Shown: in pieces, positions 1 to 64,000 of the stretch
Numbering within the stretch: position 1 is the first letter of the stretch
Layout: the number at the start of each line of letters is the position of its first letter
NCBI GenBank assembly: GCA_965263035.1
Contig: OZ253580.1
Location: forward strand, 3,616,001-3,680,000
DNA from: Acidobacteriota bacterium
Lineage (GTDB): Bacteria; Acidobacteriota; UBA6911; RPQK01; JAJDTT01
Length of the DNA stretch: 64,000 nt
Direction: 5' to 3'
Position numbers and translations under genes: made by a program
The notes under the pieces: generated by a model
The model's input: the letters and a program-made list of their open reading frames with translations, nothing else
Databases searched by the model: none
What the model was told of the DNA's origin: nothing

Positions 1-79
1 TGTAGTCGTTGTCCCCGCCCGCGGCGATGCCCACGAACTGTTTTCCGGTCGTGCCCGAGAGCAGAGACGTCACCATCAT
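1..79 (-). pseudogene. Short reading frame resembling the C-terminus of a PQQ-dependent dehydrogenase (runs off the window edge)
   Basis: The minus strand from ATG 79 (ATGA overlap with the upstream stop) reads MMVTSLLSGTTGKQFVGIAAGGDNDY, similar to the GKQYVVIAAGG terminal motif of quinoprotein glucose dehydrogenases. Only 26 codons are visible. Confidence 0.35.
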
Positions 80-1146
80 TGAGTTCCGGAATGGCGGGAA
101 TCTGTCGCTGCGGAACCAAGGGGGAGGCGGATCGAGGTCCCCGTTTCCGACGAGAGCCGGGTGGCTTCGACCATCTCCACGGCCGCCCTTCCGTCCTCGC
201 CCGTGACGGCGGGATCTCTGTGGTTTCGAACGGCGTCGATAAAGTCCTGGACCTGCGTATGGTAAGCCACCAACCGCTGCGGTGAATAGAGATTCTGTTT
301 TCGCTGCGCGTAGTTCCAAATGGGGGGCTGTTCCCAGACCTCCTCCCAACCTGCGCCGGCAGCCAATTTCAGCTTCCCGAACCCGTCACAGTCCAGAAGC
401 CCGTTCTCGCACCAGATCCGGGCCCGGTAGCGGCTGTGAGGAAAGCCGGGGGAGGGAATCTCGTGACTCATCCAGATCTGGGCGCCGGCCCCGCCCGAGA
501 ATCGGACCTGAGCCAGGGCGGACTGGGCGCGCCATGCGGGGCCGTGAAAGGAACCGACGCTGCCGGTCACCGATTCCGCGTCCTGCCCGGTGAGCCAGAA
601 CAGCATGTCGAACATGTGGGCGCCGCGGGCCAGAAACGCTCCTCCGGCGGCCGGTTCCTCGAGCCAGCTCTGGCCGGTGACCCCCAGCAGTGGCCAGAGG
701 GCCATGAAGTGGATCACCCGGACCGCACCCAGCGAGCCCGTCTCCAGAATCCCGTGGGCCCGGGAGAAGACGCCTCGAAATCGCAGGGACTTGATGACTC
801 CGAGGCGGCGCCCGGCCCGGCGGGACGCGCCGATCATGGCGTCGCAGTCCGCGAGTCTCGTGGCCATGGGGTTTTCCACCAGGACGTGCTTTCCCTTCCG
901 GGCGGCGGCGATGGAATGCTCCGCCAGGACCTGGTGAGGTGCGGCGATGATGACGGCGTCGATATCGTCGCGCGAGAGCAGGGAATTCACATCGGGTTCG
1001 GCATCGATTCCGTACCCAGCGGCAAATTCAGGCACCCGGGAGCCGCCCGCCACCGCCAGCAACCGCGCGCCCTCATTATATTGGAGCAGGCATCGGGCGT
1101 AGGTGTGATTCATATGCCCTGCGCCCACCAGACCGAATCTCACCAT
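76..1146 (-). CDS. Gfo/Idh/MocA family NAD(P)-dependent oxidoreductase
   Basis: N-terminal GLVGAGHM Rossmann motif, DIDAVIIAAPH, GKHVLVENP (EKP-like) and C-terminal FIDAVR..P.VTGEDG. Start placed at ATG 1146 behind a GGAG RBS. Confidence 0.92.
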   Translation of the reverse strand: MVRFGLVGAGHMNHTYARCLLQYNEGARLLAVAGGSRVPEFAAGYGIDAEPDVNSLLSRDDIDAVIIAAPHQVLAEHSIAAARKGKHVLVENPMATRLADCDAMIGASRRAGRRLGVIKSLRFRGVFSRAHGILETGSLGAVRVIHFMALWPLLGVTGQSWLEEPAAGGAFLARGAHMFDMLFWLTGQDAESVTGSVGSFHGPAWRAQSALAQVRFSGGAGAQIWMSHEIPSPGFPHSRYRARIWCENGLLDCDGFGKLKLAAGAGWEEVWEQPPIWNYAQRKQNLYSPQRLVAYHTQVQDFIDAVRNHRDPAVTGEDGRAAVEMVEATRLSSETGTSIRLPLGSAATDSRHSGTQ

Positions 1147-1334
1147 TTCGACTCCGTGCATTCCAGCCCGCAATGGTTCACCAGGTTGCTGCGGGTTTGT
1201 TGACGGAAATCCTATCGTCAGCGCCGTTCCAGTGTCATATCGGAGCCTCCAGGCAGGATATTCCGACCGCTCGGTTTCTCGCCGCGCGCGGTGTGTCCGG
1301 CTGCCGACTCACTCGAACCACCCCGCGGCACTAT

Positions 1335-4190
1335 TCATCTGAAGGTGAAACCGTAGAGGCGTGCTTGGCCGGAGAGCCGGAAGCGGAGCCTCAGAGTTCC
1401 CGAGTGCGGAAGCCGGAGCTGCCGGCCCTTGGACCACCGCACCGGGATCGCCACTCCATCTTGGTCCAGGACGGCGCCGGTGGCTAGCACCTGCTGTCCG
1501 TCCATCAGCTCGACGGCAATTTGACCCGCGCCGCCTGAGAGCCCTTCGGCATTGAGGTCAAGTTGCAGAGAAGAATGGACTCTTTCCAAGGGAATCGTGT
1601 CGAACCAGCCGGAGTCTTTCCCTTCGGCCACTTCGAGGCTCACGAATCCGTCCCGCCGGATGGTGGCCAGCCCGGTTTCCATGGGAAGATCGATCCAATC
1701 GTGAAGGGGTCCGATGCTCACGGGGCCGCCGGAGTAGTAGAGCCACAACTCGTCTCCTACCTGCACCGGTAAATTCACGGGAGAGATCCAGGCGGCATCC
1801 CAACTACCGGGTGGCCCCAATTCGACGGCGGGGACGCCGTCGCAGACATGGACGAAATTGCGGCCGTCCCGGCTCACCGCCAGCTGTTGGGGACTCAACT
1901 GCAGAGCGTCCCAGGCATCGAACAGACCCAGATAGACCTGTCCCTCGACCCACACGGACATGGCGTGCTGCTCCACCTCGGTCCCGGCCCGCGGCTGAAG
2001 GATGGGATTCTGCGGGTCCGCCGTCCACCGGATCAGGTCGGGACTCCAGTAGCGGCAGGTTCGGCGAGTGTAGCGCGGGGAGAGCAGGCCGCTGCCGAAA
2101 CAGTGACGCCCGAACACCTTCCAACGACGTTCCGGATCCGTCTCCAGCTCGTCGTAGAAGAGGTTTCTCCGGTCTCCGAAGCGGCCCGGATTGGTCCCTC
2201 CTCCAGGAAGCCGGTCCGGATTGACCCAAAACCCTTCGGTCCACCGGTAGCCGTCAGCCGAATAGTGGAGGCGGTTCCCCCCCGAGTGGTCCACCAGCGC
2301 CTTGTAGCGCTTCTTCGGGTCAGGGTCCTGCTCGTCTTTCACGACCATGGCCCAGTGCCCGCTTGGCCGATAAGCTAGATTCACAATATTGTTTTCCGTG
2401 GAACCCCGGTACTCCACCTGATCCAGGACGGGCTTGACCCAGCGGATGCCGTCCTCGCTCTCGGCGTAACCGACTCGATAGCCGCCCGAGGTCCCGCTTT
2501 TCAAGGAATCCCGGTCGGTGCCTGAGTACCACATTCGAAACCGGCCTTCATCGAGTAGGACTTCTCCGTAGGCGATGGCCCTGCCATCGTCCCAGCTTCC
2601 AGGGGGACCCCTGCGCAGAACCGGGTTGGCCGGGTGCTTCCGCATGGGGTGGAAAGAGCGTTTCAGGCCGTTGAGAACGCTCACTTCCTTTAAATCCAGG
2701 AATAGGACCCTTCGGCCCGGCGCCGGTTTCAAGTCAGGAACCTTCAGGACGTCGAAGTAGACGCCTCCGTCCCGGCCGCGGGTGGCGAGGGCCATCCCCA
2801 GAGTTCCGGCGTGCCGGCCCCGGCCTCTCCCCACGGTGTGGAAATGACTCAGGGAAGGGGCTCGCGTCGCCTCTTCGTGGGATACCGGATCTCCGCCGAC
2901 CGTCCGGCCCGCATACGGAGCGCCGAACCGGGAGCCAAGCCAACGAGAGTAGAAGGTATGACTCCGGGTCGTGTTGGTCCAGAACACCCACCCCACGTCG
3001 TGTTGATCCCGGACCAGGATGGGATGATGGGTGTGCTCCTGCCCCGTGTGCAGTCCCTGGACCGACCAGGTTTCGCCGTCGAAGAAGGCATAGAGGATCT
3101 GATGTTCCACCTTCTCCCAGGCCACCAGGGCTTGCCGGCCCCAACCGATGACGCTGTGGCTGACGAAACCGGTCCCGTTCCAGGGGACCCAAGGGGCGGA
3201 GGAGGCAAAGTCGTGTTGACGTTGGAAATCCTCCACGAAGTTGGGGAATTGGAGGTAGAAGAGATGGTTGAACCCCTTTCTTGACGACGTCAGATGCAAC
3301 GTTCCGAAGCGGTCCAGGTCGGCGGCCGGAGCACCGAAGTCACCCGGCCGCGTCAGCGGCCGCCCGATCCAGTCTCCATTCCTGGGCGAGGCGGCCCAGA
3401 GCTGCCGGGTCGGCTGACGGGCTCGTCTCGAATAGCGTTGTCCCTTGTCCTGGACCGCATAGATAGTCTTGGAAGACGATTGGACGACCTGACTGTAGAG
3501 AACCCAGGGCCGTCCCCCGGCGTCGGACACAAGATCTCCCAGTTGGACCCCTTCGCCCTGGTCGAGCCTTTCCGGGCCCGGGGTCCTGCCGTCGGCCCGG
3601 GTCCACTTTTTCTTCTGGGAGAGATTGGCGGAAGGGTCCTCGTCTCCGACGGGGCAACGGGCGTACCAGATTCCTTCGGGCTCGGAACTCTGGAAGACCA
3701 GATGCAGGACGTCGTCCTGGTCGATCACGAGGCTTGCTGCCCGGGCCCCCCGAAACGGACCGGTCAGGACGGACTGGCCCGGCCCTCCGGCGACCACCAC
3801 GGAAGAGTGAAAATCGCCGGCAATTTCAGGCTCGGCAGCTCTGGACACCGACAGGTGGATTGCGAGGTGCCCGCCGTCTGTGCCGTCGTGGGCCAGGAAC
3901 CAGATTCCCTTGGAGTTGCTGGCGATCTGCCGCCCGTTGGTCCGAGGGAAAGGGGGCGCCCCGTTGTGGCTGCCTGTCCTTAGAGTCAGGACCGCGGCCG
4001 CGTCGGGCATGGCCCAGAGACAACCTATCCAGAAGATGAGCCCGCGTGCAAAAGTGCGGGTCCGGACCCTGACCAAGCCGCAAGATGCCCGACGATGGAT
4101 CCGGGATGATGGTCGGCACGTGGGGCGAGAACCGGGAGATTCGCCCATGGGGATGATTTCGCCGGCGGACTCCGCGCGATGTGGAATCAT
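1335..4190 (-). CDS. Large secreted protein: N-terminal BNR-like propeller plus C-terminal five-bladed (GH32/GH43-like) beta-propeller and beta-sandwich; function unknown
   Basis: About 950-aa ORF with a hydrophobic signal-like stretch. Motifs HPANPVL..GSWD, FRMWY, YAESEDGIRWVKPVL..GS.ENN, RRDGFVSL and LRFRL..ARLYGFTF are shared with 13998-15473 and 17314-18882. Start uncertain (4190, 4148 or later). Confidence 0.7.
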   Translation of the reverse strand: MIPHRAESAGEIIPMGESPGSRPTCRPSSRIHRRASCGLVRVRTRTFARGLIFWIGCLWAMPDAAAVLTLRTGSHNGAPPFPRTNGRQIASNSKGIWFLAHDGTDGGHLAIHLSVSRAAEPEIAGDFHSSVVVAGGPGQSVLTGPFRGARAASLVIDQDDVLHLVFQSSEPEGIWYARCPVGDEDPSANLSQKKKWTRADGRTPGPERLDQGEGVQLGDLVSDAGGRPWVLYSQVVQSSSKTIYAVQDKGQRYSRRARQPTRQLWAASPRNGDWIGRPLTRPGDFGAPAADLDRFGTLHLTSSRKGFNHLFYLQFPNFVEDFQRQHDFASSAPWVPWNGTGFVSHSVIGWGRQALVAWEKVEHQILYAFFDGETWSVQGLHTGQEHTHHPILVRDQHDVGWVFWTNTTRSHTFYSRWLGSRFGAPYAGRTVGGDPVSHEEATRAPSLSHFHTVGRGRGRHAGTLGMALATRGRDGGVYFDVLKVPDLKPAPGRRVLFLDLKEVSVLNGLKRSFHPMRKHPANPVLRRGPPGSWDDGRAIAYGEVLLDEGRFRMWYSGTDRDSLKSGTSGGYRVGYAESEDGIRWVKPVLDQVEYRGSTENNIVNLAYRPSGHWAMVVKDEQDPDPKKRYKALVDHSGGNRLHYSADGYRWTEGFWVNPDRLPGGGTNPGRFGDRRNLFYDELETDPERRWKVFGRHCFGSGLLSPRYTRRTCRYWSPDLIRWTADPQNPILQPRAGTEVEQHAMSVWVEGQVYLGLFDAWDALQLSPQQLAVSRDGRNFVHVCDGVPAVELGPPGSWDAAWISPVNLPVQVGDELWLYYSGGPVSIGPLHDWIDLPMETGLATIRRDGFVSLEVAEGKDSGWFDTIPLERVHSSLQLDLNAEGLSGGAGQIAVELMDGQQVLATGAVLDQDGVAIPVRWSKGRQLRLPHSGTLRLRFRLSGQARLYGFTFR

Positions 4191-4197
4191 CGAGCCG

Positions 4198-7101
4198 TCA
4201 ACGATAGGTGATCCAGATGGGGGAGGACCAGGCCACATGCCCGTCGGCCTGGTGGAGCCGGACGTAGTAGAAGTGGGTTCCGGGCGTCGGGTCCGTTTCC
4301 AGGAAGGAAAAGTCGACTCGGCTCCGGCCAGGCTCTCGGGAATAGACGACCCGGTTGTCCCGGATCAGGACGACATCGGCCACCGGTCCGGTTCCCTGGG
4401 CGTGAATCCGTAGCGTGGGACCCGAATCGGCGTCGAAGACATCTCCCATGATGTGGGTGCGGCCTCCCTGTTCCGCCCGGAAATCGAGAATGATGTTGTC
4501 GGTGGCCGCGTAGGCGTGGCGGCGGCGCATGGCGTCCATCAAGCCTGGGGCGTCGAAACGCTCGACCAGCAGGCAGGCGTAGGAGTAGTGGGTGGACCAG
4601 TGATCGGAGCTGGCCTGGACTCCCAGCCGGTACCCTTTCTCCCAGGCCTTCCAGACAAAGCCTTCCTCCAGGTAGCCGCCCCGATGGGTGGAGGCATCTT
4701 CCCGAACCGCCGCGAGAGGAGCTCCCGGACGTTCGTAGGAGGTCCGGTCCCCCTGGAAGATCTCCACCAGCGGCTCCACGTCCCCGGCATGGTCCCGCCA
4801 GTCGGTCCCCATGGTGGGGGTTCCGGAAGTGTGGGACATGGCGAGTCCCTGGTACTTTCTGAGGTAGTCGTAGAGTACGTCGCCCGTATCGACGGCTCCC
4901 GAACGCTCCCGGGGCCCGGCCTGGAGTACGGGCGCTCCTCTACCGGCAAAGACCACGTTCCGGTGTCCGTTGGGGTAACCCATGTTCCGCTCGTATCCCA
5001 ACAGCGGAACGAACCTGCCGGGGAGGTGGAAACGCTGGATCGATTTCTGGGTCTCCCACCAGACATACTCTCCCGGGTAGTGGTCGGTGACGGCCAGAAA
5101 GTCCAGTGAGGCGGCGTCCAGGGCGTAGCGGTAGGTCTCATGGAGTGAACCGTCCAGTGTGCCGTCGCCGGAGTAATCGGTGTGCCGGTGCATGTCTCCC
5201 CGGACGATCCGGTAGGTCCTCCCGTCCACCTCGATGCGGTAGGAGCGGATCCGGTCGAGGTCGCCCGGCTCGTCCCGGTGGTAGGGTTCGATGGGTTCTT
5301 CCCGAGGCTGGTGATTTCTCAGTTCAGACTCCTCGCCGGCGCGGGGGAGTTCCAGCCGCCCCACCACCACGTCTTCCTGCAAGGTTCTGGAGTCGGGAGC
5401 GGCGCGGTGGATCGATCGGTGGTCCGTAAGCCACGCCATCCAAAGAGTCCCATCCGCAGAGGCATCCAGTGCCAGGGGCATGTCCAGCCGCCCTATGCTC
5501 CGGGGAAGGACCAAGGGAGTGGACCAGGCGGAACCCTGGTAGAAGACGGCGTAGGCCTCCCAACCCGGCCGGTTCATGGATCCATCCCCGGCAGTCGCTT
5601 CCTGGTGGCGAAAGAAGAGCCACATGCGTCCCCGGCGGTCCCAGAACAGCCGGGGCAGATCATTGTCGTTTCGAAATCGGACCTGGAGGGATTCTGGCGG
5701 ACGGCGGAGCCGCAATCCGCTCCGCGAAAGATCGGAGAAATGGTTTTCCAGGGTCCGAGACAGTTCTTCTACTGGACGGCTCCACCGATTCCCATCGTAA
5801 ACGGCCACCCGTATGGTTCGTTCGTCCAGAAAGGTCTGCCGCGACCGGTCGACCCAGAAGCCCGAATCCTTACCCCAGTTGGGGCCGGATTCGTTCCAGG
5901 CGATCCAGACCCGATCCCGGTCGTCACAGGCGACGTCGGCATAGGCCTCGAAGTTCCTGGAGCGAGCCACCGGGACGATTTCCCCCATTCCCCGTGCACC
6001 CACCCGGCGCAGAAGAAGGTCGTAGTCGCCCCGTGCGTAAGAGTCCCAGACCACGTGGACCCCACCCTGCGAGTCCACCGCCAGAGCCGGCTTCCAGTCG
6101 TTGGCCGTCGAGGGGCTCACCTTCCGTTCCCCACCCCAGACGCCGGCCTGGAGGGTTTTGAGAAGGATGTCCGATTGGCCGTTCCGAAACCCCTGCCAGA
6201 CCAGGTGGACCTCGCCGCCGGGACCGGCGGCGGATCGAGGGTAGAGGTCGGGAAGGGGATCCTCGGTGAGGCGTGTCACCGGTTCCAGCACGCCGTCCCG
6301 CTCGGAGCGGGCGAAAAGATCCCAGTTCCCGTCCAGTTGCTGCGACCAGATCCACAAGAGCCGGCCGTCGCCGGCCCTCACCAGCTGCAGACCGGAGAGG
6401 TCCTGACCCTTTCCGATCTCCAGCGGGGGAGACCAGGCTCCGTCGGCCAGACGGCGGCTCAGGATCCGCTGCGCGCCGTCCTTGAATTCGATCCAGCCGA
6501 TCCGGCAACCTCCCTCCGCTGCGACCAAGGCGGGGAAATCATCGTAGGTCTGTTCCTGCGTCAGGACCTGGAACAAAGGAACCTGGCTGGCGGCCGCCCG
6601 TCCTGCCATGAGGCTGCGTCTCAGACCCGGCAACAAGGTGCGGGTATCCACCTTGAAGCGGCCTCCAATGGTGGTCAGAGTCAGTTCCTGCGGCCGATCC
6701 GTCATCGCCAGCAGACCTGGCCACTCCAGCCGGGAATAGGCGCTCGTGCTCCGGAGAGAGCTCCCCCCAACGAACATCTGGTTGCCGGTCGGCTCTTCCC
6801 AATAGAGAGGGGTGCGAGGATCGTGTTTCCGGGTCCGCGCGGTCCAGGAGGATCCTGGACCCACCGAGGTGTCCCCGCCGGTCCGCCAAGGCAGGATTTG
6901 GACCGACCCCGGCTCCGCTTCCAGGCGTCCACTCCAATCGGATGGCCTGGGATCGTCGAGTCCCAACTCGATCAGGAAGCACTGCTTCCGCGAGGTCAGA
7001 TCGGACGGCAGCGTCCGGTCTCCTGCCGGACCGGTTCCGCAGCCGGGCAAGAGGAGGAGGGCCGCGACCAGGAAACCGGCTTTAGGTGTCGTGTGCTTCA
7101 A
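4198..7101 (-). CDS. Lipoprotein with beta-propeller repeats and a C-terminal PHP-like metallohydrolase (CehA/McbA, DUF3604-like)
   Basis: Lipobox-like LLPGC; repeated P.LAVD..G.VHVVW blades; PHP motifs GDMHRHTDYSGDG, VTDH, GHRNV and ASSDH; terminal YYVRL.Q.DG..AWSSPIW. Confidence 0.75.
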   Translation of the reverse strand: MKHTTPKAGFLVAALLLLPGCGTGPAGDRTLPSDLTSRKQCFLIELGLDDPRPSDWSGRLEAEPGSVQILPWRTGGDTSVGPGSSWTARTRKHDPRTPLYWEEPTGNQMFVGGSSLRSTSAYSRLEWPGLLAMTDRPQELTLTTIGGRFKVDTRTLLPGLRRSLMAGRAAASQVPLFQVLTQEQTYDDFPALVAAEGGCRIGWIEFKDGAQRILSRRLADGAWSPPLEIGKGQDLSGLQLVRAGDGRLLWIWSQQLDGNWDLFARSERDGVLEPVTRLTEDPLPDLYPRSAAGPGGEVHLVWQGFRNGQSDILLKTLQAGVWGGERKVSPSTANDWKPALAVDSQGGVHVVWDSYARGDYDLLLRRVGARGMGEIVPVARSRNFEAYADVACDDRDRVWIAWNESGPNWGKDSGFWVDRSRQTFLDERTIRVAVYDGNRWSRPVEELSRTLENHFSDLSRSGLRLRRPPESLQVRFRNDNDLPRLFWDRRGRMWLFFRHQEATAGDGSMNRPGWEAYAVFYQGSAWSTPLVLPRSIGRLDMPLALDASADGTLWMAWLTDHRSIHRAAPDSRTLQEDVVVGRLELPRAGEESELRNHQPREEPIEPYHRDEPGDLDRIRSYRIEVDGRTYRIVRGDMHRHTDYSGDGTLDGSLHETYRYALDAASLDFLAVTDHYPGEYVWWETQKSIQRFHLPGRFVPLLGYERNMGYPNGHRNVVFAGRGAPVLQAGPRERSGAVDTGDVLYDYLRKYQGLAMSHTSGTPTMGTDWRDHAGDVEPLVEIFQGDRTSYERPGAPLAAVREDASTHRGGYLEEGFVWKAWEKGYRLGVQASSDHWSTHYSYACLLVERFDAPGLMDAMRRRHAYAATDNIILDFRAEQGGRTHIMGDVFDADSGPTLRIHAQGTGPVADVVLIRDNRVVYSREPGRSRVDFSFLETDPTPGTHFYYVRLHQADGHVAWSSPIWITYR

Positions 7102-7297
7102 TGGACGAATCCGATTCGACTCCGGGATTGGGGCTCAAGAAGAGCACCGGCCCGGTTCCACGCACCGGAGAATTGCACGGCCGCCGCCGAGTGATGGCGA
7201 GGTATGAAACCTCCGACAGAAAGGTACCACAGGCTCGAAACGATTTTCCGGCTGACCTCGGACGAATAAACGATTAAACTGCTCTGATCCGGGGAGA

Positions 7298-8437
7298 GTG
7301 ACTTCCGTGAAGAGGCTTTTTGTCGTCCTGATTCTGGGTGCTCTTTTGGCGTGGGTAGGACTGCGCCTTTATCGCGAGTTGGCGGTGGAGTCCATGGACG
7401 CTCCGCAAAAAGGACCCGCACTTCTGGTCGGTACCGCCAACGTACGGCCCCACCCGTTCGAGACCAATCTGGACCTCCTGGGCGAGTTGAGGCCCCAGGC
7501 CGTAGTCGACGTCATGTCCCGGATCAGTGGACGGCTTCAGCAAGTTCTGGCCGATCGGGGCGATCCTGTCACCAAAGGGCAGCTGTTGGTGGTCGTCGAC
7601 GACGTGGATCTCCTGCAGCAGATCCACCGGGCCGAGGCAGCCGTGTCGGTGGCATCAGCCGCAGTCACTCGGGAAGAAGCGACCTACGAGAACCTGAAGG
7701 TCCAGGTAGCGCGCTACCGTGAGCTCCACGAAGAAAACCTCATCTCGACCCAGGATCTGGAGGATTTGGTCAGCCGGATGCGGGTTTCGCAGGCGCAGCT
7801 GGAACTGGTCAAGGCACAGGTCAGACAGGCGGAGGCCTCGCTGAGCGAGTACGAGATTCAGCATGATCAGACTCGTATCTACTCTCCGCTGGACGGGTTC
7901 GTCGGAGTCCGGCACTTGGAACCGGGGGCATTGGTGAACCCTAGCGTCACCATCGTCTCGGTGCTGGAGCTGGAGCGGGTCAAGACGGTGGTTCCGGTCT
8001 CGGAAAGCGGGATCAGCAGCATTCGGGTGGGTCTGCCCGCCCGAGTCGTCGTCGACGTCTATCCCGACCGGGTCTACCAGGGGACCGTCACCCGGATCAG
8101 CCCCTTCCTCAATCCGGAGACGCGGAGCGCCGACGTCGAGATCGAGATCATGAATCGTGACGGGATGCTGAAGCCGGGGATGTTTGCCCACGCGAGGATC
8201 GACGCCAAAATCTCCGAGACGGCGCTCAGCATCCCCCGCTCGGCGTTGCTGACCCGCGGCGAGCAGCACGGCGTCTATTTTCTGACCCGGGAACGGACCG
8301 CGGTGTTTCGGGAGATCGAGATCGGGCGCATCGTGGGCGATGTGGTGGAGGTTCTGGCCGGCCTGTACGATGGCGCCGAGGTGGTCGCCTCTGGAGCCCA
8401 GAACTTGAACGAAGGGGATGCGGTGAGGTCCGAATGA
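7298..8437 (+). CDS. RND efflux periplasmic adaptor (membrane fusion protein)
   Basis: N-terminal TM, lipoyl halves (GDPVTKGQLL, IYSPLDGFV), coiled-coil hairpin, LKPGMF. ATGA overlap with the RND permease. Confidence 0.95.
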   Translation: MTSVKRLFVVLILGALLAWVGLRLYRELAVESMDAPQKGPALLVGTANVRPHPFETNLDLLGELRPQAVVDVMSRISGRLQQVLADRGDPVTKGQLLVVVDDVDLLQQIHRAEAAVSVASAAVTREEATYENLKVQVARYRELHEENLISTQDLEDLVSRMRVSQAQLELVKAQVRQAEASLSEYEIQHDQTRIYSPLDGFVGVRHLEPGALVNPSVTIVSVLELERVKTVVPVSESGISSIRVGLPARVVVDVYPDRVYQGTVTRISPFLNPETRSADVEIEIMNRDGMLKPGMFAHARIDAKISETALSIPRSALLTRGEQHGVYFLTRERTAVFREIEIGRIVGDVVEVLAGLYDGAEVVASGAQNLNEGDAVRSE

Positions 8438-11400
8438 GTCTTCCCGACCTGGCGATCCGGCGTCCCGTCTTCATCATCGTCGTCTTCCTCATCGTCGCCC
8501 TCATGGGCGGGATCTCCTTTCTCAATCTCCCCGTCGACCTGATGCCGGACGTCACTTTTCCCACGATCAGCGTGACCACCACCTATCAGGGCGTGGGGCC
8601 ACGGGAGATCGAAGAACTGATCACCATTCCTCTGGAACGGACCCTGGCCTCCACTCCCGGCATCAAGGAAATGACCTCCCGGTCCTCCGAGGGGACCAGC
8701 CGCGTGCGGGTCTCGTTCGAGTGGGGAGTGGACCTGGAGGCAGGAGCCGAAGAACTCCGCGCCCGGATCGACCGCATTCGTGGACAGTTGCCCGAGGATG
8801 CGGATCCTCCGACCTTGTACAAGTACGATCTGAGCATCTTCCCCATCATGTTTCTGGGAATCTCCAGCGAGATGCCCCCCAGGGAGTTGCGTGAATTCGC
8901 GGAAAAGCAGATCCAGTACCGGTTCGAGAGGATTTCCGGCGTGGCCCAGGCCGATATCTGGGGAGGCCTGGAGCGTGAGATCCACGTGGTGATGGACCGG
9001 GCCAAGATGCATACCCTCCGCATCAGCCCGGCCCAGGTCATGGCCGCACTGCGCCGCGAGAATCTGAACGAGCCTGCCGGACACGTCATCGAGGACACGT
9101 TCGAAGTGCTGATGCGAACCGAGGGCGAGTACGCCTCGATGGACGAGATCCGGCGAACCATGGTGACCATCCGGCAGGGCACCCCCATCTATATCGAGGA
9201 CATCGCCACGGTCGAGGACAGCCATCAGGAAATTCGGCATATGGTGCGGGTCAACGGTGTCCCGGGCATCAGGATGGGCGTCCGCAAGCAGTCCGGGGCC
9301 AACACCGTGACGGTGGCACGAGAGGTAGACAGGGCCATCGAGAGGATCAATCGGGACTATCCGCAGGTCCGGGTCTACTCCCTTTACGACACGTCCAAGT
9401 TCATCAGCCGGGCGGTGGCCAACGTGCGGGACGCGGCCTTCTATGGTTCGCTCCTCGCCGTCTTCATTCTCCTGGTGTTCCTGCGCAACTTCCGGAGTGT
9501 GCTGGTGGTGGCCATCTCCATCCCCATTTCGGTGCTGGCCGCCTTCGGTTTGATGTACTTCAGCGGGTTTACGTTGAACGTGATCACCTTCGGCGGTCTG
9601 GCACTGGGTGTCGGCGTGCTGGTGGACAACGCCATCGTCGTGCTGGAGAACATCTTCCGGCACCGGCAGGATGGCGAGGAGAAGAAGGCGGCGGCCCGCA
9701 ACGCAACCAAAGAAGTCGCTCTCGCCATCACTGCGTCGACCCTCACCACCATTGCCGTATTCCTGCCGGTCGTCTTCATGAGCGGCATGTCCGGTCTCAT
9801 GTTCCAGCAACTGGCCTGGGTGGTCTCCTTCTCGCTGTTCAGTTCCCTCCTGGTGTCGCTCACTCTGGTTCCCTTTCTCGCCAGCCGCTTCATTCGCGTC
9901 AGGGCACCCGAACGCAAAGGGTGGATCCATGCGGTCTCCCGAAAAAGCGGACAGTGGATGGAAGGATTGGACCGGAGCTATGAGGGCGTTCTCCGCTGGT
10001 CCCTGCGGCATCCGATCCTGATCGTTTCCTCCTGCGCCGTGCTGGTGCTGGGCGGGTTTCTGCTGTTGCCCTTCATCGGTCTCGAACTGCAGCCGGAGGC
10101 GGACGAGGGTCAGGTCCGGGTCCGGCTGGAGCTGGCGGAAGGGACCCGTCTGGAGGTGACGGACCAGTTCGCGCACGAGGCGGAGAAACTGGTGCGGGAG
10201 CTGGTTCCAGAACTCGACAACCTCCTGGTGGAGGTCGGTTCGCGCGGAGGTTGGCGAACGGCCAACACCAATACCGTGACTCTCCGGGTGTACTTGGTTC
10301 CGCTGGCGGAGCGGGAGCGGAGCAGCCAGCAGATCGCCGAGGCCCTGCGTCCGGTGTTCGCCAACTTCGAGGGAGTCGTTCCCCGTGTCCGCACCAGCGG
10401 CGGCAACTATGCCATGCGCTGGGCCACCGAGAGTGAAGGCGATCGCCTCTCCATCGACATTCGCGGTCACGACATGAACGAATGTTTCAACCTTGCCGTG
10501 CGGATCAAACGGATCATGGAGTCGCTGGAGGGAGTTTCCGACGCCGCCATCAGCAGGAGCCCGGGCCGGCCCGAAAGTCACATCCGGATCGATCGGGCCA
10601 AGGCCGCCACCATGGGTCTCACCGTCTCCAACGTCGCCACCACGGTGCGGGCCAGCATCGGGGGCACCGTGGCCGGCTACTTCCGGGAGGGAGGAGACGA
10701 GTACGAGATTCTGGTGCGCTACCGGGAAGAGGATCGGCTGAGCAGCGAGGACGTCCTGGCGATTCCCATCCAGACTCCGGCGGGTTCCGTGTTGCCGCTG
10801 CGCTCATTGGTGGCTCTGGACCGGAGTGAAGGACCCAATTCCATCTCCCGGAAGGATCAGCAGAGAATCGTCTCGGTCTCGGGAAACCTCTCGGGCACCC
10901 GCGACATGGGGTCGGTGGTACGTGAGCTGCAACAAGAGGTGCGGCCGCTGGCGATGTCTCCGGACATCGCGCTGGTCTTCTCGGGCGAGTGGGAGGAACA
11001 GGAGGAGGCCCGATTCCTGTTGCAGATCAGCTTCCTGCTGGCGGTGATCCTGGTCTATCTGGTGATGGCGGCCCAGTTCGAGTCGTTCAAGTACCCGTTT
11101 CTGATCATGTTCTCCATTCCGCTCGCCTTCATCGGAGTGATACTGGCGTTGTTTCTGACCCAGACGAACTTCAATCTCCAGGGCTTCATCGGCCTGATCA
11201 TGTTGGTCGGGATCGTGGTGAACAACGCCATCGTTCTGGTCGACTACGTCCTGCAGCTCCAACGCCGACACGGTCTGGCGCTGATGGACGCCCTGGTGAC
11301 GGGAGGCCGCCGCCGGCTTCGTCCGATCCTGATGACCACCCTGACCACGGTCCTGGGGCTCACTCCCATGGCGATAGGCATCGGCGAAGGCGCCGAGCTT

Positions 11401-11565
11401 CAGGTCCCCATGGCCCGCGTCCTCATCGGCGGCTTGATCTCTTCCACCTTCATGACCCTTTTTCTGATCCCCACCCTATTTCTCATCCTGGAGCGGCTGT
11501 GGAGTTTCCGCCGCCGGGAGACGCCGAATCTGGTTTTGGGCCAGCCCTCAAGTGTGACGAATTAG
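8434..11565 (+). CDS. RND efflux permease (AcrB/AcrD/AcrF family)
   Basis: 1043 aa; AIRRPV start, [45 protein letters not shown]. Confidence 0.97.
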
Positions 11566-11584
11566 GGATTGCGAAGTTCTTCTT

Positions 11585-12643
11585 TCACTGCTTTTCCGAA
11601 CTGATTCTCGCGGCCAGGTTCCTCATGGCGGCGGCGGCTTCGTCCACATCCTCCGCGTTGATGTCCAGATAGGTGACGGCTCTCACAAAGGGCCCCGGCG
11701 TGCTGACCCGGACTCCCTCCTCCTCTTCCAGGCGCCGGACGAACTCGGGCGATGAGACACCCAGTCCGGAAACATCGAAACGCACGATGTTGGTCTCCAC
11801 AGAAGCCAGGTCGATGTCGAGTCCTGGAATCTCGGCGATCTGGCGGGCCAGCCGCCGGGCATTCTCGTGGTCTTCTGCCAGTCGGGGGATATGGTGGCGA
11901 AGGGCATGGATCCCGGCCGCGGCGATGATCCCGGATTGGCGCATGGCCCCGCCGATGCGCTGCTTCCACTGCCAGGCCTCCTCGATGAACTCCCGGCTTC
12001 CGGCGAGGACGGCGCCTACCGGAGCGCCCAGACCCTTGCTCAGGTCGATCCAGACGGAATCCAGGGTGGCGGCGTAATCGGCGACGTCGATCCCGCTGGC
12101 CACCGAGGCGTTGAAGAGCCGGGCGCCGTCCATGTGGGTTCCCAATCCCCACTCGTGAGCGATTCGGCAGACCTCCCGCAACTGCTCCAGAGGCCAGATG
12201 CGCCCGCCCGGGGCATTGACCGTCTGCTCGATGGAGACGACGCGGATGGTGGGCCGGTACCGGCTGGGAGGGAACATCAGCGCTTCCACCTGCTCCGGCG
12301 TGAACATTCCGTTCGGCCCGTCGATGGGATAAGCCGTGGCCGCCGCCAGCACCGCTGTCCCTCCCGACTCGGCGATGAGGGGATGGGCGGTGCGGTCCAG
12401 CAGGATCACGTCTCCCGGCCGGCAGTGGACCGCCAGGCCGATCTGGTTGCACATGGTTCCCGAGGGGAGGAAGACCGCGTCCTCCTTTCCCAGCATCTCC
12501 GCCACCATTTCCTGGAGCTCGTTGGCGGAGGGGTCCTCACCCTTCTGCTCGTCCCCCACTGGGGCAAAACAGGCGAAACGGCGCATCTCCGGGGTAGGCA
12601 GGCTCAAAGTGTCGCTGTAGAGATCGATCCTGATTTCGGGCAT
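11585..12643 (-). CDS. ltaE: Low-specificity L-threonine aldolase family PLP enzyme
   Basis: IDLYSDT, LPSGTMCNQI, HMDGARLFNA, DLSKGLGAPVG (PLP lysine), GGAMRQSG. Confidence 0.9.
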   Translation of the reverse strand: MPEIRIDLYSDTLSLPTPEMRRFACFAPVGDEQKGEDPSANELQEMVAEMLGKEDAVFLPSGTMCNQIGLAVHCRPGDVILLDRTAHPLIAESGGTAVLAAATAYPIDGPNGMFTPEQVEALMFPPSRYRPTIRVVSIEQTVNAPGGRIWPLEQLREVCRIAHEWGLGTHMDGARLFNASVASGIDVADYAATLDSVWIDLSKGLGAPVGAVLAGSREFIEEAWQWKQRIGGAMRQSGIIAAAGIHALRHHIPRLAEDHENARRLARQIAEIPGLDIDLASVETNIVRFDVSGLGVSSPEFVRRLEEEEGVRVSTPGPFVRAVTYLDINAEDVDEAAAAMRNLAARISSEKQ

Positions 12644-12647
12644 CGGT

Positions 12648-13388
12648 TTACTCCTGGTTCTTGAGGATTCCGGTGGGGATGAGCATGGAGACCCGTTCCC
12701 GGTACCGGCGGTAATCGTCCCCGTGCCGAGTCACCAGATCCCGCTCTTCCAGAGGAACGGCCAGGAGGATGTAACCGGTTGTGGCCGCGGCGAACATCAG
12801 GTGTCCCGCGCTCATCACGGGAGTGGCCCAAAAGGCGATGATGAGTCCCAGCATGAGAGGATGACGGACGAGTCGATAGAATCCCGGCATTCGAAAGCGG
12901 TCGCGTGAAACGTCCCGGCCCTTGAACCGAACGTAGGTCTGACGCAGGCCGAACAGATCGAGGTGGTCGATCATGGCGGCGGAAAGGACCACGATCCCCC
13001 ACCCCAACCAGGAAAGTCCGGTCAGAAACAGGACTCCGGCTCCATGCTTCACCTGCCAGACCGGTTCGGGAACGGGCCGCCACTGCCAGAACAACAGCAG
13101 CAGGGCGCCGCTGGTAAAGAGAACGTAGGTGCTGCGCTCCACCGACTTGGGCACGATCCTGGTCCAGGCGGCCTTGAATCGGGGACGGGCCATGATGCTG
13201 TGCTGAAGGGCGAAGAGACCCAGCAGCCCGGCATTGACCGAAACCGCATCCGCCAAGGGATATGGAGTCCCGGAGTCGATGCTCTTGGGGACGATCACAT
13301 TTCCCACGAATCCGATGGTGTAGAGAACGGTAACGAGGGAGACGGCGTAGGCAATGGCTCCATAGAAAAGCGCTACGAATCCACCCAT
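12648..13388 (-). CDS. mddA: Methanethiol S-methyltransferase (MddA; ICMT/NnrU-like membrane methyltransferase)
   Basis: LYTIGFVGNVIVPKSID, LFALQHSIMARP.FK..WTRIVP..VERSTYVL, LFWQWRP, DLFGLRQ, VRHPLMLG, FWATP.M and EERDL all match MddA-type proteins. Confidence 0.85.
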   Translation of the reverse strand: MGGFVALFYGAIAYAVSLVTVLYTIGFVGNVIVPKSIDSGTPYPLADAVSVNAGLLGLFALQHSIMARPRFKAAWTRIVPKSVERSTYVLFTSGALLLLFWQWRPVPEPVWQVKHGAGVLFLTGLSWLGWGIVVLSAAMIDHLDLFGLRQTYVRFKGRDVSRDRFRMPGFYRLVRHPLMLGLIIAFWATPVMSAGHLMFAAATTGYILLAVPLEERDLVTRHGDDYRRYRERVSMLIPTGILKNQE

Positions 13389-13408
13389 GAGTCCGATTCC
13401 ATGGCCAG

Positions 13409-13569
13409 CAGCCCGTGGTAAAAGTCGTCACGGCATTCGACCGGGTCTGCATCGTGCGCGGACTGCGTTGCACCTCGGTCACATAGGGTCGAATATGCTC
13501 CCTCACCGCGCCTGGTCCGGCGGGCGCAGGAACGGTCTCGGTGCTACGCGGGACTTTCACCACGGACTG
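13409..13569 (+). mobile_element. MITE family A, copy 1 (161 bp)
   Basis: Terminal inverted repeats CAGCCCGTGGTAAAAGTC ... GACTTTCACCACGGACTG (16/18). Flanked by the 4-bp direct repeat CCAG (13405-13408, 13570-13573). Confidence 0.9.
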
Positions 13570-13796
13570 CCAGGTGACAGACGACCACCAGAAACAATCG
13601 CCGCATTCCGGCAGTATTCTACTCCCTGCCGCGTCCGGCGGTCATCTCAGGCCGTCAATTGCGGGCCGACGACCGGGAAACGATGAGCTCTCCCACCGGC
13701 AGGCGTCTCCGAGCGCATGCCCTCTCGTTTCCCACTCCTGGTTCCCCACTCCTCTCCGGCCTGTTTGACTCAAATGGGGAAAAACCGCAAGGTCAA

Positions 13797-13955
13797 CAGC
13801 CCGTGGCAAAAGTCGTCGCGGCATTCGACCGTCCCTGCATCGCGCGCGGACTGCGTTGCGACTCGGTCACATACTCACGGTATGCTCCCTCATCGCGCCT
13901 GGTCCGGCGGGCGCAGGAACGGTCTCGGTGCTCGCGGGACTTTCACCACGGACTG
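13797..13955 (+). mobile_element. MITE family A, copy 2 (159 bp)
   Basis: Same TIRs and internal sequence as copy 1. Flanked by the 4-bp direct repeat TCAA (13793-13796, 13956-13959). Confidence 0.9.
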
Positions 13956-13997
13956 TCAACGGCGATCCGGTCACTGCCGGATGAGGAGGCGTCACCT

Positions 13998-15473
13998 ATG
14001 AGCTTGCGACTCGGGATTTGGATCGGGCTTATTGCCTGGATCGTCCAAACGGCTCTTTTTTCTGTGTCCGGTCTGCAGGCTGGAACTCGCGCCGACGGTG
14101 GCCGGGTGGTCCAGGTCGGGCCGGAGTATGACCTGGAAGAATTGTTCCTCCACGACGACAGGATCGTGGACCGGACCGAGGGTCTGGTGTTGACTCCGGC
14201 GGCGGTGCGAAGGCATCCGGGGAACCCGATCCTGGTCAAGGATCGACCCTGGGAGGTAGGGATCCTCAATTACACCTGCGTGCTGCAGGACCGGGAAGAG
14301 GGGCTCTTCAAGATGTGGTACCAGATCATACGGCCCAAGCCGGGCGGAGGCGGGAACGAGAGCTGGTGCCTGTACGCCACCTCTCCCGACGGACTGGTCT
14401 GGGAAAAGCCGGATCTGGGAATCGTGGAGCACGACGGTTCCGCCCGCAACAACATCCTCTTCTACGAGCATGAAGGGATCCGCGGAACCCCCTCCTACTG
14501 GGTGGAGAAGGACTATGCCGCCTCCGATCCCTCCCGCCGGTACAAGATGATGTTGCAGCGTTGGGACTTTCGGGGGCGCTCCGCGGCCATGGCCCATTCC
14601 CCCGACGGAATCCATTGGACCAGTCCCCGCTTCGGCAACCGGCTGGGCCCCTTCGATACCCGGAACATCTTCTTCTGGGACGACATCGCCGGAGCCTATG
14701 TGGGTTACTTTCGAAGTCACGTGGGTGGCCGGCGTTCAATTTCCCGGGCGACCAGTCCTGACGGCTACCACTGGTCACGGCCGGTGACCGTGCACACTCC
14801 CGACGAGCGGGATTCGCCCACCTGGCACCTCTACACCCCGGGAATCTTCAAGTACTCGGGGGCGCGTCACACCTACTTCATGCTCACCGCGGGCTTCGAC
14901 GAGGTGTCCCACGCCATGTACGGAGAGCTGGGAGTGAGCCGGGACGGTATCGAGTGGCATCGTTTCCGTCAGCCTTTTCTGGGGACTTCCCGCAAGGGTG
15001 AGTGGGACGGCGGACACGTCATGCCCATTCCCGCCGACGCGTCCATCGGAGACGAGACCGCTCTCTTCTATCAGGGCAGCACCACACCCGCCCACGACTC
15101 TACGGGGAGGCGCGGTATCGGTGTCGCCTTCCTGGATCGAGGCGCCTTCGTGGGCTGGAAGGCAGCTTCCCAAGGGCAGCTTCTCACTCACCGTCTACGG
15201 ATTCGGGACAACCAGAGCCGTTTCTACCTCAACGCCGACGCCGGAGAGGGATCCATTCGGGCCGAGTTGCTGAACGCCTCGGGACAGGTCCTGGAGGGTT
15301 TCTCCCGAGAAGACTGCCAGCCCATCCGGGGACGGGGAAGCCGGCTTCCGGTTCTTTGGACCGGACAGAAGAGGCTGAAGCAGCACCTCCGCCGCGGAAC
15401 GGTTCGGCTCAAGCTCTACCTGGAAAAGGCGACCGTGTATGGCTTCTACTGCCGCCGTCCTCCTCGTCGCTGA
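13998..15473 (+). CDS. Secreted five-bladed beta-propeller (GH32/GH43-like) hypothetical protein
   Basis: GAGGAGG RBS before ATG 13998; signal peptide; HPGNPIL..PWE, FKMWY, YATSPDGLVWEKPDLG..GS.RNN, SRDG.EW. The upstream ORF extension is MITE-derived. Confidence 0.75.
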   Translation: MSLRLGIWIGLIAWIVQTALFSVSGLQAGTRADGGRVVQVGPEYDLEELFLHDDRIVDRTEGLVLTPAAVRRHPGNPILVKDRPWEVGILNYTCVLQDREEGLFKMWYQIIRPKPGGGGNESWCLYATSPDGLVWEKPDLGIVEHDGSARNNILFYEHEGIRGTPSYWVEKDYAASDPSRRYKMMLQRWDFRGRSAAMAHSPDGIHWTSPRFGNRLGPFDTRNIFFWDDIAGAYVGYFRSHVGGRRSISRATSPDGYHWSRPVTVHTPDERDSPTWHLYTPGIFKYSGARHTYFMLTAGFDEVSHAMYGELGVSRDGIEWHRFRQPFLGTSRKGEWDGGHVMPIPADASIGDETALFYQGSTTPAHDSTGRRGIGVAFLDRGAFVGWKAASQGQLLTHRLRIRDNQSRFYLNADAGEGSIRAELLNASGQVLEGFSREDCQPIRGRGSRLPVLWTGQKRLKQHLRRGTVRLKLYLEKATVYGFYCRRPPRR

Positions 15474-15536
15474 GGTGCGGGGCAGGGGATAGAGACCGGA
15501 ACCCGGCCGCAGGACCAGCCTGAAAAGGATGGGTTC

Positions 15537-17288
15537 ATGAATCGTTGTCAGAAATACCTCCTGATTTTGTCCACCTTGCTGCTGTCCGGTTTTTCCTGCC
15601 AGGCACCACAGGAAGCTGAGCCGATGCTGCGTCCGGCGCCCAACTGGCCGCCCCGGATCATCTACAACACCGACGGCAACTGGGCCTTCAACTATCTGAC
15701 CACCCGCGATCCCAAGGACCTGACGGTGATTCTGGATGCTCTCCAGGGAACCGCCGTGGACGTCGTCACGGTCCTGGTGGGCATCAACGACGATCTCTCC
15801 TGGCGCGGAAGCCCGCATGGTCAGCTTTGGGGAGACAACATCGAGGATTGGGACCCGGACGACGATACCGCCGCGGCCTCGGTGGGCGGCATGAGCATGT
15901 CCGACGTGGAGCGCCTGCACCAGAATTTGGCCGCGGTGGTCGACGACGGTCACGACCTCTTGAAGATCTACCTCGACCGTGCTCGGGCGCTGAAGCTGGG
16001 AATGTTCGCCTCCTTCCGCATGAACGACGCTCACGTCAATCTCGAGGACCGGGGCTGGTACGGCCGATCCACCCAGAAGCTGGAGAGGACCGACCTGCTC
16101 CTGGGCCATCCGGTCTGGTGGGGAGCCGGGTCCGCCGACAAGTGGAAGTTCTCCTGGCAGTGGAACTACGCCAAGGAGGAGGTGCGAGGCCGCTTTCTGG
16201 GTCTTTTCGAGGAGGTCTTGGACCGCTACGACTTCGACGGACTGGAGTTGGATTTCGGCCGGGGCTATCTCCTGTTTCGAACCGGGGAGCGGTTCAAGAA
16301 CCTCCCGACGCTGACCCAATTCATGCGGAACGCCAGAGAAATCGTGAGGAGGAAGCAGTTGGAAAAGGGCCGGGAGATCAAGCTCGTCACTCGTGTTCCC
16401 GTCAGCATCGACGCCGCTCTGGAGTTGGGTTTCGATCTCGAGACCTGGATCCGGGAAGGGCTCGTGGATGCGGTGATCCTGGGCTCTCCTTCCTATTGCA
16501 TGCAGCGCATCGACGTCGAAAGGGCTGTCAAGGCCGCTTCCGAGAGTGGGGTTCTGGTCTACACCGGATTCGATTCCTCGACCCACGCGACCTCGCCCCA
16601 GGGGGGGTACGAGCGGAATCCCGTCACGGTATTGAGGGCATCGGCGTTGAACGGATATAAACAGGGTGCCGCCGGGGTCCATCTTTTCAACTACGACTAT
16701 CGAGGTCATCGCCAGCGGCCCGTTCCGGAAGGCACCGAGGTGGTGGCCAAGCCGGCGGGCACCGGCATGAGGGGCTATTTCACGGCATCGGATCTTCAGG
16801 ACCTGAAAGACTTGGGGGACGCACTGGCTTTGGAGCGGTTGGACCGCTGCTACTATGCCGAGACTCGCGCCATGAACTTCCCGGGGGACTATCCGCCGCA
16901 GGTGCCGCAGCAATTGTCTCTGGTGGGCCGCGGTGCCGGGCCGGCCCATGCCATTCGGATCCGGGTGGATGATGACATCGCCGCGGGCCTGACCGACGGC
17001 AGAATCCGGAAAACCGAGTTGCGGCTGCGTCTGACCCACGTGGAGAAGTCTTTCGGGCGTGTCCGCTGCGAACTCAACGGGAAACAAGTCGATCTGTCCT
17101 CCGCCGGACGAATCCGGAACCAGAAGGGAGAAGAGTGGCTGGTAGTGGAGAACCCGCCGGTCCGAGGGGGAGTCAACACCGTCCTCGTGGTCCTGGAAGG
17201 GACGAAGACCCCGGCGGAGCACACCGGTCGGCACGCGCCCTGGCCCACGCTCGAGAGCTGCGAGATCATCATCAAGACGGAGTCGTGA
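15537..17288 (+). CDS. Lipoprotein, GHL10/DUF187-like TIM-barrel glycoside-hydrolase-like family
   Basis: Lipobox-like GFSC; RIIYNTDG, FASFRMNDAH, NYAKEEVR, YDFDGLELDF, W.REGLVD, GAAGVHLFNY. Confidence 0.7.
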   Translation: MNRCQKYLLILSTLLLSGFSCQAPQEAEPMLRPAPNWPPRIIYNTDGNWAFNYLTTRDPKDLTVILDALQGTAVDVVTVLVGINDDLSWRGSPHGQLWGDNIEDWDPDDDTAAASVGGMSMSDVERLHQNLAAVVDDGHDLLKIYLDRARALKLGMFASFRMNDAHVNLEDRGWYGRSTQKLERTDLLLGHPVWWGAGSADKWKFSWQWNYAKEEVRGRFLGLFEEVLDRYDFDGLELDFGRGYLLFRTGERFKNLPTLTQFMRNAREIVRRKQLEKGREIKLVTRVPVSIDAALELGFDLETWIREGLVDAVILGSPSYCMQRIDVERAVKAASESGVLVYTGFDSSTHATSPQGGYERNPVTVLRASALNGYKQGAAGVHLFNYDYRGHRQRPVPEGTEVVAKPAGTGMRGYFTASDLQDLKDLGDALALERLDRCYYAETRAMNFPGDYPPQVPQQLSLVGRGAGPAHAIRIRVDDDIAAGLTDGRIRKTELRLRLTHVEKSFGRVRCELNGKQVDLSSAGRIRNQKGEEWLVVENPPVRGGVNTVLVVLEGTKTPAEHTGRHAPWPTLESCEIIIKTES

Positions 17289-17313
17289 CCTGCGCCACGC
17301 CACGCTTGGTATC

Positions 17314-18882
17314 TTGACGGTCGTTCTGGGAGTCGGGTCTTCCGGATCCGTGCTTCCCGGAACGCCGTCGCCGGAAGACCCGCCCCCGGCACTGCTGGAC
17401 CGGCCCGTGTGTCCGGACATCGGTTCCCGGTTGGAGATCTTCGTCGACTACTTCCTGGTCGATCGGCTGCAGGGAGTGCGCCTCAAGCTGCATCATCCCC
17501 GGCCGGCGGAGGTCGTGATTCGGAAGGACCGCCCTTGGGAGGGCGAGCACGGTTTCGGCCAGGACGTGATCCGGGACGGTGATCGGTACCTGATGTACTA
17601 CTTTTCGGACGGTCGCATGAGTTACGCGGAGAGCCGGGACGGCGTCCAATGGACCAAGCCGTCGCTGGGCCTCATCGAAGTCGACGGTAGCCGTGAGAAC
17701 AATCTGGTGGGGACGGCGGACGGCCAGGAACTCTACGAGCACAAGACCGAACCCTCCGCCCGCTTCTTCCTGGACCGGAGACCGGGTGTGCCCGCCGGGG
17801 AGCGGTTCAAGGCCCTGAAGTTGAACGAGGGAGGACGGGCCCATCCCACGCCGGAGGACGAGGCCCGGAAGTTCACGTTGGACGACCGAGGACTCTGGCT
17901 GGGCAGCCCCACCGACGTGATTGCCTTCGTTTCCGGCGACGGCAAGGCTTGGACCAGGCTCCGGGACGAGCCGATTCTGAGGGACAGCACCTACGGGAAG
18001 TTCGACGGCGACTACTCGCTGTTCTGGTCGGAGTCCGAGAACCGGTACCTGATCTACACCCGCTTCTACACCTCGCCGACTCGCCCGGCCGGAAGGCGAT
18101 CCATCGGACGGCTCACCTCTCCCGACCGGTTCGACTGGTCCCGGTTGGAGCCCATGACCTTCGGCGGCGAGGGCGCCATTCCCGAGAATCAGCTCTATAT
18201 CAACAAGACCCAGCCCTACTACCGGGCTCCCCACATCTATCTCGCCTTTCCCGCGCGTCTGATGGAGGGACGGCAAGCCCTCAGCGACGAACAAGTCCGA
18301 GCGGCGGCCCGCCAGGAAGGAATCCCGGTGGAACGCTGGCAGGACTGTTCGGAAACGGTCCTCATGAGCACCCGCGGAGGGACCCGGTACGACACCACCT
18401 TTCGCGAGGGCTTCATCCGACCGGGCAGGGGAGCGCTGAACTGGAAGACCCGGACCACCTACGCGCTCCAGGGCGTCGTTCCCACCGGCATAGAGGAGAT
18501 GTCCATCTACGTCACCCGGGCGGCCGGAACGCCCTCCTGGCACGTCCGCCGGTATGTCCTGCGGGTGGACGGGTTCGCGTCGGTGAACGCCCCCTACTCG
18601 GGCGGGGAGATGGTCACAAGGCTCTTCACCTTCTCGGGACGGGAACTGGTCCTGAACTATTCCACGTCGGCGGCGGGGAGCGTCCGGGTCAAAATCCAGG
18701 ATGCCGCGGGAAAGCCGGTTCCCGGCTACGCCCTGACCGACTCCATCGAGATCATCGGGGACCAGATCGAACGGGTCGTGTCCTGGACCGGAGGCAGCGA
18801 CGTCTCCTCTCTGGAGGGCCGGCCGGTCCGGCTCCGGTTCGCCATGAAGGATGCCGATCTCTATTCGTTACGCTTTCGGTAG
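17314..18882 (+). CDS. Five-bladed beta-propeller (GH32/GH43-like) hypothetical protein
   Basis: DIGSRLEIFVD, DRPWEG, YAESRDGVQWTKPSLG..GS.ENN, LRVDGFASV, LNYSTSAAGSVRV, VRLRFAMKDADLYSLRF. Start uncertain (TTG). Confidence 0.75.
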   Translation: MTVVLGVGSSGSVLPGTPSPEDPPPALLDRPVCPDIGSRLEIFVDYFLVDRLQGVRLKLHHPRPAEVVIRKDRPWEGEHGFGQDVIRDGDRYLMYYFSDGRMSYAESRDGVQWTKPSLGLIEVDGSRENNLVGTADGQELYEHKTEPSARFFLDRRPGVPAGERFKALKLNEGGRAHPTPEDEARKFTLDDRGLWLGSPTDVIAFVSGDGKAWTRLRDEPILRDSTYGKFDGDYSLFWSESENRYLIYTRFYTSPTRPAGRRSIGRLTSPDRFDWSRLEPMTFGGEGAIPENQLYINKTQPYYRAPHIYLAFPARLMEGRQALSDEQVRAAARQEGIPVERWQDCSETVLMSTRGGTRYDTTFREGFIRPGRGALNWKTRTTYALQGVVPTGIEEMSIYVTRAAGTPSWHVRRYVLRVDGFASVNAPYSGGEMVTRLFTFSGRELVLNYSTSAAGSVRVKIQDAAGKPVPGYALTDSIEIIGDQIERVVSWTGGSDVSSLEGRPVRLRFAMKDADLYSLRFR

Positions 18883-18897
18883 GACGAACCGGTCCTC

Positions 18898-18927
18898 CGG
18901 AGCGAGTCGGAGCGGCCCCTCGCTCCG
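18898..18927. terminator. Hairpin between convergent genes
   Basis: CGGAGCGAG ... CTCGCTCCG 9-bp perfect stem between stops at 18882 and 18931; no U-tract. Confidence 0.4.
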
Positions 18928-18930
18928 CCG

Positions 18931-20466
18931 TCACAGGGGAGGTTCGGAGACGCCGTAGAACGCTCGCAGGCGCTTGAGTTCGGCCTGCAGCTCGGCGCTG
19001 ATTCGTTCCGTCCCTTCTTGCCCGTAAAGGCTCTGCAGTTCCTGCGGGTCCTGCTCCAGGTCGAACAGCTCCCACTCGCCGCTCTCGTAGAAGCGGATCA
19101 ATTTGTGACGCTCGGTCCGCACCCCCTCATGCGCCGGGACGCCGTGAGCCAACTGGCTCTCGTAGTAGTGGTAGTAGAAGGACCGGCGCCAATCCCGGGG
19201 CGTCGCGCCCTTGAGGATGGGAACCAGGCTGCGGCCCTGCATCCGGGGAGGGGTCCGGACGCCGGCGATCTCCAGAAAGGTGGCGGCATAGTCCAGGTTC
19301 GAGACCAGGTCGCGGCTGGCGGAGCCGGGCTCGACCACGCCGGGCCACCGGATCACGAGTGGGGTTCGCAGCGATTCCCGGTACATCCAGCGCTTGTCGA
19401 ACCAGCCGTGCTCCCCCAGATAGAAGCCCTGGTCGGAGCTGTAGACCACGATGGTGTCCCGGGACAGACCGGTGGCGTCCAGGTAACGGAGCAGGCGCCC
19501 GACGTTGTCGTCGACGGAAGCGATGCAACGCAAATAGTCCTTGATGTAGCGTTGGTACTTCCAACGGAGGAGTTCCTTTCCCTTCAGATCGGCCGCCTGA
19601 AAGGCCTTGTTCTTGGGTTCGTAAATGGCATCCCAGACGGCTTTCTGCTCCGGATTCATCCTGCCGTAGGTTCGGCTCCACCGGATCATGAACGGGTCGT
19701 CCTCGGCCGTGCCCGGAAGCGGCCGGAACTTCAGATCGTGGGCGGTCAGGTGTCGCCCGATCTCCATCCGGTTCCTGGACGCCGGCGATGCCCGTCCGGC
19801 GTAGTCGTCGAACAGAGTCGGCGGCTCCCGCATCTGCTCGCCGTCGTACAGCGTCAGGTGCTCCGGTCCGGGCATCCAGTGGCGGTGCGGCGCCTTGTGC
19901 TGGCTCATGAGCAGGAAGGGCTGGTCCGGGTTCCGGTTCCGGAGCCACTCCAGCGAGAGATCCGTGATGAGGTCCGTGGTGTAACCGGTATGCCGGCGGC
20001 GCGTGTCGTTGGGGCCGACCCGCATGTCCGGGTTGTAATAGGAGCCCTGTCCCGGCAGCACTTCCCAATCGTCGAAGCCGGTGGGCGCCGACTTCAGATG
20101 CCACTTCCCGAAGATGGCCGTCTGGTACCCGGCCTCCTGCAACAGCTTGGGAAAGGTCTGTTGCGAGCCGTCGAACGGCAGGCGGTTGTCCAGGACGCCG
20201 TTGAGGTGGCTGTACTTGCCGGTGAGGATCACGGCCCGGCTGGGGGCGCAGATGGAATTCGTGACCAGCGCCCGGTCGAACCGCATTCCCTCGCGGGCGA
20301 TCCGGTCGATGTTGGGGGTCCGGTTGACCCTCGAGCCGTAGGCGCCGACGGCCTGGTAGGCGTGGTCGTCGGTGAGGATGAAGAGGATGTTGGGTGGTTG
20401 GGCCGGGGCTGGCCGGTACCATGCCAACAGCAGCAACAGCGGCGTCGAAGCAGCGATCAGGCGCAT
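18931..20466 (-). CDS. Cys-type formylglycine-dependent sulfatase (S1), secreted
   Basis: [45 protein letters not shown]; N-terminal signal peptide. Confidence 0.96.
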
Positions 20467-20528
20467 CCCCGGGAATTCTACTACCGGCGCCGGGCGTCAC
20501 GCACCCATGGGCGTTCTCAGAGGTTTAC

Positions 20529-20564
20529 ATACCTAGAACTACAATGCATTATTGTTCTATGTAT
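20529..20564. promoter_or_regulatory. 36-bp AT-rich palindrome, putative PadR operator
   Basis: ATACCTAGAACTACAATGCATTATTGTTCTATGTAT: 15 of 18 positions are self-complementary around AATGCATT. Lies 44 bp upstream of padR, in the divergent intergenic region. Confidence 0.65.
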
Positions 20565-20608
20565 CGATCCATGAACCCTGTCGCCGCCGTCGTGGGAGAT
20601 GGGAAGAC

Positions 20609-20977
20609 ATGAACTTCGGCAAGGATCTGGTGGCGGCTTCGGCGACGCCGCTGGTGCTGGCGATTCTATCCGAGGAGGACAACTATGGTTACGCGATCCT
20701 GAAACGCGTCCGCGAACTCTCCGGGGGCCGGTTGCAGTGGACGGACGGCATGCTCTATCCGGTGCTGCACCGGCTGGATCGGCTCGGATATGTCGAGACC
20801 CGGTGGGAGACTTCCCGGAGCGGCCGCAAGCGAAAATACTATCGGATCAGCCGCCGGGGACAGGAGCAACTGGAGGTTCAGCGTCGGCAGTGGCAGGTGG
20901 TGGACGCCACTCTCCGGGCCGTCTGGTTCGAGAGGTGCCCGGTGGCGCATGGGCAGCCGCTGATGCAGGAGGGCTGA
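20609..20977 (+). CDS. PadR family transcriptional regulator
   Basis: LVLAILSEEDNYGYAI, GMLYPVLHRL, GRKRKYYRIS..G. Start at ATG 20609. Confidence 0.93.
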   Translation: MNFGKDLVAASATPLVLAILSEEDNYGYAILKRVRELSGGRLQWTDGMLYPVLHRLDRLGYVETRWETSRSGRKRKYYRISRRGQEQLEVQRRQWQVVDATLRAVWFERCPVAHGQPLMQEG

Positions 20978-20982
20978 AGCGA

Positions 20983-22359
20983 ATGGGCGCATCCGGGGGA
21001 CGACAGGAGACTCTGGAGGGACAGATTGCGGAGTGGCGGGCTTACCTGCGCCGTCGCCGGGCAATATTCGCCCCTGACGTGGAAGAGCTGGAAATTCACC
21101 TGCGGGAACAGGTGAAGGAACTGGTCGACGCCGGCCTGGCGCCGAACGAAGCCTTTCTGGTGGGAGTCAAGCGGATGGGCAGCCTGGACGCTCTCTCTCG
21201 CGAGTTCGCGCGGGAGCATTCGGAGCGTCTGTGGAAACAACTGGTCTTGGTTACCGACGAGGACGGCGAGCCGGGCCGGACGGCACCTGTCGAGACGGCT
21301 GTGGTCATCTGTCTGGCCGCCGCCGCCGCGCTGGCCGTCAAGGTTCCCGAGTTGTTCGGCTACTCCCACATCGGCTCCGACGACGGATTCTATCCCCGGA
21401 ACGTCAGCCTCCTGGTTCTGCCTCTGCTCACCGGCTACTTCGTCTGGAAACGGCGTACTCTCGGTTTCCGCTGTCTCTGGTTGGCACTCCCGTTCGTTGT
21501 GGCTGCCCTCTTCGTGAACCTTTTCCCCTTCACGCCGCGCGGCCACACCGCGTTGCTCGCGGTGCTTCACCTGCCGATCGCGCTCTGGCTGGCGGTGGGA
21601 GTCGCCTACGCCGGCGGGCGCTGGCACAGCGGGGGCGGGCGCATGGACTTCATCCGTTTCTCCGGGGAGTTGTTCATCTACTACGTGCTGATCGCTCTGG
21701 GCGGCGGGGTGCTGACGGGCTTCACCCGGGTCATGTTCAGCGCCATCGGCCTGGACGTGGATTGGCTGGCGGTGGAATGGCTGCTGCCCTGCGGCGCAGC
21801 GGGGGCCGTCATCATCGGGGCATGGCTGGTGGAGGCCAAGCAGAGCGTCGTCGAAAACATGGCGCCCGTCCTGACCCGTCTGTTCACCCCCCTGTTCACC
21901 GTGGTTCTACTGGCCTTTCTGGCGACCATGGTCTGGACCCGCAGCGGCATCGACGTGAAGCGGGAAGTGCTCATTGGATTCGACCTGCTGTTGGCGCTGG
22001 TCCTGGGATTGCTGCTCTACGCCGTGTCGGCGCGCGACCCGAAGTTGCCGCCGGATGCCTTCGACGTGCTGCAGTTCGTGCTGGTGGTCAGCGCTCTGGT
22101 CGTCGACCTTCTGGCTCTAGCCGCCATCGGAACGCGTATCTCCGAGTTCGGATTCAGCCCCAACCGGGTGGCGGCGCTGGGCGAGAACCTGATCCTTCTG
22201 GTCAATCTGGCGTGGTCGGCCTGGCTCTACGCCCGCTTCCTGCTGAACCGCGGCTCCTTCATCGCCCTGGAGCGCTGGCAGACCATGTATCTGCCGGTCT
22301 ATGCCGTGTGGGCCGGGTTCGTGGTCGTCGGCTTTCCACCCCTTTTCGACTACGTCTGA
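20983..22359 (+). CDS. Multi-pass membrane protein with permease-prefix domain 1 (DUF4153-like)
   Basis: N-terminal DVEELE.HL.EQV..L...GL...EAF..GVKRMG prefix domain, then about 10 TM segments; GFSPNRVAALG. Starts 5 bp downstream of padR. Confidence 0.75.
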   Translation: MGASGGRQETLEGQIAEWRAYLRRRRAIFAPDVEELEIHLREQVKELVDAGLAPNEAFLVGVKRMGSLDALSREFAREHSERLWKQLVLVTDEDGEPGRTAPVETAVVICLAAAAALAVKVPELFGYSHIGSDDGFYPRNVSLLVLPLLTGYFVWKRRTLGFRCLWLALPFVVAALFVNLFPFTPRGHTALLAVLHLPIALWLAVGVAYAGGRWHSGGGRMDFIRFSGELFIYYVLIALGGGVLTGFTRVMFSAIGLDVDWLAVEWLLPCGAAGAVIIGAWLVEAKQSVVENMAPVLTRLFTPLFTVVLLAFLATMVWTRSGIDVKREVLIGFDLLLALVLGLLLYAVSARDPKLPPDAFDVLQFVLVVSALVVDLLALAAIGTRISEFGFSPNRVAALGENLILLVNLAWSAWLYARFLLNRGSFIALERWQTMYLPVYAVWAGFVVVGFPPLFDYV

Positions 22360-22452
22360 AGAGAACCAGGAATCAGGAGTTGAAGAGTAGTTGGAGTCGG
22401 GCCAGGGGCAGTACGGTCCGTCTCCCCGGATTCGGCGGATCTATCTCCTCCG

Positions 22453-23775
22453 TCACTCGATGACCGGGCCGTCGTTGCGCCACCAGCGGAATTCGTTGCT
22501 TCCGATCTCGGCGACGGCGGCCACGTCCAGATCCCCGTCGCCATCCAGATCGGCCAGAATGACCATGTTGGCGCGAGGCCAGGAGGTTTTCAGGGAGTGG
22601 GCCGACCATGGCGACCGCGGGTCGCCGGGATTCTCAAGCCAGAGCACCTGTCCGGCCGAGCCCCACGCCGTAACCGCCACGTCCGGGTCGCCGTCGCCGT
22701 CCAGATCACCGGCCACCGCCTCGAAGGCGCTTGGAAGCGATTCCAGGATGGTGTGGCGGGGCCACGGGCCGTCTCCAGGTGTGCCGTCGTTTTCGTACCA
22801 GACGACTCCCGAATGGTCTTCACCGCCGCCGTTCGCTCCCATGCCCAGGGCCAGAACCAGATCCGGGTCGCCGTCGCGATCCATGTCTACCGGATTCCCG
22901 TGCATGGCACGGGGCGCGCTGGAGTCGATGAGATGCCGCTTCCAGGGCCGGGAGAGTGGATCGCCGCTGTTCTCGTACCAGAGGACCAGCCCATCGCCGG
23001 CTGCCGTTCCCATCAGGTCCTCGTCACCGTCTCCATCCACGTCGGCCACCCGGATACATCGAGTCTCCGCCACGTTCGCGTCAATCAAGTGTTTGGGCCA
23101 CTCCCGCCCCTCTTCATAGCAGAGCTGGGTCGGTGGACCGACGCACTCGGTTCCCGGGTTTTCGAACCAGGCGAACTGGTTCCCCATCCTCCAGGAGGAG
23201 GCGGCCACGTCCGGGTCGCCGTCGCCGTCCAGGTCCGAGATCGCGACGCTGTAGGCTCCGGCCAGGTTGGTGGTGATGACGTGCCGCTTCCAGAGTTCCC
23301 GGCTCTCCGGATTCCCAGGGTTCTGGAACCAGAGAAGGTGGCCGTAAAGATTCTTGACGATCACCACGTCCGGGTGGGTATCAAGGTTGACGTCGCCTAC
23401 CATGTGGCGCTCCAGCCGCTCCGGATCGTCCTTCTGGATGAAGCGGCGCCTGAAGGTCCCCGACCCGTCATTCTCGAACCAGTAGAGGTCGTTGGCGGGA
23501 GTGTAATCGGCACTGGTCAGGTCCAGATCGCCGTCCTTGTCCAGGTCGGCGGCCCAGATGCCGTAGGGATAGGCATAGCCCTCCATGATCAGGTGCTCGG
23601 TAAAGCGAACCGGACCCGGATCCGGAGAGGAGGTGTCAACCGGGACGCCGCCTTTGGAAACATCGTCCGGCTGGCAGGCCGCCAGGACGCCGGACAAGAG
23701 CAGCAGGCATCCAAGCCGGCGCCGGCTCCTGGCGCCGGTCCTTGGAACTCGAATCGAAATCGGGACGAATCTCAC
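22453..23775 (-). CDS. FG-GAP/VCBS repeat lipoprotein
   Basis: Seven D(L/V/M)D.DGD.D-type repeats, each followed by W(F/Y)EN; lipobox LAAC. Confidence 0.9.
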   Translation of the reverse strand: MRFVPISIRVPRTGARSRRRLGCLLLLSGVLAACQPDDVSKGGVPVDTSSPDPGPVRFTEHLIMEGYAYPYGIWAADLDKDGDLDLTSADYTPANDLYWFENDGSGTFRRRFIQKDDPERLERHMVGDVNLDTHPDVVIVKNLYGHLLWFQNPGNPESRELWKRHVITTNLAGAYSVAISDLDGDGDPDVAASSWRMGNQFAWFENPGTECVGPPTQLCYEEGREWPKHLIDANVAETRCIRVADVDGDGDEDLMGTAAGDGLVLWYENSGDPLSRPWKRHLIDSSAPRAMHGNPVDMDRDGDPDLVLALGMGANGGGEDHSGVVWYENDGTPGDGPWPRHTILESLPSAFEAVAGDLDGDGDPDVAVTAWGSAGQVLWLENPGDPRSPWSAHSLKTSWPRANMVILADLDGDGDLDVAAVAEIGSNEFRWWRNDGPVIE

Positions 23776-24137
23776 TGTGTGGTCTCCCAGGATGGTCCGT
23801 GGAGACGATCGCCACGGGCGGTCTGGTCAGGATAGCGCCCGGTCTCGGCAATACCAAGTTCAAGGGGCGAGACGGCAGGGTGGTGAATCCCGACCGGCGG
23901 GTCCCGTCTCTCCTGGCGCCGGGTACCAGCGTGTGACAACATGAGCGAAGCGCGAGTTGCGGTGTTCCCCTGCTGGATTCGGGTGGCTGTCTCATGGGCA
24001 GTCGCCGGGTCGGCGGCAAGCGTCCGTTGACCCGAGGATTTTGCGGGGGAGACAAACTGGCTTTCCTTCGAATGACCGCCATAAATTGCAGCGAGCCGGC
24101 CACATGGGAATAGGCTGGGCCAAGCACTTGGGGCCAA

Positions 24138-24166
24138 TTGAGATCTGGGAACGGCTTTGCTATGAT
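24138..24166 (+). promoter_or_regulatory. Sigma70-type promoter upstream of the STAS/PP2C/RsbW block
   Basis: TTGAGA (24138-24143), 17 bp, TATGAT (24161-24166), with a TGn extension. Confidence 0.55.
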
Positions 24167-24234
24167 GCCGTGCGATTGCGATATTCTCAGGGCAGAATTC
24201 AGAATCCGGCCCAAATATTCAAGGAGTCCATTTG

Positions 24235-24573
24235 ATGGAAGTTCACACGGAGAGGGAAGACGGCGCCTTGATCGCTCGGGCGGTAGGCCGTATCGATGGC
24301 GCCAACGCGCGTGAATTCGAGAATGCCCTTCAAGCGACGCTCGGCAAGCATGATAGTGCGTTGATCCTGGATATGCAGTCTCTCTCCTACATCAGTAGCG
24401 CGGGCCTTCGCGTCATTCTAATGGCTGCAAAGGTGCTCCAGAGGCGGGGCGGGAAATTCGTGGTCTGTTCACTCTCGGATTCTATAAACGAGGTCTTTGA
24501 GATCAGTGGCTTCAACCGGATCATCCCGACCCACGCGACCCGTTCCGAAGCGGTCGCCGCTCTCGCCGAGTAG
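24235..24573 (+). CDS. STAS anti-anti-sigma factor (RsbV/SpoIIAA-like), copy 1
   Basis: GRID..NA..F, LSYISSAGLRV (phosphoacceptor Ser), VFEISGF; AAGGAG RBS. Confidence 0.93.
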   Translation: MEVHTEREDGALIARAVGRIDGANAREFENALQATLGKHDSALILDMQSLSYISSAGLRVILMAAKVLQRRGGKFVVCSLSDSINEVFEISGFNRIIPTHATRSEAVAALAE

Positions 24574-24766
24574 GAAGCTCCTGCGTACCCTTGATTTCGG
24601 AGACGCATCCGTCGGACAAGTGGCGACAAATTTGAAAAACGGGGATAACTGCCCCCCAATGGTGCCCCTGCCGGGATTTCGCCGCAGTTGCGGCCGCCGG
24701 CTCCCGACGCGGGGTATGGATGATCGGCAAGAGTAGGCGTACGGCGAAGGCTACGGGAGATCTGAC

Positions 24767-25957
24767 GTGGAAACGAATAAGTCTGACCTGATGAACCGAC
24801 CGTGCAAGATCCTGGTCGTGGACGATGAACCGGATCTTGAACCGCTCATGCTTCAACGCATGCGGCGGGCCATACGCTCCGGGGTTTACACTTTCGTGTT
24901 TGCCCGTAACGGTGTCGAAGCCCTTGATCGGCTGAACGAGGAGCAGGACATCGACATGGTGCTGTCGGACATCAACATGCCTCAGATGGACGGGCTCACC
25001 TTGTTGCAGCAGATCCCCAAGGTCGATCCCAACATCCGTTCCGTCATCATTTCGGCGTACGGCGACATGAAGAATATCCGCACGGCCATGAACCGGGGAG
25101 CCTTTGACTTCGTCACCAAGCCGCTGGATTTCAAGGACCTTCGAATCACCATCGACCGGACGGTCCGACACATGAAGGAGTGGCGCGAGGCCCTGGCTTC
25201 GCGTGACAAGCTGGTGGCGTTGCAGAACGAACTCGACGTCGCCAACCAGATGCAGCAATCCATCCTTCCCAGCCATTTCCCCAAGCGCGCCGACTACGAA
25301 GTCTCGGCCAGCATGGAGGCGGCGCGGAATGTGGGCGGAGATTTCTACGATGTCATCCACCTCCACGAAGGCCGGGTCGGCTTGGCCATCGCGGACGTTT
25401 CGGACAAAGGAGTTCCTGCCGCGCTCTTCATGATGTCCAGCCGGACTTTGCTCAAGGGCGCCGCCATCGGCACTCTGGATCCGGGCCGCGTCCTGGGAGA
25501 GGTCAACAACCTGCTTGACGAGGACAACGATGCCGCCATGTTCGTCACCCTCCTGTACGCGGTGTACAATCCGGCCACCGGAAAACTTACCTACGCCAAC
25601 GGAGGACACAACTCCCCACTCGTCGTCCATTCCGACGGAAGCTCGTCCCTGCTTCCACTCACTGATGGGATCGCCCTGGGTGTGATCCCCGGTCTCGATT
25701 TCATCGAGAACACCGTGGTCCTCTCACCCGGAGACACCGTGATTTTCTACACCGACGGCGTCACCGAGGCTATGGACGACGACGGCGAAGAGTTCGGTAC
25801 GGAACGTCTTTTCGAGATCTTTGCGGATGCGCCCCCGAGAGATTCCCAGGAGGCCAACGATGCGGTTTTCACGGCGGTAAGAGACTTTGTCGGGGATACT
25901 CCTCAATCGGACGACATCACTTGCATGGTGCTCTATCGAAGGGAGAGCGATCGTTGA
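24767..25957 (+). CDS. Response-regulator receiver fused to a SpoIIE/PP2C phosphatase (RsbU/RsbY-like)
   Basis: REC: ILVVDDE, LSDINMP.MDG, FVTKP. PP2C: VGGDFYD, IADVSDKGVPAA, NGGH, YTDGVTE, DDIT. Confidence 0.95.
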   Translation: METNKSDLMNRPCKILVVDDEPDLEPLMLQRMRRAIRSGVYTFVFARNGVEALDRLNEEQDIDMVLSDINMPQMDGLTLLQQIPKVDPNIRSVIISAYGDMKNIRTAMNRGAFDFVTKPLDFKDLRITIDRTVRHMKEWREALASRDKLVALQNELDVANQMQQSILPSHFPKRADYEVSASMEAARNVGGDFYDVIHLHEGRVGLAIADVSDKGVPAALFMMSSRTLLKGAAIGTLDPGRVLGEVNNLLDEDNDAAMFVTLLYAVYNPATGKLTYANGGHNSPLVVHSDGSSSLLPLTDGIALGVIPGLDFIENTVVLSPGDTVIFYTDGVTEAMDDDGEEFGTERLFEIFADAPPRDSQEANDAVFTAVRDFVGDTPQSDDITCMVLYRRESDR

Positions 25958-26373
25958 GCCGGAAGCTGTCCCTGAAGGTCAGACCCAGAGCCGAAGAATT
26001 GGATACGATCACAGTCGCCGTGGAGGAATTCGGAGACGCCGAACAATGGCCTCCCGACCTGATCTTTCGGGTCAATCTGGTGCTCGAGGAGGTGGGACTC
26101 AACATCATCAATCACGGGAGGACCGACGATCTTCACGAGATCGAGATCACTCTGACCTCGGAAGCGGAATCGCTCACCATCGAGATCGTGGATAATGGCC
26201 GACCCTTCGATCCGTTGACGGATGCGCCCGAGCCCGATTTGGACTCCGGGGTCACGGAGCGTGCCGTAGGTGGTCTCGGCGTCTATCTGGTGCGCACCAT
26301 GATGGATGAGTTGCACTATCGCCGCGACGGGAGCAGAAACTACCTGACCCTGGTCAAAGGGCGAGGCAAGTAA
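25954..26373 (+). CDS. Anti-sigma factor Ser kinase (RsbW-like, HATPase_c_2), copy 1
   Basis: LVLEE...NIINHG, D.GRPFDP, GGLGVYLV...MD. TTGA overlap with the phosphatase stop. Confidence 0.92.
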   Translation: MSRKLSLKVRPRAEELDTITVAVEEFGDAEQWPPDLIFRVNLVLEEVGLNIINHGRTDDLHEIEITLTSEAESLTIEIVDNGRPFDPLTDAPEPDLDSGVTERAVGGLGVYLVRTMMDELHYRRDGSRNYLTLVKGRGK

Positions 26374-26551
26374 CGCGGAGGTCCGACTCGGCCAGTGCGG
26401 CACCCCCTCCCGGCTTCCGGCGCGCCACGCTGCCGCGACGGGTGGAATGGACGTTATCTTTCGCGATAGCCTGACGTTGGCAGCTCCAGGCGAGAATCAC
26501 CCGGCGCTGTCAAACACGTAAGCGATCCGATCGGTCGCGTATGGGTTCGCG

Positions 26552-27439
26552 ATGGACAGGGCAGCTGCCATGGAGACGCCGTCCGGCAAAGCTGCGGCGG
26601 ATGAGAACTTCCCCGTCGGCTCCTGGTTGGTGCCGGCACACCTGAGACCCCATATTGCGACTTTCTATGCCTACGCCCGGGCGATCGATGATATCGCCGA
26701 CAATCCCGACTTGGATCCGTACGACAAGATCGAGCGACTGGACGGCTTCGCCAGTGTCGTGAGTGGTGCCGAGACAGGAGATCCAGCCTTTCGCAAAGCG
26801 CACGACGTCCGCCGTAGTCTGGATGCGACGCAGGTCACGCATCGGCATTGCGTCGATCTGACGCGCGCCTTCATACAGGATGCGACCAAACTGCGCTATG
26901 CCGACTGGAATGATCTCATCGGTTACTGCGATCTCTCCGCGGCGCCCGTGGGGCGCTACCTGGTCGACCTTCATGGCGAGTCAAGAGCCGCGTATCCGGC
27001 TTGCGATGCCCTATGCAACGCACTCCAGGTACTCAATCACCTGCAGGACTGCGGGGATGACTACAACTCGTTGAACCGGGTCTATCTGCCTCAGAACTGG
27101 ATGGCGGCAGCGGAAACGGGAGTCGAGGCGCTTGGCCACAGGCGTTCATCTCCGGCACTCAGGCAAGTGTTGGATCGGTGCCTCGATGCAACCGAGACGC
27201 TGTTGGAGTCGGCCGATCGTTTGCCGGGTCAGTTTTGCAACCTCCGTTTCGCCATGGAGACGGCTGTGATCATCGCCATCGCCAGGAAGCTCAGTGCTGA
27301 GTTGCGCCGGCGGGATCCCTTGGCAGAGCGTGTCGTGCTGACCAAAGCTCAATACGCGGCCTGCTGTTTGCGTGGAGTCGGTCGGATCCTGCTCCGAAGG
27401 GTCTGGCGCCGGCGCGCTGAAGGCGAGATTCCTGCATGA
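26552..27439 (+). CDS. hpnC: Hydroxysqualene synthase HpnC
   Basis: ENFPVGS, ARAIDDIAD, YC..SAAPVGR, DALCNALQVLNHLQD, RVYLP; first gene of an hpnCDE trio. Confidence 0.92.
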   Translation: MDRAAAMETPSGKAAADENFPVGSWLVPAHLRPHIATFYAYARAIDDIADNPDLDPYDKIERLDGFASVVSGAETGDPAFRKAHDVRRSLDATQVTHRHCVDLTRAFIQDATKLRYADWNDLIGYCDLSAAPVGRYLVDLHGESRAAYPACDALCNALQVLNHLQDCGDDYNSLNRVYLPQNWMAAAETGVEALGHRRSSPALRQVLDRCLDATETLLESADRLPGQFCNLRFAMETAVIIAIARKLSAELRRRDPLAERVVLTKAQYAACCLRGVGRILLRRVWRRRAEGEIPA

Positions 27440-27532
27440 TTTTCGCTCCTCCGGTCGAGGAACGCGAGCTGGTGGGTCGATGTCGCGTCGGTTGTGTGAC
27501 ATGACGATTTTTGCCGCAGGAATGCTGACGAC

Positions 27533-28420
27533 GTGAGGACGGCATCTCGATCGCAGGCCGCTCCGAGCAGGCGGTCAGGTGATCAGGTCAAGCCCAGGGA
27601 TCACGTGAATCGCGTCGTAGCGCGATCAGGCACGTCGTTCCTTTGGGGCATGAGGGCGCTTTCGGCGGAACGGCGCCGTGCGATCTACGCCATTTACGCG
27701 TTCTGCCGGGAAGTCGACGACATTGCAGACGAACCGGGCGAAAGCGCTGACAAGAGGCGAGCACTGGTGCGGTGGCGGGAGGAGATCGACCGACTCTACG
27801 CAGGGAAGCCGAGTTGGCCGACGACCAGGGCGCTATTGAAACCGGTTCGGCGTTTCAACTTGCCTCAAGAGGAGTTTCTCGCGGTGATCGAGGGCATGGA
27901 AATCGATGCCAGACCCATCGTGCGGATGCAGAATCTGGATGATCTGTTGCACTATTGCCGCAAGGTCGCCGGAGCCGTGGGAATGCTTTCCATCCATGCT
28001 TTCGGCGTCCCGCGGAACCCTGGATTTCAGATCGCCGAGAAGCTCGGGAACGCCCTGCAGTTGACCAACATTCTGCGTGACCTGAAGGAGGATGCTGAAT
28101 TGCAGCGTCTCTATGTGCCGCTGGAACTGCTCAGTAAGAACGGTGTCGCCACCACTTCGTTGAACGCTGTCCTGGTTCATCCAGGCTTCAGCGGTGCGTG
28201 TGCGGAACTAGCCATCCTGGCACGCAATTACTACGCCGAGACCGAAAGACTGATCGCGGAATTCGGATGGCGGAGGATTCGGCCGGCCGTTCTCATGATG
28301 GCGGTGTACCGGGAATTGCTTGATCGCCTGGAAGAGCGGGGATGGACGCAAATCGATGTTTCGGTCCGGCTGACGCGACTCCGGAAGGTTTTGCTCGCTC
28401 TGCGTTACGGACTTTGCTGA
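27533..28420 (+). CDS. hpnD: Presqualene diphosphate synthase HpnD
   Basis: SGTSF, YAFCREVDDIAD, YC.KVAGAVG, LG.ALQLTNILRDLKEDA, RLYVP. Confidence 0.92.
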   Translation: MRTASRSQAAPSRRSGDQVKPRDHVNRVVARSGTSFLWGMRALSAERRRAIYAIYAFCREVDDIADEPGESADKRRALVRWREEIDRLYAGKPSWPTTRALLKPVRRFNLPQEEFLAVIEGMEIDARPIVRMQNLDDLLHYCRKVAGAVGMLSIHAFGVPRNPGFQIAEKLGNALQLTNILRDLKEDAELQRLYVPLELLSKNGVATTSLNAVLVHPGFSGACAELAILARNYYAETERLIAEFGWRRIRPAVLMMAVYRELLDRLEERGWTQIDVSVRLTRLRKVLLALRYGLC

Positions 28421-28432
28421 CGGACGTTCACC

Positions 28433-29710
28433 GTGCCCCGAACCCACGTCATCGGCGCCGGCTTGGCGGGTCTTGCCACCGCAGTGTCACTCGTGCGGCA
28501 GGGCCAGGACGTGACGCTCTACGAAAAAGGCCGGCATGCGGGAGGCCGCTGCCGCTCATACGTCGATGCCAAGCTTGATCGCACGATAGACAACGGCAAC
28601 CATCTGCTGCTGAGCGGCAACCAGGCCGCGATGCGCTACCTGGCAGACATCGAGGCCAACGACTCTCTGATCGGCCCGGCTTCCGCCTGCTTTCCCTTCC
28701 TGGATTTACGCACGGGTCAGCGATGGCTGCTGCGGCCGAATGCCGGGAGAGTCCCGTGGTGGATCCTGAACCCCAGGCGGCGGGTGCCGGACACACGGGT
28801 CTGGAACTACCTTTCGGCGCTGCGGTTTGCCACGGCGGGCGCCGATACCACGGTGACCGACTGCGTCGGGGACACCGGGGTTCTGTTCGAAAGATTCTGG
28901 AGACCGCTGGCGGTTGGGGCATTGAATACGCCGGCTCGAGCCGGCGCGGCGCACCTTCTATGGGCCGTGTTGCGCGAGACCTTCGCCAAGGGAGAGGCGG
29001 CCTGCCGGCCACGGATCGCCAAGTTGGGACTCTCCGCCGCCTTCGTGGAGCCGGCGCTGAAATTCCTCCGCCGAAAGGGCGCGATGGTTCGGTTTGGCTG
29101 GCGCTTACGCAGGATCAGCTATCTGAGCCGCCGCGTCGATGGTCTGGACTTCGGTTCAGAGAGGGTTCAGTTGCAAGACGCTGAGGCCGTGGTTTTGGCA
29201 TTGCCGCCGCCGGCTGCGGCGGACCTGGTGCCGGCGCTGGCTGTACCCGATGAAACTCAGGCCATCGTCAACGCCCATTTCCGCCTGTCCGCACCTGCCA
29301 GCCTGCCGCCGGAGCTTCCCCTGCTAGGGCTCATCGGGGGGACCGCGCAGTGGCTCTTCGCACGTGGTGACGTTGCCTCGATCACGGTCAGTGCGGCGGA
29401 TGCGCTGGCCGCCGAGCCAGCTCCAACCATAGCCCGAAAGGCGTGGAACGACGTTGCCGGTGCACTTGGCCACGACCCGGAGACATTGCCAACGTATCGA
29501 ATCGTCAAAGAAAAGCGGGCCACGTTTGCCCAGACGCCGGAGCAGGTAAAGCGCCGCCCGCAGACCAGAAGTGCATTTGCCAACCTGTACTTGGCGGGGG
29601 ACTGGACCAATACGGGTCTGCCCGCAACCATCGAGAGCGCCGTTCGTTCGGGTCACACGGCCGCCCGCGCCGTCCTCCATGATGCACTGAAGCATGTCAA
29701 CCCGACATGA
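28433..29710 (+). CDS. hpnE: Hydroxysqualene dehydroxylase HpnE (FAD-dependent)
   Basis: GAGLAGL, GGRCRS, DNGNHLLL, EKRATF, LAGDWT.TGLPATIESAVRSG. Confidence 0.93.
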   Translation: MPRTHVIGAGLAGLATAVSLVRQGQDVTLYEKGRHAGGRCRSYVDAKLDRTIDNGNHLLLSGNQAAMRYLADIEANDSLIGPASACFPFLDLRTGQRWLLRPNAGRVPWWILNPRRRVPDTRVWNYLSALRFATAGADTTVTDCVGDTGVLFERFWRPLAVGALNTPARAGAAHLLWAVLRETFAKGEAACRPRIAKLGLSAAFVEPALKFLRRKGAMVRFGWRLRRISYLSRRVDGLDFGSERVQLQDAEAVVLALPPPAAADLVPALAVPDETQAIVNAHFRLSAPASLPPELPLLGLIGGTAQWLFARGDVASITVSAADALAAEPAPTIARKAWNDVAGALGHDPETLPTYRIVKEKRATFAQTPEQVKRRPQTRSAFANLYLAGDWTNTGLPATIESAVRSGHTAARAVLHDALKHVNPT

Positions 29711-29936
29711 CGGAGGTGATGGGTTCACAGGGAACCGCCGCCGGAGGACCCGAGGAACGGCGAGTCCCGGGGCCTCGGATAAACTCGGAGACGGCAGGAG
29801 AAGCGGGAGACTGAGGTCCACTCCACAGAAGCTGTGGCGTCGGAGTATCTCCCAAAGAATCAACAAAATACGGGCGAATCCCCAAGACGGAACCCAGGGG
29901 ACCAACCTCCCCTTGGTCGCGTGAGGAAAGGGTCGC

Positions 29937-30569
29937 TTGAGTTGGCCGCCCCGCGACACGACTTCCCAGGGCCTGCGCCGGCTTGATGGGCGGGCACAGG
30001 ATTGGCTCAGTGCCAATATGCCCGACCGCGCGGCTGCGGCGACGGGCCTCAGTATGGTCTTCGCTCACCTTTCCCAACGAAATATCGAAGGCATGCTGCG
30101 CGGAACCATCATCGCCATGGCCATCGTTTCTTTCATCCTGATCCTCGTTTTCAGGAGTGTGCGTCTTGGACTCGTCAGCCTGATACCCAATTTCATTCCC
30201 GCAGCCATGAGCTTCGGTCTGTGGGGCTATCTCTTCGGTCGTGTGGGTATTGCCTCATCTGTGGTCACGGCAATCGCCTTCGGCATCGTCGTGGACGATA
30301 CGATCCATTTTCTGAGCCATTATCTGAAGGCTCGCCGCAAGGGCCTCCCGGCGCCCGAGGCTGTGCGATCCACCTTCAATGCCGTCGGCCAAGCGTTGTG
30401 GAGTACGACCGCGGTCTTGTCGGCTGGTTTCCTGGTATTCGCTTCGTCGGGATTCGAGATCAGTTGGGCGCTTGGGATCTTGGTCACCATCACCATCGTT
30501 TTCGCGCTCCTGGCCGATTTCTTACTGCTCCCGACTCTGCTGATGGCTATCGATCGGAGAAAATCATGA
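29937..30569 (+). pseudogene. C-terminal fragment of an MMPL/RND family transporter (5'-truncated)
   Basis: Only about 200 aa: ATGLSMVFAH, LVSLIPN.IP, IAFGIVVDDTIHF, VGQAL..T..L.AGF, DFLLLP.LL. This is the second TM half of what is normally a 750-800 aa protein. Upstream frames are closed and no convincing start is present. Confidence 0.8.
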
Positions 30570-31390
30570 TCCAGTTTCATCTCACCCGATCGGCGCTCGT
30601 GTTTGTCGTCTCTTGCATTGCCTTCCTTGCGTGTCTGAGTCAGCAGCCTCTCGCCCGTTCAGACGACGCCACGCCCGAGGAAATCGGACTGAAGATCGCT
30701 CTCGAAGCTCGAGAGCAGGCGGAGGGTTTTGGCAATTTCACGGCTCGTCAGACCATGGTGCTGCGCAACAAGCAGGGCCAGGAGAGTCGGCGTCAGCTCC
30801 GGGTAAGGGTTCTCGAGGTCGCCGGAGACGGAGATAAGAGCATGTTCGTCTTCGATGAGCCGCGTGATGTCAACGGGACTGCGCTACTAATCCATTCCCA
30901 TAGAGGCAGCGCGGACGGGCAGTGGCTATATTTGCCCGCTCTGAAACGGGTCAAGCGGATCAGCTCGTCCAACCGTTCCGGCTCCTTCATGGGCAGTGAA
31001 TTCGCGTATGAGGACATGAGCGCACAGGAAGTGGAGAAATTCAGCTATCGGTACGTGCGTGACGAGCCTTGCGGGGAGTTGACGTGCACCGTGTCCGAAC
31101 GGGTCCCGGTGGACAAGAAATCGGGTTACCGCCGTCAGCTGGTATGGCGGGACAAAGACGAGTTACGCGTCTGGAAGGTGGAGTACTACGACCGCAAGGA
31201 TTCGCATCTGAAGACTCTCACCCTGGGAAATCACCGGCAGTACCTGGATCGTTACTGGCAGGCCGGCGAGATGACCATGGTGAACCATCTCACCGGAAAG
31301 AGCACCGTTCTGACCTGGACGGAGTATCAGTTCCGCACCAAGCTCAACGACCGCGACTTCACCCGCACCGGACTGCAACGGGTTCGTTGA
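30566..31390 (+). CDS. Outer membrane lipoprotein-sorting (LolA-like) protein
   Basis: Signal peptide; F.EPRDV.GTALL, QWLYLPALKRVKRISS, SFMGSEFAYED, YYDRK...LKTL. ATGA overlap with the MMPL fragment. Confidence 0.88.
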   Translation: MIQFHLTRSALVFVVSCIAFLACLSQQPLARSDDATPEEIGLKIALEAREQAEGFGNFTARQTMVLRNKQGQESRRQLRVRVLEVAGDGDKSMFVFDEPRDVNGTALLIHSHRGSADGQWLYLPALKRVKRISSSNRSGSFMGSEFAYEDMSAQEVEKFSYRYVRDEPCGELTCTVSERVPVDKKSGYRRQLVWRDKDELRVWKVEYYDRKDSHLKTLTLGNHRQYLDRYWQAGEMTMVNHLTGKSTVLTWTEYQFRTKLNDRDFTRTGLQRVR

Positions 31391-32640
31391 TGCTCCTCCG
31401 GTCCGTTTTTCAGTGCGTGCCGCTCGGCGCTGCCTGGATACTGGTTTCAGTCTGTCTGGTCGGGGTGCGGGCCGAGATCGTCAGGCGCGAGTTCTCCGGG
31501 CGCTTGAGCGTCGAAGGCCGGTGGCATCCACAACGTGGGGCCTATGCTGGCCAACGCTCACATGCGAGCGGTTTTTTCGCCGAACCCAAACTCTATCTCG
31601 AAGACCATGCGGGCCGAAGCCTCAATCTGGTGCCGTTCTTTCGCTACGATGCCGGGGACCCGCGCCGCACCCATGCCGATCTGCGTGAGGCCTATCTGCT
31701 GCTGTTCGGTGATATGGGCAATGATGAATGGGCGCTGCGGCTGGGCGTCGACCAGGTCTTCTGGAGTGTCACCGAGTCACGCCATCTTGTCAACATCGTC
31801 AACCAGATCGACTTGGTGGAACACCCGTACAAGGAGCCTAAGCTGGGTCAACCCATGGCCCATCTCACCTTTTCAGGAGATTGGGGAACAGCCGAAGTAT
31901 TCGGCCAGACCTATCACCGTGGCCGCACCTTTCCGAGCCGTTTCGGCCGCCTGCGTTTCCCGGTCGTCGTGGACCATGATCGGGCCGCCTATGAGAGCGA
32001 CGCCAAGCAGTGGCATCTGGATGTCGCCGGCCGCTACAGTCGCAGTTTCGGGCCCCTCGACCTGGGCATGAGCGTTTTCGACGGCACTAGTCGAGACCCC
32101 TTTCTGATTCTGGACCTGGACCGCGCCGAAGAACCGTCCCTGGTCCCGTATTATGAGCAGATCCGGCAGTTCGGGCTGGACGCCCAGCTCACGGCCGGTT
32201 CGTGGCTGTTCAAGCTCGAGGCGATTCGGCGAACCGGCGCCCGAAACCGCCTCGGTGTGGAAGAGGACTACTCGGCTTCCTCCTTTGGCGGCGAATATAC
32301 GTTCTATTCCGTATCGGGCTCGGCTGTGGATCTAACGCTGCTCAGCGAATGGAACTACGACGACCGGCGCCAATTTGCCACCAACATCTTCCAGAATGAT
32401 GTTTTCCTTGCCGCGAGGATAGCGTTCAATGACGTTCAGAGCACAGAGATTCTCACCAGCATTCTGCGAGACGCCGACAGTGCCGGCCAAGTACTGACTC
32501 TGGAATTGAACCGGCGCATCTCGGACCAGTGGTCTCTGCGTCTGGAGGCGATCGCTCTTCGTGGTATCAGGGAAGCGGATCTCACCTATGTGACTCGGCG
32601 CGACAGCTTCGTCGAGTTGAACTTGATCTACAATTTTTGA
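31390..32640 (+). CDS. Putative outer-membrane beta-barrel protein (usual partner of MMPL + LolA-like)
   Basis: Signal peptide; DLREAY, G..QVFW.VTES.HLV.IVNQ.D; amphipathic strands; terminal LIYNF. Confidence 0.75.
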   Translation: MLLRSVFQCVPLGAAWILVSVCLVGVRAEIVRREFSGRLSVEGRWHPQRGAYAGQRSHASGFFAEPKLYLEDHAGRSLNLVPFFRYDAGDPRRTHADLREAYLLLFGDMGNDEWALRLGVDQVFWSVTESRHLVNIVNQIDLVEHPYKEPKLGQPMAHLTFSGDWGTAEVFGQTYHRGRTFPSRFGRLRFPVVVDHDRAAYESDAKQWHLDVAGRYSRSFGPLDLGMSVFDGTSRDPFLILDLDRAEEPSLVPYYEQIRQFGLDAQLTAGSWLFKLEAIRRTGARNRLGVEEDYSASSFGGEYTFYSVSGSAVDLTLLSEWNYDDRRQFATNIFQNDVFLAARIAFNDVQSTEILTSILRDADSAGQVLTLELNRRISDQWSLRLEAIALRGIREADLTYVTRRDSFVELNLIYNF

Positions 32641-32878
32641 AAGCCGGTATTGTCCCATCGGCAGCAATCGACCGCCTCAGCTGAGTCCCAAACTCCGTTC
32701 TGCCCACGCCTGAGATGCCGCCTTCCGCTTCTTTGGAATTCAGCTGCGCGCTGGATATTCCGGCGAGGATTTCTATCTGTAGGCCGTGCGGTAGTGGTTT
32801 TGCTTGGATGTCCACCGGTGGTAGTATCCCCGATAAATTGTTGGAAGCCTCAGGTTGCAATATCCGGGAGTCAGAGCT

Positions 32879-33217
32879 ATGGAGGTACATGCCGAGCGGG
32901 AAGATGGAATCTTGATCGCCCGAGCGGAGGGCCGTGTCGACGGCACCAACGCCCGCGAGTTCGAGGAGGCGCTCCACGCGGCCATCGGGGAGGATGATCG
33001 ACTCCTGATCATGGACCTGCAGGAACTCTCCTACATCAGCAGCCCCGGCCTTCGAGTTTGTCTGATGATTGCCAAGAAGCTCCAGAGACAGGGTGGAAAG
33101 CTCGTGGTCTGCTCGCTCACCGAAACCGTCAACCAGGTGTTTGAGATCAGTGGTTTCAGCAGAATCATCCCCACTCATGCCTCCCGGTCCGAAGCGGTCG
33201 CCAAGCACGGCGGCTAG
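32879..33217 (+). CDS. STAS anti-anti-sigma factor, copy 2
   Basis: 112 aa, about 70% identical to copy 1 by manual count; LSYISSPGLRV. Confidence 0.93.
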   Translation: MEVHAEREDGILIARAEGRVDGTNAREFEEALHAAIGEDDRLLIMDLQELSYISSPGLRVCLMIAKKLQRQGGKLVVCSLTETVNQVFEISGFSRIIPTHASRSEAVAKHGG

Positions 33218-33351
33218 GATTTCACCTTGGAGACCAGGCTTGGCGCCGGCCGAGTCTTTCGCATTTCGCTGTCGGGCACGCCTGATGGCGAGCGGTATTG
33301 GAAGCGGAAGGAGATTTCGTTGGTGACGAGGCACAGTCGTCCCTTTTTTCC

Positions 33352-33387
33352 TGCATGACGTTCCGTCGGAGCGAGAGGCATCATTGA
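33352..33387 (+). pseudogene. 3' scar of a deleted second REC-PP2C phosphatase gene
   Basis: CMTFRRSERHH* aligns codon for codon with CMVLYRRESDR* (25922-25957) and has the same TTGA overlap into RsbW. Confidence 0.7.
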
Positions 33388-33803
33388 GCCGGAAGCTTTC
33401 CCTGGAGATCGACCCCAGAGTTGACGAGCTGAGTACGATTACGGCCGCCATCGAGCAGTTCGGGGACGCGGAGCAATGGCCGCCCGATATGGTCTTTCAA
33501 ATCAATCTGGTTATCGAAGAGCTGGGACTCAACATCATGACCCACGGGAAGAGCGAGGATCTCGAGAAGATCGAGATCATGCTGACCGCGGAAGGGGAGT
33601 CCCTCACCATCGAAATCGTGGACAATGGTCGTCCGTTCGACCCGACCAGCGATGCTCCCGAACCCGATCTGGGTTCCGAATTGGGGGAACGCAGCATTGG
33701 TGGGCTCGGTGTCCATATCGTACGCAGCTTGGTGGACAGCTTGTGCTACCGGCGTCAGGGGGGGAGAAACCATGTGACTCTGGTCAAGGAGCGGGTCCGG
33801 TGA
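33384..33803 (+). CDS. Anti-sigma factor Ser kinase (RsbW-like), copy 2
   Basis: Paralog of 25954-26373 (SRKLSL, FGDAEQWPPD, LTIEIVDNGRPFDP, GGLGV). Confidence 0.92.
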   Translation: MSRKLSLEIDPRVDELSTITAAIEQFGDAEQWPPDMVFQINLVIEELGLNIMTHGKSEDLEKIEIMLTAEGESLTIEIVDNGRPFDPTSDAPEPDLGSELGERSIGGLGVHIVRSLVDSLCYRRQGGRNHVTLVKERVR

Positions 33804-34984
33804 AGCGATGCGCCGGCCGGCCGGCCGGTCTTTTCATACTGGCAGTTGCTTGGTTAATGACAGCGCTGCCGGTGCCGGCGCAGCAACCCGGCGTTTCCGG
33901 CCAACGCATTCTCTTCGGACAGTCCGCCGCTTTCAGCGGTCCTGCCCAGGAATTGGGTATCAGCATGCGTCTCGGGATCGAGGCCGCCTTCCACGAGCTC
34001 AACCGGGCGGGCGGCGTCCACGGCCGGCGATTGGAGTTGACTGCGCTGGACGACGCCTACGAGCCGGAAGCCGCCGTCGCCAACACCCAGGCACTGATCA
34101 GGGAACAAAAGGTTTTTGCCCTCATCGGCGCCGTCGGCACACCGACCTCACGCGCGGCCTTACCGATTGCCGCGGACGCGAGTGTGCCCTATATCGCCCC
34201 GTTCACGGGTGCCGCGTTCCTGCGCGATGCCAATTGGAGCAATGTCATCAACCTGCGAGCCTCCTACAACCAGGAGACGGAGGAAATGGTGGCCCGGCTG
34301 ACCGAGGACATGGGCATCAAGCGGATCGCCGTGTTGTACCAGGACGATTCCTTCGGTCGAGCCGGATACCGTGGAGTGCGGGCCGCACTCGACCGGAGAA
34401 AGATGACGCCGGTTGCCATCGGTTTGTATCCTCGCAATACCCTGGCGGTGAAGATGGCTCTCCTGGATGTGAACGAGGGAGACCCCAAGGCCGTGATTCT
34501 CATCGGGGCGTACAAACCTCTCGCCACGTTCATCTCATGGGCGCGGTTTTCGGGCCTGCATGCCGTATTCATGAACATCTCCTTCGTCGGCAGCAACGCG
34601 TTGGCGAAAGAGCTCGGTCCCGGCGGTGCCGGTGTTTACGTCACTCAGGTCGTGCCCTTTCCGACCGACAGATCTGTTCCCATCGTCCTCGACTACCATC
34701 GCGCTCTTTCCGCCTATGCATCCGACGCGGTTCCCGGGTTCATATCCTTCGAAGGCTATCTGGCCGGACGCCTGGCCATTGCCGGCTTGAAGAAGTGCGG
34801 GCGTGAGGTCAGTCGAACCGGTTTTCTGGACGGTTTTCGCCAAGCCGGAATGATCGACCTCGGCGGGTTCCGACTTCGTTTCGGCAAAGAGGACAACCAG
34901 GGCTCGGACGCCGTTTTCCTGACCGTAATCGGTCGTGACGGTCGATATCGTCCGATCAGCTCACTGCTGGAAGCGGCGCCGTGA
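33800..34984 (+). CDS. Periplasmic solute-binding protein (Leu/Ile/Val-amide type, Peripla_BP_6)
   Basis: Signal peptide; ILFGQSAAFSGP, GGVHGRRLEL..LDDAYEP, VFALIG.VGTPT, NLRASY, YQDDSFG. GTGA overlaps on both sides. Confidence 0.9.
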   Translation: MKRCAGRPAGLFILAVAWLMTALPVPAQQPGVSGQRILFGQSAAFSGPAQELGISMRLGIEAAFHELNRAGGVHGRRLELTALDDAYEPEAAVANTQALIREQKVFALIGAVGTPTSRAALPIAADASVPYIAPFTGAAFLRDANWSNVINLRASYNQETEEMVARLTEDMGIKRIAVLYQDDSFGRAGYRGVRAALDRRKMTPVAIGLYPRNTLAVKMALLDVNEGDPKAVILIGAYKPLATFISWARFSGLHAVFMNISFVGSNALAKELGPGGAGVYVTQVVPFPTDRSVPIVLDYHRALSAYASDAVPGFISFEGYLAGRLAIAGLKKCGREVSRTGFLDGFRQAGMIDLGGFRLRFGKEDNQGSDAVFLTVIGRDGRYRPISSLLEAAP

Positions 34985-37170
34985 TCGAACGACTGAACCG
35001 TTTGGTCGGAAGTCTGCTGCAGAGTCGCTTTCGGATCTCGACCCAGCTCTACGCCACCATCGGGGGCGCCGTCGCTCTGACCATTTCCGCGAGCCTGGTG
35101 GGCTGGTTTTCCTTCGATCGCGTAGGCGATCTCCAGCGGCGGGTCAATGAACTTCGGTTTCCGGAATTGGAGGCGGCGTTCGGCGTCGCCCAGTACAGTG
35201 GAGCCTTGGTAGCGGCCGCACCGCGCCTGACCACGGCCGAAACGCCGGAGGACTTCAAAAAGGTCGCAGCCGGCATCGCCGAAGCGAATCAGGCGCTTGA
35301 GGACCAATTGGCCGTTCTGGAGCGGCAAGATTCGGCAGATGAACGCTTCCAGCGCATACGTGCGCATGCCGATACGCTGATCTCCAACATCCGGGCGATT
35401 GAAACCGACATGTCCGCGATTTACACGCTGACCGATCGGAGTGCGGATCTGCGAACGGAACTCTTGGATTTGCAGGGAAGCCTGCAGCGGGTGATCTTCC
35501 CGGCCGTCGACGACCAGTTCTTCTACACCATCACGGGGCACCGCACCCTGGGTGAACCTCCGGCCCCTCGTTGGAAACATTTTTCGGAAGCTGAGTTCGA
35601 TCGTTTTCGCCATCTGACCGATCTTCTCGCGGACGCCAATATCGCAACCCAACTTCTGGACAGCGCCTTCACGGTTTCGGATGCCTTCTTGATTGAGCCT
35701 TTGAGGGACAAGTTCGAGGCCTCCCGCAACCGCATAGAACTGAGCCTTTCGACGTTGGAAGGATCCCAGTTGGGTGGCCGGATCTCGTCCGATTTACAAC
35801 GCCTGTTCGAGTTGGGGGCCGGGGAGGAGGGCTGCCTGAATCTGCTGGTCCGTCAACTCAGACTTACGGCGCGGCAGAGGGGGCTCTTGGCGAGAAACCA
35901 GGAGATCACCATCGATCTGGTGACCGAAGTCGATGAGCTGGTGAAAGCGTCGCAAGCGAGCGCGGCAGCGGCCACTCAAGAATCCACACAGGCCATCCTG
36001 GCAGGCCGGATCCTGCTCGTCGCCATCAACGGGCTCAGCATCGTTGGAGCCGTGCTCATCGCCTGGCTGATCGTGGGCCGGATATTGCTGCGCCGCCTGG
36101 CGCTGTTGTCGCAGCGCATGCGGCGAATGGCCGGCGGAGAATTGGAGGGCACGGTCGAGATCGAAGGACGGGACGAGGTAGCCGACATGGCCGCGGCCCT
36201 CGAGGTGTTTCGCCGTCACGCCCTGGAGGTTCAGCGTCTGAACCTGGTGGAGAAGCTGGCGGAGGAATTGCGCGGTAAGAACGACCAATTGGAGAGCGTG
36301 CTCGCAGACTTGCGGAAGGCTCAGGACCAGATCGTCATGCGTGAGAAGCTGGCGGCGCTCGGTGAGCTCACCGCGGGCGTCGCCCATGAGATCAGGAATC
36401 CTTTGAACTTCGTCAAGAACTTCGCGGAGGCGTCGGAGGAACTCTTGGAGGAACTCCAGGAAATCCTCGAAGAAGAGAGCAAAAAATTGAAAGCGGACGA
36501 CCGCGAACTGGTCGAGGAGTTGATTCAGGATCTCAACGATAATCTTCGGCGCATCCACTCACACGGTGAACGGGCCAACCGGATCGTTCACGACATGCTC
36601 ATGATGGGACGCGGCTCAGGCGAGTGGCAGGTGACCGACGTCAACAATCTGCTCGATGAACACACCCGGCTCGCCTACCATAGCGCCAGGGCGGCCGATC
36701 CTGACTTCCAACTCCACATGGAGATGAGTCTGGATCCGGAGACGGGTCACTTCGAAGTCATTCCGCAGGACATGGGCCGGGTTTTTCTGAACATGGTGAG
36801 CAACGCCTGCTACGCCACCGATCAGAAACGGCGCGCGGCTGTCGAGGCGGGGAAAGGGCCTTTCGACTACATGCCGACTCTGTGGCTTGCCACCCGGCGT
36901 CTTGATGACCGCGTGGAGGTCCGAATCAAGGACAATGGGAACGGAATTCCAGCCGAGATCGTGGACAGGATCTTCAATCCGTTCTTCACGACGAAACCCA
37001 CCGACCAGGGAACAGGGTTGGGCCTTGCTCTTTCCAACGACATCGTGCGGGAGCATGGAGGATCCATTCGAGTGGAAACCGTACCCGGCGAGTACACCGA
37101 AATGATTGTCGAGGTTCCCGTGATGCGCCCCGTGGCCATGGAAGGGGCCCCCGGCCGGCAACCGAGTTAG
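34981..37170 (+). CDS. Membrane sensor histidine kinase (TorS-like helical periplasmic domain, HAMP, HisKA, HATPase)
   Basis: Two TMs around a roughly 300-aa helical domain; HAMP GRDEVADMA.A; H-box TAGVAHEIRNPLN; DNGNGIP, FNPFFTTKP..QGTGLGL. The TorS likeness of the sensor domain is by eye. Confidence 0.88.
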   Translation: MIERLNRLVGSLLQSRFRISTQLYATIGGAVALTISASLVGWFSFDRVGDLQRRVNELRFPELEAAFGVAQYSGALVAAAPRLTTAETPEDFKKVAAGIAEANQALEDQLAVLERQDSADERFQRIRAHADTLISNIRAIETDMSAIYTLTDRSADLRTELLDLQGSLQRVIFPAVDDQFFYTITGHRTLGEPPAPRWKHFSEAEFDRFRHLTDLLADANIATQLLDSAFTVSDAFLIEPLRDKFEASRNRIELSLSTLEGSQLGGRISSDLQRLFELGAGEEGCLNLLVRQLRLTARQRGLLARNQEITIDLVTEVDELVKASQASAAAATQESTQAILAGRILLVAINGLSIVGAVLIAWLIVGRILLRRLALLSQRMRRMAGGELEGTVEIEGRDEVADMAAALEVFRRHALEVQRLNLVEKLAEELRGKNDQLESVLADLRKAQDQIVMREKLAALGELTAGVAHEIRNPLNFVKNFAEASEELLEELQEILEEESKKLKADDRELVEELIQDLNDNLRRIHSHGERANRIVHDMLMMGRGSGEWQVTDVNNLLDEHTRLAYHSARAADPDFQLHMEMSLDPETGHFEVIPQDMGRVFLNMVSNACYATDQKRRAAVEAGKGPFDYMPTLWLATRRLDDRVEVRIKDNGNGIPAEIVDRIFNPFFTTKPTDQGTGLGLALSNDIVREHGGSIRVETVPGEYTEMIVEVPVMRPVAMEGAPGRQPS

Positions 37171-37276
37171 GACTTGGCCCGAGTTTCACCGCGCAACGTC
37201 GTCGCTGGAACGTTAATAGTGTCGATTCGCGAGATGTTCTAATCTCGAGCGAAATCGCGTTTCGCGAGTCAGCTTC

Positions 37277-38710
37277 ATGGATTTTCGATCCTGCGATCTG
37301 GACGCCCAGTACTACGACGAAATGTTCCGTGAGGACGGCGCCCCACGAGAACATAGTCAATTGCTGTACGAAGCCCTGTGCCGACTGTCGGTCGAGGAAG
37401 TCGGCAGCATTCAGGAACGGGTCACGCGTTCGTTCTCCCAAGAAGGAATTACCTTTACCGTTTACGGTGACGATGAAGCCGAGGAGCGCATCATCCCCAT
37501 CGACTGCGTTCCCCGAATTCTTTCGGGGGATGAGTGGCGCCAGTTGGAAGCCGGCCTGACCCAGCGACTCACGGCTCTGAACCGTTTTCTGCAGGATATC
37601 TACAACGAGGCTCGCATTATCGCGGACGGTGTCATCCCGTTGGACATGGTGCGGGGTTGTCCCCAGTACCGCCTGGAAATGCGTGGGTTTTCGGCGCCCC
37701 ATGGCGTCTGGATCGGCGTTTGCGGCACTGACCTGGTGCGCACCAATGACGGATTCTGCGTGTTGGAAGACAACCTGCGGGTTCCCTCGGGGGTTTCGTA
37801 CATGATCGCCAACCGGAAGGCGGTGAAGGCCAGTCTTCGCCTCGTCTACAGAAACTCCCGAGTTAGAGAAGTGGAGCACTACGGACGCGTCCTGCTCCAG
37901 ACCCTGCGAGAGTTGGCGCCCAGAGATCGGTCGGGACCCTGCATCGTGCTGCTGACACCGGGTGTCTACAATTCCGCGTTCTACGAGCACATATTTCTGG
38001 CAAACGAGATCGGTGCCGAGTTGGTGGAGGGCCGCGACCTATTGGTCAACGATGGCTACGTCTACATGCGAACTACGGCGGGCCTGAAGCGCGTCGATGT
38101 GATCTACCGGCGTGTGGACGACGATTTTATCGATCCTCTCGTGTTTCGTCCCGACTCTCTGCTTGGCGTACCCGGGCTGATCCACGCCTACAAGCAGGGC
38201 AACGTATCCCTGGTCAACGCACCCGGCACCGGGGTCGCCGATGACAAGAGCGTCTATGCCTATGTGCCGGACATGGTCCGCTACTACTTGGGGGAGGAGC
38301 CGCTTCTTCAGAACGTGAAGACCTGGATCTGCCGCCGACCCGAAGAGCTCGAATATACTCTCGACAACCTGGAGAACCTGGTGGTGAAGCGGGTAGGAGA
38401 GTCCGGCGGATATGGGATGCTGGTCGGTCCGCACTCGACTTGCCAAGAGCGTGACGAATACGCGAAGCAGGTGCGGGCCAATCCGGCCGATTTCATTTCG
38501 CAGCCTGTTCTGTCGCTCTCACGCGCGCCTTGCGTGATCGATGGCCAGGCCGAACCGCGCCACGTCGATCTGCGTCCGTTCGTCCTCAATGGCCGCCGGA
38601 TCCGAATAGTGCCCGGAGCTTTCTGCCGTGTGGCGCTGCGCCGGGGCAGCCTGGTGGTGAACTCGAGTCAGGGCGGAGGCGGCAAAGACCTGTGGGTGTT
38701 GGGAGACTGA
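37277..38710 (+). CDS. Circularly permuted type 2 ATP-grasp protein (putative peptide ligase)
   Basis: YYDEM, GITFTVY, IP.D.VPR, VLEDNLRVPSGVSY, LTPG.YNSAFYEH, VDVIYRRVDDDFIDPL, NAPGTGVADDK, PRHVDLRPF, VVNSSQGGG.KD.WV. Confidence 0.95.
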   Translation: MDFRSCDLDAQYYDEMFREDGAPREHSQLLYEALCRLSVEEVGSIQERVTRSFSQEGITFTVYGDDEAEERIIPIDCVPRILSGDEWRQLEAGLTQRLTALNRFLQDIYNEARIIADGVIPLDMVRGCPQYRLEMRGFSAPHGVWIGVCGTDLVRTNDGFCVLEDNLRVPSGVSYMIANRKAVKASLRLVYRNSRVREVEHYGRVLLQTLRELAPRDRSGPCIVLLTPGVYNSAFYEHIFLANEIGAELVEGRDLLVNDGYVYMRTTAGLKRVDVIYRRVDDDFIDPLVFRPDSLLGVPGLIHAYKQGNVSLVNAPGTGVADDKSVYAYVPDMVRYYLGEEPLLQNVKTWICRRPEELEYTLDNLENLVVKRVGESGGYGMLVGPHSTCQERDEYAKQVRANPADFISQPVLSLSRAPCVIDGQAEPRHVDLRPFVLNGRRIRIVPGAFCRVALRRGSLVVNSSQGGGGKDLWVLGD

Positions 38711-39548
38711 GTGGAGCGGGTCGCGGCGTTCCTGCGACCGCTGATGAGTGATTCTGCTGGTATGACACGACTGCAACCGGGGAGGGAGCCATGAGAGAAG
38801 GAACGAAGATCCCGCTGCACACGCGGCTGCTGCGGGGAGCGGTGGGGAAGCTGTTGCTGGTGGTGATCTGTCTGCTGTGCGGGACGGCGGCGGCGCAGGC
38901 GGCGGTGGACGACGAGGTGCTGTACGTGTTCAACACCTTCTCGTTCATGGTCTGGGGCGCCATGGTGATGTGGATGTGTGAAGGTGTCCCGTTTTCGTGG
39001 ACGGTTTATTAGTGCGGTTTACGTTGGTCTAGGTTGTAATACTCCTTCTGTCGTTGGGGAGCAAGACTTCCTCCCGCTGAATGTCAATGGCCATAGAAAA
39101 TGTCAGGGTGTTGACCATTGACAGAGCGTTCTTTCTTCTGTGGGGGGACTGATGGAGGCGTCAGCAAAAGGGCTCACGTTGTGGGAAATCTCTGATTTTC
39201 CACAATGGGATACCGCGTAACGAGGGGGCCTCGGCGCTCTCTTTCCAGGGATTTAAGAGTGGTGTGTATCTCTTTGCATCCGGGGGTCTCAGGGGGGCAG
39301 CGCCCCCCTGCCCTCTTCAATCGTGTCGCGCGCGACGCTTGGTGCGACGGTGATGGTGCTGGTTTCGTGGTCGAGCAGCGCGAAAACGAACCGGTTCGTG
39401 AGGCGGCGTCAGTCCTTCTGAGCCTCCCGGCCCGCAGGACCGGCATTGGAGGCAGGAAAGACGACCCCAGCAGGTCATCACTGCACTCGGCGAGAGCACG
39501 AATCGGGGATCTCGTCGTCCGGATCGAGTTTCGACGACGGCGTGGGTC

Positions 39549-40454
39549 CTACGCTGCCTGCTGCTCGTAGCGGACCGGCGACTCGTAGCCCAGCGCCGAG
39601 TGTCGGCGCCGCCGGTTGTAGAATCCCTCAATGAAGTCGAAGACGGCCCGCCTCGCCTGATTCGGATTCCGGAACTGGTGACAGTCCAGCAACTCGCACT
39701 CTAGCGTCGCGAAGAAGCTCTCGCACATCGCGTTGTCGTAAGCGTCCCCCACCGAGCCCATCGACGGCCGCACCCCGGCCTCCCGGCATCTCTTCCCGAA
39801 GGCAGTCGAGGTGTACTGCGCCCCCTGGTCCGAGTGGTGGATCACCTGCTTCGGCTGCCGCCGTATCACCGCCATGGCGAGCGCCTTTTCGACCAGTTCG
39901 GAGCGCAGATGGGTCTCCATCGCCCAGCCCACAACCAAGCGGCTCCAGGCGTCCAGGACCACGGCCACGTACAACCAGCCCGCCTTCGTGCGGACATACG
40001 TCAGGTCCGCCACCCAGAGCTGATCCGGTCCCTCAGCCGCGAAGTTCCGGTTCACCAGGTCCGGCGCGGGACGGGCGTCCCGGTCCCTCCGGGTGAGCCC
40101 GGCCTTCCGGTGCCTCCGGCTCGCCCCCTGAATCCCGGCTTCCCGCATCAATCGACCGACACGCTTCGGGCTCGTCCGTTCCCCTCGAGCTCTCAGTTCG
40201 GCATGCAGACGAGGCCGACCGTAAACTCTCCGGTTCTCGTTCCAGATCTGCACGATCTTTTCCCGAAGCGCCTGGTCCTGGCGAGCTCGATTCGAGGGCA
40301 GACGTTTCAACCAGGCGTAGTACCCACTGGGGGAAAGACCCAACACGCGGCACATCACCCGAATCGGAAACTGGGCCCGGTGCGCCTTTACGAACTCGAA
40401 TCCTTTCCGGGGATCGAGTCGCTCTCCCGGGCGAACCAAGCCGCGGCTTTTTTT
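39549..40454 (-). CDS. IS3 transposase OrfB (DDE integrase core), reached by -1 frameshift
   Basis: YGRPRL..EL, APDLVNRNF, WVADLTY, HHSDQGAQY, DNAMCESFF, FYNRRRRHSALGY.SP. Slippery AAAAAAAG at 40454-40447. Confidence 0.93.
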   Translation of the reverse strand, partial: KKSRGLVRPGERLDPRKGFEFVKAHRAQFPIRVMCRVLGLSPSGYYAWLKRLPSNRARQDQALREKIVQIWNENRRVYGRPRLHAELRARGERTSPKRVGRLMREAGIQGASRRHRKAGLTRRDRDARPAPDLVNRNFAAEGPDQLWVADLTYVRTKAGWLYVAVVLDAWSRLVVGWAMETHLRSELVEKALAMAVIRRQPKQVIHHSDQGAQYTSTAFGKRCREAGVRPSMGSVGDAYDNAMCESFFATLECELLDCHQFRNPNQARRAVFDFIEGFYNRRRRHSALGYESPVRYEQQAA

Positions 40455-40702
40455 AGGATGTCCCGCTCCATCCGCAGGCGCTTGATCTCCCGCCTCGCCT
40501 GGCGCAACTCCTGGCGCTCGAACGTCGTCAACCCGTCGCTCCGGTGCCCCTCGTCCAGATCGGCCTGCTTGACCCACTTCCGGATCGCCGAAGCCGAGGG
40601 CTCGAACTCCCGCGCCAGTGCCTCCGGCGATCGCCCCGAGCGCACCAGCCCTACGATCTCCCGCCGGAACTCCGGCGGATACCGTCTCTGCTTTCTTGCC
40701 AT
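40388..40702 (-). CDS. IS3 transposase OrfA (HTH plus leucine zipper)
   Basis: RRYPPEFRRE.V, LAREF......IRKWV, EIKRLRMERDILKKAAAWFA; AAGGAGG RBS. Confidence 0.95.
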   Translation of the reverse strand: MARKQRRYPPEFRREIVGLVRSGRSPEALAREFEPSASAIRKWVKQADLDEGHRSDGLTTFERQELRQARREIKRLRMERDILKKAAAWFARESDSIPGKDSSS

Positions 40703-42003
40703 CGTGGATCCCTCCTTACTCCCCTACTTTGGAAGTGTCCACGAAAGCGGGTCAACTCCAGTGCGCCGGGTTCACGATGCTGGAGTCCGGGTCGGTGCGG
40801 ACCAAGAACGCGTCCATGATCTGCATGAAGAACATCGGACTGTACTCGATCGCGGGGCTGGCCTACTACGTGATCGGGTACAACCTGATGTACACGGACG
40901 TGGGGAGCGTGATCGGGTCGTTCAAGCTGCTGTACGGGCCGACGGCGGCGGATCTGGCGCTGGTGGCGGGCCAGGAGGGGGCAGCGGCGGCGGTGACGGG
41001 GGCCGAGAGCAAGTACTCGACGATGTCGGACTGGTTTTTCCAGATGGTGTTCGTGGCGACGGCAGCGTCGATCGTGTCGGGGGCGCTGGCCGAGCGGGTG
41101 AAGATGTGGTCGTTTTTCGTGTTCACGATAGTGCTGACGGCGGTGATCTACCCGGTGGTGGGGGCGTGGACCTGGGGCGGCGGCTGGCTGAGCGAGCTGG
41201 GGTTCCAGGATTTCGCGGGATCGACGATCGTGCACAGCACGGGCGGCTGGGCCGCGTTGGCGGGGATCCTGATCGTGGGGCCGCGGCTGGGCAAGTACCG
41301 CAAGGACGGGACGGTGAGGCCGACGCCGCCGTCGAACGTGATCGTGGTGACGCTGGGGGTGTTCATTCTCTGGTTCGGGTGGTTCGGATTCAACGGCGGG
41401 TCGCAGTTGGCGCTGGGGAGCGCGGCGGACGTGATGGCGATGAGCCACGTGCTGGTGAACACGAACCTGGCGGCGGCGGCGGGGGTGGTGACGGCCCTGA
41501 TCGCGTCGCGGCCGATTCTGGGGCGCAATGACCTGTTCGCGACGTTGAACGGGGGCATCGCGGGCCTGGTGGCGATCACGGCGGGACCGGACATCGTGTC
41601 GCACCACTGGTCGATCCTCATCGGCGCCATCGGCGCGATCCTGTGCACGGCGGCGATCAAGTTTCTGGAGAAAGTGAAGATCGACGACGTGGTGGGAGCG
41701 GTGCCGGCGCACCTGTTTGCGGGGACCTGGGGAACGATCGCGGTCTGCATAGCGGCGGGCGGCAACGTCGGGGTCCAGTTGTTGGGCATCGTGTCGGTGG
41801 GTGCGTTCGTGTTCGCGTCATCATTGATCGTGTGGAAAGTGCTGGCGATGACGATGGGCGTGCGGGTGTCGGCCCAGGTGGAACGGCTGGGACAGGACGT
41901 GGGCGAGTTGGGCATGGAGGCCTATCCCGAGTTCGTCCTCATGCCGGAAGAACTGGACGACGAGTTCGACGAATAATCGAGGTTGATCAACAGGAGATCC
42001 AGG

Positions 42004-42993
42004 TTGCTTTCGCGCAACGCTCAAGGTCTGTATTGGATGGGCCGTTACCTCGAGAGGGCGGAGCATCTCTGCCGCCTGTTGCGACTGCAGGTCGAGGCTC
42101 TGGTGGATCGTCCGATTCGTGAGATCCACTTTGGGTGGAGCCGCATCTACGTCAGTCTGAATCGGCATCCGTCCGGAGGCCCCCTGGAGCTTCTGGGAGA
42201 CGAGGAGGACGATCCGCTGGGCGATTCCTACACGCTGGCCGACTTCTACACCTTGGCCGACGACCTCACGTTCGAAAGGTCGAATCCCGATTCGGTATTC
42301 AGTTGCTTCGCCATGGGCCGTGAAAACGCCCGCCAGATGCGCAATCGGATCAGTGCCGAGATGTGGAGTTGTCTGAACCGGGCCTACCTGCGACTTCAGG
42401 ACATGACCATCCAGAAAATCTGGGAGGTCTCCCCGGAGAATTTCTACGTGGCAACCGCGCGTGACATCGATACCTTCAATGGTGTCGCGGAAGTGACCAT
42501 GTATCGTGATGAAGGCTGGCGTTTCTGGCGGCTGGGGCGTTCCATCGAACGGGCCCAGTCCTCGGCCGGGTTGTTTCTGGCCCAAATGAACGCCGGCCGT
42601 CGGATCGACTCCTCTTTGGGAGAGGACTGGACCGGTCTTCTGCGCTTCTGCCAGGCGTTTGACGTCTACAATCGAAAATACAGCGTCGACGTGCAGCCGG
42701 ATCAGGTTCTGGACTTGCTGGTGACGGACCCGCATCTGCCCGGCTCCCTCTTTCGTTCCCTCAACGCGGCGGTCATGGAGCTTGACGCCATCGGCCCCGG
42801 CCCCATCGCCGAATCGGGTGCACAGGCGCGGCGTCTGGCGGGCCGTCTTCGAGCCTTGATCCACTATGCCTGGGGGGATCGGGAGGACCACGAGAGTCTG
42901 CTCCAGTGGATCGGTGAGAACTGCCGGAAGCTCCACGAACTGGTCATCGCAGCCTATGTCGACTACCCCATCGAGGACTCCCCGCTACGCTGA
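42004..42993 (+). CDS. Alpha-E domain protein
   Basis: LSR.A..LYWMGRYLERAE, RENARQ.R..IS.EMW..LN, M.RDEGWRF..LGR.IERA (two ER motifs). TTG start with AGGAG RBS. Confidence 0.94.
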   Translation: MLSRNAQGLYWMGRYLERAEHLCRLLRLQVEALVDRPIREIHFGWSRIYVSLNRHPSGGPLELLGDEEDDPLGDSYTLADFYTLADDLTFERSNPDSVFSCFAMGRENARQMRNRISAEMWSCLNRAYLRLQDMTIQKIWEVSPENFYVATARDIDTFNGVAEVTMYRDEGWRFWRLGRSIERAQSSAGLFLAQMNAGRRIDSSLGEDWTGLLRFCQAFDVYNRKYSVDVQPDQVLDLLVTDPHLPGSLFRSLNAAVMELDAIGPGPIAESGAQARRLAGRLRALIHYAWGDREDHESLLQWIGENCRKLHELVIAAYVDYPIEDSPLR

Positions 42994-42997
42994 TCCC

Positions 42998-43891
42998 ATG
43001 GCTGGGACCGTCCGATACGAGATCCGGCACGTTTCCCGGTACCGGTACGCATTCCCGGCCTGGGAATGCGTCATGTTGCTCTGCCTGAAGCCACGGAGCG
43101 ACGGTGGACAGCGGCTCCTTGGCTTCGATATCGAAGCGCGGCCTCGTGCTTCCATGACCGTTGAGACGGACCCCTTCGGCAACTCCCGGCATGTTCTCTA
43201 TCTTCACCGGCCGCACGATTTCCTGGAAATAGCCGCACGGTCTACGGTCGAACCTGCGACCCCGGCGCCCCTTCCGGGAAATCTCGGCGCCGATTCCTGG
43301 CGGGAGATTCTCTCTTGGAGAGAATCTTTCGATCATTGGCACTTCACCCATGCCAGCACTTTGGCCCGGCCGTCACCTCTACTGGAGGACTTCGTGGTCA
43401 GAAACGGCATCGAGCGGGGAGACGATCCTCTGGCAGGGCTGTTGCAGCTCTGCCAGAGCCTTTTCCGCAGCTTCGAGTATGTCCCGGGCAGCACCACCGT
43501 TGCGTCTCCCGTAGAGCACATCCTCGAATCGGGCCGTGGTGTCTGCCAGGACTACGCCCATGTCATGATCGCCATCGCACGTTCCTGGGGCATCCCCTCG
43601 CGGTACGTCTCCGGGTACCTGAACGAGACTGGCCAGCCTGGCGAGCAGGTGGTGGGGAACGCCACCCACGCCTGGGTCGAATGCCTGTTGCCGGGTCTGG
43701 GGTGGATCGGGTTCGACCCCACCAACGAGAGTCTGGTCGACCAGCGGCACGTCCGGACCGCGGTGGGCCGCGACTACCAGGACGTCTCGCCGACCCAAGG
43801 TGTTCGCCAGGGAGGTGGCGAAACCAGTCTCGAGGTGGATGTCCAGGTCGTCCAGAAAGGTGTGGGGGAAAGGGTTCCGCCGGAAATTTGA
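42998..43891 (+). CDS. Transglutaminase-like protein (Bact_transglu_N plus core)
   Basis: YEIRH..RY.Y, DPFGN; catalytic triad GVCQDYAH / THAWVE / GFDPTN; GRDY.DV.P. Confidence 0.95.
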   Translation: MAGTVRYEIRHVSRYRYAFPAWECVMLLCLKPRSDGGQRLLGFDIEARPRASMTVETDPFGNSRHVLYLHRPHDFLEIAARSTVEPATPAPLPGNLGADSWREILSWRESFDHWHFTHASTLARPSPLLEDFVVRNGIERGDDPLAGLLQLCQSLFRSFEYVPGSTTVASPVEHILESGRGVCQDYAHVMIAIARSWGIPSRYVSGYLNETGQPGEQVVGNATHAWVECLLPGLGWIGFDPTNESLVDQRHVRTAVGRDYQDVSPTQGVRQGGGETSLEVDVQVVQKGVGERVPPEI

Positions 43892-43972
43892 GTATTGGAG
43901 AGTCGCCGGGCAATAGTCGAAGCCACCTGCGGTAGTTCCGCCGGTCGGAACTTCGACTTTCCCGGCCACACC

Positions 43973-45589
43973 ATGGCACACGCAATCCGAGTCCGGCCGG
44001 ACGTCAAGATCCCCATGAGGGACGGTGTGGAACTCTATGCCGCTCTCTACCACCCCGCCAAGGGCACTCGATTCCCCGTCTTGCTGATTCGGTCCCCGTA
44101 CGGAACCGAGTTTCCGCGCTACGTGAGCTGGATGGAACGGTTCGTGGAGCGAGGAGCCTGCGCCGCAGATGTCCATGAAACCCGCGGCGGTTACGACACG
44201 CAGCAATGGATCGGGACCCAACCTTGGTGTGACGGCAACATCGGGACTTTTGGAAGCTCCTATCCCGGCTACACACAGATCCTCCCGGCTACCCTTCGTT
44301 CACCCTGCGTCAAGGCTCTGGTTCCCATGGCCAACCAGGAGGACAACTACGGGCACCTCCGGTACGATGGTCTGCTCCAACTTCAGAACGCGATCAATTT
44401 CATCCGGATCGGGAGCCGGGAGGTCGAAAACCTGGTCAGCAGGTACCTGAACTTCGAGGAACTCTATCGGCGACTGCCGCTGCTCACTGCAACCGACGAC
44501 ATCGCCGAACGCCCCTTTTACAGGGAGATCATTCGCCACCCCCGATTCGACGAGTTCTGGCGTTCCTACAGCATGAAGGGCCGCTACCGGGAAGTCGACG
44601 TGCCCGCCTATTTCGTGACCGGCTGGTACGACAATCTGGTTCACGAGGGATTCAAATGCTTCACGGGTTGGAAGCAGGGGGCGCGGAGCCGGGAGACGCG
44701 CAGGCTCACCAAGATGATGGTGGGACCCTGGACCCATTCCGCGATCGGCAGCGCCGAACCGTTCGGCGACGTCGACTTCGGTTCCGACGCCGCGGTGGAC
44801 ATCCCCGAATTCCACCTCCGGTGGTACGACCAGCGCCTCCGGGGTATCGACACCGGAGGCGACGACGAGCCGTCGCTCTGTATCTTTGTCATGGGAGAAA
44901 ACAGGTGGCGGCAGGAAAAAGAGTGGCCCTTGGCCCGTACCCGTTACACTCGATGCTACCTTCACAGCGGCGGGAGAGCCAACGTCTTCACCGGGGACGG
45001 AAGGCTGACGTCGGACCCGCCGGGGGAGGAACCATCCGATTGCTACGACTACGATCCGCAGCACCCGGTTCCGACTCTGGGCGGCCAATCCATGTTCCTC
45101 GAGAATACGGGACCCAGGGAGCGGACGCCGGTCGAGTGCCGGGACGACGTATTGGTGTTCAGCTCCCATGCCCTGGAACGAGATCTGGAGGTCACCGGAC
45201 CCATACGTTTGACCCTCTACGCGGCTTCCAGTGCCCCGGACACGGACTTCACGGCGACCCTTGTCGACGTCCATCCCGACGGAAAGGCGATCTGCATCAG
45301 CGAGGGCATCGTGCGAACCCGTTTTCGGGATTCGTGGGAGGCTCCGACGCTTCTGACACCGGGTAGAATCTACTGCTTCCAGATTCCGATCTGGGAAACC
45401 AGTAATCTGTTCCGGGCCGGCCACCGCCTCCGCTTGGAGGTTTCCAGCAGCAACTTCCCTCGATTCGACCGGAATCTCAACAGCGGAGGCGACGCCGGAA
45501 CGGAAACCCGCTTTCGGACCGCCCGGCAGACGGTGTATCACACGCCCCGGTATCCGTCCCACATCACTTTGCCGGTCATTCCCCGATGA
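43973..45589 (+). CDS. CocE/NonD family serine hydrolase (apparent small internal deletion)
   Basis: IPMRDGV.L, RSPY, QPWCDGNIG.FGSSYPG, GWYD, GPW.H, YDP..PVPT.GG, SSSNFPRFDRN.N. Confidence 0.88.
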   Translation: MAHAIRVRPDVKIPMRDGVELYAALYHPAKGTRFPVLLIRSPYGTEFPRYVSWMERFVERGACAADVHETRGGYDTQQWIGTQPWCDGNIGTFGSSYPGYTQILPATLRSPCVKALVPMANQEDNYGHLRYDGLLQLQNAINFIRIGSREVENLVSRYLNFEELYRRLPLLTATDDIAERPFYREIIRHPRFDEFWRSYSMKGRYREVDVPAYFVTGWYDNLVHEGFKCFTGWKQGARSRETRRLTKMMVGPWTHSAIGSAEPFGDVDFGSDAAVDIPEFHLRWYDQRLRGIDTGGDDEPSLCIFVMGENRWRQEKEWPLARTRYTRCYLHSGGRANVFTGDGRLTSDPPGEEPSDCYDYDPQHPVPTLGGQSMFLENTGPRERTPVECRDDVLVFSSHALERDLEVTGPIRLTLYAASSAPDTDFTATLVDVHPDGKAICISEGIVRTRFRDSWEAPTLLTPGRIYCFQIPIWETSNLFRAGHRLRLEVSSSNFPRFDRNLNSGGDAGTETRFRTARQTVYHTPRYPSHITLPVIPR

Positions 45590-45744
45590 AGGGGAGCGCA
45601 GCACCAATGCGAATCCGTGCCGATGTCGGAGGCCGGGACGGATCCTTGCTGTTGGACCAGTACGATTCGACCATCCTGATGCCGCCCGGTACCCGGGCCC
45701 ATCCGGGCAGTCTTGGAAACATGGTCATGGAGTTGCCAGTCTGA
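45586..45744 (+). pseudogene. Internally deleted hydantoinase A / oxoprolinase subunit (52-aa remnant)
   Basis: MKGSAAPMRIRADVGG|RDGSLLLDQYDSTILMPPGTRAHPGSLGNMVMELPV*: the N-terminal DVGG motif joined to the C-terminal E.DST..VPPG......GN motif. Lies directly before hydantoinase B. Confidence 0.8.
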
Positions 45745-45747
45745 GAA

Positions 45748-47475
45748 ATGCGCTCAAGAGTCGACCCCATCACTCGTGAAATCGTTCAGAACGCGCTCTC
45801 CTCGGGTGCGGACGAGATGGCGCTGGCCCTTTACCGCACCGCCTACTCCACCATCGTCAGGGACTGCCTGGATTACTCCACCTCCCTGTGCAACGCACGC
45901 GGGGAGATGATCGCCCAAGGCGTCACCATACCGCTGCACCTGGGTTCGGTGCCGCACGCCATGGAAACCCTCCTGGAGAAGTACGGCCGGAAGATGGAGC
46001 CGGGGGATGTCTTCATCATGAACGATCCCTTCGGCGGGGGGATGCACATACCTGATATCTACGTGGTGAAACCTGTTTTCTGGGAAGGGGAAATCGTCTG
46101 CTTCGCCGTGACGACGGCCCACCATCTGGACCTGGGGGGGAGATTGCCGGGAAGTTCGGCCTGCGACAACACGGAGATATTCCAGGAGGGGCTGCGCATC
46201 CCCTGGCTCAAGCTCCATCACCGGGGGGATCCGGACGAAGCGATCTTCGCCCTGCTGCGCACCAACGTCCGGGTGCCCGAGAAAACCGTGGGGGATCTCC
46301 GGGCACAGGTCGCCGCCTGCAATATCGGAGAGCAGGCAGTGAGGCGACTCATCGTTCGCTATGGCGCCGAGACCCTCTCTGCCTGCGGCGACGATCTCAT
46401 CGACTACACGGAAGAACTCATGCGCGCCGAGATCGCGTCCTGGCCCGACGGAACCAGCACCTTCGTGGACTATATGGACAGCGACGGCGTCGGCGGGCCC
46501 CGGGTTCGTTTCCAGGTCACCGTCACCATAGAGGACGACACCTTCACCGCTGATTTCAGAGGAACCGACCCTCAGGTCCGGGGCGCTCTCAATTCGACTC
46601 GCTCTTTCACCTGCGGGGCAGTGGCCGTGTGTGTGCGATGCGCCATGAGCGGGGATGTGCCCAACACGGCCGGGATGTTCCGTCCTCTGAACATCATCAC
46701 CGAACCGGGCACCGTCGCGGAGGTCGTGATGCCGGGAGCCTCTTCAATGCGCGGCGTGACCGGATTTCGCATGGTGGACACGATCTTCGGAGCCATGGCC
46801 GGGCTCCTTCCCGATCGCATCCTGGCCGCCGGAGAGGGCGGAAACACCCTGGTCGTTTTCGGGGGCCGCCACCGGGACCGGTCTCCCTACATCTACTACG
46901 AGTCGGTCACCGGCACCTGGGGAGGCCGGCCGGGGATGGACGGCAACGATGGTCTCTGCAATCCCATCGTCGTGGCCAGCAACATCCCGGTGGAGCAGGC
47001 GGAAGCCGAATACCCGGTGCGAATTCGGCGTTACGGCCTGGTGGGGGATACCGGAGGACCTGGAAAATACAGAGGAGGATTGGCCGTGGAACGGGAGTGG
47101 GAACTGCTGGAGGGCGAAACCCATCTCGCGATACGCTCCGACCGCCGCGATCATCTCCCCTACGGCTTATGCTCCGGGAAACCGGGAAAAGGTTCGATCA
47201 ACGTCCTCTACCGAAAGGACGGCAGCCAAGAAGTGCTCCCGGTCATGATCTCTACGACGATGAAAGCGGGCGAAGTCCTTTATCATCGGCAGGCTGGGGG
47301 CGGCGGATGGGGAGACCCGCTGGAACGGTCACCCGAATCGGTGCTGCGGGACGTGAAGAACGAGAAGGTTTCGCTCCGTTCCGCCCGGGAAGACTACGGC
47401 GTCACCTTGGATTTGGAGGACTGTCGGACCGGCGAGAGGGCTCAGGGTCGAAAACGGCAGCGACGAATGAAGTGA
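45748..47475 (+). CDS. Hydantoinase B / oxoprolinase family protein
   Basis: VDPIT.EIV.N, RTAYSTIVRD..DYS, HLGS, NDPF.GGMHIPD, HHLDLGG..PGS, EIFQEGL.IP, GPGKYRGG, GGGGWGDP.ER. Confidence 0.95.
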   Translation: MRSRVDPITREIVQNALSSGADEMALALYRTAYSTIVRDCLDYSTSLCNARGEMIAQGVTIPLHLGSVPHAMETLLEKYGRKMEPGDVFIMNDPFGGGMHIPDIYVVKPVFWEGEIVCFAVTTAHHLDLGGRLPGSSACDNTEIFQEGLRIPWLKLHHRGDPDEAIFALLRTNVRVPEKTVGDLRAQVAACNIGEQAVRRLIVRYGAETLSACGDDLIDYTEELMRAEIASWPDGTSTFVDYMDSDGVGGPRVRFQVTVTIEDDTFTADFRGTDPQVRGALNSTRSFTCGAVAVCVRCAMSGDVPNTAGMFRPLNIITEPGTVAEVVMPGASSMRGVTGFRMVDTIFGAMAGLLPDRILAAGEGGNTLVVFGGRHRDRSPYIYYESVTGTWGGRPGMDGNDGLCNPIVVASNIPVEQAEAEYPVRIRRYGLVGDTGGPGKYRGGLAVEREWELLEGETHLAIRSDRRDHLPYGLCSGKPGKGSINVLYRKDGSQEVLPVMISTTMKAGEVLYHRQAGGGGWGDPLERSPESVLRDVKNEKVSLRSAREDYGVTLDLEDCRTGERAQGRKRQRRMK

Positions 47476-47832
47476 AAGGGGAGATGTCGAACCGGTGCCT
47501 GGGTGGCCTCATCCCACCGGGTAAATGTCGCGGCAGGGGGGGGAAGAGAAGAACTGGTTCCGGTATTGTTACACGGGGGTCCTCTGCCGGGCGGAGGTCC
47601 GGCGAGTTTGTTCACCGGCTGGTGCCGAATGCGGACGGGTGCGCAAGTAACCATGAAGATTCACGATGACGGAGTTTTCCAAGTTGCTGGTAGCCCGGCG
47701 GAAAAGGTGCGACGGCGGCAGGCCGATTGCCGGTCGGCAGACGGCTCGGCTTCGAAGCCCCGTAGTGGAGACGACCCGGAAGGCAACCAAACCTTCGGCA
47801 CTTTTCTGAACCTCCCGAATTTTCCGTTTCCG

Positions 47833-49170
47833 GTGAAGTGGGCAATGCTGGCCGGCGCCATCTGGCTGCTGTCGTCGACGGCCGTTCTCAGCAGTGACGA
47901 CGAGGAGAAAAAAACCGCCGAGAAGCCTCCGGTCACGGTCGATCGGGCCTTGGGGAATGACCTGCCAAGCTGGGTCGATCTTTCCGGCGAGTTCCGGGTC
48001 CGCTACGAGGGTCGGCGGGCATTGGGCTACCGGCAAGGAAGCGACGACGGATACGGTCTGATCCGGACCCGTCTCGATTTGGGGATCACCCCTGTCTCTT
48101 GGCTGAAGTTCGGGTTTCAGGGACAGGATGCCGGTGCTCCGGGCATCCGTGACGGGTTGCCGAACATCGGAGTCTTCCGTGACGGGTTCGACTTGCGGCA
48201 GGCGTACGCTCAGATTGGGAGTGAAAAATCGCCGGTCACGTTGACTGTGGGCCGCCAGGTCCTGGCCTATGGAGATCAGCGTCTCATAGGCGCGTTGAAT
48301 TGGACGAACACCTCCCGAGCCTTCGACGCGGTGAAGCTCCAGTTCCGCGGCGACGGCGCCCGGGTCGATGTCTTCTCGGCGCAAGTGGTGCAGAACGACC
48401 CCGCCGTGCGAATCAACCGCTCGATGGAAGGGAACAACTTGCATGGCGTGTATGGCGCCATCGAAAACGTGATCCCTGGTTCCACCCTGGAACCTTACCT
48501 CCTATGGCAGTCGATCCGGTCCGTCGTCAACGAGTTGAACCAGAGAGGCGATCTCAACCGCTACACCATGGGATTGAGAGTGTGGGCGAAGGGTCTCGGC
48601 CCCTGGGACTACAACCTGGCCCTGGTCCGGCAGCGGGGCGATTTGGCTGGTGCGGAAATCCAGGCCTGGGGCTACTACGCTGAATTGGGCTATTCCATCG
48701 ATGCCGAATCGAGCCCGCGACTCTATGTTCATTACAACTTTGGCTCGGGTGACGAGGATGGCAGCGATGGCCGGGTCGGCGGCTTTGTGGACATTTATCC
48801 CACCGCCCACTTCCTGTACGGCTACAATGACCTTGTGGGCTGGCGCAATCTGAAGAACATCCGACTCGGAGCCGAGTTCAAGCCCCATCCGAAATTTGGA
48901 CTGCAATTCGATTTCCACTCCTTCTGGCTGGCCACAGGGAATGACGCCCTCTACACCGTGGCAGGGGCATTGTCCGTTGCGCCGCCGCCCGGAGGAGCCA
49001 CCGACCTGAAGGTCGGGAACGAGCTGGACGCCGTGTTCACCGTACCGGTTTCGAAGGCCGTGAGCCTGAGCGGCGGCATTGGCTACATGTTCCCTGGACC
49101 GTTTCTCAAGGCCAATACGCCGGGGGATGGGAACACCTTCTCCTACCTGGTCGCGTCGTACAAATTCTGA
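47833..49170 (+). CDS. Alginate export (AlgE-like) family outer-membrane porin
   Basis: GEFRVRYE, DLRQAY, GRQ.L.YGDQRLIG..NWTN..RAFD, GSGD, YPT.H..YG..D..GWRN; terminal YKF. Start uncertain (47652, 47833 or 47845). Confidence 0.8.
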   Translation: MKWAMLAGAIWLLSSTAVLSSDDEEKKTAEKPPVTVDRALGNDLPSWVDLSGEFRVRYEGRRALGYRQGSDDGYGLIRTRLDLGITPVSWLKFGFQGQDAGAPGIRDGLPNIGVFRDGFDLRQAYAQIGSEKSPVTLTVGRQVLAYGDQRLIGALNWTNTSRAFDAVKLQFRGDGARVDVFSAQVVQNDPAVRINRSMEGNNLHGVYGAIENVIPGSTLEPYLLWQSIRSVVNELNQRGDLNRYTMGLRVWAKGLGPWDYNLALVRQRGDLAGAEIQAWGYYAELGYSIDAESSPRLYVHYNFGSGDEDGSDGRVGGFVDIYPTAHFLYGYNDLVGWRNLKNIRLGAEFKPHPKFGLQFDFHSFWLATGNDALYTVAGALSVAPPPGGATDLKVGNELDAVFTVPVSKAVSLSGGIGYMFPGPFLKANTPGDGNTFSYLVASYKF

Positions 49171-49250
49171 CGCCGGGGTGGATCGGCGGCCTTGGTCTTC
49201 GCCGCAACGACATCCGGACCTGACGCTTTGGGCCGGGCTGCCGCCGGCTC

Positions 49251-49988
49251 CTATACCTGAGGCCTCTCCAACAGGACGGTGACCCCCATATCCAGGTATT
49301 TCTGGCGGGTATCGGGCGTGTAGTTTCGGAAGCAGACCTTGGTCTCGGATCCTCGAAGCTGCTCGCAGATGTGCCGGACACAGTCGTCGACGCTCTTGAA
49401 CGGGTGGTGGGGGTGGCTCTCCAGGCTGAAGGTCAGGTCCATGGGTCCGAAGGAGAGGCAGTCGACGCCCGGCTGAGCCAGTTGCCGGGCCGCAGTCACC
49501 GCCGCCACCGACTCGATCTGCATCCAGAGGACTCCCGTTTCCCCCCACCAGCGCCGGTACTCCCGATGATCGATCTCGGGATCCCAATTCAGCCGGTGAA
49601 AGCCGCCCCAACTGCGGACTCCCTGCGGAGCGTAGTAAAAGTTGTCCACTGCTTCACGAACAGTGTCCACGGTCTCGACCTGTGGAACCTCGATGCCTGC
49701 CGGGCCCAGATCCAGTACGTTTCCAATGAGGTAGGTATGCCGCGTGTGCTTGATGCGAAAATGCACCGGCATGTCCAGTTCGGCGGCCACTGTGCAGAAC
49801 CGGATCAGGTTCGTTTCATTGTAGGCGTCGTGCTGGCTGTCGACCCACAGGAAGTCATAAGAGTCGGCCTCGACGATGGAACGGAGTGTGTCCCCGTCGC
49901 TGTCGGGTGAAGCGGAAACGCCAACGATGGTTTCGCCGGAGTGGATGCGTTTCTTCAGAGCTGTAGCGCGGTCGCTGATTGACGGCAT
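49251..49988 (-). CDS. HpcH/HpaI aldolase / citrate lyase family protein
   Basis: DFLWVDSQH, LDLGP.GI.VPQVET, Y.PQG.RSWG, QIES, FGP.DL. AGGAGG RBS before ATG 49988. Confidence 0.88.
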   Translation of the reverse strand: MPSISDRATALKKRIHSGETIVGVSASPDSDGDTLRSIVEADSYDFLWVDSQHDAYNETNLIRFCTVAAELDMPVHFRIKHTRHTYLIGNVLDLGPAGIEVPQVETVDTVREAVDNFYYAPQGVRSWGGFHRLNWDPEIDHREYRRWWGETGVLWMQIESVAAVTAARQLAQPGVDCLSFGPMDLTFSLESHPHHPFKSVDDCVRHICEQLRGSETKVCFRNYTPDTRQKYLDMGVTVLLERPQV

Positions 49989-50029
49989 TGTGATCCTCCT
50001 GTCGGGGCGGTCAGCCAAGAAAAGGTCAG

Positions 50030-50035
50030 ATTATA
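50030..50035 (-). promoter_or_regulatory. Putative -10 element for the aldolase gene
   Basis: Perfect TATAAT on the minus strand about 40 bp upstream of the start, in a GC-rich background; no clear -35. Confidence 0.45.
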
Positions 50036-50154
50036 CACAGCGGAAGGGAAGGAGAAGAGGGTAGTGAAAGGTGTGCCGGGGTGCCGCGACGCGCCTCGGC
50101 GCGGGCTGGTAGACTCTCGCGGATCGAATCCGCCACTGAAGAACGAGGTGAACC

Positions 50155-51036
50155 ATGCGAAGACTGCCAGTTGGTCCTCTCTACTACGAGTACAGCCGGC
50201 ACAATGAGGTGCGTCTACGGATCGAGCCTGGAGAAAGGGTGCTGGTAGAGGCCGAAGATGCGTTTTCGGGGCAGGTTCGAACCAACGAGGATCGCCGCGA
50301 CCGGAAGGCGATCCCCTTCGGCAACCCGCAGACCGGTCCCATTTATGTCAACGGAGCGCAACCGGGGGATGCGCTGGCCGTCCATATCCACGAGATTCGC
50401 CCCAGCATCGGCCAATGCGCCACCCGTACCAGCGATCCCAGGCAGCTCGCCGAGTGGATCGGCACGGACTGTCCCCACGGCACTCACGTCTGCCCCATCC
50501 GCGACGGAAAGATCTACTGGAGCGACGAGATCACGATTCCGTATCGTCCCATGCTGGGTTGCATCGGGACGGCTCCGGACACGGGCGTGCCCACCACCGG
50601 ACCGGCGGGACCCCACGGGGGCAACATGGATATCATCGAGACCGGGCCCGGCAGCACTGTCTATCTGCCGGTCTACGTTCCGGGAGCCTACCTCTATCTC
50701 GGAGACGCCCACGCCGCCATGGGACACGGTGAGCTTTCGGCCAGTGGGCTCGAAATGCCTTCGGAGACGGTCATCACCGTGGACCTGATCCCCGGAAAGA
50801 CAATACCCGGACCCCGAATCGTGTCGGCGGAAGAGATCATGACCGTGGCCACCGGCTGTCCCATGGAACGCGCCACGGCTCAGGCTTACGCCTGGCTCAT
50901 CCTCTGGATGGAGGAGGAGTATGGCTGGAATCGCTGGAAGGCGTACGACCTGCTGACGCACGTGGGACGGATCTCGGTCGGCTATTACGCCATCGGGACG
51001 GTCGCCGCCAAGATCGCCAAGAAATATCTGGTTTGA
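50155..51036 (+). CDS. Acetamidase/formamidase family protein
   Basis: NPQTGPIYV.GA.PGD.LAV.I, PMLGCIGTAP, GPHGGNMD, LPV.VPGA.L.LGDAHAAMG.GE. Confidence 0.93.
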   Translation: MRRLPVGPLYYEYSRHNEVRLRIEPGERVLVEAEDAFSGQVRTNEDRRDRKAIPFGNPQTGPIYVNGAQPGDALAVHIHEIRPSIGQCATRTSDPRQLAEWIGTDCPHGTHVCPIRDGKIYWSDEITIPYRPMLGCIGTAPDTGVPTTGPAGPHGGNMDIIETGPGSTVYLPVYVPGAYLYLGDAHAAMGHGELSASGLEMPSETVITVDLIPGKTIPGPRIVSAEEIMTVATGCPMERATAQAYAWLILWMEEEYGWNRWKAYDLLTHVGRISVGYYAIGTVAAKIAKKYLV

Positions 51037-51037
51037 G

Positions 51038-51060
51038 GGGCCCGGCAGGGTGCCGGGTCC
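51038..51060. terminator. Hairpin between convergent genes
   Basis: GGGCCCGGCA-GGG-TGCCGGGTCC 10-bp stem (one G-U) right after the acetamidase stop. Confidence 0.45.
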
Positions 51061-51093
51061 GCACTCGGACATGCCGGGCCGCGCCGGAGCCAC

Positions 51094-51594
51094 TTACATC
51101 ACGGATTTCAACAGCTTCGGAGTGACGAACCAGACCAGGCTCCCCTCGCCCCAACGGACACTCCCCCACCGGTCCCGCGGCAGGTCGATCCTGGCCATGG
51201 CTGCGGTGGGAAACCTGATCTGGGCTCTCCCGATGAGGCGGCCGGCCAGCACGGAACAGGTGGGTTGGTGGCTGGCCAAAAGCAGGCGGGAATGGGAATC
51301 GGAGCAGCCCCGGATGATCTCCAACAGCTGGTCCGAGGTGGTGTCGTACAGGTCGCGCGTTGCTTCGATGGGACACGGCCAAGCGCCGGCTTGGGCGGCC
51401 AGTTCCACGGTCCGCCACGCCCGGACCGCAGAGGAGGAGATCACCCGGTCCGGGACCTGGCCCAACCGGGCCAGGTAACGTCCCATCCGTTCCGCGGCGG
51501 CGATACCGCGCCGCGCCAGCGGTCGATCGTGGTCGACGGCATACGCGGCGTTCCAATCCGATTTGGCATGCCGAAAAATGAGCAGTTGTTTCAT
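51094..51594 (-). CDS. sixA: SixA-type histidine phosphatase
   Basis: RHAKSDW, DHDRPL..RG, SSAVRA..T, LY, SHQP, FPTA. Confidence 0.88.
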   Translation of the reverse strand: MKQLLIFRHAKSDWNAAYAVDHDRPLARRGIAAAERMGRYLARLGQVPDRVISSSAVRAWRTVELAAQAGAWPCPIEATRDLYDTTSDQLLEIIRGCSDSHSRLLLASHQPTCSVLAGRLIGRAQIRFPTAAMARIDLPRDRWGSVRWGEGSLVWFVTPKLLKSVM

Positions 51595-51754
51595 GACCCG
51601 CTGAATCCTGCCATCATCCCACTTGCAGCCAGTCTACTACGGCCGAGCGTCGAGCCTGCAAGCCAGGGAGAGTGGAGATCGTTCTGCCGGGATCAACGTC
51701 AGATCCGGGTCGCCTGCAGCTCCAGGGAATCCGGCTCGGATCCAGGACCGCCTC

Positions 51755-52663
51755 GTGCGCTACTCATCCAGACCGACGCTGGAATTGTCGCCCGGAATGC
51801 CGGCCCATGAGGCTCTTGGTAAGATCCATTTGGCTCTGCTGAGCGCGATCCTCCGCAACCAGGAGGGTGTGCTCGGGAGTCGGGACCCGGAGTTCCTGCA
51901 CGATTTTCGCGTCGCCGTACGCCGAGCTCGATCGGCCCTGACCCAGGTCAAGGGAGTCTTCCCGGCAGGGGAGGCCGAACGCATCAAGGTCGTGCTCTCG
52001 TCCATGACCCGCGTGACCGGCCCTTCCCGGGATCTGGATGTCTTTCTGGAGAAGCTGGAGGCCTATGAGTCCGGCCTCTCGGAGCGGATCCGGCAAGAAC
52101 TGGTCCCGGTCAAGGAATTGGCCCGGCGCCGGCGCAGAGACCAGCGGCCCGTCCTGGCAAGGGTCCTGAACTCGGTGTCCTGGGCGGAAGCGGTAGGACG
52201 ATGGGAAGAGTTCCTGGTCTCGGGAACCGACCCCCAGGCGCTTCCCAAGAAGGGCCGAAGACCGCTTGGAGCCGTCGCCTCCAAGCGGATTCGGAAGGCC
52301 TATCGCCGGGTCACACGCAGAGAGAGTCTCGCCGGATTGGAGATCGAGTCGTTGCATCGGCTTCGGATCGACTGCAAGAAGCTCCGCTACCTGCTCGAGT
52401 TCTTTAGCAGCCTCTATCCGGCCCGGGAGGCGGCTTCCTCGATCAAGAGTCTCAAGTCTCTACAGGGCGTGCTTGGAGATATTCATGACTTGGCGGTCCA
52501 TCGGGAGATGGCACGGCGAATCTGGACGGAAATTCGTCCTCGACCCGAATCTTCAGTGGGTCTGGATCAGCTGGAGCGCCGCCTGGAGCAGCTTCAATCC
52601 CAGGCCCAAGACGCGACGGAGGAGAGGTTCCGGCGGTTCTGCGCCCAAGCTACTCCTTGGTGA
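51755..52663 (+). CDS. CHAD domain (polyphosphate-binding) protein
   Basis: DPEFLHDFRVAVRRARS, RDLDV, LHRLRIDCKKLRYLLE, LQ.VLGD.HD. Start uncertain (GTG 51755 or TTG 51623). Confidence 0.88.
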   Translation: MRYSSRPTLELSPGMPAHEALGKIHLALLSAILRNQEGVLGSRDPEFLHDFRVAVRRARSALTQVKGVFPAGEAERIKVVLSSMTRVTGPSRDLDVFLEKLEAYESGLSERIRQELVPVKELARRRRRDQRPVLARVLNSVSWAEAVGRWEEFLVSGTDPQALPKKGRRPLGAVASKRIRKAYRRVTRRESLAGLEIESLHRLRIDCKKLRYLLEFFSSLYPAREAASSIKSLKSLQGVLGDIHDLAVHREMARRIWTEIRPRPESSVGLDQLERRLEQLQSQAQDATEERFRRFCAQATPW

Positions 52664-52696
52664 GTCGCGGAAGGCGGTGTGGGCGAAGAATGGTGC

Positions 52697-52856
52697 CAGC
52701 CCGTGGCAAAAGTCGTCACGGCATTCGACCGTCCCCGCATCGTGCGCGGACTGTGTTGCGACTCGGTCACCTACTCCCGGTATGCTCCCTCCGTTGCGCC
52801 TGGTCCGGCGGGCGCAGGAGCGGTCTCGGCGCTCGCGGGACTTTCACCACGGACTG
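52697..52856 (+). mobile_element. MITE family A, copy 3 (160 bp)
   Basis: Same TIRs and body as the 13409 and 13797 copies. Flanks GTGC/GTAG (no intact duplication). Confidence 0.88.
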
Positions 52857-52880
52857 GTAGCGATTCCGCGCGGATTCGGA

Positions 52881-54389
52881 TCAGGAACAGCGAAGCGTAT
52901 AACCGCATGAACGGAGATACGCCGTCTCTTCATCCAGGTCGGCGCCGGTGAGGGGATGCAGCCGCAGCCATCCGGCGGGAAACTCCAAGGTCACTCGCTT
53001 CTCCTCGGCTCGGAGCCGAGGTTCGGGCATGGGGACCGAAACCCGGCTGCGATGCAACAGGGCCGAGAGCCGAAGCAGAATGGCCAGACGTTTCGCACTG
53101 AGAATCTGTTGTGCGGGCAACCCCTTGAACACCGAAACGGGGAACTTCCGCCGGTGCGCCCTGACCAGCGTGGCCAGGAGCTTCTGCTCCTCCCGCGAGA
53201 AGCCCAGCAGGTCGGAGTTGGCGATGATGTACTCGCCGTGCTTGTGGTAGTGATGGTGGGCGATGTCGAGTCCGATCTCGTGCAGTTGCGCCGCCCAGGA
53301 AACCATCAGCCGAGCTTCCCTGAAATCCAACTCCCAGCCTCGAGCGGCCTGCTCCAGGAAGTCCAGGGCCGTCGTCCGGATTCGATCCGCCTGTATCCGG
53401 TCCACATGGTAGCGGTCGGACAGTGAGGCGACGGTCTGGCTGCGGACATCCGCTTCCCGGATGCGGCCCAATAGATCGTAGAGAAGGCCCTCGCGCAGGG
53501 CGCCGTCGGCCGAACGCAGGTGCTCGATTCCCAGCGAATCGAACGCCGCCATGAGCACGACCAGTCCACCGGGGAAGACCCCTCGCCGCGCCGAGCGCAG
53601 TCCGTTGAACCGAAGCTTCCTGATGGTCCCCGTCTTGAGGATCGCATCTCGAAGACGCCGGAGAGCCTCGGGGGTGATCCCGTCGCGGCTCCAGCCGGCG
53701 TTCCGGACCACCGCCTGGATGGCGCGAACGGTGCCCGAAGCTCCCAGGGCCTCCTCCCAAGCGAAATCCCGATAGCGCGCCTGGACCGATTCGAACTCCT
53801 GGTGCGCCGCCAGTTCGGCTCGCTTCCAGCGATGGGAGGTAATTTCGCCGTCGCTGAAATAGGTGCGGCTCATGGAGACACAGCCCAGATAGAGGCTTTC
53901 CATGAGGACGGCATCGAAGGATTCCCCGGCGATCAGTTCGGTGCTGCCGCCACCGATGTCCACCACCAGCTTGCGTCCGGCCGGACTGGCCAGGCCGTGG
54001 ACGACGCCCTGGTAGATGAGCCGCGCCTCCTCGATACCGGAGATGGTCTCGATGGGGTGGCCCAGGGCGGCTTCAGCCCGGATCAGAAAATCCTGAGCGT
54101 CGTGAGCACTCCGGAAGGTGTTGGTCCCCACGGCGCGGACTCTTTCGGGAGCCATGTACATCACCCGCTGGCCGAAGCGCCTCAGGCAGTCGAGAGCACG
54201 AAGCTGGGCGTCGTGGGAGAGCCGCCTGGAAGAGTCGAGTCCAGCCGCCAGCTGGACCATCTCCCGCAGCCGATCCAGGACCATTACGTCTCCCGACCTG
54301 GCGCGCGCCACGATCATGTGGAAGCTGTTGGAGCCCAGGTCCACGGCGGCCACGGAATGTCGGTCGAGGGTTTCGATGTCTCGTTGCAT
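52881..54389 (-). CDS. ppx: Exopolyphosphatase Ppx/GppA
   Basis: AAVDLGSNSFH, VRAVGTN, ISG.EEARLIY, DIGGGSTE, GASGT, ALREG; HD-like LHEIG..I....YHKH. Confidence 0.96.
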   Translation of the reverse strand: MQRDIETLDRHSVAAVDLGSNSFHMIVARARSGDVMVLDRLREMVQLAAGLDSSRRLSHDAQLRALDCLRRFGQRVMYMAPERVRAVGTNTFRSAHDAQDFLIRAEAALGHPIETISGIEEARLIYQGVVHGLASPAGRKLVVDIGGGSTELIAGESFDAVLMESLYLGCVSMSRTYFSDGEITSHRWKRAELAAHQEFESVQARYRDFAWEEALGASGTVRAIQAVVRNAGWSRDGITPEALRRLRDAILKTGTIRKLRFNGLRSARRGVFPGGLVVLMAAFDSLGIEHLRSADGALREGLLYDLLGRIREADVRSQTVASLSDRYHVDRIQADRIRTTALDFLEQAARGWELDFREARLMVSWAAQLHEIGLDIAHHHYHKHGEYIIANSDLLGFSREEQKLLATLVRAHRRKFPVSVFKGLPAQQILSAKRLAILLRLSALLHRSRVSVPMPEPRLRAEEKRVTLEFPAGWLRLHPLTGADLDEETAYLRSCGYTLRCS

Positions 54390-54396
54390 CGGTCAG

Positions 54397-54452
54397 CAGT
54401 CCGCCGGGATGCAGGGACGGGCGAATGCCGTGACGACTTTTACCACGGGCTG
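54397..54452 (-). mobile_element. MITE family A, copy 4 (56-bp truncated derivative)
   Basis: Minus strand CAGCCCGTGGTAAAAGTCGTCACGGCATTCGCCCGTCCCTGCATCCCGGCGGACTG. Plus-strand flanks TCAG/CCAG. Confidence 0.8.
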
Positions 54453-54603
54453 CCAGGGTCACGCTGGGGTCGGCCGGCGGCGAAAGCCGGCACGGCATCT
54501 TCCGAACACTTGCATACCTGAATCCGTCCCGCCGCTCAAACCTGTTATCGGGCTCGCTTGCAGAATCGAAGCCTGTTGTGGTCCAATTTGCGGGAACATC
54601 ACG

Positions 54604-56790
54604 ATGTCAGCGGTTTCTGGAACAGCATCTCCGTCCCTGCCCCGCGTCACCTTAGATTCCCCCGAAGCCTATCTCAACCGGGAGTTGAGCTGGCTGGGCT
54701 TCGCCAGCCGCGTCGTCGCCCTGGTGGAGAACCGTGAACTTCCCCTCGTGGAGCGAGTCAAGTTCGCCGGGATCGCCGGCATGCTCCATGACGAGTTCTT
54801 CATGAAGCGGATCAGCGGACTGAAGCGCCAGATCCGAAATCGTTCCAAAAAGACCGCCATCGACGGCCGTTCACCCGAAGCCGTGTTCCGAGCTTGCCAG
54901 GCCGAACTGCGGAAGCAGTCCAGGAGGCTGGGACAGACGCTGTTGGAGGACCTGGGCCCGGCCCTGGCCGCCGACGGAGTGGGTATTGTCGATTACGATC
55001 AGTTGGAGGCCTCGCAGAGGCAGTATCTACGGGAATATTTCCAGGATTCGGTGATGCCGATCCTGACGCCGCTGGCCGTGGACCCGGAGCACCCCTTCCC
55101 CTTCATAAGCAACCTGGGACTCAATCTGGCGATTCTCTTCACCGATGACGATGGACGCGAGCGGTTCGTCCGCATCAAGGTGCCGGACAATCGGCCCCGG
55201 TGGGTTCCCCTCCCGGACCGTTCCGGCTTCACGCCTATGGAGCAGGTCATTGCCGGGAACATCGATCTTTTGTACCCGGAGATCCCTCCTCGGGGAATCT
55301 ACGCCTTCCGCGTGACCCGCGGCAGCTCGGGAGACCCGGAACGCTTCCGGGATCTGTTGGAGGACGAGTCCCACGCACCGGGCAGCATCATTCAGCAAGT
55401 GAGCAGCGAATTGAAGGCCAGACGCTTCGCAGGTGCGGTCCGGCTCCAGGTGAATCGGGACATGCCCGGGAAGCTCGCCGAATGGTTGGTCCGACAGTTG
55501 GAGATGGAGCCCGATGACATCTATCCCACAAGGCAGCTGCTCAGACTCAGCGACTTGTCCAAATTCAATCCGGGCGATCGCGAAGACCTCCGTTTCCCGC
55601 CTCATCGGCCCGTGACGCATCCCCGCCTGCGTCGCCTGGAATATGGCCACCCCGCAGCCATTTTCCCCGAGATCAGACGTGGTGACCTTCTGCTGCATCA
55701 TCCGTATCACAGCTTCGATTCATCGGTCCTGAGGTTCATCGAGGCTGCCGCCATCGATCCGGACGTCCTGGCCATCAAGCTGACCATCTACCGGACGAGC
55801 GGCGATTCTCCCATCGTCAAGGCGTTGGCCGAAGCCGCCCGGAGAGGCAAGCAGGTGGCGGTGCTGGTGGAGGTGACAGCTCGATTCGACGAGGCTCCCA
55901 ACATCGCCTGGGGGCAATATCTGGAAAATGAGGGCGTGCACGTAGCATATGGTGTGGAACGGCTCAAGACCCACGTCAAGCTGGCGCTGGTACTACGGGA
56001 GGAAGAGCAGGGAAGGATCCGTTACTACGCCCACGTGGGAACGGGAAACTACCATACCGGAACGGCGAAAGTGTATGAGGACGTGGGGATCCTGACCTCC
56101 GACCCGGAGATCTGCCGGGACATCGCGGCGGTCTTCAACGCGCTGACGGGAAAGACGCCGCACACCGGATACTCGCAGATGATCGTCGCCCCGGTGGCCA
56201 TGCGCAAACGGTTCAATCAACTCATCCGCCGCGAAGCCGAACACGCGGCCGCCGGCAGACCGTGCGGCATCCATGCCAAGATGAATCAGCTTCAGGACGC
56301 GGAGATCATTCGGGAGCTCTACCGGGCCGGCCAGGCCGGAGTCCCCATTTCCCTGAACGTTCGGGGCCTCTGCTGCCTCAGGCCGGGAGTCCCGGGGCTG
56401 TCCGAGAATATTCGGGTGTTCAGTGTCCTGGGGCGTTTTCTGGAGCACAGCCGGATCTACCGTTTCGTCAACGGCGGCGATATCGAGGTCTTCATCGGCT
56501 CTGCGGACTGGATGAAGCGGAACCTGAAGAAAAGGGTGGAGACCGTGGTGCCGGTTCGGGACCCGGCCTTGAAGCAGGAGTTGGACGAGATCCTGCAGGT
56601 CTATGAACGAGACAATGCTTCGGCCTGGGACTGCCAGCCGGACGGAAAGTACGTGGACCGGTCGCCTGAACCTGGACAGCCATCGCGAGCGGCCCAGGAA
56701 GTCTTCATCGAGCGGGCCGGCAGCAGATCGGATCTCCCCGGCCGTGAATCCGAGAATCGATCGAGGAGGATGACACCTGGGCGTTTCTGA
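54604..56790 (+). CDS. ppk1: Polyphosphate kinase 1
   Basis: YLNRELSWL.F, DEFFM.R, TPLAVDP.HPFPFISN, LLHHPY.SF, ARFDE..NI.W, LKTH.K, GTGNY, GRFLEHSRIY, GSADWM.RN. Confidence 0.97.
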   Translation: MSAVSGTASPSLPRVTLDSPEAYLNRELSWLGFASRVVALVENRELPLVERVKFAGIAGMLHDEFFMKRISGLKRQIRNRSKKTAIDGRSPEAVFRACQAELRKQSRRLGQTLLEDLGPALAADGVGIVDYDQLEASQRQYLREYFQDSVMPILTPLAVDPEHPFPFISNLGLNLAILFTDDDGRERFVRIKVPDNRPRWVPLPDRSGFTPMEQVIAGNIDLLYPEIPPRGIYAFRVTRGSSGDPERFRDLLEDESHAPGSIIQQVSSELKARRFAGAVRLQVNRDMPGKLAEWLVRQLEMEPDDIYPTRQLLRLSDLSKFNPGDREDLRFPPHRPVTHPRLRRLEYGHPAAIFPEIRRGDLLLHHPYHSFDSSVLRFIEAAAIDPDVLAIKLTIYRTSGDSPIVKALAEAARRGKQVAVLVEVTARFDEAPNIAWGQYLENEGVHVAYGVERLKTHVKLALVLREEEQGRIRYYAHVGTGNYHTGTAKVYEDVGILTSDPEICRDIAAVFNALTGKTPHTGYSQMIVAPVAMRKRFNQLIRREAEHAAAGRPCGIHAKMNQLQDAEIIRELYRAGQAGVPISLNVRGLCCLRPGVPGLSENIRVFSVLGRFLEHSRIYRFVNGGDIEVFIGSADWMKRNLKKRVETVVPVRDPALKQELDEILQVYERDNASAWDCQPDGKYVDRSPEPGQPSRAAQEVFIERAGSRSDLPGRESENRSRRMTPGRF

Positions 56791-56983
56791 TCCGGCCGCT
56801 CCGGATTCCGCCTCCCCTCCGCAGACACAAGAATCCACTGGGCACGATCCAGCCGCGAGCCGCCTGCACCTCCTCTTGTTGCAACATTGTCCTGATTTTC
56901 TTGGTATCCCCAGCTCAGCGTGACGAAGCGTACGGCATTCTGACGGAACCGGTTGCTACCCTCGGGAGGGTGGCAACGAGCCG

Positions 56984-57871
56984 TTGGATGCCATGACCAA
57001 TCTGCTGCTGAAGGATCGGCCGACCGGGGTCAACGAGTCGACCTGCCCATCACCATACGGCAGTCCAACTATTTCGCCAATGTGGTCCGTCGAATCGCAG
57101 CCGGAGACACGTCCCGCCGGTCCATCATTCGGCTGGAGGCCCATCTCGAGAGCGGGAGGGGAGAACAGTCGGGTCAGGATTCCGAGGGTTCGCCTCGGAC
57201 CGTTCGCCCGCCGCGTTCTCCTCAGCGATCCGAAGGCGGACAAGACTCTCCCCGACGGCCCGGACCGAAGTGATGCCGGACGTTTCTTTTGCCAAGTCGA
57301 CGGCCAACGGCGGCTGGCGTGTATCAGCTTCGGCTGCTGTTACGGCAAGCCTTTGGATCAGCTCGGACCGGCGGCCCGCCGGTTTTTCGAACACTTCCAC
57401 TTCGCCTTCACCGGAGAGATGAAGAAGATCGCCTACAGCTCGGGTCTGGACGGCGCCAAGGTGGGTCCGGTGCAAGCCTTGAGCGCCCTGGTCCTGGTCT
57501 TGTCCGGTCTGGTGGGATCGTTTCTCTTCCTGAACTCCCGCTACGGCGCCGCGGTGCTGGTCACGGCCCTGGTTTCCCAGCTCTGGCGAGCCTACTCGGA
57601 AGGCCTCCGGGCCGATTACCGAGGAGACCATCGGGTCTCCGCCTATCGGATTCCGAGCCTGGCGGCGGCAGCCTGCGCCGCCGGCATGCTGATGGTCCTG
57701 CCCGGCTCCCCCCAGATTCGTTCCCAGTTGAATCTGGGACTGGAGTTACTCTGGGATCCGAAGGTTCTGCTGCTGCTCCAGGCACTCTGGCTCTTCGTCT
57801 TCTTCCGGCTGGGGCGCAGCATGGTCACCCGGTCCACCCTGGTCATGTCGGTTCGGAAAGACCGGGTGTGA
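56984..57871 (+). pseudogene. Lgt (prolipoprotein diacylglyceryl transferase)-like membrane protein, N-terminal half missing
   Basis: Recognisable only from about 57311 (RLACISFGCCYGKPL, P.Q, WR..SE.LR.D and 4 TMs). The upstream part is hydrophilic and not Lgt-like. Confidence 0.55.
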
Positions 57872-58193
57872 CGAGCCGTTCGGAACCGGGACCGACGAGG
57901 GAAACGCGGGAGGACGCGGAAGCCTCTCCTCCTTTGCGGTCATCGCTGGGTCATTGGACCATTCACTATTGATAGAGAAAATTAGTCCATTTTTCTCCAT
58001 GGATAGTAAAAATCCGGGACACTGGCCCGAATTTCTGGTTTCGCCTGTCCCGGGTGAGCAATGCGGACCCGCCGCCGAGCGGCGACCCGGGAATCAATGC
58101 GGGTGCCGTGGACGATTTTTCCACGGATTTTTACCCAAACTTCACCCAATTGGAGGCTTCGCTTCGGCCCTCGCTGATAAGGTATCTGACGGG

Positions 58194-59438
58194 ATGAGTT
58201 CACCATATCGGAGGCCTCACTCCAGCTCCGTATCGCCTTCCGGCACGCCGGTCGCCGGCTCCAAGCCCGTGGTGCCGGGCAGATCCGGCCCGTTGCCGAG
58301 AACGGCCATATTCACCGACACCCTGGACCAGGTGAACGGCGTGTCCAACACGTACCAGTACCTGGCGGCCTACTGCCGGCGGCGAAAGATCGACCTGGAC
58401 TTCTTCACCTATGGTTCGCGGACGTCCCTGGAAAAGCAGGGTTCGGTCCGGATCTTTCGCTACCGGCCCCGGCTCCCCATGCGCTATTACGCCGGCCTGG
58501 TCTTCGATCTTTGGACTCCACGAGGGAATCTCCAGGAAGATTGCCGCCAGGGCGGATACGACCTGATCCACGCCGCGACCCCAGGGTCCATGGGCCTCAA
58601 CGCGCTGGCCGCCGCCGACAAGCTGGGACTTCCCCTGGTGGGCGTGTACCACACGGCTCTGCCCGAGTATGTCGGAACCCGAAGACGGAGTCTCATGGCG
58701 AGGCTGGGGCTTCCCTCCGATCTCCTGGAGCAGTCCACGTTGGAGGGTTGCTGGAAGTTCGTCGAGTGGTACTACCGGCATTGCGAGAAGGTCCTGGCTC
58801 CGTCCCGCAGCATCGCCCGAACCCTGGGAAGGAGGATCCGCGTCCCCATGGACTGCTTCTCCCGGGGCGTCGACACGCGGAGATTCAGTCCGGAGCATCG
58901 CCGGGAGTCCTCCCGGACCACGGTCCTGTACGTGGGCCGCGTATCGGTGGAGAAGAACCTTCGGTTGCTGGCGCGGATCTTTCGACGGCACGGGGACGCC
59001 TGCCTGCAGGTGGTGGGAGACGGACCCTTTCGCAGCCGCATGGAGCGGGAAGCGCCGTCCGCGAACTTCACCGGATTCCTGACGGGACTCGAACTGAGCC
59101 GGGCCTACGCGTCGGCGGACCTGTTCGCTTTTCCTTCGGAGACGGACACCTTCGGCAACGTGGTCCTGGAGGCCATGAGTTCGGGCCTGCCCGTCGTCGT
59201 CACCGACAAGATGGGTCCCAAGGAACTGGTCGAACACGGCTCCAACGGGTTCGTCGCGTCCAATGACCAGGAGTTCGAGCTCTACCTGAATCGATTGATC
59301 CAGGACGAGGCGCTGCGAAGGGACATGGGTGCCCGATCCCGGGAGATGGCGCTGGAGCGAACCTGGGACGCGGTCTTCGGATCGCTGTTCGACTGCTACA
59401 GGGAAGTCGTCCAGGGGCATCGCGAACGAGTGGCGTAG
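58194..59438 (+). CDS. Glycosyltransferase family 4 (GT-B, glycolipid-synthase-like)
   Basis: AIFTDT..QVNGVS.T, IHAATPG.MG, YHT..PEY, RGVD...FSP, YVGRVS.EKN, VGDGP, FPS.TDTFGNVVLEAMSSG. Confidence 0.93.
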   Translation: MSSPYRRPHSSSVSPSGTPVAGSKPVVPGRSGPLPRTAIFTDTLDQVNGVSNTYQYLAAYCRRRKIDLDFFTYGSRTSLEKQGSVRIFRYRPRLPMRYYAGLVFDLWTPRGNLQEDCRQGGYDLIHAATPGSMGLNALAAADKLGLPLVGVYHTALPEYVGTRRRSLMARLGLPSDLLEQSTLEGCWKFVEWYYRHCEKVLAPSRSIARTLGRRIRVPMDCFSRGVDTRRFSPEHRRESSRTTVLYVGRVSVEKNLRLLARIFRRHGDACLQVVGDGPFRSRMEREAPSANFTGFLTGLELSRAYASADLFAFPSETDTFGNVVLEAMSSGLPVVVTDKMGPKELVEHGSNGFVASNDQEFELYLNRLIQDEALRRDMGARSREMALERTWDAVFGSLFDCYREVVQGHRERVA

Positions 59439-59481
59439 TCGCCGAATTTACACCGAATCCAAGACAGATCGGAGGTGTGGA

Positions 59482-60678
59482 GTGAGACCATCACTGGGGA
59501 CAGGTTCGACCGGAGGAGCCTCCGGCTATGGGAGGCGCATGATCTCTCCGCGGCGGGCCCGCCGGCTCATGGCGCAAGGATGGAAGGCCGCAGACCTGCA
59601 CGTCCACACACGTTTTTCGTATGACGTCATCGCCGACACCTCCGTCGACCCGAGATTCCTCTACCAGAAGGCGAGGGATGCGGGAATGTCGTTCGTGACC
59701 TTCACCGATCATGACACGATGGCGGCTTACGACTGCATCGGCTGGGAACGGCCTGCTCTGGTGCCGGGGGTGGAGGTCAAGATCCTGGACCGGGACCGGG
59801 TCGGACACACCATCCACATCAACGTCTACCTGTTGGACCACCGCCAATTCCGGGAGATCGAACGGATCGCCCGGCAGGCGCAGGATCTGGAACTGCTGTT
59901 GACCTATCTGAACGACAATGATCTTCCCTATACCTGCAATCACCCGTTCTGGTTCGAGTTCGGCGAACAGCCGAACCTCAAGATGGTGCCCTAGGAGCCT
60001 GCGCCGCAGAAATTGATCTACTGCGAAAGCGGTAGAATCGGTCCATATTTCCCCGATTTCTCGGCGAATAGAACAACTATGCACCTCAAAATCGAGAAAA
60101 TCCGGCCTCGATTCCCCACTTTCTCGCTACGATCATTTCTACCGCGCAGACTCCCAGCTCTTCGAACACTTTCCCGTCGTCGAATACAACATGCACCGGG
60201 TCCGGAGAATGAACCGCCTCACTCTGGAATTGGCCGAGAGGTACGGGGTGGGCATGGTGTCGGCGACCGACACCATACCGGACAGGTCGCCCGAGCCTAC
60301 ACCCTGGCTCAGGGTGACACCTTCCGGGAGTACTTCGAGAACATCAAGGCCGGGAACTTCTATCTGGTGGCCCGGGATCTGGCCGCCGAGATGCTCACTT
60401 CGGAGACATTGGCCTGGCTGGACGCCGCCTTCTGGAACTCGGGACACGATTTCGGAATGGGCAAGCGGTTGATCACCGGGATCGGCCGGATAGACCAGGG
60501 AGTGAGGGTGGTCCTGCGAGGCGAGCTCAAGCATCGGCCCCGTTTGCGAACCTTGATCTGGGGTCGGATCCACCTGGTGTCCTTCACCCGGATTCCGGCG
60601 TTCGTCTACGTTTCGACCCAACGGGCCGCCGGCCGCAGGGTGGTCCGCGAGATGCGCCTGGCAGGAGCGATTACTTGA
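59482..60678 (+). pseudogene. PHP-domain protein disrupted by a MITE and a 1-bp frameshift
   Basis: DLHVHTRFS, TFTDHDT, GVE, NHPFW. After the insertion it resumes QLFEHFPVVEYNMHR; the terminal D-x-H motif (ATDTHTG) is broken by one missing C near 60273. Confidence 0.85.
59995..60153. mobile_element. MITE family B (159 bp)
   Basis: TIRs GAGCCTGCGCCGCAGAAATTGATC ... GATCATTTCTACCGCGCAGACTC; flanks CTAG / CCAG. Removing it (keeping CCAG) restores the PHP reading frame. Confidence 0.85.
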
Positions 60679-60929
60679 CCGTCTGGCCGCTGCTGGCTTT
60701 GGTGTCGGGTCTTCTCGCCGAGCCGGACGCGAGACGGAACGCCGGAGTTCCGGTCCGGATCGTCGACCATCCCAGGTGGTGGCTCAAGGTCGAGCTCACG
60801 CTCGATCTGTCCCGGCTCGATGCCGAGCCCGGCCCTGCCGCCAAGCGGTTGACGCTCCCGGTGAAGGTCCCGGAAAACTCCGCAAGGACGCGGCTTCACG
60901 CGGGACAGGCTTCGGTCCGCGGCAATTGA
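60675..60929 (+). CDS. Short hypothetical ORF with a signal-like N-terminus (possible gene remnant)
   Basis: TTGA overlap with the PHP stop; hydrophobic start; no family recognised. Confidence 0.3.
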   Translation: MTVWPLLALVSGLLAEPDARRNAGVPVRIVDHPRWWLKVELTLDLSRLDAEPGPAAKRLTLPVKVPENSARTRLHAGQASVRGN

Positions 60930-60939
60930 CCAACTCCGG

Positions 60940-62298
60940 TTACACGTCTGAGAGGAGTTCCACTCGGCCCGTGCTGTCGCCGATGCGCTCGACCGGCACT
61001 CCCAGTTGGCTCAGCACCGTCAGATAGAGGTTGGTCAGCGGAGTCCCCTCCTCGAACCGAAGGTGGCGGCCTCCGCTGAGCCGCCCCGCGCCTCCGCCGG
61101 CCACGAGTACAGGCAGGTTGCGGGGAGTGTGCAGGTCGCTGTCGCTCATGCCGCTTCCGTAGAGGAGGGTCACCTGGTCCAGCAGCGAACCGTCCCCCTC
61201 GGGGGTGGATCGCAGCTGCTCCAGGAAATAGGCGAACATCCGCATGTGGAGAACGCTGACTCGAGTCAGTTTTTCCAGCTTTTCCGGATCGTTCTGATGA
61301 TGGGAGAGGGGGTGGTGCGGATCCGGGACTCCGATCTCGGGATAGGTCCGCTGGCTCAGCTCCCGTCCCAGCATGAAGGTGATGACGCGGGTGAGGTCCG
61401 ACTGGTAGGCCAGGACCTGCAGGTCGATCATCAGCTTGGCGTGCTCTTCGAAGCTGCCGGGGATCCCGGCGGGACGCTCCAGCACCGTCGCCTGCCTGCC
61501 GGCTTGGGTCTCCGCGATCTGGATTCTCCGCTCCACGTCCCGGACCGCGTCCAGGTATTCGACCAGCTTGCTGCTGTCGCCGGCGCCGATCCGCCTTTGC
61601 AGCCGGGCCGCTTTCCGGGTGACCGAGTCGAGAATGCTCCGTTTCGTCCGGATCCGATGGAGCCGCTCGGCCGGATCGGTGCTCTCGTGGTCGCCGAAGA
61701 GGCGTTCGAAAACCGCCCGCGGGTTGTTCTCCGTGGGCAGGGGAGTGGTGGAGTTCCGCCAGGAGAGCGTGTTGATGTAGGAACAGCTGTAGCCGACGTC
61801 GCAGGCTCCCGCCAGATCGGTCGCCTCCAGTCCCAATTCCAGTGACGCCAGTTGGGTGTGCCGCCCGTACTGGCCGGCCGCGATCTGGTCGAACGAGACT
61901 CCGGCTTCGACCCCGGCCCCTTCCGTCGGCTTCACGTGCACGCCGGTCAGAAACGCGCCCCCGATCCGTCCATGTCCGCCGGCAGGTTCGCCGGGCAGCG
62001 CCACCGCCGGCTCGTTGCTGAGCCCGGTCAGGACCAGAATGCGGTCCTTGAACGGAGTCAACGGTTCCAGGATGGGGGTGAATTCGAACTCGGCCCCCTG
62101 GGCTGTGGGGGTCCAACTCTCCATCACGGCGCCATGAGGCACATAGACCACTCCCAGACGGTCAGCCGGTGGACTCGTCCCGGCATGGCCAGAGGTCAGG
62201 GCCGGCACCATACTGTCCAACAGGGGCAGTCCGATGGCGGCGCCCAGGCCGCGGAGGAACGACCTGCGGGGCAGCGAGATCTTGCGGATGATCCTCAT
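60940..62298 (-). CDS. DUF1552 domain protein
   Basis: RRSFLRG.GA..GLP.LDSM, SFDQIAA, SLELG, C..GYSC.Y...LSW, NPR.VFERLFG, D.TRV.TFM, HH.LSHH, EGDGSLLD. Confidence 0.92.
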   Translation of the reverse strand: MRIIRKISLPRRSFLRGLGAAIGLPLLDSMVPALTSGHAGTSPPADRLGVVYVPHGAVMESWTPTAQGAEFEFTPILEPLTPFKDRILVLTGLSNEPAVALPGEPAGGHGRIGGAFLTGVHVKPTEGAGVEAGVSFDQIAAGQYGRHTQLASLELGLEATDLAGACDVGYSCSYINTLSWRNSTTPLPTENNPRAVFERLFGDHESTDPAERLHRIRTKRSILDSVTRKAARLQRRIGAGDSSKLVEYLDAVRDVERRIQIAETQAGRQATVLERPAGIPGSFEEHAKLMIDLQVLAYQSDLTRVITFMLGRELSQRTYPEIGVPDPHHPLSHHQNDPEKLEKLTRVSVLHMRMFAYFLEQLRSTPEGDGSLLDQVTLLYGSGMSDSDLHTPRNLPVLVAGGGAGRLSGGRHLRFEEGTPLTNLYLTVLSQLGVPVERIGDSTGRVELLSDV

Positions 62299-64000
62299 GG
62301 ACCGGACCTCTTCATGCGAAACGGCCGACTCTTGACGATGCCCAGGATCAGCGCCGACCAGCGGTAGTTGGACGGCGCCGCTTTCCTCATGATCTCACGG
62401 ACGGCCGGCATGTCATAGGGTTCGATCCCGCGGCCCACGGCATAGGTCAGGAGCTTGCCGGTGAGAGTCTCGATGAATTCCCGACGGCGATTAAGGATCA
62501 GACTCCTGAGATCGGCGGGACCTTGAACCCTGGTCCCGTCGGGCAGCGTCGCCAGGGAATCGATGGGAAGATCGCCGTGGTCGCGGTCACGCCACCTGCC
62601 GATGGCGTCGAAATTCTCCAGCGCGAAACCGAGGGGATCCATCAGGCGGTGACAGCTCGAGCAAGCCGGATTTCCGGAGTGCTGCTCCATCAGCTCCCGG
62701 GTCGAGGTGGCACGCTTCTGCTCGCCGTGCTCCGGCAACTCGGGCACGTCGGCCGGCGGAGGAGGCACCCGGGTTCCCAGAATGTTTTCCAGCAGCCACT
62801 TGCCCCTCAGCACCGGCGAGGTGCGGGTGGCGTACGAAGTGACGGTCAGGATGCTGCCCTGGCCCAACAGGCCCCGGCGCCGCTCATCTTGCAGGTTCAC
62901 CCTTCGAAATCGGTTCCCATAGACTCGGGGAATTCCGTAGTGCCGGGCCAGACGTTGATTGACAAAGGTGTAATCGGCTTCCAGCAGATCGGTCACGCTC
63001 CGATCGAGTCGCAGTTGGCTCTCCAGAAACAGCTCCGTCTCCTGCCGGAGCGCCTCCCGAAGATTGTCGTCCCATTCCGGATACCGGTTCTCGTCCGGGG
63101 TCACGGCCCGGAGGTTCCGGAGATGCAGCCACTGGGTTGCGAAGTTCGTCACCAGGGCCTTGGACCGGCTGTCGGCGAGCATCCGCCTGACTTGGACTTC
63201 AAGATCGTCGGGATCGCTCAACCTCCCACCGGCCGCGGCCACCAGCAACTCCTCGTCGGGGACGCTGCTCCAGAGGAAGAAGGACAGGCGGGAAGCCAGA
63301 TCCAGGCCGCTGAGGTTGAAGGCGGTCGCCGGTGCCACCGTCGCCGGGTCGCGCTCGACCCGGAACAGGAACTCCGGATCGACCAGGATCCTTTCCAGCG
63401 CCGCCCGGATGCCGGCGTCGAAGCCGCCTCGGCTTCGACCCTCCCGGTAGAACTCGAGCAAGGGTTCGACGTCGTCATTCGTCACCGGCCGCCGGTAGGC
63501 GCGGCGGGCCAGGTTGGCCAGGATCCGCCGGGCGCAGTCCAACTCGTCGGCGTCTCGCCCGGGGAGCGGACGGCAGATGAAGATTCGCCGGCGACTGGGA
63601 GTGTCGCCGGGCCCCTGGACCCGAAAGGGGCCGTCGATCCGGAGGCTGCGCACGCCCCGATCGGAATAGCCGCCTCGGAGACTGCCGACGGGCAGCCGCG
63701 CCGGGCCCAATCCCTCGGGCGCCGGCGCTCTTTGGAGGAACGAAACCGCCACCGTCCGGGTCCCCGCCTCGGCCGGAAAACGGACGGTGGGATCCGGCGC
63801 CGCCGGCCGTCCGTACGATGAGTTCCGGTCTTGGCCTTCCAGGCGAATGAGTCGAAGCCGCTTCCCGTCCAAACGGACGCCCAGTTGCCGGGGTTGGCCG
63901 GTTCGGCGCCGTTGGAGGGAGATCGTCAGAACGTACTCGCCGTCGAGCGGGAAATGATGGCGAATTGCCAATCCTCCCCCGGAACCGAACGGAAGCTCTT
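62295..64000 (-). CDS. DUF1592/1588/1585/1595 (PSD-type) multidomain protein, 5' end outside the window
   Basis: TPSRRRIF.C.P, ARRAYRRP, LVDPEFLFR.E, LASRLSFFLWSS.PD.EL, NFA.QWL.LR, RTSPVLRGKWLLEN.LG, C..CH..MDPLGF.LENFD..G.WR. Confidence 0.92.
   Translation of the reverse strand, partial: ELPFGSGGGLAIRHHFPLDGEYVLTISLQRRRTGQPRQLGVRLDGKRLRLIRLEGQDRNSSYGRPAAPDPTVRFPAEAGTRTVAVSFLQRAPAPEGLGPARLPVGSLRGGYSDRGVRSLRIDGPFRVQGPGDTPSRRRIFICRPLPGRDADELDCARRILANLARRAYRRPVTNDDVEPLLEFYREGRSRGGFDAGIRAALERILVDPEFLFRVERDPATVAPATAFNLSGLDLASRLSFFLWSSVPDEELLVAAAGGRLSDPDDLEVQVRRMLADSRSKALVTNFATQWLHLRNLRAVTPDENRYPEWDDNLREALRQETELFLESQLRLDRSVTDLLEADYTFVNQRLARHYGIPRVYGNRFRRVNLQDERRRGLLGQGSILTVTSYATRTSPVLRGKWLLENILGTRVPPPPADVPELPEHGEQKRATSTRELMEQHSGNPACSSCHRLMDPLGFALENFDAIGRWRDRDHGDLPIDSLATLPDGTRVQGPADLRSLILNRRREFIETLTGKLLTYAVGRGIEPYDMPAVREIMRKAAPSNYRWSALILGIVKSRPFRMKRSGP

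Follow-up and report, generated by a model that had tools for sequence, protein, structure and literature searches.

The window analysed here comprises 64,000 nucleotides (genome positions 3616001–3680000), and the family scans covered the whole genome. Two copies of a partner-switch gene set were found in it; the second copy continues into two genes encoding a periplasmic binding protein of the Peripla_BP_6 family and a histidine kinase (Table 1). RsbW2, the binding protein, and the kinase are chained by two GTGA overlaps, in which the GTG at 33800 overlaps the TGA at 33801–33803 (RsbW2/binding protein junction) and the GTG at 34981 overlaps the TGA at 34982–34984 (binding protein/kinase junction). 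This chaining had been pointed out in a sequence-only reading of the same DNA, and both overlaps were confirmed in the sequence. The genes listed in that reading are real; STAS2 had been overlooked, so that the window holds two STAS/RsbW pairs. Its further statements on the window also held: the sole receiver domain is that of REC-PP2C (1 of the 13 receiver-domain matches in the genome), no ABC component is present (0 of 47 ABC_tran and 0 of 4 BPD_transp_2 matches), and there is no sigma factor (0 of 15 Sigma70_r2 matches). No sigma family was found among the shared neighbours of the cassette, either. A scan for promoters and terminators gave about as many hits as expected by chance (4 against 3.4 and 15 against 12.8) and is thus uninformative on transcription units.

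Table 1. Features of the two switch copies, the genes between them, and the neighbouring operon (window coordinates).
Feature	Position	Strand	Support
STAS1, anti-sigma-factor-antagonist-type protein, switch copy 1	24235–24573	+	Pfam STAS, E 6.9e-22
REC-PP2C response-regulator phosphatase	24767–25957	+	Pfam Response_reg, E 5e-25; SpoIIE, E 5e-54
RsbW1, RsbW/SpoIIAB-like serine kinase	25921–26373	+	Pfam HATPase_c_2, E 2e-26
hpnC, hpnD, hpnE	26552–29710	+	Pfam SQS_PSY (two), Amino_oxidase
MMPL/RND transporter gene, C-terminal fragment (truncated gene)	29889–30569	+	Pfam MMPL
LolA-like gene	30566–31390	+	Pfam LolA_like, E 1e-57
Gene without family match	31390–32640	+	No Pfam or NCBIfam match
STAS2, switch copy 2	32879–33217	+	PF01740, 75 bits, genome 3648888–3649196
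Spacer at the site occupied by the REC-PP2C gene in copy 1 and other genomes	33203–33351	.	Copy alignment
RsbW2, second RsbW-like serine kinase	33384–33803	+	Pfam HATPase_c_2, E 2e-23
Peripla_BP_6 periplasmic binding protein	33800–34984	+	Pfam, E 6e-56
Histidine kinase, HAMP-HisKA-HATPase	34981–37170	+	Pfam
Circularly permuted ATP-grasp gene (CP_ATPgrasp), opens the neighbouring operon	37277–38710	+	Pfam CP_ATPgrasp_2, E 5e-156
IS3-family insertion sequence, between CP_ATPgrasp and Amt	38979–40760	-	Pfam rve, HTH_21
Amt ammonium transporter	40760–41976	+	Pfam
Alpha-E	41983–42993	+	Pfam
Transglutaminase-like gene, downstream of Alpha-E	ends 43891	+	Pfam

The kinase consists of a transmembrane segment, a periplasmic domain of TorS fold, a second transmembrane segment, and HAMP, HisKA, and HATPase domains. 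Neither a REC nor an HPt domain was detected in it by Pfam, and the protein ends 15 residues past the ATPase domain. By sequence, its relationship to TorS is weak, and a sequence search of the PDB gave no match. When residues 41–350 were modelled (pLDDT 87.8) and compared with the PDB by Foldseek, the top six matches to the modelled sensor were TorS sensor domains, three of them in TorS–TorT complexes, and the best had an E value of 3.7e-6 with TMq 0.72 and TMt 0.81. As modelled, the sensor domain has the TorS-type all-helical double four-helix-bundle fold. Pfam TorS_sensor_domain (PF21689) matched the kinase with 18.9 bits against a gathering cut-off of 27, and NCBIfam TIGR02956 with 145 bits against a cut-off of 676.5, TorS being the best-scoring named kinase family. 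The earlier description of the kinase as TorS-like was thus upheld for the sensor fold, by Foldseek, and not for family membership, PF21689 and TIGR02956 both remaining under their cut-offs. An assignment as a TorS ortholog was rejected because of these scores and the absence of the hybrid REC/HPt architecture.

Conservation was assessed at 28 loci from other phyla that carry a full-length ortholog of the kinase, in records labelled with at least seven phyla. The binding protein gene lay directly upstream of the kinase gene in 27 of the 28 loci; REC-PP2C was present in 25, and an RsbW-like gene and a STAS gene in 23 each. In 24 loci, the distance from REC-PP2C to the kinase downstream of it did not exceed about 3 kb, and in one further locus it was at most 6.4 kb. 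The five genes form one uninterrupted operon in G021, and G023 has a five-gene operon together with a second STAS-PP2C-RsbW copy. Every partner gene is absent from L048, only the binding protein and kinase were found in L031 despite 8.8 kb of upstream sequence, and L040 and L050 have no detectable RsbW or STAS genes; the 28 loci include L027, where the contig ends and the partners cannot be judged. REC-PP2C was also found beside distant kinases that share only the catalytic core (L052, L065, L073, L081, L094, and L096). The linkage of binding protein, kinase, STAS, RsbW, and REC-PP2C, for which a synteny search had been suggested, is therefore conserved, and the gene order lends support to the chain proposed in the sequence-only reading, from binding protein to kinase, REC-PP2C, and STAS/RsbW. 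Judged from gene order, sequence families, and the structural model, STAS, REC-PP2C, the RsbW-like kinase, the Peripla_BP_6 protein, and the histidine kinase with the TorS-fold sensor probably make up a conserved five-gene signalling cassette. This five-gene cassette is common to several bacterial phyla and is uncharacterised.

In the source genome, REC-PP2C is located 9.0 kb upstream of the kinase, with hpnC, hpnD, hpnE, the MMPL fragment, the LolA-like gene, and the gene without family match between them, and the two are probably transcribed separately. Elsewhere, the genome encodes six receiver proteins without an adjacent kinase, and these are possible alternative partners; the other kinases of the genome have adjacent or fused receivers of their own. 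This distance, these six proteins, and the kinase and binding protein of L031, which occur without REC-PP2C, would suit a kinase that signals mainly to a distant DNA-binding response regulator, with REC-PP2C fed by other kinases and the two genes being mere neighbours. We regard this as improbable, since REC-PP2C keeps its position close upstream of the kinase in nearly all of the loci containing it, shares an operon with the kinase in G021 and G023, and also adjoins the kinases related through the catalytic core only.

The N-terminus of the binding protein resembles a signal peptide by eye. The genome has two Peripla_BP_6 matches in all, one of which is this protein, and four BPD_transp_2 permease matches, every one more than 1 Mb away; no ABC genes occurred among the neighbour families shared by at least 4 of 25 loci. 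The view of the binding protein as an orphan, with neither permease nor ATPase in the window, was accordingly retained. Its nearest solved relatives, 4kv7 (E 2e-68), 3lop, and 4m88, carry annotations as transporter binding proteins of the Leu/Ile/Val type, and NCBIfam models of branched-chain amino acid and urea binding proteins matched it weakly. A HAAT-type (LivJ/LivK) ABC binding protein was considered and rejected: the domain is present, but the permease and ATPase are absent from the window and from the shared neighbours. The transporter-type annotations, together with the four permeases, could nonetheless fit an ordinary component of an ABC importer with a distant permease, in which case the kinase would sense alone and the adjacency of the two genes would reflect co-regulation. 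There is little probability in this explanation, given the remoteness of all four permeases, the presence of just two Peripla_BP_6 genes in the genome, the translational coupling of the binding protein to the kinase, its constant place directly upstream, the lack of ABC genes among shared neighbours, and the TorS fold of the sensor, as TorS works through a binding protein.

The proteins of the partner switch retained their characteristic motifs. STAS1 scored 84.9 bits with NCBIfam TIGR00377 (cut-off, 53.45) and STAS2 scored 80.5 bits. Across 30 aligned sequences, conservation of the ISSxGLR motif of the STAS proteins was 90% or higher; the motif contains the presumed phospho-serine, assigned by analogy with SpoIIAA and RsbV. 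In 29 REC-PP2C sequences, the receiver DD/D/S/K positions and the PP2C Asp motifs were invariant or nearly so. RsbW1, the start of which overlaps the end of PP2C by 37 nt in a different frame, has conserved N-box, DNG, and GGLG motifs, and the motifs of RsbW2 are intact. Within the genus, dN/dS was 0.09–0.27 for all seven genes, both copies included, with values of 0.10–0.24 for STAS2 against four genomes and 0.14–0.19 for RsbW2.

STAS2 showed 74% DNA identity with STAS1, and copy 2 aligned with copy 1 at 32879–33202 and 33352–33793 only; the 149 bp spacer between these segments corresponds to 1363 bp in copy 1. In the source genus, the cassette was partly duplicated and split by the hpnCDE and MMPL block, with loss of the second phosphatase. 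The hpnC/hpnD/hpnE block, by Pfam two squalene/phytoene-synthase-family genes and one amine-oxidase-family gene, was found beside the cassette only in the genus of the window and in G023. In both, STAS-PP2C-RsbW immediately precedes hpnC in the same orientation; in G023, two 98% identical switch copies flank the hpn-MMPL block. The MMPL fragment matched only residues 564–789 of its ortholog in G001, and no other copy of the MMPL gene was found in the genome at E <= 1e-20. The LolA-like gene and the gene without family match usually accompany the MMPL gene; conserved counterparts of the two are present in G001, G002, G005, and G023, and G007 has neither. The position upstream of hpnC and the flanking copies of G023 might indicate that this switch copy was recruited to hopanoid or squalene synthesis and the MMPL exporter rather than to the nitrogen genes. 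However, hpnC, hpnD, hpnE, and the MMPL block were all absent from the surroundings of the cassette in 80 loci from other lineages, and the switch genes are under purifying selection despite the truncation of MMPL in this genome and the absence of the block from G007; we consider such recruitment unlikely. The hpnC/hpnD/hpnE block separates the cassette halves and is not a cassette member. The clean absence of REC-PP2C from copy 2 (STAS2-RsbW2) would suit a decaying, functionless duplication remnant left without a phosphatase. This is very improbable, because both remaining genes are intact with their motifs kept, the copy is retained under the above constraint (dN/dS 0.10–0.24) in all four same-genus genomes compared, and L046, labelled Latescibacterota, has the same split layout.

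Among known systems, TorT-TorS of E. coli and Vibrio parahaemolyticus (3o1h, 3o1i, 3o1j, 3i9y, and 3i9w) was the best structural match to the all-helical two-module sensor of the kinase, and the cassette shares with it a dedicated, transporter-less periplasmic binding protein encoded beside the kinase, here with the GTGA overlap and in 27 of 28 loci. With its REC and HPt domains, TorS is a hybrid kinase acting on TorR, a DNA-binding regulator, whereas the cassette kinase lacks both domains. In the RsbK-RsbY-RsbV-RsbW-SigB system of B. cereus, a two-component kinase reportedly feeds the REC-PP2C protein RsbY, which in turn targets a pair of STAS and RsbW proteins. The locus includes sigB, and RsbK is a hybrid kinase of several domains located in the cytoplasm; unlike that system, the cassette senses through a periplasmic binding protein and contains no sigma gene. 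The binding proteins of TorS and of the cassette kinase also differ, TorT being listed as Peripla_BP_1 in a review table and the cassette protein belonging to Peripla_BP_6. For M. smegmatis RsfS-RsfR-RsfB, the step from histidine kinase to REC-PP2C to STAS has been demonstrated experimentally (PMC10950880): the kinase phosphorylates the REC-PP2C, and this phosphatase removes phosphate from the STAS antagonist. A histidine kinase, a REC-PP2C, and a STAS antagonist partner switch are common to RsfS-RsfR-RsfB/RsbW1/SigF and the cassette. RsfS has a CHASE3 sensor without a binding protein and its output is SigF (PMC10950880), while the cassette has no linked sigma factor.

Features of the RsbK-RsbY and RsfS-RsfR type found in the cassette were intact REC-PP2C motifs, the STAS serine motif, the RsbW ATP-binding boxes, and linkage of the kinase to REC-PP2C (25 of 28 loci, and additionally the relatives G021 and G023); a sigma-factor target, which loci of this type usually encode, was absent from the window and the shared neighbours, and a distant target is possible. 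The cassette is a variant of the kinase-to-REC-PP2C switches already known from B. cereus and M. smegmatis. The sequence-only reading had supposed the wiring to be undescribed; our literature search found no description of the full combination of binding protein, kinase, REC-PP2C, and STAS/RsbW, but the half from kinase through REC-PP2C to STAS is known. Gram-negative partner switches under phosphorelay control include HptB-HsbR-HsbA of P. aeruginosa and CrsR-CrsA of Shewanella (PMC6482189) and SypE-SypA of Vibrio fischeri (PMC12826045). Their REC, PP2C, and RsbW-like kinase are fused and their input comes through an HPt protein or hybrid kinase with no binding protein, in contrast to the cassette, which has a binding protein and a separate REC-PP2C and RsbW. 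A fused regulator of this type was rejected for the cassette, as REC-PP2C and RsbW1 occupy separate reading frames. The targets of the STAS protein or kinase in these systems (RpoS, FlgM) are encoded at other sites, a precedent for a cassette output that is not encoded nearby.

The output target is not encoded in the cassette. Downstream lies an operon of CP_ATPgrasp, Amt, Alpha-E, and transglutaminase genes, into which the IS element was inserted after CP_ATPgrasp; the element has nine further full-length copies in the genome (97.6–100% identity) and one more split across contig ends, and G001 has a 267-bp gap at the IS site. Amt scored 505.6 bits with TIGR03644 ('marine subtype'), just below the cut-off of 514. 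Amt, Alpha-E, and transglutaminase genes are also cassette neighbours in three relatives, G001, G021, and G023, and at several other loci. When 40 relatives were compared, a CP_ATPgrasp ortholog (E <= 1e-60) was present in 9 of the 9 with the kinase and 0 of the 31 without it, an exact co-occurrence that rests on three independent lineages only (genera g1, g9, and g11). The link to a nitrogen-related operon, formerly drawn from position, was strengthened by this identical distribution. Of the 28 loci of other lineages, 11 had CP_ATPgrasp or a close Amt within 10 kb and 17 had neither; CP_ATPgrasp was found elsewhere in the genome in four of five further cassette-bearing genomes checked. The co-inherited CP-ATP-grasp/Amt/Alpha-E/transglutaminase operon is our leading, though tentative, candidate for the controlled function.

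We infer each step of the following mechanism, binding, phosphotransfer, ligand, and target alike. The secreted binding protein would capture a small ligand in the periplasm, perhaps a nitrogen compound, the ligand class being a guess, and, by analogy with TorT on TorS, would dock on the sensor domain of the kinase, which is all-helical and of the TorS type. The kinase would then phosphorylate the receiver domain of REC-PP2C, and this phosphatase and the RsbW-like serine kinases would set the phosphorylation state of STAS, with STAS or RsbW binding or releasing a target encoded outside the cassette. In the source genome, both of the diverged STAS/RsbW pairs would depend on the one phosphatase, forming a branched switch. 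In its widest form, which we offer as speculation and think rather unlikely, the cassette would be a sigma-free sensor of periplasmic nitrogen compounds whose phospho-STAS/RsbW switching controls an ATP-grasp/Amt operon that travels with it between phyla, with two outputs in the source genus, one of them maybe hopanoid synthesis. If true, this would give the long-unexplained amidoligase system its first regulator and physiological context, and one phosphatase would drive two diverged STAS/RsbW pairs, turning one signal into two outputs.

Gene calls in the window were picked by domain scans and are collected in the table below. They outlined a signalling cassette of STAS, REC-PP2C phosphatase, RsbW-like kinase, Peripla_BP_6 binding protein, and histidine kinase genes, with one switch copy (copy 1) consisting of STAS1, REC-PP2C, and RsbW1 and the other (copy 2) of STAS2 and RsbW2. 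STAS2 and the two diverged switch copies were absent from the sequence-only reading and were found here; the GTGA overlaps at the RsbW2/binding protein and binding protein/kinase junctions were as it had described. The longer ORFs 33476–34984, 30002–31390, and 31069–32640 were rejected as gene models, and starts at 33800, 30566, and 31390, respectively, were preferred. The G+C content of the region is about 63%, falling to 0.58–0.61 across the signalling genes, and a promoter and terminator scan of the window gave no signal above chance level. The upstream flank (18931–23775) carries on the minus strand a sulfatase gene (18931–20466) and an FG-GAP repeat gene (22453–23775); long plus-strand ORFs in this interval matched no family and probably do not represent genes.

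Genes of the cassette and its surroundings, in nucleotides from the start of the window
Feature	Position	Strand	Basis or remark
STAS1	24235–24573	+	domain scan
REC-PP2C	24767–25957	+	domain scan
RsbW1	25921–26373	+	domain scan
hpnC, hpnD, hpnE	26552–29710	+	domain scan
MMPL transporter gene, last 226 codons only	29889–30569	+	domain scan
LolA-like gene	30566–31390	+	domain scan
Gene without family match	31390–32640	+	domain scans
STAS2	32879–33217	+	domain scan
RsbW2	33384–33803	+	domain scan
Peripla_BP_6 binding protein	33800–34984	+	domain scan
Histidine kinase	34981–37170	+	domain scan
Circularly permuted ATP-grasp gene (CP_ATPgrasp)	37277–38710	+	domain scan
Amt	ends 41976	+	NCBIfam 'marine subtype', 505.6, just under the cut-off of 514
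Alpha-E	41983–42993	+	domain scan
Transglutaminase-like gene	after Alpha-E	+	domain scan
Peptidase S15 gene	43895–45589	+	domain scan
Hydantoinase B/oxoprolinase gene	45748–47475	+	domain scan
Alginate-export-type porin (outer-membrane channel) gene	47503–49170	+	domain scan
Formamidase-family gene	50155–51036	+	domain scan

A full-length kinase ortholog was present in 9 of 40 relatives (9 of 39 when G016, a genome flagged as unpublished, was left out), with identities of 88–95% in seven of the eight same-genus genomes, 76% in the relative G023, and 60% in the relative G021; the remaining 31 (30 without G016) showed a match to the kinase catalytic core only. The five genes form one unbroken same-strand cluster in G021, and G023 has the five-gene cluster plus a second STAS-PP2C-RsbW copy across hpnCDE and the MMPL block. 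A wider scan with one genome per species, close relatives being left out, returned 80 loci, in 28 of which the kinase matched from residue 19 or earlier. In this full-length set, the binding protein gene lay directly upstream of the kinase gene in 27 loci, REC-PP2C was present in 25, and an RsbW-like gene and a STAS gene in 23 each. The exceptions were L048, with none of the partner genes; L031, with the binding protein and kinase only; L027, whose contig ends 794 bp upstream; and L040 and L050, in which no RsbW or STAS was detected in the locus. Apart from these, the linkage that the sequence-only reading had proposed to look for was conserved across the 28 loci, and this gene order, together with the single cluster of G021, supports its reading of the genes as one cascade. 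The records are all metagenome-assembled genomes, whose bin labels can be wrong; their labels include Chloroflexota/Dehalococcoidia, Gemmatimonadota, Acidobacteria/Bryobacterales, Acidimicrobiia, Latescibacterota, Alphaproteobacteria (Paracoccaceae, Rhodobacteraceae), Pseudomonadales, and Bacteriovoracaceae, and by these labels the cassette is conserved across at least seven phyla. All-versus-all ORF clustering of 25 of the 28 loci yielded no additional family in more than nine loci, and neither an ABC transporter nor a sigma factor among families common to at least four. Identities across loci were 49–84% for the binding protein, 46–83% for the phosphatase, and 26–69% for the sensor domain, which is less conserved than the other two. 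Kinases matching in the catalytic core only (44–51% identity) also adjoin a REC-PP2C gene in six loci labelled Bacteroidota, Ignavibacteriae, or Chthonomonas (L052, L065, L073, L081, L094, and L096); pairing with REC-PP2C regulators may be more widespread in this kinase subfamily.

The switch genes retain their expected residues. Among 29–30 sequences, the receiver acidic pocket with the phospho-acceptor Asp, Ser, and Lys, the PP2C metal-binding Asp motifs, the STAS ISSxGLR motif, and the RsbW N-box, DNG, and GGLG motifs were invariant or at least 90% conserved, those of STAS and RsbW being kept in both local copies. The dN/dS values against four same-genus genomes were 0.09–0.27 for all seven genes, where the STAS1 entry for locus L017 is in truth a STAS2 comparison because L017 ends before STAS1. 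A kinase pseudogene in the relatives G004 and G007 ('stops inside') was rejected, the natural stop codon merely lying two or three codons earlier.

The absences noted in the sequence-only reading were checked by family scans of the whole genome, with the matches then placed relative to the window. None of the 47 ABC_tran matches, none of the four BPD_transp_2 matches (the nearest more than 1 Mb off), and none of the 15 Sigma70_r2 matches fell inside, so that the window has no ABC ATPase, ABC permease, or sigma factor by these families, and its sole receiver domain (1 of 13 in the genome) is that of REC-PP2C. The whole genome has only two Peripla_BP_6 genes, three RsbW-like genes, two of them in the window, five SpoIIE matches, and eight STAS matches. 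With 13 receiver-domain matches and few histidine kinases, the two-component repertoire is small for a 6.2-Mb genome.

The N-terminus of the binding protein resembles a signal peptide as judged by eye. Its nearest solved relatives are structural-genomics entries, a literature search on one of which, 4KV7, returned unrelated papers only, and its protein atlas matches were generic binding-protein clusters only. In the kinase, two hydrophobic segments enclose a periplasmic part about 300 residues long, and HAMP, HisKA, and HATPase follow; the domain scan detected no REC or HPt domain. The kinase had been called TorS-like, and this held for the fold of the sensor but not for sequence scores: Pfam TorS_sensor_domain gave 18.9 bits against a cut-off of 27 (homologs reach E 3.7e-5), and NCBIfam TMAO_torS was the best named family, yet far under its cut-off. 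No relevant PDB entry was retrieved when the sensor domain sequence was used as query. The sensor model built from a 28-sequence alignment was all-helical and confident (pLDDT 87.8), and its six best PDB structure matches were TorS sensor domains, three of them complexed with TorT (TMq 0.72, TMt 0.81), followed at much lower scores by PilJ and McpS-type chemoreceptor domains. Binding protein and sensor domain, co-folded without controls, reached a median score of 0.30 against a mark of 0.32, a value that bears neither way on their binding. The sensor domain belongs to a large family. Of 8000 candidates scored in a word-based search, 772 proteins reached E ≤ 0.001, and in a profile search of representatives clustered at 50% identity there were 2108 at E ≤ 0.001, 1095 at E ≤ 1e-10, and 240 at E ≤ 1e-30.

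Copies 1 and 2 of the window share 74% DNA identity, and the phosphatase gene is cleanly absent from copy 2 (149 bp versus 1363 bp in copy 1), the second phosphatase having been lost. In contrast, the two copies of G023 (L013, 8300–10400; L014, 690–2790), which flank the hpnCDE-MMPL block, are 98% identical over 2.1 kb, which suggests that the duplication was recent or that gene conversion took place. The position of hpnCDE beside the cassette is lineage-specific, being found in none of the 80 other loci. Compared with the relative G001, about 2.9 kb is deleted at 29711–30569: a gene of 406 codons is gone, and the MMPL/RND transporter gene beside hpnE has lost its first ~563 codons and keeps only residues 564–789; no second copy of this transporter gene was found in the genome at E ≤ 1e-20. 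The entire MMPL-LolA-unknown block is missing from G007. A split layout like that of the window, STAS-PP2C-RsbW and then STAS-RsbW-binding protein-kinase, also occurs in L046 (labelled Latescibacterota; 2973–12184), with 2.8 kb between the halves holding a 583-codon minus-strand ORF.

No target gene is encoded within the cassette, and the neighbouring CP_ATPgrasp/Amt/Alpha-E/transglutaminase operon is the best lead to its output. All nine relatives that carry the kinase had a CP_ATPgrasp ortholog (E ≤ 1e-60) and all 31 without it lacked one, the carriers representing three independent lineages only. Relative to the cassette, the operon is located upstream in G021 and downstream in G023 and the genus. 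Within 10 kb in the 28 loci of other lineages, CP_ATPgrasp occurred in 8, a close Amt in 7, and either in 11, and four of five cassette genomes without CP_ATPgrasp in the locus had an ortholog elsewhere (50–75% identity). This co-occurrence and neighbourhood support co-inheritance of cassette and operon and suggest a nitrogen-related role; the downstream operon that had been described as nitrogen-related is present and repeatedly associated in other lineages.

A 1782-bp IS3-family element with rve and HTH_21 domains (38979–40760) lies between CP_ATPgrasp and Amt, where G001 has a 267-bp gap; the genome holds nine further full-length copies (97.6–100% identity) and one split across contig ends. 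The true Amt start is probably after 40760, because the listed ORF start at 40618 falls inside the element. The 209-bp stretch just before it (38770–38978) is repeated at genome position 3828037–3828245 with 95.7% identity, adjoining another STAS gene (3828378–3828686, minus strand), and may be a trace of IS-mediated rearrangement. A gene for an alginate-export-type channel was observed directly after the kinase gene in G021 (L015, 7224–8552) and L022 (5900–6817) and near it in L035 (13313–14590); that of the window is 10 kb downstream amid the peptidase, oxoprolinase, and formamidase-family genes.

Every step of the following mechanism is inferred, the basis being gene order, fold, and motifs. 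On the model of TorT-TorS, the binding protein, which has no transporter, would bring a periplasmic ligand to the kinase; the kinase would phosphorylate REC-PP2C, by analogy with RsfS-RsfR-RsfB and RsbK-RsbY; and phosphatase and RsbW-like kinases would act against each other on the STAS proteins, the single phosphatase of the genus presumably serving both STAS/RsbW pairs. The effect of phosphorylation on the phosphatase in B. cereus RsbK-RsbY is opposite to that in M. smegmatis. In the latter, phosphorylation is reported to reduce phosphatase activity in RsfS-RsfR-RsfB (PMC10950880). The cassette is a system built from two known kinds, appearing to share binding-protein sensing with TorT-TorS and partner switching under two-component control with RsbK-RsbY and RsfS-RsfR. 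The sequence-only reading was not aware of such wiring being described, and our full-text searches of papers outside subscription journals likewise found none joining a binding protein and TorS-type kinase to REC-PP2C/STAS/RsbW. In the searched text of a 2021 review of signalling binding proteins (PMC8050422), the terms 'PP2C' and 'anti-sigma' do not occur, and in 12 of 14 passages BasB, paired with an archaeal chemoreceptor, is the only Peripla_BP_6 protein listed as signalling.

The cassette appears to combine two well-studied signalling principles in one mobile five-gene unit, and the split layout of the genus, with one phosphatase and two switches, is an example of its rewiring after duplication. 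As a partner switch without an attached sigma factor, it offers a clean case for asking what such switches do, and its repeated tie to an ammonium transporter and the uncharacterised CP-ATP-grasp/Alpha-E/transglutaminase genes provides a testable route into the latter system.
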